Below are positions 1 through 55,969 of a stretch of DNA of 55,969 bases, piece by piece. This DNA is from Proteromonas lacertae. Lineage: Eukaryota. How positions within the stretch are numbered: the stretch's first letter is position 1; each line of letters begins with the position of its first letter. Location: positions 62,001 through 117,969 of the forward strand of contig NGBS01000607.1 in NCBI GenBank assembly GCA_002245135.1, in the 5' to 3' direction. The position numbers and the translations under genes are program-made. The notes under the pieces were generated by a model. The model was not told the origin of the DNA. It saw only the letters and a list, made by a program, of their open reading frames with translations, and made no database searches.

Positions 1-1194
1 TATTTTCTCTTGCATATTTAATAGCAGCTATTTTTCCTTCAATTCCTCTTTCTCCAAAACCACCTGGTACTAATAAACAATGAGCTGTTTTTAATATTTC
101 CCATGCCTCTTTATATCTTTCCTTTGCTTCTTCATCATCTTCTTTGGGTTTTTCTAAATCAGATGATTCAATAAATTCAATATTTAATCTATGTTCAATG
201 GTAAATGATGCATGTAATAATGCCTTTCTTACTGATAAATAAGAATCTTCTAATTTTGTATATTTACCTACAAATGCCACTCTAATTTCAGGTAAAGATT
301 CATCACCAATTATGCTGGTGATTTTATTCCATTCCTTTAAATCAATCTCTTTTCTTGGTTCTAATCCGAATTTCTTTAAAATAATTTGTGCAGCGTTTTG
401 ATTATTTAACATATTTGGAACACCAAATAATATTGGACAGTCGTGTAAAGACAAACAATTCTCAGTTGCAACATTTGTGAATAATGATATTTTTGACTTT
501 GTTTTTTCATCTAATTCAATTGGACATCTTAAACATAATATATCTGGGAATAAACCTACATTTCTTAAAGTAGCTACACCATGCTGAGTTGGTTTTGTCT
601 TTAATTCACCAATCATTGGAACTAAAGATACGAATCCTAAACAGGTATCTTCCTTTGGTTTTGATTGGATGAATTGTCTTATTGCTTCTAAGAAAACTGC
701 ACTCTCAATATCACCAACAGTTCCTCCTACTTCAATTAAACAAATGTCTGCTTTTCCTAACTCATCTATGTCTTTATCTGCTACTCTTTCAATCCATTCA
801 ATAATGCAATTTGTAACATGAGGTACAATTTGAACGGTATGACCATTATATACTCCTGCTCTTTCTCTTTCAATTACAGATTGGTAAATCTTTCCTGTTG
901 TGATATTATTATCTCGGCCTAATTTAACATCCAAAAATCTTTCATAATTACCTAGATCTAAATCACCTTCACAGCCATCATCACAAACAAAGACTTCACC
1001 GTGTTCATAAGGTGACATTGTGCCTGCATCAACATTCTGTGCATAATTAGAATTAAAATGTATACAAGGTAAGGATCAATCTTTATTGATGTGACTCTAA
1101 ATCCAGCCAATTTAAGTAGAACACCAATGGAACTGATGGTAGTTCCTTTACCAAGTCCACTAATTACTCCTCCAGGAAGAATGAAGTATTTCAT
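1..1194 (-). CDS. CTPS: CTP synthase (runs off window; 29-nt intron 1037-1065)
   Basis: [77 protein letters not shown] after removing a GT..AG intron. Confidence 0.97.
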
Positions 1195-1346
1195 AATGTC
1201 AAACAAAATGCAAATTCACAAGCCAAATCTATTTAAACATGTATTATGGAAATATAAACAGAAAAACAGTATTTAGAAGATGGAAAATTTTATATTACGA
1301 AATAAAAACACCTAATAACGATATATAATTTCTAACATCACAATCC

Positions 1347-3182
1347 TTATTCGAATAACAAATACTTACAGTTAGAATATGCAATACTCCTAATGGGTAA
1401 AGAATTCCTATATTCATCACAATCTATAAGCTCACTAGTTTTTTTCAACAAATCATTAACGGTAATTTCTGGATTTAATTCAATACAATTAGTATATACC
1501 TTTACAATCTTTGTATCTAATGGATTAACTGATTTCATAATATATTTTATTGTTTCTAGTAGAATTTGAATTAAAGATTCATTGGTAGTAGTTGTTTCTG
1601 ATAGTTGTGGTAACACTCTAATCACAAAATTGGAAGTAATATATATCGAAGATAATGGTAAAATATCTATTATACAAATTATAAAAAAATATGATTAAAA
1701 ATATACGATCAATATAATTAGAATGATTTGCAATATAATCATAACTATTTAACAAACATAAAATAGAATGAACACATTCACAATATTTCCATTGTATTAC
1801 ATTATTTTGACAATATAATATGAAATTATTCAAAGTATTTACTTCTCCATTATAAACTAAATAATATATATCATTATCTGTAGTATATCCAAATATTTCA
1901 CATATATTTGGATATTTCAATTTACAGTAATTCTTACATATTTCTTGTGGACTTACAGCGGATGTTATTGCTTCAGGAATTGTTATTTCTAATATTGAAA
2001 CTAAATTACAATTATATAATCCTTTCCTATAATTTGAATTATTACTATCATTCTCATCTTCATTATTATCTACACTATCAGCAGTAGTTGTCATTGTTGT
2101 AGCAATAGTTTCTATTGGTAATAATGTGATATTATCAAAAGATATATAATATTCTTCACTATCATCAACAATCCCATTGTTGTTGTTATTTATATCATTA
2201 GAATCTTCCATTTCTGAATCATTATTACTATTGTTATTGTATTGAGGAGAATCTATTTTTGGTGTTAAATGGACTACCTTTATCTTATTGTCATGACCTG
2301 ATGTTATTATTGTTGATTCATTGAATATACTTATACAGGATAAAGCATTTTGATGTAATTTCAATGTAAAAACTGTTTTGTTGGTGGATAGATTCCATAT
2401 CTATTATATAAAAAATAAGTATATATATATACTTTCATTATTCCATTTCTATCTCCAGATAATAGATATTCATTATTAAATATCTGTAATGATAAAATTG
2501 AGTTTTTATGACCTTCTAAACTACCAGTTTTTGTATAGGATAATAAATCCCATATTTGGATTACTGGTTGATTTTTCCCTCCACCAACATATAAATTATC
2601 ATCATATACTGCTAATGACATTACTGGTAATGCTGTAAATGTACTGAATTTCTCTAAAATTGAATAAGAGTCTTTTGAATAAATTGTTACTAATCCTTTT
2701 ATATTTCCTGAAATTATTGCTGTTTCTGAAGATGTTAATGCTGTTATTCGATAAGGAGATTGATCAGTTAGTAAATCAACTAATTCAAAATCTTTGTTGA
2801 ATGAATATATTCCATTATCACCTCCAAAATATAGATAATTATCACAATATAATCCACAAAATATTCTACCATCACAAGATCTTTCTTCTATTCGTTCCAA
2901 ATTCTGTAACTTTAATACTCTAATACACATATCACCTCCTGCTACTACAATTTTGTCATCAAATGCTAAAATTACATTAATAAACGATTTTGTAGATTGA
3001 TCTGTTTTTATTAATTTCCATTTATCGTCACCAATAGACTTCCATAGCTATAAATATAGAAACAATCAAAATACACAAAGGGTTTTATCTTTTCCTCCTG
3101 AAACAACAAATTCATTTATAGAAGCTAATACCCATATGTTATCTGTATGATGCTCAAGTGTAGATACTACCTGACACTGCAT
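1347..3182 (-). CDS. WD40-repeat protein with C-terminal degenerate kinase-like region; at least 3 short introns
   Basis: ATG 3182; WD motifs (VVSGGKDKTLCLWK, LEGHKNSILSL..LSGDRNG, ITSGHDNKIKV); later KLKYPNICEIFGY and HILPLSSIYI resemble decayed kinase subdomains; ORF pieces join across GT..AG introns. Confidence 0.75.
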
Positions 3183-3261
3183 ATTTCAAAATTTAGAATA
3201 TCAAAAAATTAGATCCGTTTTATGTTCGTTTTTGTTTCTTTTAAATCTGTTTATCTTTTAA

Positions 3262-6200
3262 ATGAGTGTGCTAAGTAGTAATACGTCCAACTTTGAATTA
3301 TATAATAGTCCTATAATTACCAAAATTAGAGGAATAAAAATGAAAAATGAAAAAGAATCAAAAAAACCAACTCCAAGTGTGATAAAGAAACCCATAAGAA
3401 CTCGTAAACAGACAGTAGGTATTTTAGAAAATGATGTAACAGCGTATAAATCTTCATTCATATTATTTTCAATAGTCGTATTACTTTAATGAAAGCTCTT
3501 AATACATCGTGCAATCCTGTTATTTTTAAATCAGTGGATGATGCAATTGACTATTTACATGCTGAATTTTGTGATTTAGTTATTTCTGACTTACAAATAC
3601 CCTTTAGAAATCCAACACCCAATGGTGTTGCTATATTAGAAACAGTAAATCAAATAGTATATATATATAAAGTATATACAAATGTCTAGATGAAAAAGAA
3701 AATGAATAATTTATACTCTTCTACTAATGATGATATACCCACTAGAACTTGTGTAATATTCACAATTGATAATGCAAAATATGAAACACAGAAATAGTAT
3801 ATATATATATATATATATATATATTGATTAGTATATTGGAAGAATCAATGAATAAAGGAATGATGGGATTTTTAATCAAGCCTTTCACAAGCATTATGGA
3901 ATTGGGTAATAAGTTAAACAGTATTTTAGATAAGATGAAGTCTTCCACTGATATATACTCTAAAATAATGTCTGTAGATTATTCATTAGGAAAAGTATAT
4001 TATTTTTTTTTATTATTATTTAGAATTCAATTCAATATGAAGAAAAAGTAGCACAAGAACTTGATATTTTAAATACACAAGCTGATCAATTAGCTCCAAT
4101 AGATCGTGAATATATATCCTGTAGAATGAGAAGAATGTCCTCTCGTAGTGGTTCAGAGTTCGCTGGTATTCAAGCAAGAGCCAAACGACTATCAAAAATT
4201 CATGAAAATGATAATGAAGATAATGAAGATAAAGAATATAGTGGTTATAATTATGGAAGTATGTTTGGTGAAAGTGATTTAGGCCCATTGCCTCCTATTG
4301 GAAGCGTAATGCATAGTAGATCATCACCACCATCGTATATTATATATATATATTATGTATATATTTTTTTAGAACTTCTCATTCTCATACAAGACCAAAA
4401 CCATCTTATTTCTCATTTGATAGAGTTGGTTCACAAAGATCGTCAAATGGTGATAATGCTAATGGTAGTAATAATGATAATAATAATTACAGAAAGGAAA
4501 AGAAGAATAATAAATTAGATAAGTTTTCATCTAAAATAGAAACATCCGAATCTGCTAAAGCTGATGCTAAATTTAAACATATTGGCACTCTTATTTCACC
4601 ATTCTCTTCTACTCCTTTATTAAATAGTAAATTTATATCTACAAATAAAGCGTCTAAGTTAAAAGAATCTAAAATATGTATTTTTATTTGTACTTCTTAT
4701 CTTTTTTATAGATAAAGAAACTTCAGAATATCTACCTGAAGTATTACAAATGAACTTAAGGCAATTTCATTTAAAACCTTTCGATAAGAATTCATCATTA
4801 TGTTTACAGCAACTATACAGAGGTTTTGATTTTTACAATAAAAAACAATACAAAAGTGCAATTAAATGTTATACAAAGGGAGTAGAAATGGCTCCAAAAC
4901 AGAAGAATGGTGATCCAGTTACCTCATTTGTTGCTGCTATTTTGTGTGATTTATATTATTGTAGAGGTTTAGCATATTATGGAGATCAGAATTATGATTA
5001 TGCATTAAAAGATTTTTCAGAGTGTATTAAATATAAACCAGAATTGTATATTGTGAAATTATATTTATTATTTTCTATATAGTGTTGATGTATTATTTAA
5101 TCGAGCTTTATTATATTCAAGAATTGGCAAATTTGATAAAGCAATACAAGATTTATCTAAAGCAATTGATCTAGAACCAGATGATATTGATTTATATCAC
5201 AATAGAGCATTAATATATAGAAGATTAGGAAAATTTGCAGAAGCACAAACAGATTATAATCAAATAAAAGCAATTAAGAAGAAGAAAGGTATTGAAGCTG
5301 ATGTATTTGTTGTTTTTATATATTGAATTTATAGAATTATACAATAAATGATGATGCAAGAAAGAGTATGGCAAAAATTGGAAGTAGAAGAAATAGTTTG
5401 GTTAAAAGTGCAACTGATATTGCTATTAAAGATACAGAAATTAATTGTATTTTATATATCAATTATACTCTACTAGTTGATACACATGGTCAATTATTCT
5501 CTCAACCATCTGATGTTACAACTGCTTTAAAAACTGAGCCAATGAGAAGATCAAAATTTGATATTGATTCTGTGATTGAATTATTAAAAAAGAATCTTGA
5601 ATTTGAAAATATGCCAAAAGCAAGATTACAACAAATAGCAAAAGTATTTTCCTCTTTTTTTTCTCCCTATTATTATTATTATTATTATTATCATATAGAG
5701 AGCAACATATGCATTTTTTAAGAACAATCAATATGTGTTTAAAATACATGAACCAACTGATTATTTAGGTTTTATTATCAATGGGACATTAGCAGTAACA
5801 ATGCCAAAAGGTGAAGATATTGTATAAGTATTTTTTATTATATGATTAGGGTGATGTGACAATCAATGTTTTACATAACTATGACACATTTGGTGCTAAT
5901 AGTTTGATGGATAATAAATTCACAAGATCTGCAAATTTATTAGCTAAAGAAGATACAGCAATATTGAAGATAGATACAAGTTTATTTAGAAGTGTAAATC
6001 TTAAAGATTGGTTCTTCAAAATACAAGATTATAAAGTGGGTTGGTTGAAGAAGATAGGAATATTTGATGTATATTTCTTTCGTTTTTATTTAATGTATTT
6101 ATTATAGAGTTTATCAACAAGTGAATTGAAAGCAATGGCTGGTGTATCTGTATTAAGAAGATTTGATAAAGGTGTTATACTATTGAAACAAAATGATTCT

Positions 6201-6899
6201 CCAACATGTTTATATATATTAATCAAAGGAACTTTAAGGGTAACAATTACACCTGATGTAGCTACAGAAATTGAAATTGAGTATAGGAAAACATCACATG
6301 AGTTAGAAACATTAAAATCCAAATATTCATATCATCATACTGGGTTAGTTAAATTAGGTACAACAGAATATGAATTAGAGTATATTTATTATATTTATTA
6401 TTAATATTCTAGAAAGATAAGATTAAGAAATAAACTAGCAGAGATAAAAGAGAGATGGGATCAAGCAAAACTTGAGCATCCATAGTATTTTTCATTTTTA
6501 TTTTAATATATTTTATTTAGTATTAATTTAAATAAAAGTGTTCATCTTCGTACAATATTCCCTCCAGCAATGTGTGGTGAAATTGCTATATTAGATCCTT
6601 GGGCAGGAAGTGAGAGAGTGACAGTAACAGCAGATACATCAGTGGAAGTGTTATTGATTGATAAATTCCAGATTGATTATAGATTGAAATGTAATGGTTT
6701 GCAGAATACAATATATAAGTTAATAAGAGAGAAAACTAAAGAGATTCCAGAATCTGGTGATGTTGTTACAGCGTATATTATTCCCTTTATCATAATTTGA
6801 TATAGATTGCAAACTGAAAAAGAATGGGCAAGAAAACGAAATAAGATAGTAAAATCCTTAAAGTTAAAAGATGATAAGAGTTTAGATTTAAAAATGTAA
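3262..6899 (+). CDS. Multi-exon signalling protein: response-regulator receiver domain + TPR repeats + two cyclic-nucleotide-binding domains
   Basis: REC: GILEND..DLVISDLQIP..NGVAIL..FST..GFLIKPF. TPR: AIKCYTKGVE, YYCRGLAY..ALKDFSECIKYKPE, YFNRALLY..AIQDLSKAIDLEP. cNMP: FGANSL..RSANL, CGEIAIL..ERVTVTADTSVEVLLI. Many ~30-nt GT..AG introns; TAA at 6897-6899. Confidence 0.8.
3798..3823. repeat. (TA)n microsatellite within an intron
   Basis: Run of TA dinucleotides directly after a GT donor. Confidence 0.85.
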
Positions 6900-7051
6900 A
6901 TAATCTTATACATATACATCATTTTATATTTAAATGTTTTGTTTTACATTTTTGATATTTTGACATGTCAATAAACACAGTAATTACATTTTCTGTGATT
7001 TATCTTTATTTTGGGTTATAAACCGTAATATATATTATATTTTATAAAATA

Positions 7052-7421
7052 ATATAATATAAATGTACTAAATCCTCTTTTATAAGGGTTAAGAGGAGGA
7101 TTAACCTCATTTAAATCCTCCATGAAAGAGGAAAGAGGATTTATAGATCCTCTTTGAAAGAGGATATATGATTTTTAGATCCTCTCTGAAAGAGGAATAA
7201 TAAAAATTTAAAAATCCTCATTATAAAAATATGAAAGAAAGAAAAAATGTTAAACCATATAGATAATGTTATTAAAAAATTAGAAATCCTCCATGATAGA
7301 ATTTTATGATGGACTATGATTTTTATCTGACCAGCCCCCCACTGTGTGGGGGGCCGAGGGGGGTTCCAGGCGGCAGGGGTTGAGGGAGGACTAGACTATA
7401 GTATAGACTAGAATAGATTAA
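7052..7421 (+). repeat. Left terminal inverted repeat (370 bp)
   Basis: Reverse complement of 28986-29356; the only differences seen are in the G-tract (GGGGGGTTCC vs GGGGGGGTCCC). Confidence 0.97.
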
Positions 7422-7548
7422 TAAGTGAGAGAATGTTATAGAAGAGGATTCGAAGTATCTATAACACTATAGTTATGTATTTTTATAGAAAAGAGGAAAA
7501 ACAAACATATTTCATCTCATAAAGAGGAATATTATCATTATTATCTAT

Positions 7549-8921
7549 TTAATGAGCTCTTTCCAGTGTTTTGATCCTTTCATCAAGTTTCTTGATTCCT
7601 TCTTTCACATTATCTACATCCTTTTGAATTTCATCAATCTCTTCTTCATAATCCTCTTTTGCTTTCTTTATATCATTGAACTGTTTTTTGTAAGAAGCTT
7701 TATCAGGGTATTTTGATATATCCTTGGATTGATACTGTTCCTTATACTTCCTCATCTCTTCTAAAAGGTCATCCATTCTATCACTTTTCTTGTAGGCTTT
7801 ATTCATCTGATTTTTCTTATATTTCATCATTTCAGTCTTGAGGAATTTACAGGTGTTGATAGAAAGGATGTCAATGTATTTCACAAAGGATCCATTGTTG
7901 TACCACTGTTGAATTGAGGATTTTTTGTTGAGTATTATATCAAAGAGGTCTGAATCCTCATACTTCTTTGACAGATTTGGAGGAGGAATTTCAGCTACCT
8001 TTCTTTGTTTTCTCTTTGTTGTATCCTTCTTTTCTTTATCATTTCTTTCTCTCTTTTTAGGTAATAATGGTTTATCATCTTCACTATCAGTATCACTTTC
8101 ACTATCGACTATTTGAGGAATATCCTCTTTTTCAATTTCTTTTGTAACTTCACTGACTTTCTTCAATTTGGAAGGATTCTTAGGAGGATTTGTTTCAGAA
8201 GAGGATTTTGATATCTTCTTTACATCAAACTTGTGGAGGATTGAAGTCTTTTGTAATACCTCTTTAAATGAATCTGACTTGGGTTTGGGAGGAGGTACAG
8301 GAGGAGGATTTTCAAAATCATCATCATTAATCTCTCTACTATCCATTTTTTCTCGGTATTGTTTTCTACGATTGAAAGCATCTCTTGCAGCCATATGTTT
8401 TTCTCTATCTTTGTTATATTTATCTTTTTCAATTTCCTCTTTTTGACTTTCCTCTTTTTGACTTTCCTCTTTTTGACTTTCCTCTTTTTGACTTTCCTCT
8501 TTTTCAATTTCCTCTTTTATACCATAAATAGGATGTTTCTTTTTGATTTGGAGGATATCAATTTCATTTTCCTCTTTATCCTCCATTTCCTCCATTTCCT
8601 CTTTTTCCTCCATTTCCTCTTTATCCTCCATTTCCTTCATTTCCTCCTTTGCATTTTCTTTCCAAGTCTATTATAGATATATTATATAAAAAATATACTT
8701 CAGAATGATTTGCATCTAAATGATGAATGAAAACACATAACTGAGAATATAATCCTCGAACCGCAGCATCATCCTCATTGCTCCATTTTTCCCTGGGATA
8801 AAATGGTTGACTACCTAAGAACTTTGTGAAAGTCCTACAATATATTAATGAGGAAATCTTACTTAGTAGCATCTGCTGTAGCAATTGTTAATTTCAATAT
8901 TTCTGTAGTGTTGATTTCCAT
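7549..8921 (-). CDS. Viral orphan, ~437 aa, acidic/coiled-coil; two introns (8835-8862, 8668-8698)
   Basis: ATG 8921 MEINTTE..ATK; removing 28-nt GTAAG..GTAG and 31-nt GTATA..ATAG keeps frame into the 7549-8640 ORF; (KEESQ)4 and EEMEDK repeats. Confidence 0.75.
8434..8505. repeat. 15-bp coding tandem repeat (KEESQ)n
   Basis: TTTCCTCTTTTTGAC repeated about 4.5 times. Confidence 0.9.
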
Positions 8922-9137
8922 ATATTTAAAAATTCTAACCATAAAAATGGCAGGAAAACTCAGAATGAAAAGTAACGACAAATTTACTTAAAAAGTAACG
9001 GTAGATTATGATTGGAGGAAATTCCTTCGTTACAAAACCGTTACTTTTTTACGAAAAATGAGGATTTTTGAAACCCAAAAAAGGAACTTAGAAAAAAATT
9101 CATTAATTAGGATTTTGAAATTACTCTATAACATTTT

Positions 9138-9467
9138 CTAAATGGTATCAGAATATTTTGATGGAGGATAATGTAATCTTCCACTACTTGTTCTATATGT
9201 TCTGTTTATTGATGCTAATTCCTCATTTTCCTCAATAATATCCTCTTCCTCATTATCTTCCTTTTTATTTGTACTTCCTAAATTATGCTGAATTTCCTCA
9301 ACCACTTCAATTACTTTTGGAGGACAGTATGCTTTATATGTATAATATACAATTTTGATAACTTCTGTTACAACCCAGAGTATCACATATACTAAGAGGA
9401 TTCCTATACTTTGTTTGATTTCCTCAACATTTGTCTCTAAGACAGTCTCATTATTTTTTGATAACAT
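9138..9467 (-). CDS. Viral small single-pass membrane protein
   Basis: Hydrophobic SIGILLVYVILWVVTEVIKIVYY, acidic tail, upstream element motif. Confidence 0.65.
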   Translation of the reverse strand: MLSKNNETVLETNVEEIKQSIGILLVYVILWVVTEVIKIVYYTYKAYCPPKVIEVVEEIQHNLGSTNKKEDNEEEDIIEENEELASINRTYRTSSGRLHYPPSKYSDTI

Positions 9468-9541
9468 TTTGTTATTATGATAGTGCTATATACAAAAACA
9501 ACAAGAAAATTAAAAATGAAAATAAAGATTAATAATTAAGT

Positions 9542-9880
9542 TTAAGCATGATGAAAAAATGTATGTGTATCTAAATACTGATGTTGTCTTCTAGTTAAAA
9601 AGGTACTTCGTATTCTTCTAGGTTGAACTGCTCCAGTATAAACAAGCAAGGGCATTTTAATTATCCAAACACGTGAAGCAGTACCTGTAATGTGCAATTC
9701 TGGTATCCTTCTTATATTTTGATAAGGTCCTGAAATTATTAATATTGCATTGTTTCTTTGTAATCTTTCAGCAGCTGCACGAGTAACATTATATGCCCAA
9801 TGATCATTATTATCAGAGTAAAGAGTAAACAAAACAGGTCCATTATCATCAAAACGCAAACGATAAGTAAGTAAAGGCAT
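9542..9880 (-). CDS. Viral orphan protein (112 aa)
   Basis: ATG-initiated ORF preceded by the recurrent TTTCTTGTTGTTTTT motif. Confidence 0.6.
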   Translation of the reverse strand: MPLLTYRLRFDDNGPVLFTLYSDNNDHWAYNVTRAAAERLQRNNAILIISGPYQNIRRIPELHITGTASRVWIIKMPLLVYTGAVQPRRIRSTFLTRRQHQYLDTHTFFHHA

Positions 9881-9928
9881 TATTTCAAAAACAACAAGAA
9901 ATAAGAAAATAATGGTTTATATTAAAAC

Positions 9929-10669
9929 TTATATTTCCATTTCCTCACTTTCCTCTTCATCATCATCATTATCATCAAGATCCTCATCCATTGTAGAAGG
10001 AATGACAACATCTATCTTTCTTTTCTTTGGAGCTGGTTTTGGACATAATTCAACTTTTACTTTTCCTCCATTTAAAACTTCCTCTTTAACATTTCCTTGT
10101 TTCTTTTGTTGTCTTTGTTTATCATAATACTCCTTTTTCTTTAAACGACATTTTTCACAACTTTTGTTTTTGTCACCATTTGGCTTTGTTGCAAAGTTTT
10201 CTAAAGGAAGGATTTTGTTGCATGTAGAACATTTTTGTGATCCTTCTGGTACTGGAGCTGATTCCTTCTTCTTTTTAGGAACATGAATGACTTTTTCATC
10301 TTCTTGCTCTTCATCCTCATCTTCTGCAAAAGGTTCACCTGGATTAACTCCTATTTTAAAATCTGATAAGATTTTGATTGGTTTAAGAGTAGTGAGTAAA
10401 TCAATAAGATCCTCCTGTTTTGCATTTGCTATTCTGTATAAGCTTAATCCATCGATAAGATTTCTTAAAAGGATCTCTGTCATACTTCTTGTATGATTCA
10501 CCATTATATCCCAAAAATTCTTGTTGTTGAGAATAAAGAAATCGAAATTCTCTTTTGTTAGTACTTCTGGTTCATTCAAAGGAGGAATGTTAATTGGAGG
10601 AGGAACAGCAACCTTAGGTGAACTAGGAAATGAACTTATGTTCATATCATCTTGTAAATCGGAATTCAT
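9929..10669 (-). CDS. Viral C4 zinc-finger protein with basic and acidic tails
   Basis: CSTCNKILPLENF..SCEKCR (CxxC..CxxC), KKRK NLS-like motif. Confidence 0.7.
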   Translation of the reverse strand: MNSDLQDDMNISSFPSSPKVAVPPPINIPPLNEPEVLTKENFDFFILNNKNFWDIMVNHTRSMTEILLRNLIDGLSLYRIANAKQEDLIDLLTTLKPIKILSDFKIGVNPGEPFAEDEDEEQEDEKVIHVPKKKKESAPVPEGSQKCSTCNKILPLENFATKPNGDKNKSCEKCRLKKKEYYDKQRQQKKQGNVKEEVLNGGKVKVELCPKPAPKKRKIDVVIPSTMDEDLDDNDDDEEESEEMEI

Positions 10670-10766
10670 TTTTTGATTTTTTTAAATTTATGATAAGTTT
10701 TCAAAAGTTTTAGAAAATACTTAATTAAAATAAAACTTAGAAATTAGTAAAATTCTAATTAGCCAA

Positions 10767-11162
10767 TCAAATCGTTTTCCGTTTCTTTACATTTTTCCTT
10801 TCTTCTTCTTTTTCTTTATCATAATCTAATATCAAGCAGATAATCGATATGTTCCTTATATTCCAAATCCTTTCCGCTATTTCTGCATGTTTCCTTTGAT
10901 AGGAGGATCGACTATCTTCAATACTCATTTGGAATCTCTCTAAAGATTGAGGAATATTTCCTTCCTTCTTCCTATTTTTCTTCTTTTTAATATATTGTAA
11001 GTAATCCTTGTATTCCTCTAAGCATAACTTATAATCCTCATAATATTCATCTAACTTACTATATTCAAGAGATATAGAAATTTCCTCCATATCCCACCAT
11101 TTCCTCTTATTTACATTTTCAAACAACCCAAAATCAATAAAATCAAGATTATCCTGTTTCAT
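10767..11162 (-). CDS. Viral orphan, helical/charged
   Basis: ORF from the first ATG (MKQDNLDF..) with a C-terminal KKRK. Confidence 0.6.
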   Translation of the reverse strand: MKQDNLDFIDFGLFENVNKRKWWDMEEISISLEYSKLDEYYEDYKLCLEEYKDYLQYIKKKKNRKKEGNIPQSLERFQMSIEDSRSSYQRKHAEIAERIWNIRNISIICLILDYDKEKEEERKNVKKRKTI

Positions 11163-11234
11163 AAGAAAAGTAGAAAGAAAAAGAAAAATGAAATCAACCC
11201 AAGAAAATAAGCACAAATAAGATCAAAATCCTTT

Positions 11235-11510
11235 TTAGAATAAATGCCTCATTATTATTTGATCTGGTGAAACTGGTCCTTCTACTTTAGGTTCAATCAT
11301 TGTAGCTACTGATAATACTATTTCCATTGATTGGTATAGAAAATTGAAATTAATATTTTTGTTACCGTAATAAATGCGAATCTTCCAATTCTTTAATCTT
11401 TCCTCCATGTTGTCTTCTATAACAAGAGTATATACTTCTTTCTCTAATTCCTTCAAAGTAGCCATTCTCAATTGAGTACTAGGATAATCGAGATGAAGAT
11501 CTGAATACAT
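11235..11510 (-). CDS. Viral orphan (91 aa)
   Basis: ATG ORF preceded by TTTTCTTGTTGGTTTTT. Confidence 0.55.
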   Translation of the reverse strand: MYSDLHLDYPSTQLRMATLKELEKEVYTLVIEDNMEERLKNWKIRIYYGNKNINFNFLYQSMEIVLSVATMIEPKVEGPVSPDQIIMRHLF

Positions 11511-11635
11511 TTTTTACTTAAAAACCAACAAGAAAATTGAAAATAAAATATCAGTTATACAATACTTAAATTTTAATTGCTGACATTTGATTGGATAATT
11601 ACGGAAAATCTGGATTTTGTATTTTGGTGTACTAA

Positions 11636-13012
11636 TTAAAAGTATTTACTAGCATATTCTACTTCGAAGTCATACTGTTTAGCCATTTTATCTAATTGAT
11701 CATAAGTGTATTTTGATCTTTCCTCTTCTGTCATATGAATTGGATGTTTAGTAACTCTAAATAGCGGTGCTACTCTTGGATTGTTTTGAACTATATTTTC
11801 TATATAGTGAGGATCACTTATATCAAGTACATTTCTAGTAGGAGCATTAACAACACTCCATTTTGGTTGAAAAGGTTGTGGACCTTCGAACATAGTTCCA
11901 ACAGTCTTAGTTTCAGGTGGAGGAGGAGGAAATGGTTTATAAACATCCGTTTGTGCATCTCTATATTGAGGAGGAGGATTCGTATTAGTTTCCTCTGTTC
12001 TATATTCTGGTCCTCTTGTAATTGGTTTAAAATCAACATTCTCTTGAGGACTTACACTAAATGTTCTTTGTGGAGGAGGTAAATCAACTGGAGGATTTAC
12101 CCAATGTTTCAATAACTGAGGTTCATCTGTTTGAGTATATCCAGATGTTTTTGATGGGAAATAATTCTTTGGTTCTATAAACATTTCTGATAATTTTCTT
12201 TCATTTACAAAAGAGGATATAGGAGTTTCTGATGTTCTTCCTAATGTTGGAATTGGAGTAGTAAATGTAGGTGTTTGTTGTACTGTAAGAGGTCTTTCTG
12301 GAGGAACAATATTGATTGAAGGATAAGGATTTTCAACTACTAGTTTATTGATCTTGATATTTTTTGAATTATCCTCATTTCTTTCATTTAAACCTATAAA
12401 CAAAATATAATATAAAAATTAAAAATTACTTTTTAAAAAACTACTTATATCCTTGTCTCCAACTCCATCTTTTAAAGGATCATAATTTAATCCTCCTGTA
12501 GGAATAGATTTGGGATCATACATTCTTGGTAATAAAGAATCTCTTATACTCCCTGTTCTTCCATAAGGAACACTTCTTGATAGAGGATCTGATGCACCAA
12601 ACATAAATCCTCCTTTCATCATCTTCAATTGATTTTCTAATCTTTGTTTTCCTAAATTTAATTTTATCATTTCTTGCTCTCTTTTGAAGATTTCATCTTT
12701 ATTATCCTCATTAACTGGTAGAGATTCCATTCCTTCATAGTCTGTTATTTTTTTATTAATATCTATTAAGTTGTTTTTCAGTTCATTTATTTTCTGTAAT
12801 TGGCTATCGAATTGCATTCCTTGTAAATGATCCAATCTAGATTGGTTAACATTGTATACTAATTCAGGAGCATCCATATCATATGCTAATCTCTTGAAGC
12901 TTTTATTTATTTTTCTTTTATACTTTCTTTTATGAGATCTCTTTCCTATTCTAGAAGATACTCTTTTTGCCAACTCAGTGATCAACTTATTAATAATATT
13001 TGATTTTTTCAT
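11636..13012 (-). CDS. Viral basic/Pro-rich putative core protein, ~446 aa, one 36-nt intron (12394-12429)
   Basis: ORFs 12419-13069 and 11636-12403 are in the same frame; the separating TAA lies inside GTAAT..TATAG; MKGG|F adenain-type site. Confidence 0.7.
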
Positions 13013-13052
13013 ATTACCCAAGAAAAACAAAAATGAATTAAAAATATAAATT

Positions 13053-13556
13053 TTAATAAAAAGGGGCAAAAGCTTCTTTACTAGGATCTATAATAATTCC
13101 GTTTATTTTTTCTACTTTAGCTTCTCCAATTGGAGCATTCTTTGGAGGATCCTTTAATTTGCTTTTATCAGAGGATTTCTTTTCTGTAATTTCCTCTTCA
13201 TCTGATCCTTCACTCTCCATTGACTTTTTTGATTCATCATCCTCATCCTCACTTGAACTTACTTCTACAACTTTCTTTTTAGGTGCAGTCTTTTTTGTCT
13301 TTTCCTTTTTTGCTTTTCGAGCTTTTTCTAAACTTTTAATCCTGTTCTTATATTGTTCTGATGTAAGCTTTCTCCTTGAAGCAGTAGATGCTGTTTGAAA
13401 TGCACTATTCAATCCTTGTAATTGACTAAGTATTTGTAAGTCTATTTGAGCACTTTTAGATAAATAGTCATCATCATCATAATAATCATCATAATACCCA
13501 TCGTCGTAATTCTGATAATATGATTGATTTCTATTGTTATTGTAATATGGATTCAT
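13053..13556 (-). CDS. Viral low-complexity protein (Y/D-rich, K-rich and acidic blocks)
   Basis: ORF MNPYYNNN.. Confidence 0.65.
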   Translation of the reverse strand: MNPYYNNNRNQSYYQNYDDGYYDDYYDDDDYLSKSAQIDLQILSQLQGLNSAFQTASTASRRKLTSEQYKNRIKSLEKARKAKKEKTKKTAPKKKVVEVSSSEDEDDESKKSMESEGSDEEEITEKKSSDKSKLKDPPKNAPIGEAKVEKINGIIIDPSKEAFAPFY

Positions 13557-13596
13557 TTTTATATAGAAAAACAAAAATAAAAATAATAATAAAAAT

Positions 13597-13998
13597 TTAA
13601 GAAGCGATTTTACTTAAAAGGAAATTATTTAATTTCATTGGTATACTAGTATGTGATCCTCCTTTTATACATACTGTACGATGTCTATGTCTTCTTACTC
13701 TACTGCCTCTTCTTCTACGTCTTCTACCTCCATTTACACCAAATCGAATTCCACCTCTTACTTTTCCTAATCCTAATACTTTCATTATATCCAAAGCTTT
13801 ACTTGCTACCTCAGTTACTTTACCTCTTCCTTTTTTTAATCCTCGAAACATTGTATTTGGTACTTCATGTCTTATAAGTTTACCCATCAAGCCAAACTTG
13901 AATCTTCCATTTGATCGTCCTCTTCGTCCTCTTCTTCTTCTTCTTGAAACGGATCTTCCTCTTCTATAACGACGTTTACGCCCACCTAAAATACTCAT
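13597..13998 (-). CDS. Arg-rich protamine-like viral core protein (adenovirus pVII/pX-like)
   Basis: Poly-R tracts separated by ILGG, VRGG, VNGG and IKGG motifs; divergent from the protease gene. Confidence 0.75.
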   Translation of the reverse strand: MSILGGRKRRYRRGRSVSRRRRRGRRGRSNGRFKFGLMGKLIRHEVPNTMFRGLKKGRGKVTEVASKALDIMKVLGLGKVRGGIRFGVNGGRRRRRRGSRVRRHRHRTVCIKGGSHTSIPMKLNNFLLSKIAS

Positions 13999-14073
13999 AT
14001 ATGATTGGTTATTTTCAAATATGAATAGAAAATTAAAAATGAATTCATTTCTCGTTTTCTTGCAATTTTTAGG

Positions 14074-14643
14074 ATGAAACTACGTTTATGCTTTACAAAT
14101 AATAGAGTATATGGTCATGGTGAAAAGTCTAAGAAACCATATGATATGGCTTTATCTAATTATGATATCCCCAAAGTAATAAAATCAAATTTTCCTGAAA
14201 TGTTAAGCAGATTTGGAGGAGTGTTTTTATGGGATGAAATTAAAAGTATTCCTAAACTGAATTTGAATAAGTGGGGTGTGATAATATGTACTTTAAAAAG
14301 AAAGGATCCTCCTGAAAAGATAGGTCATTGGGTAAGTTTAGTAATTGATAATGATAAGCATCAATTCCTTTATTATGATAGTTTTGGAGAAAAACCTGAA
14401 CATACAAAATCCTTTGTTAAGTATATAAAGCATCTTAAAGCAGATCCTCATCAGGATTATAAGTTAAAGATAAATGGAGTTGTAAATCAAAGGATAACAA
14501 CATCTACTTGTGGATATCATGCTATTTTATTTTTAAGAGATATTTTACTGCATAACTTATCATTTATTGATGCAACAAATTTCAATACAGTAAAAGGAGA
14601 GGAAAGAGCAAGATTATTAGCCAACAAGTTTAGAAAAATATAA
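14074..14643 (+). CDS. Adenain/Ulp1-like cysteine maturation protease
   Basis: GHWVSL (His), YYDSFG (Asp), NQRITTSTCGYHA (Gln, Cys). Confidence 0.93.
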   Translation: MKLRLCFTNNRVYGHGEKSKKPYDMALSNYDIPKVIKSNFPEMLSRFGGVFLWDEIKSIPKLNLNKWGVIICTLKRKDPPEKIGHWVSLVIDNDKHQFLYYDSFGEKPEHTKSFVKYIKHLKADPHQDYKLKINGVVNQRITTSTCGYHAILFLRDILLHNLSFIDATNFNTVKGEERARLLANKFRKI

Positions 14644-14652
14644 TAATAATAA

Positions 14653-17600
14653 TTAATGTTTTATTTTAACTCTTTTTATTGGTTCTTCATTTACATCTTC
14701 CTCATCAAAAACAGCTTCACTTCTTTTTCTTTTTTGTCTATTATCCTCTTCTGCAAATACATCTTGAGGTTGTATATTTTGATCATCTAAATCATCATCC
14801 TCATCTTCTTCATCCATCTGATCATTATTATCATCTTGAATGATATCTCCTTCATCATTATAATATATTCTTCTTTTTTTCTTTTCCTCTTCATCTTCAT
14901 CATTACTATCTACTCTTCCTCTTTTAAGTTTAACAGGATGAAAATCTTCATCTTCATTCTCTTCTTGTACTGGTGGTGGAGGAGGTGGTGGAGGAGGAGC
15001 TTGTTCTTCAGGAGGAGGATTATTACTATTACTATTATCTATAGCACTTTTGAAATCTTCATCTGTTTTTTGAGCTACTGTTTTCATCATTTCACTCTTA
15101 TCTAATTCTTTAGTATAATGAGCTTCTTGAGGCTGCCAATTTTTACTTACATCATTAGAAACATCTTGATCTACTTTAGCTATTTCCTCTGCATCTAAAT
15201 TTAATACTTCCTTTTTATCTATTGTCATTCTATTCTCTTCTGGGTTGATTTGATAGTCTCCAAAAACATTTTGTAAATAATCATTATTAACATTAACTGT
15301 TTCTCTATTCAGCTCATTGGGTTGTCTTGCACCTCCATAATATCCTCTTGCTATTCTCTCTAAAGGTTGTTGAATTCCTATATAATGTCTCCATACACCT
15401 TTTTCTGCATCAGACATATTTCTATACTTAGTTAAGAACACATCATAATACATATTTTGCAATTGATGTTCCGTATATCCTTTTGGTAACCACCCTGGAG
15501 GTGGTAAATACATTCTATTTACACCTAAATTTCTTCTCCAAATATATGGCCATTCAGTAGGTTGCATATTTGGTGGAACATTTACATCAATAATTGTCCA
15601 TTGAGGATTATTTGCAGGATCTATACCTGGTAACATTTCAAATATAGGATGATCTTCTGGAATATATGGTAATCTCATATACCTAAATAATGCAGTAACA
15701 GGAGCATTAGGATATCTATCACAAGTCCAATCTTCTATTCTTAATATATCTGGAACATATCTATAATATCTACCATCACCATCTTGTAAGTGAGGACAAT
15801 ACCATTGTCCACTTCCCCAACTACCTTGTCTATTTGCAGGTAAATTTTGCCAAGTATATCTAGCAGCACGATGTCTCATAACTTTTAACATTTCAGCACT
15901 AATTGGATTACCGTATTCTTTAAAATCTAAAGGGTTTTCTATAGGTCCAAAGTCACCTTTAATATTTCCATTTTCATCTAAATTTTTAAAAATAGGATCA
16001 CCATATGCTCTTGAGTGTCCTGGAACAGCTGCATCAGCACCAGGTTGTTTCCATACTTCATTATTTCTTGCATTTCCTTGAATATTATTATTTTGATTAA
16101 AGAAGACTTTATTTTCCCAATAAGGTGCTGTAATATTTTGTATATCAGTATGATTAGGATTATTTAATTCTGGAGGTCTCATATAAGGCATTACTTTATT
16201 TTGATTTTCTACATTTCCTCTAATTGCTCTATAATTTTCATCTGTATCTCTTCTCCATGGGTTTGCATGTAATTTACCAGGCATATTAATAAACTGTCTA
16301 CCTCCTAATTGAGCATCAACATATCTAGGAATTGTAGGATACCAATACCATGCTCCTCTATAAGTAGGAGATGCATTTTGAGCATTTCCAAAGTAAGGCC
16401 AATCTAAAGGATTTCCAATATATAGTCTTGGTTTAGGATAATTTTGAGGATTATCATTAACTGCTTTATCAGTTACTCTCATTGATCCATACAATCTGTG
16501 TGGATATCTTCTATATACTCTATCATCAAACAGATAATCTAAACTGAAATTAGGTATAGGTATAGGATTATTTACTCTATATCCTGGTTGTTGATGTACA
16601 TTTATATCTAAATTACTTATCATCTTTGTAATATATACTATCATTCCTACTTCTGTTTTTAAGATTGCATGCATAGCTAAAGTTGTCAATTCATTTTGAT
16701 CTTGAGCAAATATAAGTTTACATAAAAGAAATTTCCTTGCAAAGGATAAAAGTTTGTATTTAAGATAATGTATTTTTTCCTTTGTAGTAGCTGGAACATA
16801 ACGAGCATCTCTATTATTATTATTAGGAAGATGTTGTTGAGCATTATTCATATTTGTCCACCAATGTGGAGTCCACCAATTTTGTCCAAAATGATTTGCT
16901 TGGTCATCAAATTGAGCTTGTCTATTTCTATTTATATCCTGATCATTTACATTTCTTTGATTCCATTTTGCTCCTAATGCTCTTCCATATTCTGCAGTTC
17001 CTGGTATATTAAAATTATGATTTAATGTTTTCTCAATATCTATTCTTAATTGAGCAGGATCTCTTCTTTGTCGTTTTTGATTTAATTCTCTATTAGGAAA
17101 CAAACTTTCATAATATTCTCTTAAAGTTACTAAATGTCTAACCACCATATACATCATATTATGAATAGCATAACATGCTACATTCTTTTTTTCATTCAAA
17201 TAAGCATCTCGTTTCCATAATTTAATTGTAGGAACAAATACTTTATTAATAAATCTGTAAAATCTATCATATACTAATCCAAAATCTAATTTTCTGAAAA
17301 ATTCACTTCCGTAAGTACCAATCCTCAAATCCTCTACATAAGCATTATCACCATCTACTGGTTGTGCACCATCGAATCTGTAATGATCTAATTTTTGGTA
17401 TATATAAAAAAGCCAATAATTGCAGTCCGCCTGTCTCATAATTATTTTTTCTACTGCTTTTCTGTAATTATGCCAATCTTGTTTCGTTTGAAAAGTAGTT
17501 GGTACATAATTTATATGTGTGAATTGATTATCAATAGGATAAACTCCTGCATCTGAATTAGCCATGGTACTCTGTCTTAAAACAGTCAAAAAATCATTAC

Positions 17601-17916
17601 GAAATAATGAAGAATGTCCATTTGTAATACGAGGATCGAAAGGCTTTTTATTAGCATTTAAGAATATAGTTCTTTTATCAGTTGGTGCTTCATATAACCT
17701 TCCTCTATCACTTAAACCAGGTCCCATTGGCACTCTCTGCTGAACAGCTAAATACCTATTAGTAGTAGGTATATTACGTCCTCTTTGTGCTTTATAAGCA
17801 CTATTGATATTTGGAGGATTTTGATTTACAGGAGGATAATTATTAGGATCAGGAGGATCTATTGCATTATTTTGTATCATATATGGAAATCCTAGAACAT
17901 TACGACGAACAGCCAT
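14653..17916 (-). CDS. Large viral orphan (1087 aa; N/Q/P/W/Y-rich, acidic C-terminus)
   Basis: Uninterrupted 3.2-kb ORF with no recognisable motif. Confidence 0.85.
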   Translation of the reverse strand: MAVRRNVLGFPYMIQNNAIDPPDPNNYPPVNQNPPNINSAYKAQRGRNIPTTNRYLAVQQRVPMGPGLSDRGRLYEAPTDKRTIFLNANKKPFDPRITNGHSSLFRNDFLTVLRQSTMANSDAGVYPIDNQFTHINYVPTTFQTKQDWHNYRKAVEKIIMRQADCNYWLFYIYQKLDHYRFDGAQPVDGDNAYVEDLRIGTYGSEFFRKLDFGLVYDRFYRFINKVFVPTIKLWKRDAYLNEKKNVACYAIHNMMYMVVRHLVTLREYYESLFPNRELNQKRQRRDPAQLRIDIEKTLNHNFNIPGTAEYGRALGAKWNQRNVNDQDINRNRQAQFDDQANHFGQNWWTPHWWTNMNNAQQHLPNNNNRDARYVPATTKEKIHYLKYKLLSFARKFLLCKLIFAQDQNELTTLAMHAILKTEVGMIVYITKMISNLDINVHQQPGYRVNNPIPIPNFSLDYLFDDRVYRRYPHRLYGSMRVTDKAVNDNPQNYPKPRLYIGNPLDWPYFGNAQNASPTYRGAWYWYPTIPRYVDAQLGGRQFINMPGKLHANPWRRDTDENYRAIRGNVENQNKVMPYMRPPELNNPNHTDIQNITAPYWENKVFFNQNNNIQGNARNNEVWKQPGADAAVPGHSRAYGDPIFKNLDENGNIKGDFGPIENPLDFKEYGNPISAEMLKVMRHRAARYTWQNLPANRQGSWGSGQWYCPHLQDGDGRYYRYVPDILRIEDWTCDRYPNAPVTALFRYMRLPYIPEDHPIFEMLPGIDPANNPQWTIIDVNVPPNMQPTEWPYIWRRNLGVNRMYLPPPGWLPKGYTEHQLQNMYYDVFLTKYRNMSDAEKGVWRHYIGIQQPLERIARGYYGGARQPNELNRETVNVNNDYLQNVFGDYQINPEENRMTIDKKEVLNLDAEEIAKVDQDVSNDVSKNWQPQEAHYTKELDKSEMMKTVAQKTDEDFKSAIDNSNSNNPPPEEQAPPPPPPPPPVQEENEDEDFHPVKLKRGRVDSNDEDEEEKKKRRIYYNDEGDIIQDDNNDQMDEEDEDDDLDDQNIQPQDVFAEEDNRQKRKRSEAVFDEEDVNEEPIKRVKIKH

Positions 17917-17976
17917 TATGTTTCAAAAATAGTAAGAAATTGTTAAATAAATTCATTTTAAGATTTCTTTAAAATT

Positions 17977-18929
17977 ATGCAAAAGAAGAAAGATTTTAAT
18001 AATATTGAACGTAAGCTTATAGTAAATACAAAAGATTATGATCCCAAACTTCCTCATGATGAATACCATAGAACCATACGTGTTCCCAGCGTTGATGAAA
18101 GATACCATAATATTACATTATTGTCTGCATCGATTAGTAACACATTTCCAACAATCCAAAGAGACATTAATAACTACTTTAAAATCCATATGCATGGAGA
18201 AGAATACGATATAGAACCTACTACAGGAGAAATAAGACATTTACAAGCTATATCATATGATAAAAATATTTACATTCCTTTAGGATACTATACAGAAGAT
18301 GAAATCCTCTCTATTATAAATGAAGGATTTTTGAGAAGATTTTCTTATATTGAAGATGATATAATGGTACCAAACGAACAAATTGATCCTGCACAAGTTA
18401 TAAGTATTAATAGAAAGAATAAGTTACAGTTAGACTATAAGATAAAGTATGTATTTAAAGTAGGACCAGTACCTCAACCTCAAAATTTTTATGGGTAGAC
18501 AATATTTGGATGGAACTCCCTAATAATATATTCAAATTATTCGGTGAAGATCATAGAGATGAAAAAATAGTTTTGTGGAAAAAGAAATATGATGAAAGTG
18601 AAATAACTTTTGAAAAAGTAATTAAAGGGATTATTTCAGTTCCTCAAAGTTATGAATTTCCGTGTAGACCATCTTTAATATCAGTGAGTCAATTGCAGTT
18701 AAGATTTGATACTGTTAATCAGGATGAAGATTCTAATGTTTTGGCAAATATACCTATTGAAAGATTTGAGGAACCATTTATAGTTTATAATAATCCTAAT
18801 CCTAAATTAACTGCCAGAAGGATAGGTTATCATCAAAATGATTTAATAACAGTATCCCTTTCTCAGGAGGATGGATATGGAATTAGTTTGGATGAAGTAA
18901 CTTTATGTTTAGAAATCCTTATTTTTTAA
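17977..18929 (+). CDS. Minor capsid (penton, single jelly-roll) protein, split by a -1 frameshift near 18483-18490
   Basis: SASISNTFPTI..IPLGYYTEDEIL..LFG..VLANIPI..ITVSLSQEDG..LCLEI pattern; directly upstream of MCP; two ORFs in adjacent frames. Confidence 0.75.
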
Positions 18930-18973
18930 TTCTTTTATTATTCTAAAAATTCTTGTTGTTTTTAAATAACATA

Positions 18974-20329
18974 ATGTCATTATCAATTCCTACATCACAA
19001 AAATATTCAAGTGATATTCAAGTTTTTAAACCAGAGCAGCACTGGATACGTATTACTCCTAATCAAACAAGAGATGTTATTACTTTGCAGGAAAGTAATT
19101 CCTCCAACACTGTTACTTTTGAGTTATCTCCTGATAATTGTATTAATTTATCCCAATCTTATATGGAATGGGAACAAAAATTCTATTGGGATAAAGTAGA
19201 GGATCTTCAGAGTATAGAAAATCCTACTGTAATCCTCTTTAATACCTTCAATTTATCCACAATTAGAGTGTATAACATTACTGGTTCTTTAATATGTGAT
19301 TTGGATTTTCAGTATAATGATTACAGAGATATTGCAGCACAATTAGCTAAGAAAGTAATTATTGATGATAATTATTTTGATCAAAATAGTAAATTATTTA
19401 CTGGTATACATAAAGAATGGAATAACCAAGCAGGAAGATGGGAGATAAAAAATAGAACAGTAACTGGATTTAGTAGTGGTAATGTACCAACAAAAGATAT
19501 TCCTATGGAAGGTAATGCAAATATATGCAAAGTAAGAATGATATTAGGAGAATTATACAATACTATATTAAGTTTATCCAATGATATGTTCTTTGGAGAG
19601 AAGATTTTCATTCAATTTACTTTTGGACCTAGAGAGAAAACATGTATGGCAGAAAAAGCTGCAGGAAATCATGATATGATACAACCGAAAGTAGATTTAT
19701 TTAATTTAGAATTATATGCTTGTTACAATACTGATCCTGATTGTAATGCCAATACTTTAAATTGGGTATATCGTCATCCTATTGATTTTAATGATTTCAA
19801 TATTGTCCAAACAACAGTTACTAATTCAACAGCTACTAATCATTTTCAGTACAATTTTACAATTGATTCTAGTATTGGTCCTTATGTAAAGTATATATTA
19901 TATACTGCAGTAGATAATGATGGACAAATAGTATCTTTTGATCATCCTGATACTAGATTTAGATGGTTATTAAATGATTTTGTTTACACTCCAGATTTCT
20001 TATACGTAAACAATCAGGATTCTTATTACCAAATGCAAAAAATGCTTACAACAACCTATTTTGACCAATATAATACTAAACCATTCCCCAAAAAATTCAT
20101 TGAAATTTTGAAGTTTACTGCTGATAATAATTTGACTAACATTAAGTCCAGAGGAGGAAGACCATTAGACCAACAACTTAAAATAACCTTTGATTGTTAC
20201 AATATAAATTTTGGTCCAAAAAGAAAAAATGATTTACAACACGATATTACTTCAGTAACTCATCGATTCTATATCATCACAGGAAGAATTTTAGAAGTAG
20301 GAATGAGAGGAATCCAAAGGGTAATATAA
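18974..20329 (+). CDS. Major capsid protein (double jelly-roll)
   Basis: 451 aa, beta-rich; VTFEL..INLSQSYMEW resembles the Polinton MCP N-terminal motif; lies between mCP and ATPase. Confidence 0.8.
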   Translation: MSLSIPTSQKYSSDIQVFKPEQHWIRITPNQTRDVITLQESNSSNTVTFELSPDNCINLSQSYMEWEQKFYWDKVEDLQSIENPTVILFNTFNLSTIRVYNITGSLICDLDFQYNDYRDIAAQLAKKVIIDDNYFDQNSKLFTGIHKEWNNQAGRWEIKNRTVTGFSSGNVPTKDIPMEGNANICKVRMILGELYNTILSLSNDMFFGEKIFIQFTFGPREKTCMAEKAAGNHDMIQPKVDLFNLELYACYNTDPDCNANTLNWVYRHPIDFNDFNIVQTTVTNSTATNHFQYNFTIDSSIGPYVKYILYTAVDNDGQIVSFDHPDTRFRWLLNDFVYTPDFLYVNNQDSYYQMQKMLTTTYFDQYNTKPFPKKFIEILKFTADNNLTNIKSRGGRPLDQQLKITFDCYNINFGPKRKNDLQHDITSVTHRFYIITGRILEVGMRGIQRVI

Positions 20330-20376
20330 AAATTTTAAATTTTAAGTCATTCTTATATTTCTTACTGTTTTTTAAT

Positions 20377-20928
20377 ATGGGGTTATACTCGTTTAAATTA
20401 AAAGGCTCTCGGGGTACATCAAGTAAAAGAAGAAGAAGAAGAGGACGAAGAAGAAGATATAGAGGAGGAAATTGGTTAAAAGGAAAAGGTATTTTAAGTG
20501 GATTAGCAAAATTAATACCTTTTGCAGGTAATGCTATTTCTCATGTAATTGAGAAACAAGGATATGGTAGAAGAAGAAGAAGAAGACGATGCAGAGTAAG
20601 AGGAGGATCTTTTAAAGATGTTTTTGCAAAAATTCCCCAAAATAGAAGAAATCCTCCTTTAGCAAGATTAATAAGTCCACTTAAAGGAAATGATCCTAAA
20701 ACATGGGGTCCTCCAAGAACAGGAAAAGGTTTTGGTGATACAATTAAAAAGATAGGAAAGTATATGCATGATCATAAAGTATTAAGTAATGGAATTAAAA
20801 TAGCTAATTCAGTTTTAAATCCTTGGAGTACAGTTGCTAATATAGCATCTAAAGGATTGAGTAAAGTTGGTTTAGGTAGAAGAAGAAGAGGATGTATAAG
20901 GAGAAGAAGAACTAGACGTAGAAGATAA
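20377..20928 (+). CDS. Arg-rich core protein with amphipathic helices (pX/pVI-like)
   Basis: Three poly-R blocks, YRGG/LKGKG/VRGG sites, helix GILSGLAKLIPFAGNAISHVI. Confidence 0.75.
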   Translation: MGLYSFKLKGSRGTSSKRRRRRGRRRRYRGGNWLKGKGILSGLAKLIPFAGNAISHVIEKQGYGRRRRRRRCRVRGGSFKDVFAKIPQNRRNPPLARLISPLKGNDPKTWGPPRTGKGFGDTIKKIGKYMHDHKVLSNGIKIANSVLNPWSTVANIASKGLSKVGLGRRRRGCIRRRRTRRRR

Positions 20929-20971
20929 TTTCATTAAAATATTTCATTTTCTTTTTTCTTTTGTTTTGTGT

Positions 20972-21721
20972 ATGTATCGTATTAAAAAAATAAATAACAT
21001 ATCTGTAGAACCTTTGGAAAAGCCAAAGAAAAGAAAGAAGCCTTCGAAGAGTGTTTTAGGATATGAGTATTTTGAGGAACCTTTTAGTAATATTTTCATT
21101 GTAGCAAAAAAGAAATCTGGTAAGACAACTTTAATTTATAACATTTTGAAAAACATCTTATCCTCAGAGGAAGAACAAAAAGTATTCTTTTTTGTAAGTA
21201 CTTTAGATAATGATATTATATATGAAAAGATATTTCAATTATTAAAGTATAATGGTATTTACTATGAAAAATATGATTCCTTAATAAATGAAGAAGAAGG
21301 ATACAACAATTTACAAAAAGTAATGAAGGATTTGGATCCTGTAGATAAGAGTAATATGACGTATCCTGAAAATATATTCATCTTTGATGATATTTCCTCT
21401 GAATTGAAGATGCCTATTATTAATACAATTACTAAACATAATAGGCATTATAAATCCAAAACAATATTTAGTTCTCAGTATATAACAGATTTGTCTCCTC
21501 AAGCCAGATTGCAAATTGATTACTGTTTAGTTTTTAAAGGTTTAACTGAAGACAATTTAAGAAGATTGTATGAATCCTTGGAATTATGGCCAGATTCTTT
21601 TGAGGATTTTAAGAAAGTGTATAATGCAGTCGTTAATTCCTCTCCCTATGCTTTCCTCTATATAGATAGAGCTAAATCAGAGTTTAGGATAAATTTCGAT
21701 AAAGTATTGGAAGAAAAATAA
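20972..21721 (+). CDS. A32/FtsK-like DNA packaging ATPase
   Basis: Walker A IVAKKKSGKTT, Walker B IFIFDD, RHYKSKTIFSSQ motif. Confidence 0.93.
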   Translation: MYRIKKINNISVEPLEKPKKRKKPSKSVLGYEYFEEPFSNIFIVAKKKSGKTTLIYNILKNILSSEEEQKVFFFVSTLDNDIIYEKIFQLLKYNGIYYEKYDSLINEEEGYNNLQKVMKDLDPVDKSNMTYPENIFIFDDISSELKMPIINTITKHNRHYKSKTIFSSQYITDLSPQARLQIDYCLVFKGLTEDNLRRLYESLELWPDSFEDFKKVYNAVVNSSPYAFLYIDRAKSEFRINFDKVLEEK

Positions 21722-21750
21722 CTTTTAATTCATTTGCTATTTTCTTTGTA

Positions 21751-22452
21751 ATGTTGGGTAATAACATAAATAACACTCAAAAAATAATTGAAACAATTAG
21801 AGAGGAAGTGCAGGATGCTGCAGAAGATATCCTTATTAATATGCCGGATATTCAAACATTGGCTAGCAAGGATGATATTAAGGATGTTGTTAAAAAGATA
21901 GATCTCAACGCTGCTGTTAATGGTATATTAGAAATTTACGAGAATGTACTATTTACTAAATTAAAAGTAGGATTTCCATGGAAACTAGGTACTCAATTTA
22001 TTACTATGAATATATTAGCAACTTTTGATAATGATGTTTATGCATGTGGAAGAATGTTTCCTATACAAGTAGATTTTTATAATAATTTCATAATGCTAAA
22101 AATTTTAGCAGATCAACCATTATCATTTCAACAACCAGAATTTAATCAAATTGATTTTTATATGGATATAGGTGCATCAATGTCATGGCAAATTCCAAAT
22201 GATTTTTATAAAAGTAAATTTGATTCTTATTTTCAGTATATCAAACAAGATTTAGTATTTACGTTAACAGTTGTAGAAAAAGATACTAAAAATGTTACAG
22301 GGATTTACTTTTCTGAAAAGCCAGGACCTAAAGGAGTTGTTGATCATAAAGATTTTTGTTTTAAAGGTATGCCATACTGTAAACCCTTTTATATCCCAAA
22401 ACAATCTCAAATTATGAGAATAGGAAATACCTATTTGGGTGATAATTTTTAA
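21751..22452 (+). CDS. Viral orphan (233 aa): N-terminal coil + beta-rich C-terminus (possible fibre/spike)
   Basis: ATG ORF following the ATPase; function inferred from composition only. Confidence 0.65.
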   Translation: MLGNNINNTQKIIETIREEVQDAAEDILINMPDIQTLASKDDIKDVVKKIDLNAAVNGILEIYENVLFTKLKVGFPWKLGTQFITMNILATFDNDVYACGRMFPIQVDFYNNFIMLKILADQPLSFQQPEFNQIDFYMDIGASMSWQIPNDFYKSKFDSYFQYIKQDLVFTLTVVEKDTKNVTGIYFSEKPGPKGVVDHKDFCFKGMPYCKPFYIPKQSQIMRIGNTYLGDNF

Positions 22453-22518
22453 GTAATATTTCCTTATTATGATTTTTATTTATGGGGAAAAATAAAAACA
22501 TAAAAATAAAATTCGAAA

Positions 22519-23799
22519 TTACCATAAATGTCCTGCTCCATATATACTACGTGAGTATAGAGGATTAGGTCTACTTATCCTTCCTGATCTTGTCCTTCTA
22601 ACTTTATTAACAAAATCAAGTGCTGCATTATTATCCTTATAATCCTGTACTGCTTGTTCTACAGGATTTACTGGAACTGTTTCAGTAACAGGTTGTAACT
22701 GAGGATCATCATTAACAACTACTCCTGGAGGAACATAATCTGGATCTCTCCTATACTGTTGTAACTGTTTTCCTATTGATCTGTAATACTGTTCATTCTG
22801 TTTAGCAAAGGATGGATGCGAATCTGAAACATTTAATAATTCGTACTCTTTAAATCTTTTAGTAACTGTTCTTCCTTCATCATCAAATACATCAATCTCA
22901 TATGAAAAAGGATTTTTCCTCTTTATAGTATAAACCTGATCACTATACCTATGAGACTTATCTAATTTTGATCTAGGTCTTTCCCTAACTCTCACTTTAT
23001 CTCCTACATTAAAAGTAGATCCTCTCTTTGCTCTGAGATTCCTATTATAATTCCTCGATTCATGGAGGAATTTCAATTGTAGACTCATATCATCATACAC
23101 TTCATTTGGAGTATATCCTTTAATTCCTGAATGAGGAGTGTTGTTATAATCCTTTACAATCCTCTGGATAAAATTATTTAAATCAGCTTGAGTTTTTATT
23201 TCATTTTTCATATCTTGAGTACTTCCTCTATAGTAAATAAGATCCTTTATTGTCCTAACTGCTCTGTCCAAAATTCCCATAATATTATGTTCATCTGTAT
23301 CCTTAAAATGAATCTTTATTTTATACCTTTTACAAAAACTTTGAAATTCATTACTTATAAATACACCTTCTCTATCACATATAATAGAAGCAATGAATAT
23401 CATATATTCCTCTTCTCCTTCAAAAATTCCTTTTATCCTATTCTGAAATACAAACCTTGTAAAAGCGTCTGCAAAAGCTAAACCACTTCTACTTGCTAAA
23501 GTATATACCCAAACTTTCCTCGATACAACATTAATAATGAATAAGGATGGAGGACCATCATTTCCTTGAAAAAAAGCAAAATCAATCATGAAAGTTCCTG
23601 GTACTTTAATAATAGTATACCTTAATTTTTTAGGACGAACTCTTTTAGATGCTAATTGATATCGTGGAGAAGAATATGCAAAAGTCTTAGCTTCATTTTC
23701 ACTATAACCATAGTGAGTACAAATATCGATGAAATCCTTTGCAGATAGATAGTTATATTGAGAATAAAGATCTTGTAAAGTCTTTTTTGGAATATCCAT
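22519..23799 (-). CDS. Retroviral-like (rve) integrase
   Basis: MIDFAF..ICDREGVF..GILDRAVRTIK..YNNTPHSGI..TPNEV..FNVGDKVRV; no chromodomain seen. Confidence 0.93.
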   Translation of the reverse strand: MDIPKKTLQDLYSQYNYLSAKDFIDICTHYGYSENEAKTFAYSSPRYQLASKRVRPKKLRYTIIKVPGTFMIDFAFFQGNDGPPSLFIINVVSRKVWVYTLASRSGLAFADAFTRFVFQNRIKGIFEGEEEYMIFIASIICDREGVFISNEFQSFCKRYKIKIHFKDTDEHNIMGILDRAVRTIKDLIYYRGSTQDMKNEIKTQADLNNFIQRIVKDYNNTPHSGIKGYTPNEVYDDMSLQLKFLHESRNYNRNLRAKRGSTFNVGDKVRVRERPRSKLDKSHRYSDQVYTIKRKNPFSYEIDVFDDEGRTVTKRFKEYELLNVSDSHPSFAKQNEQYYRSIGKQLQQYRRDPDYVPPGVVVNDDPQLQPVTETVPVNPVEQAVQDYKDNNAALDFVNKVRRTRSGRISRPNPLYSRSIYGAGHLW

Positions 23800-23851
23800 A
23801 GAAAAACAAAAATAAGAATATAGTAAGGAATTAATGATAATTATCAATTAA

Positions 23852-24775
23852 TTACTTTTTGTGTTTGTGATTCTTCTTTAAAGATAAAGCTCCAATATTA
23901 CTTCTCTTAATTACTGGAGGACTTAAGGATCTGTCTCTCTTTCTTTTAGGAGTACTAAACTTCTTTTCCTCTTTTTCCTCTACCTTATCCTTAACTTTTT
24001 CTTTAACATAATCATCACTTACAATCATAACATCTCCATCAATAAATAAATTAATGAAGCATATATTGTTCTTAATAGTATACTTTAAAGCAACTACAGG
24101 AACAACAACATCCTTATCTTCCATATCAGTCCAATCCTCATATACTGTTTTATCATTTCCTACAAGATTATGTCTATCATCATTCTTCCAAATAAGGATC
24201 CTGTATAAATTGAGGACAACTTCAATACTATGTTCCAAATGTTTAGAAGTTTTTAAATAATCAGCTATATCATACAACCAAGAGGATTTCAACTTTATCC
24301 ATTCACTTGCATCACAGTCCTTTCCTGCAAATCTAGCTACTTGAACATTGGTAAACTTCACAGAATAATATCCTTCTTGATCCTCTTTTGGTTTCTCTAA
24401 CTTCATCTCAGATACATGTCCTATAAAAGTTAACCATCTATTTAAGTGAGGAGGAAGATAATCACTTACTAATCCTCTTGCAGATTCTAACTTAGGAATA
24501 TTTCCCATTTCCAACATTTGTTTATCACCCATGATTTTCCTCACTAATTCAGCTTCATACTTAGGTTCAGGATTACTTTCCATTTCATCTATGTTGTTTT
24601 CCTTACACCATCTTTCATAATCTTTAATATAAGGTTTTTGATATTCACTTTGTGATACTGGTTCAGTTTCAACATTTTCATAATCCTCTTCATCACTAGT
24701 TATAGTAGTGTTATCCTCCTCAGCCTCCTCTTCTACATACTTTTTTGAAGTAAAGTACTTTTTACCAGAACTCAT
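23852..24775 (-). CDS. Viral protein divergent from pPolB (possible ssDNA-binding protein)
   Basis: 307-aa ORF with acidic N-terminus, beta-rich core and basic tail; function is speculative. Confidence 0.6.
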   Translation of the reverse strand: MSSGKKYFTSKKYVEEEAEEDNTTITSDEEDYENVETEPVSQSEYQKPYIKDYERWCKENNIDEMESNPEPKYEAELVRKIMGDKQMLEMGNIPKLESARGLVSDYLPPHLNRWLTFIGHVSEMKLEKPKEDQEGYYSVKFTNVQVARFAGKDCDASEWIKLKSSWLYDIADYLKTSKHLEHSIEVVLNLYRILIWKNDDRHNLVGNDKTVYEDWTDMEDKDVVVPVVALKYTIKNNICFINLFIDGDVMIVSDDYVKEKVKDKVEEKEEKKFSTPKRKRDRSLSPPVIKRSNIGALSLKKNHKHKK

Positions 24776-24976
24776 GATTTTTTAAAAGTGTTTAAAATAG
24801 TTAAAAATAGCAAGAAAATTGCAAATGAAAAAAGTAACGATTTTTAAGTAGATCTTTCATTATCCAATTAAAATTTAGTATACGTTCTTATTTGACCAAT
24901 CATATCATTTGACCAATTATATTAAAGTATAGTCATTTTTTGTTTTCTTTTTAGTTTTGAATTTCTTAAGTATAAA

Positions 24977-27900
24977 ATGAAGAATAAAAGGAAAAGAACT
25001 GATAAGCAGAAGAAGTATGCATTAAATGCAAAAACTCATTTATTAGAAAAGATGTTAGAAAATGACGATAGTACTTCAGAATATTTCATTAATGCAACAA
25101 GTAAAAAAAGGAAAATAAGCGAATCCTCCTATATGAGGAACTTAGACAATAATCCTCGAGTGCATATTATAAATCCTGATTATGGAATGTATTTTGGTGG
25201 AGGAGAGGATGATATGGATGATGATAGAATTCATCCTCCAAGAGGAAATTTGGAGGAAAGAATAAAAAAATATGAATTAGAAGGACAATCCTCTGAAGGA
25301 GTGACAAGGAAATATGTAACTAATTTGAAGGATGTTCATCTTCTTACTCCAGAAGATTATTATAACTTCATTGTAGATAAAACAGATGTTCCTTTAAGAA
25401 TAAGTGAAATAGCACATGAAATGAAAAATATTAAAGTATATTTTGTATTTTGGTATGTTTATACATCCTCAGAGGATGAAACTGGTGAGGAAGTATCCTT
25501 ATTTCATAATACAAGGAATATTTTAATTAATGAGTATGACAATCCTGCATCAGTAGCAGCTAAAATGCGTTCTCTATTTCATTCTATAAATGAAGAAGAT
25601 TTTTCTCCTCCAGAATCTGGTTTAATATTCCAATATATGGATTTAATGGAAACTCATATAAATCAATATCAAATTATGGCAGGAGCAGGAGGATCCTATA
25701 AGATTCCTGATATATTTAATAATAAGTACTGTTTGGATCCTTGTGAAAATAAGGATGATGATAATATGGATTGTTTTTGGAGAGCAATTAATTCATGTTT
25801 AAAGAAACAGCATTTACCTCAAATAGAACCTAATAGTGAATTTATAACAGTACCAGTAGCACCTGTTAATAATCTTGATATAGATAAAGTAGAACAAACT
25901 TATGATATAAATATAAACATATTTGCAATTGATGAAGAGGAAAAGGATAAACCTAAAATCCTTCCTTTAAGATATAGTTTAATTGATAAGAATGTTTGTA
26001 ATCCGGTTATAAATTTATTGTTCCTTCCTAATAATAATGATACTACTGATGAAGTAATTACAGGTCATTATTGTGCAATTAAATCCTTGAATAGAGTTTT
26101 CAGCTTAGTATTTAATGTAATATACAAAAATGTTAATGAACCTTTGGTATGTCCTTATTGTCCCTTTTATACTTATAATTCAAAATCATATGCAAATCAC
26201 AAATCAGTAAATTGTCAAAGTCCTGATAATGTTATAAGGATCTTTCCTGATAAGGATAGTGAAGAAGCTTTTATGAAATTTGAACATTCTAACAGAGAGG
26301 ATATGATTCCTGTAGTTATATATTATGATACAGAAGCATATATTGTCCCTATTGATAATTCTCAGGAAAAGACAAAAACATTAAGATCCTTCAAAAATGA
26401 ACATAAATTAAAATCATACTGTTTATATGTAGAGAGTAAAATTCCTCAAATAAAATCTACAACCATTATGAATGTTAAGAAATTAGAAGATGAAAATTTG
26501 GAAAAAGAATTTATGGAAGATATAATGACAATTTATAAAGATGTAAAACACTTATACAATATAATTAATTTATATCCTAAAGATTGGGATCAAAATGAGG
26601 AAGATTTAGCAATCCATATGAGTAAAACAGTTTGTGATTTTTGTAAGAAACCTTTTACACCTTTTGATCCTAAAGTCCTTCATCATAACCATTTTACAGG
26701 AAAGTACATTGCTTCAATTCATTCTAAAGAGAACTTAGCAATTAAAGTAAAAGGATACAAGATTCCTGTTATTGGACATAATGCAATGAGATATGACCAA
26801 CATTTCATCATTAGAGAACTTGCAGAGATTGCTAAACAGACTGGTTTAAATTTGGATATCCTTCCTTCTACTGATGAAAATTATAAAGCTATATTCTTTG
26901 ATAGATTAATGTTTATTGATTCATACCAGTTCCTTTCTGAAAATTATCGAGTTTAACAGAAGATTTGAAAATTACAGCTTTAGAATTGAATTGTAAAAAA
27001 GTAAAGTTTAAAGTAATCTATGATAACTTTCCTGAATTAGATGAGGATATTATTGATAAGTATCTTCTTCAGAAAAATTACTTTCCTTATGAGTATGTTG
27101 ATTGTTTGGAAAAATATGATAATCAATTTAAGGATTTGAAAATAGAGGATTTCTATTCTAGTTTATCCAATTCAACAATAACAGAAGAGGAATATAAGTT
27201 TGCAATGCAAGTTAATAATATTCTATTTGAAGGAAAAGCTTCTATAGGAGAATATTGTAACTTTTATCTTTGCATTGATGTTTATATCCTTTGTTCAGTA
27301 TTTGAGGATTTTAGACAGAACATCTTTAATCACTTTCATATTGATCCTTGTTGGTATGTTTCAATTCCTAGTTTATCCTTAGATTTATTCTTAAAAGAAA
27401 GTTCAGTTAAGATAGAGTTAATTCATGAACCTGAAATATATGATTTCATTCTCAATGGATTATATGGAGGATTATCCTACATAGGAAAAAGAAAAGAAGA
27501 TGCTAATAATTTCTATATGAAGGATTATGATCCTAAGAAACCTTCAAAGTTTATTGTCTATCAAGACATGAATTCCTTATATCCTTCAGTAATGTATTTG
27601 TGTAAACTTCCTATAAGGAATTATCATCTTTATTGTTATGAGGATCCTGGTTGTCCTAAACTTCATGAGATATTAGATTCTACCAAATTCTATGATAAGA
27701 ATGATTCCTTTGAAACTACAGGATATATGTTAGAAGTAGATATAGAACCTATTTCCTATTATAAGGAATATTTAAGAGAATATCCTATTTTACCATCAAG
27801 AAGGAAAATTAGCTATGATGAATTATCAGATATTCAAAAAGAAAAATTAGAAGTATTATACTCTCAAAAAGAGGATGATCAAAAGAATCCTAATGTTCAA

Positions 27901-28941
27901 AAATATATTTCCTCTGAAAAATTAGTAACTGATCTACTTCCTAAGGAACATTATGTCATCCATTATCAGAATCTTAAGTTTGCAGTGGATCATGGATATA
28001 AAGTTACTAAAGTATATAAAGTACTAACATTCTTGGAAAGTAAACATATGTCTAAACATATAGATCAATTAAAGGATATGAGAGTTCATGCAAAGGAAAT
28101 GCATCAAACATCGACTGCTAATATTATGAAGAAATTACTTAATTCACTTTATGGAAAAACATTAGAAAGGGTTGATAAGAGGAGAAGTATCAAATTAGTA
28201 GTTTCAGAAAATCAAGCAAGAAAAGCTATTAGAGATCCTTGGTTTGATAAGATAGATACTATACATGGAGATTTAAGATTAGTACATTATCATAAAAAGA
28301 TGTTTAAGATTAACAAACCTATTCAGATTGGTATGACAATCCTTGCTCTTTCTAAATTATTAATGCAACAATATTGGTATGATGGAGTATTACATTACAA
28401 TTCACCAGAGGATGTTAGACTCTTAATGACAGATACTGACAGTCTCCTCTTTTCTGTAAGGACAAAGGATATTTATTGGACTTTCAATCATCTTCAGAAA
28501 TATATAGATGGAAGTAATCTGAATATGCCTCCTTTTAATAATTACTACAAATGGGATTCTCTTTCATGTAAACCAGGAACATTAAATAAACTCAAGTTTG
28601 AGGAACAGGATGGTAAGAAATTCTATGTCATCACTAAGTTTAGAGGATTGAAATCCAAGTGTTACTATTATGAAAAGGAATGTGTTAATGATGGAACAAT
28701 CAAATCCTCCAACAGATGTAAAGGATTAATAACTGCTATAGCAAGTAAGATGACAGGAGATGATTATACTGAAATGGTTGATGGATATGTTTCTAAACAG
28801 AAGTTTGGTATAAATCATATTAGAAGTAGAAATCATCATATCTATACTGCTTATGAAGAGAAGATAGGACTTACATACTTTGATGATAAAAGATATTTTG
28901 AGGATGATTATGAAACAGTTCCTTATGGATACAATAATTAG
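24977..28941 (+). CDS. Protein-primed family B DNA polymerase (TP-vOTU-exo-pol), 1-nt frameshift at 26940-26943
   Basis: YYDTEA, HNAMRYD, YLCIDV exonuclease motifs; DMNSLYP, KKLLNSLYGK, TDTDS polymerase motifs; CFWRAI..GHYCAI; adding one A gives DSYQFLSEKLSSL. Confidence 0.95.
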
Positions 28942-28985
28942 ATTTCCTCTAATATTATATATTGATTCTATATTGATATTTTGTT

Positions 28986-29356
28986 TTAATCTATTCTAGT
29001 CTATACTATAGTCTAGTCCTCCCTCAACCCCTGCCGCCTGGGACCCCCCCTCGGCCCCCCACACAGTGGGGGGCTGGTCAGATAAAAATCATAGTCCATC
29101 ATAAAATTCTATCATGGAGGATTTCTAATTTTTTAATAACATTATCTATATGGTTTAACATTTTTTCTTTCTTTCATATTTTTATAATGAGGATTTTTAA
29201 ATTTTTATTATTCCTCTTTCAGAGAGGATCTAAAAATCATATATCCTCTTTCAAAGAGGATCTATAAATCCTCTTTCCTCTTTCATGGAGGATTTAAATG
29301 AGGTTAATCCTCCTCTTAACCCTTATAAAAGAGGATTTAGTACATTTATATTATAT
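28986..29356 (-). repeat. Right terminal inverted repeat (371 bp)
   Basis: Reverse complement of 7052-7421. Confidence 0.97.
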
Positions 29357-29361
29357 AAAAT

Positions 29362-32300
29362 ATGACCATTCTGTTATTCTTCCTTTTATGTATTTAACTA
29401 GTTCTAATATTTATTAGATTTGAGTGTTTATTCTAGTGGTATTCCTAACAATATCACAGAAAATATCGTAGAAATACCTACAAATCAGTATTCTATTATT
29501 CAGCTTCAAAAACTCTTGTTAAATCTAGATACTTTGGTAAATACAAAAGGCGAACTACCACCAGGTTATACATTAGATAAAAGTACAGGTATTATATCAG
29601 GAAATACTGAGAGTGAGCCATCACATTACGAAATCAACCTTTATTCTGATAAAAGTACTTCCTATTTCACCTCATTGTCATTGAATGTTATTGATTTTAA
29701 AGATATGAACAATGTAATAAGTGTGTTGCTATTAAAAGACAGTAAAGTAACAACCTTAAGTGAATTATTATTTTCACTGAAAACACAATCACTTTCATAC
29801 AAAGAAGAAATGATAAAAGATGCAATTTATAATCCAATAGATGAAGAAAGAATATTACAAGTAATTGTTCATTTTTCATTTAAAATAGACGTGTTAGAAG
29901 AAATAACAATATTAATTGAAACAGAAGATAATGAAGATGATGAAAATGATGTAGTAAGTTGTTATATTGATGATATACAAACCAGAATTCAACCTATTGT
30001 TAGAAATAAAACATCATTTATCATAAGAGAAACATTAGAACCTAAAATTCATACAGTTTACATTATAATAAATTTGAATATTAAAATAAAAATAAAATGG
30101 TTAAAAGACAATGAATTTGATATTATAAATAGTGAATTAGATAATATAAAATCTTTTCCTCTGATTTCAACACTAAGTTATAGTAATTCTCTAAAGAAAA
30201 GAGATTTACAAACAAAATATGTAAATTATTGTAAAAATGATGGTTATTTTGGTGAAGGAAAGGCTAATAATAATATTCGTAAATATTGTCCTGATGGTAA
30301 TAATATTGGTTATAGAATTAGTAGAGCATGTGTAAACATCAATAATAATGTCTTTTGGGATTATATAATATCTGAATGTGATTTATATAATTATTGTCCA
30401 GATTTTCAATCATTTTCAAAGTCATATATAGGTGAAGTAGCTTATAGAAATTGTGGTAATAATCAAATAGGAAAAGAATCAAGAGAATGTATCAAGTTGA
30501 GTAATGGGAAAGCAAGTTGGGGATTAATCAATTCTGATAGTTGTATAGACATTAATCCAATAATCCATTACTCCAATAGAGAGATATATCTATATAAAAA
30601 TGAACCAGTATTAATAATGCCAACTAAAATATATCAAATACGAGAAAATTCATTAAAAATGAGTGATATTCCAGAAGGTCTATATTTTGATAGTATTACA
30701 GGAATTATATTTGGAAATGTAACAGATGACTTTGTTAGTAATGAAATAATTATATCTGGAACTGGAATTGATAATAAACAGTATAGCGCTGTAATAAAAT
30801 TGATTTTTACATATTACACTACTGGAATAGTAAAATATGAACAATCTTACATTTTTTATATTGGTATTGAAAGAATAGATATACCAGAACCAACAATAAA
30901 TGGCGCAGTATCAAATTTTAAATCTGATCCAGAGTTGCCAAGTGGACTTTATATAAATCAAGCTACAGGAAGGATATATGGAACAGTAAAACCAATAATA
31001 AATACACCATCGAAAATAGTATACACTATTACAGAAACAAAAAGTGGTAAATCATCTATGTTTCTAATTGAAACTATTCAATTAACATGTGAAAAAATTG
31101 ATCAGAATGGAGTTATATGGAAAGAAACAAATGTTGGAGAATATACAGTCTCAAATTGTCCATCAGAATATGAAGGAATGTTGAGAAGAAAATGTTTATA
31201 TGACAATGGAAAAGCTAGATGGTCAGATGTGGATGGTATTTGTCAAAAGGTTGATTATTATTGTGAGAGTAATTTATATCCAAAAACACCAGTAGGAGAG
31301 ACAGCATATAGAGAATGTGAAAAAGGTCTACGTGGTTCTATACATGCAGATTGTGTAAGAACTGTAGATAAATCAGCAACTGTATTTGTAAATGAAATAG
31401 ATGAATGTGAAGTGTCTTTTTCATATAAATTTTCAATTGATAATCAAGTCTTTTTACCAAATAAGCCATTTGTTATTGCTCCTAGTTTTAATGAGAGTGA
31501 TAATGTTGTTTTTAGTTTAAATGAACCTTTTGATGGTTTGAAAATAAACACAAAAACTGGTGTTATCGCTGGAAATTTCTCACAAGATACATCATTCTTT
31601 GTCAAAGGAGAAGTAAATGGTAATGTAGAGATGGTTGAATGTAGAATTTATGTAAGATCTTTGACTTGTGAAAAACCTGATGTTGAGTATTTATCAGTAG
31701 TATATGAATCATGTGATAATAATAATGAAAATGTATTAGGATATAAATATAGAAAATGTGATGTAATAATGAATGAAGATTCAAATGAAAATATATATGC
31801 TGAATATAGTGATTATAACACTCAACTATGCAAGAATAATATGAATCACAATGTAGGAGTAGTATTCACAATTGAAGGTTTTGAATTGAGTAGAATCAGT
31901 GTTTATGAAAGTTTTGTTATAAGAGTTTTTTTTATTCAATTAATGAATAATCATGGTATAGAATTAGAACATGAAGATATTATCATTCAAAATAGTGGTA
32001 ATAACAACAATAAATTTTTAGTTTTTAATATATTATTAAGTTGCAAAAATAGTTTAAGTGATGATGTGTTTGATGTGTTGAATAGAGTAACACAAAGTGA
32101 AATATCTGAAATTATTAGTGAATTAAAATATAACAGTATTGTTTTTACTTATCCATTGGATATTTTCAATCCTTATATTGTCATTGATTCAAATAATAAT
32201 GGTGATAATAATAATAATGATAATGAAGATGATAGAAATGATGATAAAAGCAATGACAAATCAGATAAAGTCATTCTTTATATATCAATTGCATTATCAA

Positions 32301-32803
32301 TTGTTATTCTGATTCTCATAGTTATTATTATATATATAGCAATGAAACTTCAAAAATATAAAGCAATTCAAATTAAAAATGATAGAAAGAAGAAGAAAGT
32401 TAAGGATAGAAGTGGTAGTATTAATCAGAACAATAATAACAAACCAAATGAAGTGAATAGTATAAAACCTAATGAATCTCATCATGAGACTAATATACCA
32501 GATTTACCAATTGTTTCTCCTCCTGCACCAGTGACTATAGAGATTGAAAATCCTCCTAATGAAATAATTGTTCTTCCACCTTCAGCTAATTCACCTCCTC
32601 CTGTTAATTCGCCTGTTCAGCAGAATGAGAATAATGAAGAACATATAGTTCATGAAAGTAGTAATATATCACATATTCCATTAAGTCCTCCTGTTATATA
32701 CTCATCAGCTAATAATTCAAACGTAGATGAAAATATACCTCAATTACCATCTTCATCTGTTGAAAATTCTGGAAGTAAAGTAAAAATAGATTATACTAAT
32801 TAA
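29362..32803 (+). CDS. Type I membrane/surface protein with putative-Ig (He_PIG) and Cys-rich hormone-receptor-like repeats; intron 29390-29417
   Basis: Spliced signal peptide MTILLFFLLYLSVYS; LPxGxxxxxxTGxIxG four times; WKETNVGE..CP..G..RRKC..W..C repeats; TM helix VILYISIALSIVILILIVIIIYIAM; Pro-rich tail. Confidence 0.85.
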
Positions 32804-32896
32804 ATTAACATTATATACTACATATTTGAATTTTATCATGTGATTTATTGTTTTTTTCAAAATAGAATTAATGAAACGAATTTTATTTTGAGATTA

Positions 32897-34672
32897 ATGA
32901 ATTTCTTTTTTTCTCGATTAATACCAATTAGAAACATCAGTAATTTACGAAAGATTGTTATTACATCAAGAAATATACTCACATCATCAAATAATGTCAA
33001 AATTAATACTTTAAAGAATTTATGCTCCACAGTTAGTACTCTTCTTGAGAATAATAGTGATCTGGATATTGAAAACTGTTTAGTCCAATATATAAGTACA
33101 CATTCATCGTATGATGATTCTGAAGTAAAAATACTTAATGCTATGTTTTATAATATTATCAATCACAAACAATCGCAATCACTTATTTCCACATTTAATA
33201 TTTTAATGAATTTATATCCGCAACTTAACAAAACTCAAATTATCAATTTATTGTTGTCTACACTGTCAAGATGTGAAAAATATAGTGAATGTGAAACTAT
33301 AATTAACTCTTTGAAAGATGTAACAACCAATTGGACTCCTTACTTCAAAGAAATAACAAATTTATATGAAAAACAAAACAATTTTTCAGAAATTCAAAAA
33401 TACTACAATTTAATAGTAAAACAAAATTTAACTTTGGATAATATTACCCTTAATCGTTATTTAAGAACTTTACTATACTTTTATAAAGGAAATCTCTCTG
33501 AAGAAGTGATAAAATATCATTTACATCATGGAATACTATTATCAAGTGAAATATATCAATTACATTTATTATGTTTATATCAAATTGGAGAATATGATAA
33601 AATAATAGAGACTGTGAAATCATTAAATAAATATCAATCTCAAATAATACAACCGGTGTTATTACATCCATTATATATCGCATGTGAAAAGATAAATGAT
33701 TTTGAATATGTAAATGAAATATTTGAAAAATTATCAAATAGCAACAACAGTAATAATAATAAAGAATTATATTTTCCTCGTCCTTTTTCAACATCATTAA
33801 AGTTATGTATAAAATTAAACAAAATAAAAGAAATAAATGAGTTAATAGAAAATGGTTTGAATAAATATTTAAATGAAATCGGAGATATTGGAGTGGAAGT
33901 TATTTTTTGTTATTTTTGTAATAATAATAAAACAGATGAAGAATTAATTAAAGTGTATAATAAGTTATTAGAAAGTGATATAAAATATCATGGATCTACA
34001 TTTCATAATGGAATAGATGAATTAATCAAATCTAAAAGATATAGTTTAGCTATTCAATTACATCAAATATTATTAAATGAAAAAAATAAAGAGAAATGGA
34101 AGTATTTGTATTTTCAATTGTTAAGTAAAATATTACCAATTTATAAGCAACTTAACAGAATAAAAGAAATAGATGAGATATATGATAAATATAAGTATTA
34201 TATTCCAAATATATCAGCTGCATTTGGTTATGTTTATAGTGATATAAACAAAGAAAGAAGTCATTTAGAATGGAAAAGAGCAATTGCTAAATACAGTGAA
34301 TTATATCCAATATCAAATGGATATGTAAAAGAAGGATTAGAATTTTTATATAAAATAGATGATATTACTAGTCTGATGAATTTAGCATCTCGATATTGTG
34401 AAATAGAAAAATACAGAGATGTTAGTCTGGTTGTATTATCTATGAGATTATTAAGCAAAGCTAATAGAAATGATTATGTTGAAAAGATATGGAAGAAATA
34501 TAATAATAATTGGAAAGGTGTGAATAAGGAATATACTTTACTGTATAACATAATGCAGACTGATAAGAATGGTTTGAAAAGATGGTTGTTGGAAAAGGAA
34601 ATGAAATATATCAGTGATGAAGATGTGTGGATTACTAACAGAAAACAACAACAACATCCTGAAAAAACATAA
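32897..34672 (+). CDS. Alpha-helical repeat (PPR-like) protein, possible mitochondrial targeting
   Basis: Intronless ORF; N-terminus MNFFFSRLIPIRNISNLRK lacks acidic residues; helical-repeat periodicity. Confidence 0.6.
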   Translation: MNFFFSRLIPIRNISNLRKIVITSRNILTSSNNVKINTLKNLCSTVSTLLENNSDLDIENCLVQYISTHSSYDDSEVKILNAMFYNIINHKQSQSLISTFNILMNLYPQLNKTQIINLLLSTLSRCEKYSECETIINSLKDVTTNWTPYFKEITNLYEKQNNFSEIQKYYNLIVKQNLTLDNITLNRYLRTLLYFYKGNLSEEVIKYHLHHGILLSSEIYQLHLLCLYQIGEYDKIIETVKSLNKYQSQIIQPVLLHPLYIACEKINDFEYVNEIFEKLSNSNNSNNNKELYFPRPFSTSLKLCIKLNKIKEINELIENGLNKYLNEIGDIGVEVIFCYFCNNNKTDEELIKVYNKLLESDIKYHGSTFHNGIDELIKSKRYSLAIQLHQILLNEKNKEKWKYLYFQLLSKILPIYKQLNRIKEIDEIYDKYKYYIPNISAAFGYVYSDINKERSHLEWKRAIAKYSELYPISNGYVKEGLEFLYKIDDITSLMNLASRYCEIEKYRDVSLVVLSMRLLSKANRNDYVEKIWKKYNNNWKGVNKEYTLLYNIMQTDKNGLKRWLLEKEMKYISDEDVWITNRKQQQHPEKT

Positions 34673-34880
34673 TAATTAAGAAATTTTTCTTATTTTTTAT
34701 TTAGATTGCTCAGTGCCATTTATATTCATTCATAATTATGTAAAATATTATTATTTAGATTATATTTCTTTTTGTTCTTAACTTTATTTAATTCAAACAT
34801 GTTTGTTCTTTAAAAAGTTTGAATGAAGCTTGTTTTCTACCGTTTTTTGTTTTTATAGAGTTATTTAAATATCATATAAA

Positions 34881-37842
34881 ATGTCTGATCAAAATGAAGA
34901 TGAGAAAGATGCAGGTATATACATATAACTTGTTTTAACTTTTTATTTTGAATTAATGTGTTAATCTTTTATATAGAAGAAATGGAAACTGCAGCAGGAA
35001 TAATTGGAGATGTTAAAGATATATCAAATAGTCCAGCATATACATTTTTAACTAAACTAGCAGAAGATGGCATTATTAGTGATTCAACGTATATGGTTGT
35101 ATTTTAATATTACTAGTGCTGATTTATATAAAAAAGAATATGCTACACTACATAGTTATGTATTAGAAACATACGAAAGAGAAAAATTGCTACTAAAGAA
35201 AGCCAAAGAGTTAAATCAAGATTTTCTATCAGAAAAAATTAAATTAGAAAAAATGTCAATAAGAAATGTAGAAAATAGTCAAATGTGTCAAAATATGGAT
35301 AAAGAGAAAGAAAAAGCTCAAAAGAATTAAATGAATGTGAAGAAGCTAATGATATATTGCAATATAAACTGGCAGAAATGAGAGTATAGATTATTATATA
35401 CGTTTTCAATTATTATTATATCTATAGAGAACAGAAAATGAAGAAAAATCAAAATTAGAACAAGTACAAAAGGAAAATGAAGCAATTGTATTACCAGCAC
35501 TTCAACGAACTAGAGATGAAATTCATTCTTTAATTGACGAAGAAAAGAAGTTAAATGCATTAATAGAAGGAGAGAATAAAAAGAGAGATGATTATATTAA
35601 AAAAGTAGAACAATTAACAAAAGATAAACAAAATTTAACCAAAACATTAGATGAAGAAAGGCAAAATTTAGAAAAATTGAAAGGCGAGCCATCTCGATTA
35701 AGAAAACAAGGAGATATCGTTAAAAATGCAGTAAATTCAATGTCTAAAGATTTACAAGCCTTTAATACACAAGTAAGTGAAGTAAATACACAATTAAAGA
35801 AACAAGATAAAGTGAAAACATTACTAAAATCTCAATATGAAGAAGCATGTAAAAAGAATGATGCAATTAGAGCAGAAATCGCTAGAAAAGATGCAGAAAT
35901 CAATTTATTACAGAAAAGCATACAAGAGCAGGAGATACAAGATCAAAATCATCGAGAAAAGAGAGTAGAATTAGATATGACAGCGCAAAACTTAAAGAGT
36001 GAAGGTAGGCAATTAACAGAGGCAATAAATTATGAAAATAAGCAATATAAGCAATTAAAAAGAGATTTAAAAAGAGAAATAGAAATAGGCGATGGAATTA
36101 AAGCACAATATCCAATAATGGATGGACAAGTAATTGATGCTAAACACCAATTATCATACAATCAAAGTGAAGTTGAAAGAGCCAAACATTCATTAGAAAA
36201 TGTTGAAGTTGAAACTGAAATATTAATAGCACAATTCTTAGGTCAAGAGAAATTAGAAGAGAAGCAGAAAGTTGCTTTGAATATATTGAGAAAGCAGAAG
36301 GATGAACAGGAATTACAGTTAGATCAATGGAGTGAAGAAGTTAGGAAAATGAATAAAATGATTGCTATTTTAAATACACAAAGAGAATTACAAGCTCGAG
36401 CTTCTTCTCAAGCTTTACAGAATGAAAAGAATGCTCAGAATGATTTACAAATGAAGCAATTGACTATAATGGATTTAACTAAAAGAGCAAATGATATGAA
36501 TGTAAAATTAAAAGAATTTTCTGCATTATATGATGTTGTTAAAAATGAAAGAAATAAATATGTTAACTTAATTCAAGGTAGTAATCAACAATTAGCTGAA
36601 ATGAATGAAAAGATAAGAATATTGACAAATGAGGTGGAAATATTGAAAGGAGAGAGTTTGGCTAAAGATAGAGCACTTACAAATGAAAGATTAGATCATG
36701 AGAAAGCAAAATATGAAAGAGATGCTTTAAGATCTGAATCAAACAAGAATCAAGCTTTATATCGTGAAAAACAAGAAGAAATAGAACAACAGATTATGAG
36801 AATAGATAAATTAAATTCTGTAATCAATACAATAGAAAGAGAAATGTTGAAATTAAAGAGAGAATATGAAAGAGCAGTTGAGGCTAGAAATTTCATGGGT
36901 GTTCAATTAATCGATAGAAATGATGAATTATGTATTTTATATGAAAAGAGTAATATACAAGAAGAAACTCTGAAAAAGGGTGAAATTAGTTTAAAAGAAA
37001 GAGAAGAAGAAGTAAGAATGTTGGAAGTAACAATAAATGAAGTTGATAGACAAATTGATGTAGTAAGAAAACAAATACCAAAAGTACCTGTGTTATTAGA
37101 AGAAGTAAATCAATTAAGATTAGAATTACAACAGGAAAGAGAAATGACTGAGAAATTGTGTAAAGATTTAGAAACTCCTGAGAATTTACAAAGATGGAAT
37201 CCATTACCAGGTGATGATTTAGATATGGAACAAATGACTGCCAAATTAGAAGTAATTCAAGATCGATTTGAGAAGAAGAAAGAACAATTATTGGAGAAAG
37301 AATTAGTGTTAGAAGAAGTGACTGTATTAAGTGAGAAGTTAAGACAACAAGCTAAAGAAGGTAGAGATGGAACTTTATCAATAGCAAAACAAGTGAATGA
37401 ATTGCAATCAAAATTAAAGGATTTAACAAGATCCATGATGGCTACAGTCTCTGAATTATCAATGTATCAAGCAACAGCCTTGAAGTTAGAACAAGAGAAA
37501 GCTGAAAGAGAGAAATTGTTAGAAGATGCAACTTATAAATTAGAACATGGAGAAGCTCCAACTGAAGAAGCAGTTCATGATTGGTACAGATTAGAAAGAG
37601 ATCGTTTATTAGCAATAGAAAGAAAACAAGAGAAACAACGTAATCAAATAGCTAGTACATTGGCTAATCAATTTGGTAGTCCAACTGTTAAAACAACAGC
37701 AGAACCTAGACCTAATGCTTATTTACCAACTGATGTTCCATTACCTAAACCTTATGGATCACATGCTCCATTTAAACCAACTATTCCTGGAAGTACAATG
37801 CGTCATATTAGAAAACCCAAAGCAACAGAAATTGAAATATAA
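34881..37842 (+). CDS. CCDC146: Coiled-coil flagellar protein CCDC146/MBO2 (3 introns; apparent 1-nt frameshift at 35320-35323)
   Basis: LYDVVKNERNKY, QLIDRNDELCILYEK, C-terminal TTAEPRPNAY..PKPYG..APFKP..MRHIRKP signature. Confidence 0.88.
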
Positions 37843-37896
37843 TTTAGTAATAATAATAATAAATATATTTATTTTTTTTGATGTATTTTATCTTGG

Positions 37897-40093
37897 TTAT
37901 TCTGTATGAGAAGCTGAAAGTATTTCATAAGTATTACTTTTACAACATGTTGTTATATATGAATATAAAGGAGATGGAAGATTATTCACAATTAAAACTG
38001 GAGATGAATTATCTTTACTAACCCAAAATTCTCTTTTGTTCATATCTACCGTTATTTCATAAACACAGTTATCATTGTTCTTAAATCCAGGATTTGCTGT
38101 AACAACATTTCCAATATGACAGTAAGAAGAACAATCACAAGCTTCATTTCTATTAATACAAATACTACATGTATTTGATTGATTAAAGATTGCATTTCCT
38201 GAATAAGTGTTTGTTGTTGATAATCCTATATACATACTACCATTACAGCTGCTATTATTTCGTATAATTTTGTATTTTACTCTATAAATCCCATTGCTCA
38301 TTTTCAAATTCAAATAACAATGTTCAAAACTATCACTTGTATTTTTAACTAATTTTCCATTTTGATATATTTCACAACTTCCATATTTATTTCTGTAAAC
38401 TTTACAATACATTCCAGCGTTAATTTAATTTCCATTTTAATTTTTTTATTCTTATTCTTTTCTTTCCATCTCATTTTCTATTTTTCCAGAAATCTCACCT
38501 GTTTCTTCATTCAGCAATAATCCATTTGGTAATGATGGTTTTATAGAGAATCTACATTTACTACTAGCAAATTTTGGCTTAATAGAAAAATTATCATCTA
38601 TTACTACTTCATACTCAGATTGTGGATATTCAAATTTTGTTATTTTCTTGTCTATTATATAAAAATTAAAAAATACATTTTAATTCTTCTTTTAATCGCT
38701 CATCATAAACTATGTCAATCATATTTTCTAATTCATCATCATTATACTCTAATTCATTTACATAATCAATTATCATCTGTTTATTTTCTTTTGACAAGCA
38801 ATAATTATAATTCAATACTTTAAAAAGAATTTTATCATTCATCAAACCCTTTATTAGTTTTATATCGTCTTCACAATTAATAAACAACACTAAACACTTA
38901 ATGATTTTTTCATCTTCATGTTTTTTATATTCACAAAGCAAATTTAACAATAATGATGATTTCTTTTCATTAGATACTACATTAAACCAAAATAATAATT
39001 AATTATATACATTCATAATCAACTTTAGAATCAAGTATAATCAATAATCCAATCATATTTATTTTTATATCATCATTTTCTAACAACATATCAATAATTT
39101 CATATATATTATTCTCTTTCATTATTTCAATATCACTTTCTTCAATATTTAATATCTCTTCCTCTATAAAATACTTCATAATTATTTCTTTTATCTTTTC
39201 ATCCATTTTATAAAGATTAATATAATAATAGTTTCTCTTCTCTTTAATTTCTTTAATTGTCATTTCAAAATTAATATTTTCAATTTCTTTAATTAATTTA
39301 TTTTCAATTTTATTCCAATCAACAGAATCAAAATGAATAAACTTTGTAACTAACTTTAAGAATTCTGTTTATAGTTCTTCTTTATCATCTATACAAAATA
39401 ATTATATATATATACTGTCTTCCTTAATATTTTTCATTTGATTCTCATATCATTTCAATAATCGTTTGAATAACCAAGTTTCATTTTCAATAACCAATTT
39501 AGGACTTAATAATATGAAATCTAAACCTTCTATCTTCAATTTCACCAACGATTGATCTATATTATAATAATAGATTTTTATACCTTCATTTAATAGGTTA
39601 TAACCATTCTCTATTAAATAACAGTCACACAATATGCTTAAATCACTTAATTCTTTTGTTTTTAGTAAATGTAAAATATCACACAATTCAATAATTACTT
39701 CCTTATTCAAATGTTTCTTTATATACTCTTCACAAATTGTTACAATCCTCTTTTCATTGTAACATAAACACATTGAGAGTATTTTACATACATTAGAATT
39801 ATTTATATCCATACAACCTCCACTGTAATACTTTTCTAATTCGAAAAATGCCTCTAATGTACTTCCTTCACATAATTCCAAAGTTCCATCAAATTGCTCA
39901 TCTTCTATTAATTTTTTGAATACTTGATTTTCATCTGCTAAAACTGCCTTAACACAGGTTATTTCTTTTCCTTCTACTTTTACTTTCATATCACCATATA
40001 TATTATTTGCCCATTTCCTTCCCAATCTATAATTAATTTATATAAAACTATTAAATACCCAATATCACCTATAACAGAGTTAAAAATCTTCAT
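37897..40093 (-). pseudogene. BTB/POZ + He_PIG + SPRY-like gene, disrupted
   Basis: YGDMKVKVEGKEITCVKAVLA (BTB), PSLPNGLLLNEETGEISG, SPRY-like C-terminus; in-frame stops (LLK*YE, EEL*TE) and frame breaks. Confidence 0.65.
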
Positions 40094-40142
40094 TTAAAGA
40101 ATTAGATTCTTTATATGATCAATTATTCTAAAAATATCAGTT

Positions 40143-40214
40143 GGCTCTGTGGTGTAATGGTTAGCACATTGGACTTTGAATCCAATAATCCGAGTTCAAA
40201 TCTCGGCAGGGCCT
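40143..40214 (+). tRNA. tRNA-Gln(TTG)
   Basis: Acceptor GGCTCTG/CAGGGCC, D-arm TGGTGTAATGGTTAGCAC, anticodon arm TTGGA-CTTTGAA-TCCAA, T-loop GTTCAAATC, downstream T-run. Confidence 0.96.
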
Positions 40215-40493
40215 GAATTTTTTCAGTGTCATTTATTTTTTGACTTTTTTGCTTTGTTTTATATAAGATTTTAATTGTCTTATGCTGGGTAACCCATTCC
40301 ACAGCTCAAAATTAAAATCTAAAAGTCAATCAGGCAAATATTCAAAAAACAAACCAAGATATCTAGATATAATACTACAAATCAATAGTACAAAATATAA
40401 AAGTAATTCTTACACCGAAATTATTACACATAATACAGATTATCCTACAGAATTTAGTCAATTTTTCTTAAAAGATTTGCCGATACCAGAACG

Positions 40494-41119
40494 TGTCGCG
40501 CGCGATAAAGAAATTTGCGCGGTAAAGGAAGTAATAAGTTTCCATTATAGTGAATATGTTAATACTTATTTGGAAGGCCGAGTAAATATAAATATAACAT
40601 TATTTTGTCTAATAAATTACATATGTTGAAATTGTCATCAAATTTTCAATAAGATTTATATCATCTATTATTAATCTTTGTAATTATTTTATTGGTTAAA
40701 TCGCTAGAATATATTAATATATATGTCTTATTAACATATTGATATATATATAGTACCCTTTAAAAAAATATTAAAGAAAAAAGAAAATATGCTCAAGCCT
40801 TCTTCAAGCCAATATTTTATTTTTTATTTCAAACCATCGTAACATCGATTTTGTTTAATCTTTTCATCAAAGAATTGTTTATTTCAATTTCTTTCAGTGA
40901 TATATGCAATAAAAATAATGTTAAATTATAGAAATAATTAAGATGGATATGAAGTGAATATTTATGAATAATTGAACATAACTATTGTATATGACTGTTA
41001 TAAGACAAAATGATTATATATTCATGCATAGCGTAATGACATTAACAATTATATTATATTAGATCTAAATATAAACAATTACTTCCTTTATCGCGCAAAT
41101 TTCTTTATCGCGCGCGACA
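40494..41119. mobile_element. Non-autonomous TIR element (MITE A), 626 bp, TGT..ACA ends
   Basis: 42-bp TIRs with one mismatch (40494-40535 / 41078-41119); GAACG repeated at 40489-40493 and 41120-41124 (alternatively 9-bp CAGAACGTG). Confidence 0.88.
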
Positions 41120-41303
41120 GAACGTGATTCTATAGGCCAAAATGAAGATACAAATGCTAAGAGGAAGATAGAACATTCCAAATTTCAAAACCTAATTTCA
41201 AATATCTTATATAATAGAAAATTTATAATATATATAAATAATACTAGTAATATCTACAAGATTAGTATATATGGCGAAAACCAAGAAGACAATTTGATAT
41301 TTA

Positions 41304-41516
41304 AATGTCTGAAATTAGATTCAAAAATTATATTAAAACCCTCAGAATATGGTATATGCACTGTAGACAAAGAAACTAATTATATAGAAGCCAAAGAAGC
41401 AGAAATCAGAAAAGAATGTTTGAAATTAGATTCAAAAATTATATTAAAACCCTCAGAATATGGTATATGCACTGTAGACAAAGAAACTAATTATTCAGAA
41501 GCCAAAGAAACAGAAA
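41304..41516 (+). repeat. Two-copy 111-bp tandem duplication in a truncated ORF
   Basis: CLKLDSKIILKPSEYGICTVDKETNY occurs twice. Confidence 0.9.
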
Positions 41517-41633
41517 ATGTGAATAACTATCATAGTGAGTTGAAAGATGATATAAGAATAATTAAATTGTTGGGTGGAGTAAATAAGGAATATTTTAAAG
41601 GAATGAATTATCCCAACAATAGCTGTTATATTA

Positions 41634-44600
41634 GGGAAGTTTGGGTTTAGACGCGTGTTCAAAATTTGAACTCGCCTAATCTAGTTAGAGTTTGACTCTA
41701 ATATTTTATATTACTTGACTATAATTGCTTAATTAAGAGATTCTGAGAAGATGGTAGGGATAGCACAACTTTTTTTTGGTCTAATTTCACGATCTTTTAA
41801 TGATTTGAGCATTTTTGATCCCAACCTATTGTACATAATAACTGTACACAGGATCTCCAGTTTTTTTATTAAATATCTTACTATTAGATGAGAATGCTCA
41901 AAATATAATGTGTGATAACACAAGCTCGGCTTGAATATTTTTTTATATTTTATAAAATTTGAGCACCTGCCTCCTATAGGAAGCTAGGGCTTATTTTTGT
42001 TAATTAATTAATAAATACTATTATTTTTTAAACTGTTTGACTTATTTACTATCTGAATAACTATCTTAAGCTCTATTTCAATCGTTTATCCCATAAAAAC
42101 AATTTAACTAAGTCATTAAGACATATTTATTTATAACTAACTGATAATTGAACATTTTTCTTAAAATACAAATCATTCAACTAAATTTTGGCAATCTTGT
42201 ATCTATTCGAGGAAGTCAACATATTTTACATTTCCATAGCTTCTATTATTGTTAAATTATCACCTTCTTGAACATAATTTACTTACATTTATTAAACTAC
42301 TAGCCATTGGATAAGTTAAGAATTTAGAATCATCTACTTCTCGTTTTATAATCATGAATTTTGATAATTTGCTTTCTAAAGCATTTCTTATACCTACAAA
42401 GAAGTTATCTCTATTGAATTGTAATTGATATACTTCTACTAATCTTTTCATATATTATAAAGCTACTTCTTTTATATTCAATTTACCTCTCACGATTTAG
42501 CTTTCAATATCTAGCTTTTACAACCATTCTTTAAAATTTCTCAGGTGTAAGAAGACCTTTATCATTTGTAATTGTGATCTTATTAAAAAATTAAATATTT
42601 CGTTTTCTTTCATTATCTCTTTATTAAATTCATTCAAACTCAATCGTTTTAAACTCATTCCAATAATAATCATTACTAGTAAATTTATCTAAACGTTAGT
42701 TCTACCAATTGATAATCTTGAACTAGTTATTGTAGATAAATTGTAACTGAACCAGGAACATCAATAGGTCAATAGAAAATACTAGCATCAACTATTAATA
42801 ACTGAGCATATAAATAAGCAAATTTAAATATTCACAATTATTCTTCTTTTGATGAATGCTTTGTTGGGAATGTTTAAACTAACCAACATAATTCATAGGT
42901 AATTGAACATTTCCAAATGCAGAAGGAACTGGGATATACTTTAAATACTTACAATTTGAACAACGAATTGCGACTTTGATGGCTTTTGGTCTTTAAAGAG
43001 ATGCACTGATTATAAGTCCTGATATACTGACTAGCTTGTTCACATGATTTGCCTATTATATATATGTACATTAAAAATCATTTCATTTATACATTTAATG
43101 ATCGGATTGATATTGAGTTTTGTGAAAATTTTAATAAGACATTGATTGAGGGAGAATTTTCTGCATTTAACTCATTTTCTACTACCCTTTGAGCTGCAAT
43201 TTCAAATTATTGATAAGTAATAATAATTGTTTAATGTACTAGTGGTAAATAACAATTTGTCTCTCTTTGTAATACATCAAGTAAAACATTGTTGAATATT
43301 CCTAGATGAACTAAATTAATTTCTACAAAATATTCACCTCTGTTGAAATTTTCCAATAATGGTTTTCTAGTGATAAGAATATTCAATATATTTATATATA
43401 CCTGTAGATATAAATATTGTTTTCACTATAATCTCTTAAAAACTCTTGAAACTTTGTTTGAGCTTGTAAAGGTTCTAAAGCAGACGATTCACCATTAAAA
43501 ATCTTTCATAAAGATAACAAGCCTTCAAACTTTTTACCACTTTGTTTATTAATATTTCTTGAATTTAAAATTCTGGAAAGAAAATAACGGGATGTACGGG
43601 TTCTAGCCCTGTAGTAGTTCCAAATATTTTTGAATCTGAGGTAGAAATAAAAACAGTGAAGTTAAATATACATGAAAAAGCTTTTAAAAACCAAAATGGT
43701 GGAAGTCAACAGAATTCATCTCGAAACCAACCATTGTCATCTAATAATATAATAAAACCTTCAGTTAGACCAATTGGTCAATCTGTTGTAGGTGGTAGGC
43801 ATACACATCAATTAATAGGATCAGTTGGTATGTCTTATTGTTCTGAAGAGTGTGATAATCCTGAAATTTATGATTGGCTTACAAACGAATAACCTCGAAA
43901 TTCCACAACCTCTCATGAAAGAGAAGCTCGAAAAAATGTCAAAAAGTATAGTACAATACTTGTGATATAAGTGAAAATATTCATGCAAAATTAAAACGTC
44001 ATGTAACAATCGATAAGCCTATGGAGCAAACTAATTTATTAAAGTTACAAGTAGATCAAAGTGGTAATGGACATATCAATCAATATAAAATAATAAAGAA
44101 ATTACTTGAATTATGTGAAGATCCATCAAAGAATCAATATGCAATAAAAATATTAAACAAATCAATTAAAACAGGTAGTATAAGTCCATTGAGTGATATT
44201 TGGGCAATGGGAATTTCACTATAATATAGGAATGTGTGCTTGTTAAAGTAATAATTGAGACTTGTTTATTGAACAGAAAAGAAATTATAGTGATTTAAAA
44301 AGGTTTTTTAGAAGAGATGATTTAACAAAGTAAAAGTTATACAAAGTTAAAGAATTAGCTATTGAATATATGAAAGGATTAATAGAAGTTAATTAATTAT
44401 AATTAATATCAAAATTTCAGTTAATAATACTCAAGTATTTAGTACATACAGTGATTAACAACTCGATGTGTTAATTCAAGTGTTTGAAGGTGAAGAATCT
44501 ATGACAATATATAATAACTAATAATGCTTTGAATGTAAGTGTTGTAAAAGAGAATATTTAATTTTTTAATAAGATCACAATTACAAATGATAAAGGTCTT

Positions 44601-45518
44601 CTTACACCTGAGAAATTTTAAAGAATGGTTGTAAAAGCTAGATATTGAAAGCTAAATCGTGAGAGGTAAATTGAATATAAAAGAAGTAGCTTTATAATAT
44701 ATGAAAAGATTAGTAGAAGTATATCAATTACAATTCAATAGAGATAACTTCTTTGTAGGTATAAGAAATGCTTTAGAAAGCAAATTATCAAAATTCATGA
44801 TTATAAAACGAGAAGTAGATGATTCTAAATTCTTAACTTATCCAATGGCTAGTAGTTTAATAAATGTAAGTAAATTATGTTCAAGAAGGTGATAATTTAA
44901 CAATAATAGAAGCTATGGAAATGTAAAATATGTTGACTTCCTCGAATAGATACAAGATTGCCAAAATTTAGTTGAATGATTTGTATTTTAAGAAAAATGT
45001 TCAATTATCAGTTAGTTATAAATAAATATGTCTTAATGACTTAGTTAAATTGTTTTTATGGGATAAACGATTGAAATAGAGCTTAAGATAGTTATTCAGA
45101 TAGTAAATAAGTCAAACAGTTTAAAAAATAATAGTATTTATTAATTAATTAACAAAAATAAGCCCTAGCTTCCTATAGGAGGCAGGTGCTCAAATTTTAT
45201 AAAATATAAAAAAATATTCAAGCCGAGCTTGTGTTATCACACATTATATTTTGAGCATTCTCATCTAATAGTAAGATATTTAATAAAAAAACTGGAGATC
45301 CTGTGTACAGTTATTATGTACAATAGGTTGGGATCAAAAATGCTCAAATCATTAAAAGATCGTGAAATTAGACCAAAAAAAAGTTGTGCTATCCCTACCA
45401 TCTTCTCAGAATCTCTTAATTAAGCAATTATAGTCAAGTAATATAAAATATTAGAGTCAAACTCTAACTAGATTAGGCGAGTTCAAATTTTGAACACGCG
45501 TCTAAACCCAAACTTCCC
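41634..45518. mobile_element. 3.9-kb element with 966-bp TIRs (GGG..CCC) and a chimeric interior (Pack-type/foldback)
   Basis: 41634-42599 is the reverse complement of 44553-45518 (identical mirrored ORFs); interior has kinase and Hsp70 scraps; no transposase or TSD seen. Confidence 0.85.
44021..44224 (+). pseudogene. Collapsed Ser/Thr kinase (CaMKK-like) fragments
   Basis: INQYKIIKKL, YAIKILNKS and SDIWAMGISL juxtaposed with the intervening subdomains missing. Confidence 0.65.
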
Positions 45519-45672
45519 ATGTAGCTTATATGACAAAGTAAGATTATATTTGCATAACACTCAACGGCGCATTTAGCTCAAAGGCTCAACACATACGTAT
45601 TTATCTGTTTAAATTTGTATATTTCACATCTTCTATTAATATAGTTATTACTGAAGGTGAAACAATAGGAAC

Positions 45673-46288
45673 TGTTGTTCCCCGTTGAGTACAACTCCCC
45701 GTTGAGCGATTAGAGACTTTAGAAACAAACTAAATGCATATTCTTACTTATTTTGATGAAAAATTGTTACTTTTGTACTTATTTTGTCATATAACCTATG
45801 TCTGCAATATACTTTTTTGATAATTTTAGTATTGTATATATGAAACGCATTTATTTTTCTTTTTCGTTTTAGTGTTTCATTCACTACTACAGACTAAAAT
45901 ACATTAAATGAGATGATTAGAATACTTAGATTGTGATTTGAACACGCTTAAAAACCAAAAAATGAAAATATATACAAGCCTCACTCAAGCCAACTTTTTA
46001 CATTTCTTTTTAGACAGTAATATATTATCGTTCAATAATTCTAATCGTCTCAGTTAATGTATTTTAGTCTGTAGTAGTGAATGAAACACTAAAACGAAAA
46101 AGAAAAATAAATGCGTTTCATATATACAATACTAAAATTATCAAAAAAGTATATTGCAGACATAGGTTATATGACAAAATAAGTACAAAAGTAACAATTT
46201 TTCATCAAAATAAGTAAGAATATGCATTTAGTTTGTTTCTAAAGTCTCTAATCGCTCAACGGGGAGTTGTACTGAACGGGGAACAACA
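45673..46288. mobile_element. Foldback MITE B, 616 bp, ~251-bp TIRs, TGT..ACA ends
   Basis: 45673-45923 is the near-perfect reverse complement of 46038-46288; 5-bp TSD GGAAC at 45668-45672 and 46289-46293. Confidence 0.92.
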
Positions 46289-46362
46289 GGAACGATTCTA
46301 TTCAAATATTAAGTAATAACCATTGAATTACTATTTGATAGAGAAATAATATTTAGTGTAGC

Positions 46363-46466
46363 AAATCATTAACCCAGATGAAGCTGTTGCTTATGGCGCA
46401 ACAGTACAAGCTGCTCTTTTAACTGGTGCTGATAAAGGAGGAAAATTAGATGAATTGTTATTGGAT
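46363..46466 (+). pseudogene. Hsp70 gene fragment
   Basis: [25 protein letters not shown] with no flanking coding continuity. Confidence 0.85.
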
Positions 46467-47521
46467 TATGCAATAGAAATAAAAAAGTATTAAGATATAA
46501 TTATAAATAGTCTTAATTATAGAAGAAATTGAAAGAATGAATGTAAATTAGATAATAAAAGAATAATATAGAAATCAATAAACAAAATATTAACATAATA
46601 ATAGTGTTATACATATTTTTCACAGATTATTTTAATTATCCTATCAGAATCCTCGTTATATAAATTATAATTTTATGCTTTAATAATTCTATTACATTAT
46701 TATCCTTCATTACTTGTATTGAATCATTGAGCATTAGTGACAATATTATATATATTACAAAGTAACATATGTATGGACGCCTTGGGGTGGAGAGTAAAAT
46801 AATATATGTATAAAAAATTGGTTGATTATATATGTTTATTAGTAATAACTATTATAATTTAAATGTTGTATATAGTTTTAATATATCAAGTATTTATCAT
46901 GCTTATAAACTATGAAGGTGAATATACAATTTGTTTTGTTAATGAAAAAGTTTGAATATAAAAGAGTGTTGGCTTGAATATCTGTTTGATACTTTCTTAA
47001 TATTTTCCTAAAATTCTATGTTATCTGCTCAATATTTTCGACATATTGATTATTTTGGGATTAGCATCCCCAAAAAACTTATGCAATAAACAAAAATGTA
47101 ATATGAACTTTTAGGTAAAAAACAGTTCATATTACACAGTTTTGACTATACTATTTTTGACCATTCTATTTATATACCTACATTAAATATCTCTAATATT
47201 GGAAATATTTTATTTCATAAATTTAAACCATGTATAAATCACTTCCTTTAGTCTAAATATTAGAAAAACAATCTTATAACAATTATAATTGTTTTATTGA
47301 TTAAGAAAGTGATTTACAAAGAAAATAATTTATATTTATAAAGAAAAAAGTAACTAGATATAAAATTAACAAAACATTTACGCTTTGTAGAATTGTAATA
47401 TACATTCACTGTTATTCAGATTATTCTCCATTCAATAGTAATTTAATTTAGAGATTTTTTCTAATATATCTTCGAATTCTCACTTTTGAAATATCTCCTT
47501 TGATTTCAATAATATTAAAAA

Positions 47522-48238
47522 ATGATATATATCTATATCTTTACTATAATATTATTAATTTACATATTAACAACCTTAAAGTCAACTAGTACATATGTTG
47601 TGATAAGCTCTTGTCCTAAAAATGATATAATTAACATAAATATATCTTTAATTCCTTATAAAGCTATAATCTTAAAATGCAATAAAACAACAAACTTTAA
47701 GGACTCAAAAGAAGCTGGATTAATGTTAGATTTTATTATAAAAACGTATAATGAAAGAAGAAGAAGAAAATATATCTTCATTCATGATCATATTTTATCA
47801 TGGCATCATAGTGTCAGTATATATGACAGATTAAATTATTTGAAAAAGATAAAATATATTGAAAATGTTCAATTTAGCGGAATTTATTGTGTATATATTG
47901 CATTTGGTAGGAAAAGAATCTATGACAGAAACTTTAATACAACATATGAAGTAGACAAATATATGAGGAAAAAAGGATATACAAATATATCATTATATCA
48001 ATTATATGTCGAAAAACATTATTTTCCTTGTTGCGCAACTTTTGTTGTTGATGATAGTAGGATAAAGAAACATCCAAAAAAATTTTACATAAACTTAAGA
48101 AATGGAATAAGAAATTATGTTAATAGTAATGTTAAAAATAATGGTCTATCAGCTAACTATATAGAATACTTGTGGAGTATTATTTTTGGGATATATAATA
48201 TACCAATTCCACCTGATTGTAATGTTTCAAGTTTTTAA
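47522..48238 (+). CDS. DUF3431-like type II membrane protein (putative glycosyltransferase)
   Basis: Signal anchor; KEAGLMLDFII, FIHDH..WH, PCCATFVV..I, EYLWSIIFG. Confidence 0.75.
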   Translation: MIYIYIFTIILLIYILTTLKSTSTYVVISSCPKNDIININISLIPYKAIILKCNKTTNFKDSKEAGLMLDFIIKTYNERRRRKYIFIHDHILSWHHSVSIYDRLNYLKKIKYIENVQFSGIYCVYIAFGRKRIYDRNFNTTYEVDKYMRKKGYTNISLYQLYVEKHYFPCCATFVVDDSRIKKHPKKFYINLRNGIRNYVNSNVKNNGLSANYIEYLWSIIFGIYNIPIPPDCNVSSF

Positions 48239-48344
48239 TAGTTTTTAGATAATCAAGATTTGCTGACTTATTATCAAAACTTTTAATGAAATATGCTCTT
48301 TTATTTGTTAAATTTCATATATTTATAATAGAGTATGTTTATTT

Positions 48345-50503
48345 TGTCTTGCAATTGATATAAGAACATATATAAATTAGTATTTTTTCAATGGTCTTAA
48401 CAAGCGTTATTAGCAAGTCCATGTATATAGTATATAAATGGGACTCAGGCCCTTTGTGCCAGAGTCCTAACGAGTTTTCTAGGGGTTCTTCCCTTTCTAG
48501 ATTCAGAGCTGGCTATTACGGGGTCTTCTTTCCTACAGGATTCCTCTTACAGGATGATCTTCAAGGAGTATTCTACGAGAAGAACTCTTCCAAAGAAAAG
48601 TTCATCTACAGAACCATGGAAACCAATTGTAAAGACTAGGATGATTCTACGATTCCTTTAATGGTTCCTTTTTTAAGATTCACTTCAGTCATATATTTCT
48701 TGGCCGATCTTAAACTTTCACTACTTATCGTTTCCTATGATGTTTTATCTCTGGCTATTATTTATTGAACTTCTCCTACTCCTTGATTTTCATCGTGTAT
48801 TGTAATGAGCTGCAATCAATCTCCTGATACTTCATCCAGTCCTTTACCTGACGATAATCACCTTGCTATACTTCTCCGAGATAGCTATCCTTGTAAGTTC
48901 ATCAGCAGTATGGAGGAGAAGACCGTGAACACCTTGAGTATGAACTTTAGCTTTGTTGTTTACGGGAGTGTTTACTCCTTCGATCGATCATCTTCCGATG
49001 GTTTCATCAAGGTTGAGTTGAATAATGTAAGGCCGGTGCAATGGCCAGGCTGTTTCATCAGTCCTTTATCAACTCCTTGAAGGATGTGCTTACGATGTCT
49101 TTGGATCTATTTGAGGTTATTGAGTATGATCATTAGGTGCTCTCCTACGACTCCCTTGACTTCAACATGATGGAGCTACTTACCAGTCCTGATCAACCTA
49201 TGAAGGACATAGAGCAAGAGACTTCTTCGGACTCTTCTTACTTAGTTCATCCTTGCTTCTATGTTCTGGAGTACTGTTAGTTAGAAGACCTCGTTAAAGT
49301 CATCTTCTGCTTCTGATAAGTTGTCTTGTTGGGTTGTTGCTTCTTCCGAGGGTTTACTATCTCGGGAGTTGTCTTCTCTTGGTAAGTTGTCATGAACAGA
49401 TACTGATACTTCCATCTTGAGCTTCATCCTCTTGCTAAGTGCTTTTCTTTGGTTGTGTTTAGTTAAGAACACCTCGTAGCTGTAAGGTAGTATCGGGAAT
49501 GGAGTCTTGTTGTGATCCTTTGGCTCCTTAATTGTACTTGTAAGGTTAAGGACTTCAATAGATAATCAGCGATGGACTTTATCTCCACAGCCTTCATTAT
49601 TTCCTCCTGGTTGTTGATATTCCTTGGTAATCTCTTTGAAGTACTCCTCCATCTCCTTGGTAAGTGCGAGATATTCCTTAGCTGACTCCTGATCGATGCA
49701 TCGTATGTAGTACTTAGTATTGAACTTACGCTTCTTTGAAGTTGCTTCCGAAGCCTTACCCTTTACCTTCTCCTTATGCTCTTTCAGCTCTTGTTGTTCC
49801 TTCTCGACCTTGATGATCAATGCTTCTAACTCATCCCTGGAAAGCTTCGCAAGACTACTAGGATCAATATTGCTAGCCATGATAATTTTACTTATCAGCG
49901 ATTGCAAGAAAAGCACGACTATGGAGTTCTCGAAGTGTTGACTTCTTGGCATTCTCCATGCTCTTCAGAAACGTGGAAACCCCCGTGGTTTCTACCGTCT
50001 AGCAGCCTCATTTTTCTCGGACGATTGTTGAGAATTGGAACAGTTTACCTAGGTGATTTATAAGGCATTGTAACTTACCTCTAGGAAGCTCCCGAGATTG
50101 CTTATCATTATCTTCAAGGACCCTTGAGAAATCCACAACTAGCTAGAACCTCCTGGAGTTACCATTTGGTAACTTGTTAACAATTGTAAAGTCCCTGTTC
50201 TACGATGAGGTTCACGATTCTATTAAAAGCCCTTACAAGTTCACTATCGTAACCAACACTTCTAGATAGCTTCTAGGAGTCCTGTAAAAGGAATCGCGTA
50301 GGAGGAATCCCGTAGTTAGTTTACGTAAATGGGACCATGGCTCTTTGTGTCAGAATCCCATTTATATACTATATATCCATGATCTTAACAAGGAGAGCAT
50401 CAGCCAGTTCTGCATAGAGGCAAGAGCAAGTAACATCGATACTCCGAAAGAGATCACTGCAATCATAGTCATTCAGATGCTTTTCAATGGCCTTGTCAAG
50501 ACA
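48345..50503. mobile_element. Degenerate higher-GC insertion with complex terminal repeats, class unknown
   Basis: TGTCTTG..CAAGACA ends, internal inverted and direct sub-terminal repeats, fragmented minus-strand ORFs, visibly more GC-rich than the flanks. Confidence 0.55.
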
Positions 50504-50885
50504 ATTAAGTAAATAGGACTATGCCCAATATTCCTTTTATATACATTATATGGTGATGAATAATTTCTTTAATGATATTTGGATTATTTTTGGTAATGAA
50601 TATAATGAAAAAAATTAGTATAAAATAGTTAGTAACTATAAGTTTTTTAACATGCAAAGAATTGACTTTACTAATTAATTATTTAGCAAAACACACTGTT
50701 TTCAAATGATTTTACTCTTCTAATTCCTTTCATATTTACAAGGGTCAATTTTTATTTAATTTTTTCAAATTCTATTTAAATTTACTGATATAGATTCGAT
50801 ATTATTATAACTTTGCATTTTTTTACCGGATTAAAGCAACAACTACAGTTTGTGAAAATAAATTTCACCTTTTACTATATAATCA

Positions 50886-51845
50886 TTATTCAAAATATGA
50901 AGATAAATTATATATTTTACAATTTTTAAATAAAATTTCAATATCTTCTGGTTTGTATGAATGAGATGTAAAAGATTTAATATATTCTGAACAATTTAAT
51001 TTACTATTAATAGTAATTTTATTTAAATTTATCATAGTTATATTCTTTATTTTGCATATAATACCTAAATGAACATCTTCACGATAAACTAATGGCCTAT
51101 ATATCTTTGCTGTTTTGTATATTTCGTTTAGTGAAAAATAATCAATGATAGTAAATCTTCCAATTATATAAGATGGTCCATAAAGCTCTGAATATGAAAA
51201 ATAAGGAATATAAGAAGAGTGTTTTGGATTTCTATCAACTTTAAATTTTTTCATTTTTGTGCCTAAAATTGCTTTTGTGTTTAAATAATTCTTTACTAAT
51301 AATTGTTTTATGTTGTAGAGATTAGGAACTACATCTCGATCTATTTTCATATAAAATTTAAATTTGATTCTACTTTCAACAATCCACGAAATTGCTAATA
51401 TAGTAAGTAAAGTTAGATTCAGAAAACTATTTATAAAATTAAACTGAATTATATCATTATAAATTATTAATTCATGATTTATTAAATTGTTATTATAATT
51501 TTCACTATATCCCATAAAGAAGTATAATAATGAATTACTTAAATTATTACCCCATGTTTTTCTTATTATCATTCGATTACAATAATCGTATGGTGCTACG
51601 GGAACAAAAATAAATAGGAAAGTTTGATTAATTAGTATTTTTGGAGAAAAAATACATTTAAATATATTTGGATCTGATATATTTAATTTATCTTTTGGAT
51701 AAGGTGGATCATGTTGCTCTTCTATTTTATATATTTTCTTATTGATATTAATATAGAGGGTTTTAGTAATTATAATTAAAATTAATAGCAGTAATATATA
51801 TGAAAGTATAGAGATAATTTTATATAAATTAAGGCAATGGTCCAA
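50886..51845 (-). CDS. GT31 beta-1,3-galactosyltransferase-like (start uncertain)
   Basis: RMIIRKTWG, DIIQFNFINSFLNLTL, KIDRDV, EDVHLG; N-terminal TM. Confidence 0.88.
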   Translation of the reverse strand: MDHCLNLYKIISILSYILLLLILIIITKTLYININKKIYKIEEQHDPPYPKDKLNISDPNIFKCIFSPKILINQTFLFIFVPVAPYDYCNRMIIRKTWGNNLSNSLLYFFMGYSENYNNNLINHELIIYNDIIQFNFINSFLNLTLLTILAISWIVESRIKFKFYMKIDRDVVPNLYNIKQLLVKNYLNTKAILGTKMKKFKVDRNPKHSSYIPYFSYSELYGPSYIIGRFTIIDYFSLNEIYKTAKIYRPLVYREDVHLGIICKIKNITMINLNKITINSKLNCSEYIKSFTSHSYKPEDIEILFKNCKIYNLSSYFE

Positions 51846-52053
51846 ATTAAGAGCTTTATCTCAAGCTCATAAATATAAATTCGTTACTAATTTGAAACGT
51901 ATTTTTTAAATGGGCAAAAAATACTTATGGTCCAAATTACAAAATAATAAAAATTCAATTCAATATACAAATTAATACTATATATATATAGCTATTAAGG
52001 TTAAATTTAGTATTATATTTACTATATAATTTTGATTATGGTATTTACATAAT

Positions 52054-53064
52054 ATGATAGAAACATTTATTGTTTTATTTATATTATTTATATATATTTA
52101 TTATATAAATTATAAAGTTAGTAATATAAATATATATATTGGTAATTCATTTAAGAATTATTACTCACTACCTTTAAATCCATTAACATGTAGTAGTAAA
52201 AGAAGAAAGTATAAGTGCACATTTAATAATTTGGAAAATATAAAGTATCATGCATCAATTTATAATGGTAACAGAAAGTTACCGTTAAAGCCAAATACTT
52301 CTTACAATATAGTAATGACAACTGAAAAATTAAGTCAAGTTAAATATATGAAAAATATAGGAGAAGGAAAATCTAATCATTATCAACTAGCAGTAGATTA
52401 CAGATTATTTAATAATAAGTGGCATATATCCATTCCAATATATTATAATATATCTGAATTTGTATATACAAGCAATAAAAACTTTAAAAATATATATTCA
52501 TTTATGAGAAGAAAAAACAACATAGTTTATATTCAAAAAGTAAAGTATGAGAATAGACAATACATTGTTAATGAAATAATGAATTATTATGATGTTGATT
52601 CATATGGAAATGATATGAATAATAAAAAATGGCCTGATTATTTATCTAAAATTAAAAAAATAGAAGTATTAAAGGAATATAAATTTTGTTTAAGTATTGA
52701 AAATTCTGTGATAACATGGGAAAAGGGTACAAAATTTGAAGCTGCTTCGATTAATAATGATTATGTAACTGAGAAGTTAACTGATTGTTTTTTAGCTGGA
52801 TGTATTCCTATATATTTTGGTGCTAAAAATATAGATGAATTTCTTCCTAATTCTAAATCAATTATCAATCTAAGCAAATTTAGTTCTATTAAAAATTTAA
52901 CTAATTATATAAATGTAATAAAAGACAACATAACATTGCTAGATCAACATATATTATGGCATAAACGCTATTCTAAAGAATGGTATTATAGGTTTAAAGA
53001 TATATATTCTTTTAACTATTGTAAAATATGTGATTATGTCAAAAAAAATGTTAAGAAATTATAA
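52054..53064 (+). CDS. GT10 alpha-1,3/4-fucosyltransferase-like
   Basis: YKFCLSIENS..DYVTEKL..AGCIPIYFG motif; signal anchor. Confidence 0.9.
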   Translation: MIETFIVLFILFIYIYYINYKVSNINIYIGNSFKNYYSLPLNPLTCSSKRRKYKCTFNNLENIKYHASIYNGNRKLPLKPNTSYNIVMTTEKLSQVKYMKNIGEGKSNHYQLAVDYRLFNNKWHISIPIYYNISEFVYTSNKNFKNIYSFMRRKNNIVYIQKVKYENRQYIVNEIMNYYDVDSYGNDMNNKKWPDYLSKIKKIEVLKEYKFCLSIENSVITWEKGTKFEAASINNDYVTEKLTDCFLAGCIPIYFGAKNIDEFLPNSKSIINLSKFSSIKNLTNYINVIKDNITLLDQHILWHKRYSKEWYYRFKDIYSFNYCKICDYVKKNVKKL

Positions 53065-53096
53065 TATAGAAGATAAAAAAGCAGAGAGAATTATAT

Positions 53097-53915
53097 ATGA
53101 TAACATATTTTTATATTATTTCAATTATATGTATTATATATTATAAATTAAATGAAAATAAAGAATGTGTAATTACTACAGCTTCATCTTCTAATCACGA
53201 ATATTCATTATTAAACTTAATATATACTTTTAATCTCCATATTAGGAAGTGTTATTTAATTCTATGGGATTTAGGTTTATCATATAATATACTAAATGTT
53301 ATTTCTAACCATACAAAATATAATAAGAATATAGTTATTAATTATTTTAAATACAGCTACTACCCTCAATATTTTAACATAAACATTGATGCAGGAAAAT
53401 ATGCATGGAAAGCTATAATTATTTCTAAAACTTATTATATGTATAGAAAACCTTTATTATGGATAGACAGTGGATGTAACATATCTGGATCATTAGATCA
53501 TATATTTAACCATATAAGAAAGAATAAAATTTGGTCAGAAAGTGTATCTCACAGTTTAGAAAAATATACACATATAGGGATGATTGAATTTTTCAATGTA
53601 ACTAATGCAATAACAAATAAAGCATCTTGTTCAGGCGCAGCAATTGCTCTAATGTACCCATCATCAGAAGTAGACAAATTAATCAACAAATGGATTATGT
53701 GTTCATTCACAATATCTTGTATTGCACCAGAAGGTTCAAATATGCATAATCACAGATATGATCAAAGTGCATTTTCTATTATAGCTTATAAGTTAGGTTT
53801 TTTTAATATATGCACAACATTTGGTGAAAATAATATAACAACCCATTATGAAACTGATAAACAATTTATAATTAAGAAAAATAATTTAATTAATTGTTTA
53901 ATTAACCAAATATAA
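53097..53915 (+). CDS. DUF1647-like putative glycosyltransferase
   Basis: TASSSNH, WDLGL, YAWKAII, LWIDSG, CIAPEGS..HRYDQS. Confidence 0.7.
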   Translation: MITYFYIISIICIIYYKLNENKECVITTASSSNHEYSLLNLIYTFNLHIRKCYLILWDLGLSYNILNVISNHTKYNKNIVINYFKYSYYPQYFNINIDAGKYAWKAIIISKTYYMYRKPLLWIDSGCNISGSLDHIFNHIRKNKIWSESVSHSLEKYTHIGMIEFFNVTNAITNKASCSGAAIALMYPSSEVDKLINKWIMCSFTISCIAPEGSNMHNHRYDQSAFSIIAYKLGFFNICTTFGENNITTHYETDKQFIIKKNNLINCLINQI

Positions 53916-54068
53916 TATTCTTATAATATAGCTAATTCTATTTACACTCTACTAAGTATATTTTTCTAATACCCTTTTAAAAATTGAATTAATTAGCTAA
54001 TATTATAATTCATTATTATAATAATTTCAATATTGCAATTATCAAGAAATAAAGCAATTATTCAATTT

Positions 54069-55011
54069 CTATTTATATAAGTCATAATGCAAGGAGCAAT
54101 TACCAAAATATTTATATAGTTTTAAATTGTTTCTTCCTATATTATTAGCAAACAGACTGACTAAGCTAAAAGAACTACATCTTGTTAATACTAAATATTT
54201 ACATCTGCTCAATATATAATAATCTGTGATTGCTTCAATGGCACAAGTATTATTTTCATATAATAGTCCGTATCCTGAATTGCATATAGAGTTATTGTTA
54301 TAAAATAAGTTTGCAACTGTTTTTTGAAATTCATATTTTACATTTGGAGAATCAGAACTTATGAATACATCTAATGTATTTTGATTAATTTGTATAGATT
54401 CTTTAATTTTTAATATATCTTTATATTTTAAATAGTGTAGTATATACTCTTTTCCATCTGCCTTTCCAGTTCTAATATGAACTCCAATGTTATAGACTCT
54501 CTTTATATTTATATTTATCTTAGATGTAATTCTGTCACTTACTTTCAAAAAGTACGATGATATTCTATAAGCAAGCTGATTCATCATATTGTTTAGATTA
54601 TTATTAAATATTATCACGCCTTTTTTTATTAAATAATTTCTAATATTTTCATTTAATATAACGCTTTTAATGGCATAGAAATGTCCATGAAAGGTAATAT
54701 TACAAATATACATTCTTTTATCTAATTTTAAAGGAAAATCGAAATACCACCATAAACTATCCCAATTTGATATTTTTAATGAATAATAATAAGATATACC
54801 ATATGCAAGAGAGCTAATTAATCCTAATAGTTTGTTTCCAAGTCCACATGACTTCTTCGGAATGTATTTTATTCTTTTAATAGAAATATCATTGTTTGAT
54901 ATGTAAATGTATTTATCAAAATGATTGTTATAGTCTGCCTTTTCTAATTTAGGATTATAAGTATTATAAATTATAAAAATAATATTAAAACATTACAGTA
55001 ATATAATGCAT
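54069..55011 (-). CDS. GDP-fucose-type fucosyltransferase (GT11/GT23/O-FucT-like); 5' end frameshifted in T-runs
   Basis: GLGNKL, IGVHIRTG, VFISSDS, AITDYYILSRC, SSFS motifs in one frame from about 54990. Confidence 0.78.
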
Positions 55012-55157
55012 TTATTTCAATATGATATATAGACATAATGTTATTAAAAATAAACCAACTAGTGTATTTATACATTTTTATAAATAGAATCATTATTAGT
55101 GGATGCTTTTTATATTATTAATAAAGATACAAGTTACATATTCCTAATCTTGTTGAA

Positions 55158-55715
55158 TTAACACCTATATGTAGAAAAAATATGTAATAATGTCCAGCAA
55201 TTTGTTTTATAAAGAAAAGCCATGTAATATTTATGTTTTAAAAAAAATAACCCTGTATCAAATTCAGATATATATTTATTTAGTTTTTTCAATATGTAGT
55301 TTTTGTATATCGAAGGACCATTTAAAAAATTTCTCTTTTGATAGGGATGAATTAATTTCATTAATACCATTATATTATTTTTTATATTCATTGTGCTATA
55401 GCTTTCATTTACAATAACCATTTTTCTTAATATAATTCCATAAATATCATCGGTATGAGATAAAGCAATTAATGAAAATTCTATAAAATTTTGATTAGAA
55501 TAAGTACTATTCTTTATAATCCAATCTTCTTCTAACAAAAGTGTATACTGTAAATATAAATATGAGAAAAGTAAATTAAATGAGTATTGATAATTTTTAG
55601 GATTTATATAGAATGCGTTTCGTATATTATAATAATCATTTATAACATATCTTTCCTCTGTTCCTTGATCGATTAATATAAATGTATAGAATATATTCTG
55701 ATCATAGTTATGCAA
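55158..55715 (-). CDS. GT-A fold (GT2-like) glycosyltransferase; 5' part extends upstream and is unresolved
   Basis: FILIDQGT, YTLLLEEDW, NGPSIY. Confidence 0.55.
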   Translation of the reverse strand: MHNYDQNIFYTFILIDQGTEERYVINDYYNIRNAFYINPKNYQYSFNLLFSYLYLQYTLLLEEDWIIKNSTYSNQNFIEFSLIALSHTDDIYGIILRKMVIVNESYSTMNIKNNIMVLMKLIHPYQKRNFLNGPSIYKNYILKKLNKYISEFDTGLFFLKHKYYMAFLYKTNCWTLLHIFSTYRC

Positions 55716-55969
55716 ATGTAAAATAAATGAATTTAGTGTTTTGTTTTAAATAATTGTATCTATTACATGATGTAATAATTATTTGTAATGAAAAATATCA
55801 TTATTACTTATTAATATGTATGTAAATAATGATTCAATTAATTTATATATACAAAAAAGTATAATATCATTCACATACTCATAATATTGTTAATCTTTAT
55901 TAACATATATAAATCTATATAAAGAAGATGTAGTACTATTTATTGATTTTAAATCCATAATATGTATCT

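Follow-up and report, generated by a model that had tools for sequence, protein, structure and literature searches.

An Integrated Polinton-Type Element and Its Core Genes

The window, i.e., the whole stretch of 55,969 nt of the Proteromonas lacertae contig NGBS01000607.1 that was analyzed, has a GC content of 27.4%, and its host part is AT-rich, uses the standard code and carries tiny introns. A CFAP58-like gene and cyclic-nucleotide-binding domains are encoded in this host part; they suggest that the host is a flagellated relative of Blastocystis, and a flagellar gene speaks against Blastocystis itself. TIRs, a TSD, GC content, and core genes delimit a complete integrated element of the Polinton type (MELD/PLV-like) at 7052–29356 (22,305 bp). 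In an inverted-repeat comparison, the left TIR (7052–7367, 316 nt) was 100% complementary to the right TIR (29041–29356, 316 nt), with the similarity extending beyond these 316 nt at 93% to about position 7421, while the 6-bp TSD at 7046–7051 (plus strand) recurs as an identical hexamer at 29357–29362. The identical ends suggest that the element is young. Its GC content is 29.5% vs. 25.6–26.8% in the flanks. Because its termini read ATATAAT and carry none of the AG/AGT repeat end motifs of vertebrate Mavericks, the element is, on sequence grounds, not placed in the vertebrate Maverick subgroup.

A protein-primed PolB in two overlapping frames (24977–28941, plus strand) matched PF03175 with an E value of 2.5e-18. 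The intronless cysteine protease of the Ulp1/adenoviral type (14074–14643, plus strand) matched PF02902 (E 6e-7), with additional weaker matches to C57 and C5, and the intronless rve-type integrase (22519–23799, minus strand) matched PF00665 (E 1.8e-6) at 28.5 bits, which is under the curated cut-off of 32.6. The intronless major capsid protein (18974–20329, plus strand), a predicted double jelly roll, was assigned from a structure model of modest pLDDT (54.9) and from fold matches. The best PDB matches were the Sputnik, iridovirus, PBCV-1, and mavirus capsids with E values of 2e-8 to 4e-7 at a TM of only about 0.2, and the second match in the fold search was a “MELD virus sp.” protein (E 1.9e-10, 9% identity). 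Five relatives of the capsid protein were found, at identities of 79, 79, 37, 32, and 31%, all of them devoid of DNA context. An intronless putative P-loop ATPase (20972–21721, plus strand) yielded weak P-loop matches only and no Pox_A32 match, and is likely the packaging ATPase, a role taken from its gene context. The two ORFs preceding the capsid gene likely constitute one minor capsid gene (17977–18929), a candidate assigned by position alone. No recognizable RNA polymerase gene is encoded in the element. As judged from these sequence features, the element is a Polinton-type integrating virus. When exact matches were sought for 10 window proteins, none of the 10 was found.

Two Arg/Gly-rich basic ORFs of the element, at 13597–13998 (minus strand) and 20377–20928 (plus strand), look related and are candidate DNA-condensing core proteins. 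Another ORF, at 14653–17916 (minus strand), encodes an Asn/Pro-rich orphan of 1087 aa that had neither Pfam nor PHROG matches.

The First Gene Inside the Left TIR Is Split by Two Candidate Introns

Counted from the left end (left TIR), the gene analyzed here comes first in the element; it lies on the minus strand. Its exon 1 (8863–8921) comprises 59 nt when counted from ATG 8921 and 80 nt when counted from ATG 8942, exon 2 (8699–8834) comprises 136 nt with 45 full codons, and exon 3 (7549–8667) comprises 1119 nt, i.e., 372 codons plus the stop. Between them lie a 28-nt candidate intron 1 at 8835–8862 (GTAAG…TGTAG, phase 2, 75% AT) and a 31-nt candidate intron 2 at 8668–8698 (GTATA…ATAG, phase 0, 90% AT). 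When both segments were cut out, the exons of 59, 136, and 1119 nt yielded a 437-aa protein with a single terminal stop, exactly as claimed in the initial annotation, in which these two segments joined three frames from ATG 8921. A start at the in-frame ATG 8942 gave 444 aa after both removals.

The unspliced product from ATG 8921 is 20 aa long and those from the first ATGs are 20–27 aa, while removal of intron 1 with retention of intron 2 gives about 90 aa. Both segments are 3n+1 nt in length. In detail, the frame of exon 1 reaches a stop two codons into intron 1, intron 2 contains two stops in the frame of exon 3, and the frame of exon 2 is open through intron 1 and includes ATG 8872. Stable structures were sought within the introns, and none forms. 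A TGTTTGTT element 41 nt past the stop was rejected as evidence, having 5 copies in the window vs. about 4.8 expected.

Similarity of the Two Segments to Host Introns

To score the segments, a host-intron model was used that derives from 20 candidates obtained by a frame-joining scan and by-eye picking; as the scan was filtered for GTA…YAG, part of any match to this set is built in, and one of the 20 was verified by homology. The candidates were 25–44 nt long (median 33), 86% AT, and began with GTAT in all 20 cases, and their leave-one-out scores (n = 20) ranged from −1.1 to 13.1. The verified intron, of 29 nt, interrupts a CTP synthase gene, with exon 1 encoding residues 1–43 and exon 2 continuing from residue 44 of the solved homologs. 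Among solved CTP synthase 1 chains, the two groups that this CTP synthase matched best gave nearly the same score (345–348 bits); we take them to be the human and yeast ones. According to the available text of the respective sources, intron lengths in Blastocystis peak at 30 nt (PMC5608401), and AT-rich members of the Blastocystis group have 21–27% GC (PMC12129017).

All 1770 GT–AG segments of 24–40 nt in the element were ranked by this model. Intron 2, which has the GTAT donor, ranked 1 of 1770 with 9.6 bits, within the host range. Intron 1 ranked 164 of 1770; its GTAAG donor brought its score down to −5.1 bits, less than that of any of the 20 host candidates, and it fits the host introns in length and 3′ end only. 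Thus, the initial annotation's description of both segments as matching the host introns in style applied well to the 31-nt segment, but for the 28-nt one it extended no further than length and 3′ end.

The expectation by chance was assayed with 3000 one-base breaks simulated in 12 element ORFs. A frame-restoring GT–AG segment of 24–40 nt was present at 1326 of the 3000 breaks, which makes restoration of a frame weak evidence by itself. An AT-rich GTA…YAG rescue was available at 65 breaks, a rescue as host-like as intron 1 at 130, and one as host-like as intron 2 at none of the 3000. These results placed intron 2 far beyond chance and intron 1 moderately beyond it. On these sequence criteria, intron 2 (8668–8698) is very probably spliced, and intron 1 (8835–8862) is probably spliced as well.

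Coding Signal of the Exons

The exons were then scored by a codon model trained on 17 other ORFs of the element. In their spliced frames, the 19 codons of exon 1 scored +10.1 bits and the 45 codons of exon 2 scored +19.4 bits, vs. −9 to −23 bits in the other frames. In calibration windows, which were drawn from the training ORFs themselves, the mean scores for lengths of exon 1 and exon 2 were +7.8 and +18.7 bits for coding windows and −7.9 and −20.1 bits for stop-free off-frame windows, respectively. The frame of exon 1 was favored right up to the donor, and over the 27 nt past the second acceptor the frame of exon 3 scored +5.3 vs. −2.5 for that of exon 2. Read in the frame of exon 2, intron 1 scored −3.9 bits; intron 2 is open and neutral in this frame (+1.2 bits), which is mildly against the intron reading. 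All three exons have the viral codon bias in their spliced frames.

A Promoter-Like Motif Precedes Exon 1

A promoter-like motif (core TCATT, tail TTTCT) is common to the upstream regions of 18 other element ORFs. When it was learned from these 18 starts, the leave-one-out total was 235 vs. 101–113 in five shuffles, and sites were kept at 16 of the 18; the sites lie upstream of most element ORFs, over a span of 8953–24950. For the held-out split gene, the best site within 8600–9140 was located directly before exon 1 (8953–8968, minus strand; 11.1 bits). Measured from the motif's A, this site is 24 nt from ATG 8942 and 45 nt from ATG 8921, upstream of both, and among 44,556 sites only 3 unrelated ones scored as high.

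The oomycete core promoter is composed of INR (YCAYTYY) and FPR (MWTTTNC), as given in the available part of PMC3599244. The motif of the split gene has one mismatch to INR+FPR, tied best among 23 element starts, and a match this close was reached at 13 positions among the 44,580 in the element. Before the internal ATGs, the mismatches number 4 for ATG 8872 and 3 for ATG 8640. The motif was not found at two host starts (3 mismatches). Since these two host starts lack it, the link of the motif to host polymerase II rests on the oomycete likeness, by which the motif may be a host polymerase II promoter. A TCATTCT core is also present 68 nt upstream of the exon 3 ATG 8640, so an unspliced 363-aa product from this ATG is possible.

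A Third Candidate Intron in a Second Gene

One more candidate intron, overlooked in the initial annotation, is located at 12394–12429 (minus strand, 36 nt, 92% AT) and contains an in-frame stop. It is in frame, ranked 2 of 1770, and joins 12430–13012 to 11636–12393 into a 446-aa product. As it is 3n nt long, it is not a frameshift artifact. The 69 codons between this segment and the next ATG were coding-like (+32.4 bits), and at the next ATG beyond it a good motif is absent. The lengths of 28, 31, and 36 nt with GT…AG ends are all within the host range of 25–44 nt, while the GTAT donor is found in intron 2 and is replaced by GTAAG in intron 1 and by GTAAT in the third candidate. No mutual sequence likeness beyond AT richness is evident among the three segments, and they are not copies of each other. 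A fourth candidate at 13088–13115 was rejected, being A-rich and ranked 134 of 1770, with a downstream ORF that has its own motif.

Other Frame Breaks in the Window

Three other frame breaks were present in the window, all of them −1 shifts at A/T runs. PolB is broken near 26945 (26941–26956, plus strand) by a −1 shift at an A run, and an intron-like segment is absent there. The host CFAP58-like gene has a −1 shift at an A run near 35325 (35300–35345, plus strand), which suggests indel errors in the assembly. In the minor-capsid candidate, two ORFs overlap in −1 phase near 18490 (18459–18498, plus strand), where the heptamer A AAT TTT occurs in frame, two codons ahead of the stop, and this break is either an assembly error or a programmed frameshift. 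The best host-intron scores near the breaks of PolB, the minor-capsid candidate, and the CFAP58-like gene were −2.6, −4.0, and −13.4, respectively, and no stable structure was found downstream of the PolB and minor-capsid breaks. The three −1 breaks appear to match the pattern of long-read assembly errors, and indel errors or decay are real in this window, including in one host gene. However, the two junctions of the split gene, 136 nt apart, are in the opposite phase to these three breaks.

Origin of the Gene and Features of Its Product

On synonymous codon use assayed by leave-one-out, 14 of 17 element ORFs were positive and all 15 host ORFs negative. Exon 3 scored +45 bits, strongly element-like, while exons 1 and 2 are too short for this assay. 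The GC content of exon 3 is 32% vs. 26–27% in the flanks.

Homology searches and folding used single exons as queries instead of the spliced protein. For exon 3 no homologs were found (lengths 204–651 searched), and for exon 2 there were none among 1.84 billion representatives. The exons of the gene had no usable ESM Atlas match and no PHROG match, and in Pfam they yielded coiled-coil matches only, all sub-threshold. Likewise, no sister locus was confirmed among viral contigs (with MCP, MCP alignment, ATPase, and PolB queries), metagenome contigs (with exon 3 C-terminus and MCP alignment queries), or prokaryote genomes. Because the gene combines element-like codon use with the element's own motif and is without known relatives, its recent capture from the host appears unlikely; more likely, the introns were gained by the viral lineage or the capture was an old one.

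Exon 3 encodes Glu/Lys-rich repeats, an acidic tract, with 39% Glu in the first 80 residues, and basic patches. Its last 130 residues were modeled from the single sequence as a pair of long helices (pLDDT 73), so that the C-terminus is predicted to be a long helical hairpin or coiled coil. Its final residues, RIKTLE, fit a trimeric coiled-coil motif from the literature. Tentatively, the product may act in the nucleus as a non-structural scaffold or regulator; a role in the virion or as a fibre-like protein is also possible.

Probable Splicing by the Host and Alternative Explanations

In the reading that we favor and regard as fairly probable, both segments are real introns, and their origin is not a recent one. 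Host RNA polymerase II would transcribe the provirus in the nucleus, the transcript starting at the element's common promoter-like motif just upstream of exon 1, and the host major spliceosome, adapted to introns around 30 nt in length, would excise both segments. The resulting protein of 437–444 aa would consist of a small N-terminal domain, the acidic repeat tract, the basic patches, and the long C-terminal coiled coil. Expression would depend on host splicing, because the unspliced transcript gives 20–27 aa and retention of intron 2 about 90 aa. The initial annotation had offered adoption of host splicing or capture of a host gene as explanations. Use of the host spliceosome is the best reading in view of the intron 2 score, the exon codon bias, the motif, and the third candidate, while capture, if recent, conflicts with the element-like codons.

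Only intron 2 may be real, the first junction then being a one-base insertion (assembly error or mutation) or the start lying at ATG 8872 (430 aa); the donor of intron 1 is indeed unlike those of 20/20 host candidates and the segment ranks 164 of 1770, an equally good rescue exists at 130 of 3000 random breaks, and the frame of exon 2 is open through intron 1, with an ATG. We nevertheless consider this unlikely, as intron 1 scores −3.9 bits in the frame of exon 2, exon 1 looks coding in its spliced frame, whose two ATGs are the first past the motif, and the other three breaks of the window go in the opposite direction (−1). The same opposite phase weighs against splicing of neither segment, for which two breaks are needed within 200 nt, whether as one-base insertions in a long ORF (error or decay) or between separate unspliced ORFs of 83 aa from 8872 and 363 aa from 8640, with the GT–AG ends arising by chance in AT-rich DNA. 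Although frame-restoring GT–AG segments occur at 1326 of 3000 random breaks, one-base breaks affect PolB, the likely minor-capsid gene, and the host CFAP58-like gene, and a TCATTCT core precedes ATG 8640, one of the two breaks would have to coincide precisely with the top-ranked host-like segment among the 1770 (0/3000 by chance), and the in-frame third candidate at 12394–12429 would be left unexplained; this explanation is thus improbable.

Alternatively, the introns could be real and have arrived with a recently captured host cargo gene, as in nematode Mavericks, whose intron-bearing cargo region resembles the position of the gene as the first inside the left TIR, and intron 2 is indistinguishable from host introns. 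Such an arrival is highly improbable in view of the element-like synonymous codons, the exon 3 GC content of 32% vs. 26–27% in the flanks, the element's own upstream motif, the lack of a Pfam match above the cut-off, and the third candidate, located in a second gene 4 kb deeper in the element. Starting from the favored reading of two real, non-recent introns, a broader scenario can be drawn, though it is a doubtful one: a Polinton-type lineage of gut protists would have gained host-tailored introns of about 30 nt (at least three, in two virus-born genes) and an initiator-type promoter on nearly all genes, its expression being nuclear, polymerase II-dependent, and without a giant helper virus, with retention of intron 1, through its non-host GTAAG donor, as an on/off gate for one regulator.

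Comparison With Known Elements

Polinton genes had been referred to as usually described as intronless in the initial annotation, and this agrees with the available text of two sources: endogenous viruses of protists are stated to contain no introns, and prokaryotic gene finders were used therefore (PMC10120064), and no introns were seen in intact vertebrate Mavericks (PMC8097293). As a general rule, however, it has exceptions in print, namely, nematode Mavericks and dinoflagellate introners. The present element shares with vertebrate Polintons/Mavericks, as presented in the accessible part of PMC8097293, the TIRs, 6-bp TSD, pPolB, rve integrase, protease, putative ATPase, and double-jelly-roll capsid, and its core genes are intronless too. 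It differs from them in carrying three intron candidates in two non-core genes, where that text describes no introns, and in termini that begin with ATAT instead of AG/AGT end repeats.

Closest in layout are the nematode Mavericks with the cargo wasp and krma, which, in the portion available of bioRxiv 10.1101/2022.07.12.499685, likewise have an intron-bearing gene by the left TIR and intronless core genes. That cargo belongs to recognizable host families and lies in a high-GC, poorly conserved region, according to the same portion. The present gene, in contrast, is an orphan whose codon bias and upstream motif are those of the element and whose candidate introns are about 30 nt long. The Blastocystis/rumen MELD viruses (PMC8502044, available text) are alike in Adinto-like PolB plus integrase, highly divergent virion proteins, and a gut protist as host; viral introns go unmentioned in that text, and the likeness to the present element is by genes and fold match, not by phylogeny.

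Spliceosomal introns in integrated Polinton-like elements of protists are also found in the introner-invaded eupolintoviral elements of dinoflagellates, in the accessible text of PMC12166617, but those introners are multi-copy transposons, whereas the present three segments have no evident sequence in common apart from being AT-rich. The intron-rich mirusviruses are likewise DNA viruses of protists whose genes contain spliceosomal introns, which the available part of PMC12768974 takes as a mark of nuclear transcription. They differ, by the same text, in belonging to a different realm, with genomes of hundreds of kb, introns that peak near 80 nt, and enrichment of introns in morphogenesis genes. 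Group I introns are known in cryptophyte PLVs, as far as the available source text goes. Within the scope of the literature searched, no description was found of spliceosomal introns this short (about 30 nt) in genes that belong to a protist Polinton itself.

Introns of about 30 nt mimic frameshifts and premature stops, by which genes are truncated and intact elements called decayed. If the favored reading is true, the spliceosomal introns and the initiator-like promoter would place expression in the host nucleus, under host polymerase II. The weight of these results is limited in that intron-bearing Maverick cargo and introner-invaded elements are already in print, introns are absent from the core genes of this element, and the splicing itself is a prediction.

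Other Repeats and Gene Clusters in the Window

Outside the Polinton-type element, a 3.9-kb element at 41634–45518 has 973-nt arms that are 100% complementary and a 1.9-kb core with short ORFs, and is possibly a foldback element with captured DNA; its ORF at 43952–44224 ends, by eye, in a kinase-like motif. It is followed by a MITE-like element of 618 bp at 45672–46289, with 252-nt arms at 99%. Two further inverted-repeat pairs were observed, one at 40494–41119 (42 nt at 98%) and one at 48424–50375 (44 nt at 77%), the latter enclosing a GC-richer 1.9 kb of up to 42% GC whose ORFs fall in no known family. A cluster of long, single-ORF, glycosyltransferase-like genes occupies very AT-rich DNA at 47519–55745, with DUF3431, galactosyltransferase, GT10 fucosyltransferase, DUF1647, and NodZ-like families represented.

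Follow-up and report, generated by a model that had tools for sequence, protein, structure and literature searches.

The window analyzed here, a stretch of 55,969 nucleotides from Proteromonas lacertae (contig NGBS01000607.1), carries a minus-strand reading frame that ends at a stop codon and then continues open in the same frame. The question raised by this locus is whether a 36-nt segment around the stop codon is an intron, and whether its retention or removal decides which of two proteins is made. An initial annotation had proposed such a switch, and the structural features that it listed agree with the sequence: a frame-preserving minus-strand segment that begins with GTAAT, ends with TATAG, and contains the TAA of the upstream ORF. 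This TAA, the stop codon of the 197-aa ORF, is at 12421–12419, and a TGTTT motif also lies within the segment (12402–12398). Retention had been expected to yield a basic protein of about 197 aa, and the ORF indeed encodes 197 aa with a pI of 9.8. The Pro-rich part, described as about 250 aa without an early ATG, is 251 aa long, contains 14.7% Pro, is acidic, and reaches its first in-frame ATG only at 12184, which is residue 70. Both ORFs share one frame, which is open from the upstream stop codon through 11636. When the segment was deleted in silico, a 446-aa frame with no internal stop codon was obtained, and the predicted junction sequence was reproduced. The junction peptide suggested for proteomics, SSFLKSLNER, is thus correct as a sequence; it contains an internal Lys and is therefore not a tryptic peptide. 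The features of the locus and of its surroundings are summarized in Table 1.

Table 1. Features of the locus and of the element that contains it (positions in the window).
Feature	Position	Strand	Remarks
Candidate phase-1 GT..AG intron	12394–12429	-	36 nt; GTAAT at the 5' end, TATAG at the 3' end
197-aa ORF (short, retained form)	12419–13012	-	Putative exon 1 is 13012–12430
Putative exon 2	11636–12393	-	251-codon Pro-rich frame, conserved from its start
In-frame TTG within the segment	12401–12403	-	Corresponds to the start called for homolog P0006; alternative start without AUG
Out-of-frame ATG, 15-codon ORF	12385–12387	-	Directly past the acceptor; frameshift rival, rejected
Integrated Polinton/Maverick	7052–29356	.	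22.3 kb, intact-looking
Protein-primed family B polymerase	24977–28941	+	PF03175, E 7e-18; frame switch near 26945
rve integrase	22519–23799	-	PF00665, E 1.8e-6; bit score 28.5, short of the curated threshold (32.6)
Double jelly-roll major capsid protein	18974–20329	+	Model pLDDT 58; Foldseek
C48/C57-type cysteine protease, likely the maturation protease	14074–14643	+	PF02902, E 6e-7
Packaging ATPase candidate	20972–21721		Walker A/P-loop; terminase-ATPase match, E 1e-5; FtsK/HerA class unconfirmed
Probable core-protein precursor, Arg-rich, four xxGG motifs	13597–13998	-	Assigned from context

The element that contains the locus is a Polinton/Maverick, as judged from its terminal inverted repeats (TIRs), flanking duplication, polymerase, integrase, capsid protein, protease, and ATPase. 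The TIRs (7052–7367 and 29041–29356) are at least 316 nt long with 1 mismatch. A 6-bp duplication, AAAATA, flanks the element on both sides, and because it is AT-rich, the exact ends of the element are uncertain. The top Foldseek matches of the capsid model were the capsids of an iridovirus, PBCV-1, and PRD1, with E values of 4e-8 to 3e-7 and low TM-scores of about 0.2–0.25. The gene with the segment is one of several small genes that follow one another on the minus strand; the Arg-rich xxGG gene, which itself adjoins the protease gene, lies two genes upstream of it. The locus is a real and conserved anomaly in what is probably the virion-gene block of a Polinton. Elsewhere in the element, a second Arg-rich protein (20377–20928, plus strand) has repeated xxGG motifs like the one in Table 1, and both are likely to be core precursors processed by the protease. 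A 1087-aa ORF rich in Asn, Pro, and Trp, whose tail is acidic and which matched no Pfam family, occupies 14653–17916 on the minus strand. Frame switches at homopolymer runs were seen in the polymerase (~26945), in a putative minor capsid gene (17977–18929, at ~18490), and in the host gene CFAP58 (~35325). These three look like long-read assembly errors, and the element may therefore be intact.

The window has a GC content of about 27%, and its cellular genes, which include CTP synthase and the flagellar gene CFAP58, contain many GT..AG introns of 27–55 nt. Such a gene content points to a flagellated protist, perhaps a stramenopile of the gut. Just past the element, an open stretch on the plus strand (~29357–32803) runs into a host gene for a He_PIG/HRM surface protein; the element is inserted just before it and may sit in or near the 5' end of that gene. 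Additional inverted repeats occur at 40494–46289 and 48424–50375, with arms of 973 nt (41634–42606/44546–45518), 252 nt, and 42–44 nt, and these may represent further mobile elements or fold-backs of the assembly. Small ORFs clustered at 47522–55421 appear by eye to be glycosyltransferase-like.

To compare the segment with host introns, a model was built from 21 predicted introns chosen by hand at 1037–6805 and 35089–35427. Twelve came from a frame-continuity search that required GTA, and nine from inspection, two of which replaced longer calls. Their donors read GTAT[A/T] in 21/21 cases, an unusual consensus compared with GTAAG/GTRAG, for which the partial requirement for GTA in the selection has to be kept in mind. 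The host introns were 27–55 nt long (median 33, n = 21), and the 36 nt of the segment fall within this range, as expected of an intron. Under the model, which includes a term for T-richness, the segment scored 17.3, compared with leave-one-out scores of 6.8–21.9 for the host introns, and it ranked third among the 3,855 GT..AG pairs of 25–60 nt in the element, which also favors the intron; the pairs at ranks 2 and 5 share its acceptor. Among the 13 same-strand gene junctions, only that of the segment gave a high-scoring in-frame fusion (one other scored 3.7). The first gene of the element (7549–8921, minus strand) has two apparent short introns, the removal of both of which leaves one open frame of about 437 aa. 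One of these (8668–8698, 31 nt) has the full host consensus and is rank 1 in the element, in keeping with an intron reading in the element; the other (8835–8862, 28 nt) begins with GTAAG and has a low score.

The stricter scoring, in which the splice sites alone were evaluated against the spacer background, was less favorable. The donor scored 2.4, lower than all 21 host donors (4.7–8.7), and the acceptor scored 3.8, higher than only 3 of the 21 host acceptors. The donor also departs from the host consensus (GTAAT versus GTAT[A/T] in all 21), and an equally good in-frame acceptor arose in 14.7% of 2,000 shuffles of the 27 nt that follow the stop codon; these results, with the donor score, speak against an intron. 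In summary, the GT..AG ends, length, and composition of the segment are those of a host-type spliceosomal (U2) intron, the donor consensus is not, and the segment exceeds chance only in part.

Homologs of the upstream ORF formed three clusters with 65–74% identity. All three end in the same column as the S-N-F of the present protein, with S-N-Y, S-N-Y, and S-K-L followed by the stop codon. This agreement supports the intron, since a phase-1 donor of the form A|GT AA encodes S followed by N or K, with which the protein ends of the homologs are compatible; two alternative donors, at 12444 and 12441, were rejected because they were not compatible with all of these ends. The shared S-[N/K]-x-stop end is what a common donor with a retained stop codon would give, and it could also come from conservation of the protein. 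AGT accounts for 34% of the Ser codons in the element, which weakens the case for the intron. The stop codon falls at the third intron codon in 4/4 sequences, and the codon before it varies (F, Y, or L). When the host introns were read in the same phase, the first stop codon was at that position in only 1 of 21, which suggests that the short form is used. We read the kept stop codon as a probable sign that the short product is under selection, a reading compatible with a switch as well as with two separate genes.

For the downstream part, a search of 1.84 billion representatives with exon 2 gave a single match, P0006 (284 aa, E 1.9e-10), which is 43% identical to exon 2 over residues 7–91, mostly before the first ATG at residue 70. 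After its called start, P0006 has its next Met only at residue 240. Since the conservation lies mostly before the ATG, and P0006 also lacks a Met over this length, the stretch is likely to be translated without a nearby ATG. The conserved part has no ordinary start here, and it therefore needs splicing, readthrough, or a non-AUG start. The long frame aligned with P0006 through the junction, with an upstream-only score of 29 that was reached by 0/5,000 shuffles. For both P0042 and P0006, the length of the longest contig is 6654, a hint that the two may be neighbors and that the gene order may be kept.

Some features of P0006 count against the intron. All eight members of its cluster were called from M-F-I-G, which corresponds to TTG-TTT-ATA-G at the 3' end of the segment. 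The F-I-G is identical between P0006 and the translation of the segment, and none of the 21 host introns has a start-like codon at the equivalent position. Because the called start of the homolog falls on TTG here, separate initiation and readthrough remain candidates. The intron reading requires that TGTTT be conserved at the M-F-I-G position in the relatives; if both TGTTT and the TAG acceptor were kept there, a bacterial-style gene caller would give the M-F-I-G start. No fused homolog was found among 1,069 candidates of 346–2,000 aa, a weak test that also counts against the intron, and homolog DNA was not found in viral contigs, metagenome contigs, prokaryote genomes, or phages.

The motifs around starts and stops bear on whether exon 2 begins on its own. 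A TTTCT/TTCTT box, a motif picked post hoc, precedes 18 of the 19 starts in the element (shuffle mean 7.5) but is missing ahead of all three candidate starts of exon 2 (TTG 12403, ATG 12387, and ATG 12184). The missing box supports the view that exon 2 would not start on its own. A TTCT box lies ahead of all six divergent starts of the element and is likely to be a promoter or initiator element. The spacers of the element (7052–29356) also share a motif of the TCATT..TTTCTT(G)TTGTTTTT type. A second motif picked post hoc, TGTT[T/G], follows 15 of 20 stop codons in the element, this one included (shuffle mean 6.1), whereas it follows only 3 of 10 host stop codons; it precedes 1 of the 6 divergent starts. 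The idea that TGTTT acts in 3'-end formation comes from the TGTTTGTT element of human Blastocystis (PMC4159000, PMC5608401). According to the part of PMC12129017 considered here, this downstream element is absent outside human-associated strains and from other stramenopiles, and the proposed role of TGTTT is therefore speculative. Given this report and the host count, a poly(A) signal of the Blastocystis type was downgraded as an explanation.

Of four explanations, a putative intron with two isoforms, as initially proposed, is the best supported, mainly through the homolog ends and the missing box. The segment would be a spliceosomal intron with a weak donor in a Polinton gene. We consider it fairly probable that the segment is an intron; that it is spliced only partially, with both isoforms made, has a probability just short of even. 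The host spliceosome would remove the segment from only part of the transcripts. Transcripts that keep it would encode the basic, helical 197-aa protein, and those that lose it would encode a 446-aa protein, consisting of the same protein plus the Pro-rich, acidic tail of 251 aa. The conserved stop codon and the off-consensus donor suggest that both forms would be made, and the splicing ratio may set the amounts of two virion-associated proteins. More speculatively, the TGTTT in the segment could also direct the 3' end of a short mRNA, with splicing and cleavage in competition. An isoform switch in this fuller sense, in which retention or cleavage inside the intron yields the short form and splicing yields a minor long form, is a tentative reading. 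We are equally cautious about its extension to relatives, namely that protist Polintons of one lineage conserve a very small intron that carries a stop codon and has a deliberately weak donor, and that it switches between a short basic virion protein and a less abundant long form extended by the Pro-rich part.

The rival that survives best, which we nevertheless regard as rather unlikely, is that the locus encodes two separate proteins, the Pro-rich one starting at the codon aligned with M-F-I-G, and that the GT..AG ends arose by chance in an AT-rich spacer. Initiation would then occur at UUG, 15 nt past the stop codon, by reinitiation or on a transcript of its own, or else the relatives would have an ATG where TTG stands here. 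The uniform start of the eight cluster members, the identical F-I-G, the fixed end of the upstream ORF, the shuffle result of 14.7%, and the weak donor all accord with two proteins. However, the TTCT box is absent upstream, and a 15-nt spacer would be shorter than all 12 other spacers (29–125 nt). Moreover, gene callers write TTG as Met, and UUG is a poor start codon in eukaryotes. A start-codon substitution is itself unlikely, since a single mismatch over 316 bases of the TIRs makes this copy appear young.

Slightly less probable again is an ordinary intron that is always spliced, such that the 446-aa protein is the sole product and the 197-aa form merely an artefact of annotation. This shares the support for an intron in general, that is, the conservation in P0006, the rank under the model, and the missing box, but it sits poorly with an off-consensus donor and with a stop codon that is fixed at the third intron codon in 4/4 sequences against 1/21 host introns.

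Readthrough, which we judge improbable, would have the UAA occasionally decoded, and the resulting protein of 458 aa would contain a short insert of hydrophobic residues. The single frame across a conserved stop codon, the L/M-F-I-G conserved as though coding, and the absence of an upstream box of its own are consistent with it. Nevertheless, UAA with a U after it is poorly suited to readthrough, no stable RNA structure was found downstream (z +0.51), and the insert does not differ from the spacers in T-richness; a search of the segment region gave no Rfam match. Finally, a frameshift, in which the downstream gene starts at ATG 12387 and a nearby A-run carries a one-base error, is highly improbable and largely refuted by the P0006 alignment, in which the frame of this ATG scored -15 (shuffle p 0.64) against 29 for the long frame; the normal spacer length and the homopolymer switches elsewhere in the window would suit it, yet the TTCT box is absent, and a homopolymer artefact does not explain the locus.

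With regard to function, the 197-aa ORF has a basic N-terminal helix (17 K/R in residues 1–45), a predicted coiled-coil middle, and a conserved C-terminal segment with a GG motif. In the structure model (pLDDT 63), the protein is helical and its C-terminal third is disordered. One of its GG motifs is conserved in 4/4 sequences, the other is not, and the motifs may mark a putative protease site. The initial annotation had called the product a core protein of a structural gene, a label for which the databases gave no backing: the 197-aa protein matched no family in Pfam or PHROGs, had no usable match in the Atlas, and its model found nothing at E ≤ 0.001 among viral models in Foldseek (best E 0.18). 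Exon 2 gave only sub-threshold leads of 0.75–0.76 in the Atlas (DUF5899 at 0.76), which were not used. These searches showed no homology in sequence or fold to a known core or minor virion protein of the adenovirus type (pVI, pVII, or pX). A virion role may be proposed from the charge of the basic N-terminus, the conserved GG, and the nearby Arg-rich genes and protease. A pVI-like role was considered because of a PPxY motif in exon 2; the motif is absent from P0006, and this role was therefore not adopted.

Polintons/Mavericks and MELD viruses of non-animal eukaryotes share with the present element the TIRs, pPolB, rve integrase, adenain-type protease, packaging ATPase, and double jelly-roll capsid, and such an element with unrecognizable virion proteins was reported in Blastocystis data, according to the passages of PMC8502044 considered here. 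In these passages, "intron" occurs only with regard to group II maturases, and "splic" does not occur. The two ORFs of the present locus match no named adintovirus protein. Another DNA virus integrated in a protist, the Punuivirus endogenous giant virus, has GT-AG introns resembling those of its host in 61 of 506 genes; it differs in being a giant virus, its introns are enriched in a latency module set apart from the virion genes, and the passages considered describe no stop-containing isoform switch (10.64898/2026.10.09.758095). In the parts consulted on cryptophyte Polinton-like viruses, introns occur, as here, in a small gene beside the capsid block, but these are self-splicing group I introns of 309–376 nt (PMC12220804), unlike the 36-nt segment without an Rfam match. 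No spliceosomal introns in such elements are mentioned in the passages considered of the Halocafeteria preprint (10.64898/2026.07.28.741278) and of PMC8502044. A literature search that covered titles, abstract openings, and selected passages found no spliceosomal or stop-containing isoform switch in a Polinton.

The locus had also been called adenovirus-like, which holds as an analogy; no sequence homology was found. The adenovirus late unit, in a related lineage, uses alternative splicing and polyadenylation by which the host spliceosome makes several products from one structural region. Here, in contrast, a single 36-nt intron of host type would extend one protein at its C terminus. Most genes of the element are preceded by a box of their own, and nothing points to a shared leader.

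To our knowledge, Polintons have been annotated with gene callers of the bacterial kind, nearly always as arrays of ORFs devoid of introns. In the present case, a caller of this kind turns what is likely a single gene into two and may supply a start that does not exist. If a separate start or readthrough proved true, the locus would still represent a conserved non-canonical translation event. If the conserved splice switch is true, these elements would use the host spliceosome for regulation and would do more than tolerate introns. Adenoviruses are believed to descend from Polintons, and within the Polinton–adenovirus lineage the switch would set a small, testable precedent of alternative splicing for the Polinton side. 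It would represent a minimal counterpart of adenovirus late splicing, with spliceosome-controlled isoform stoichiometry in a Polinton virion gene.
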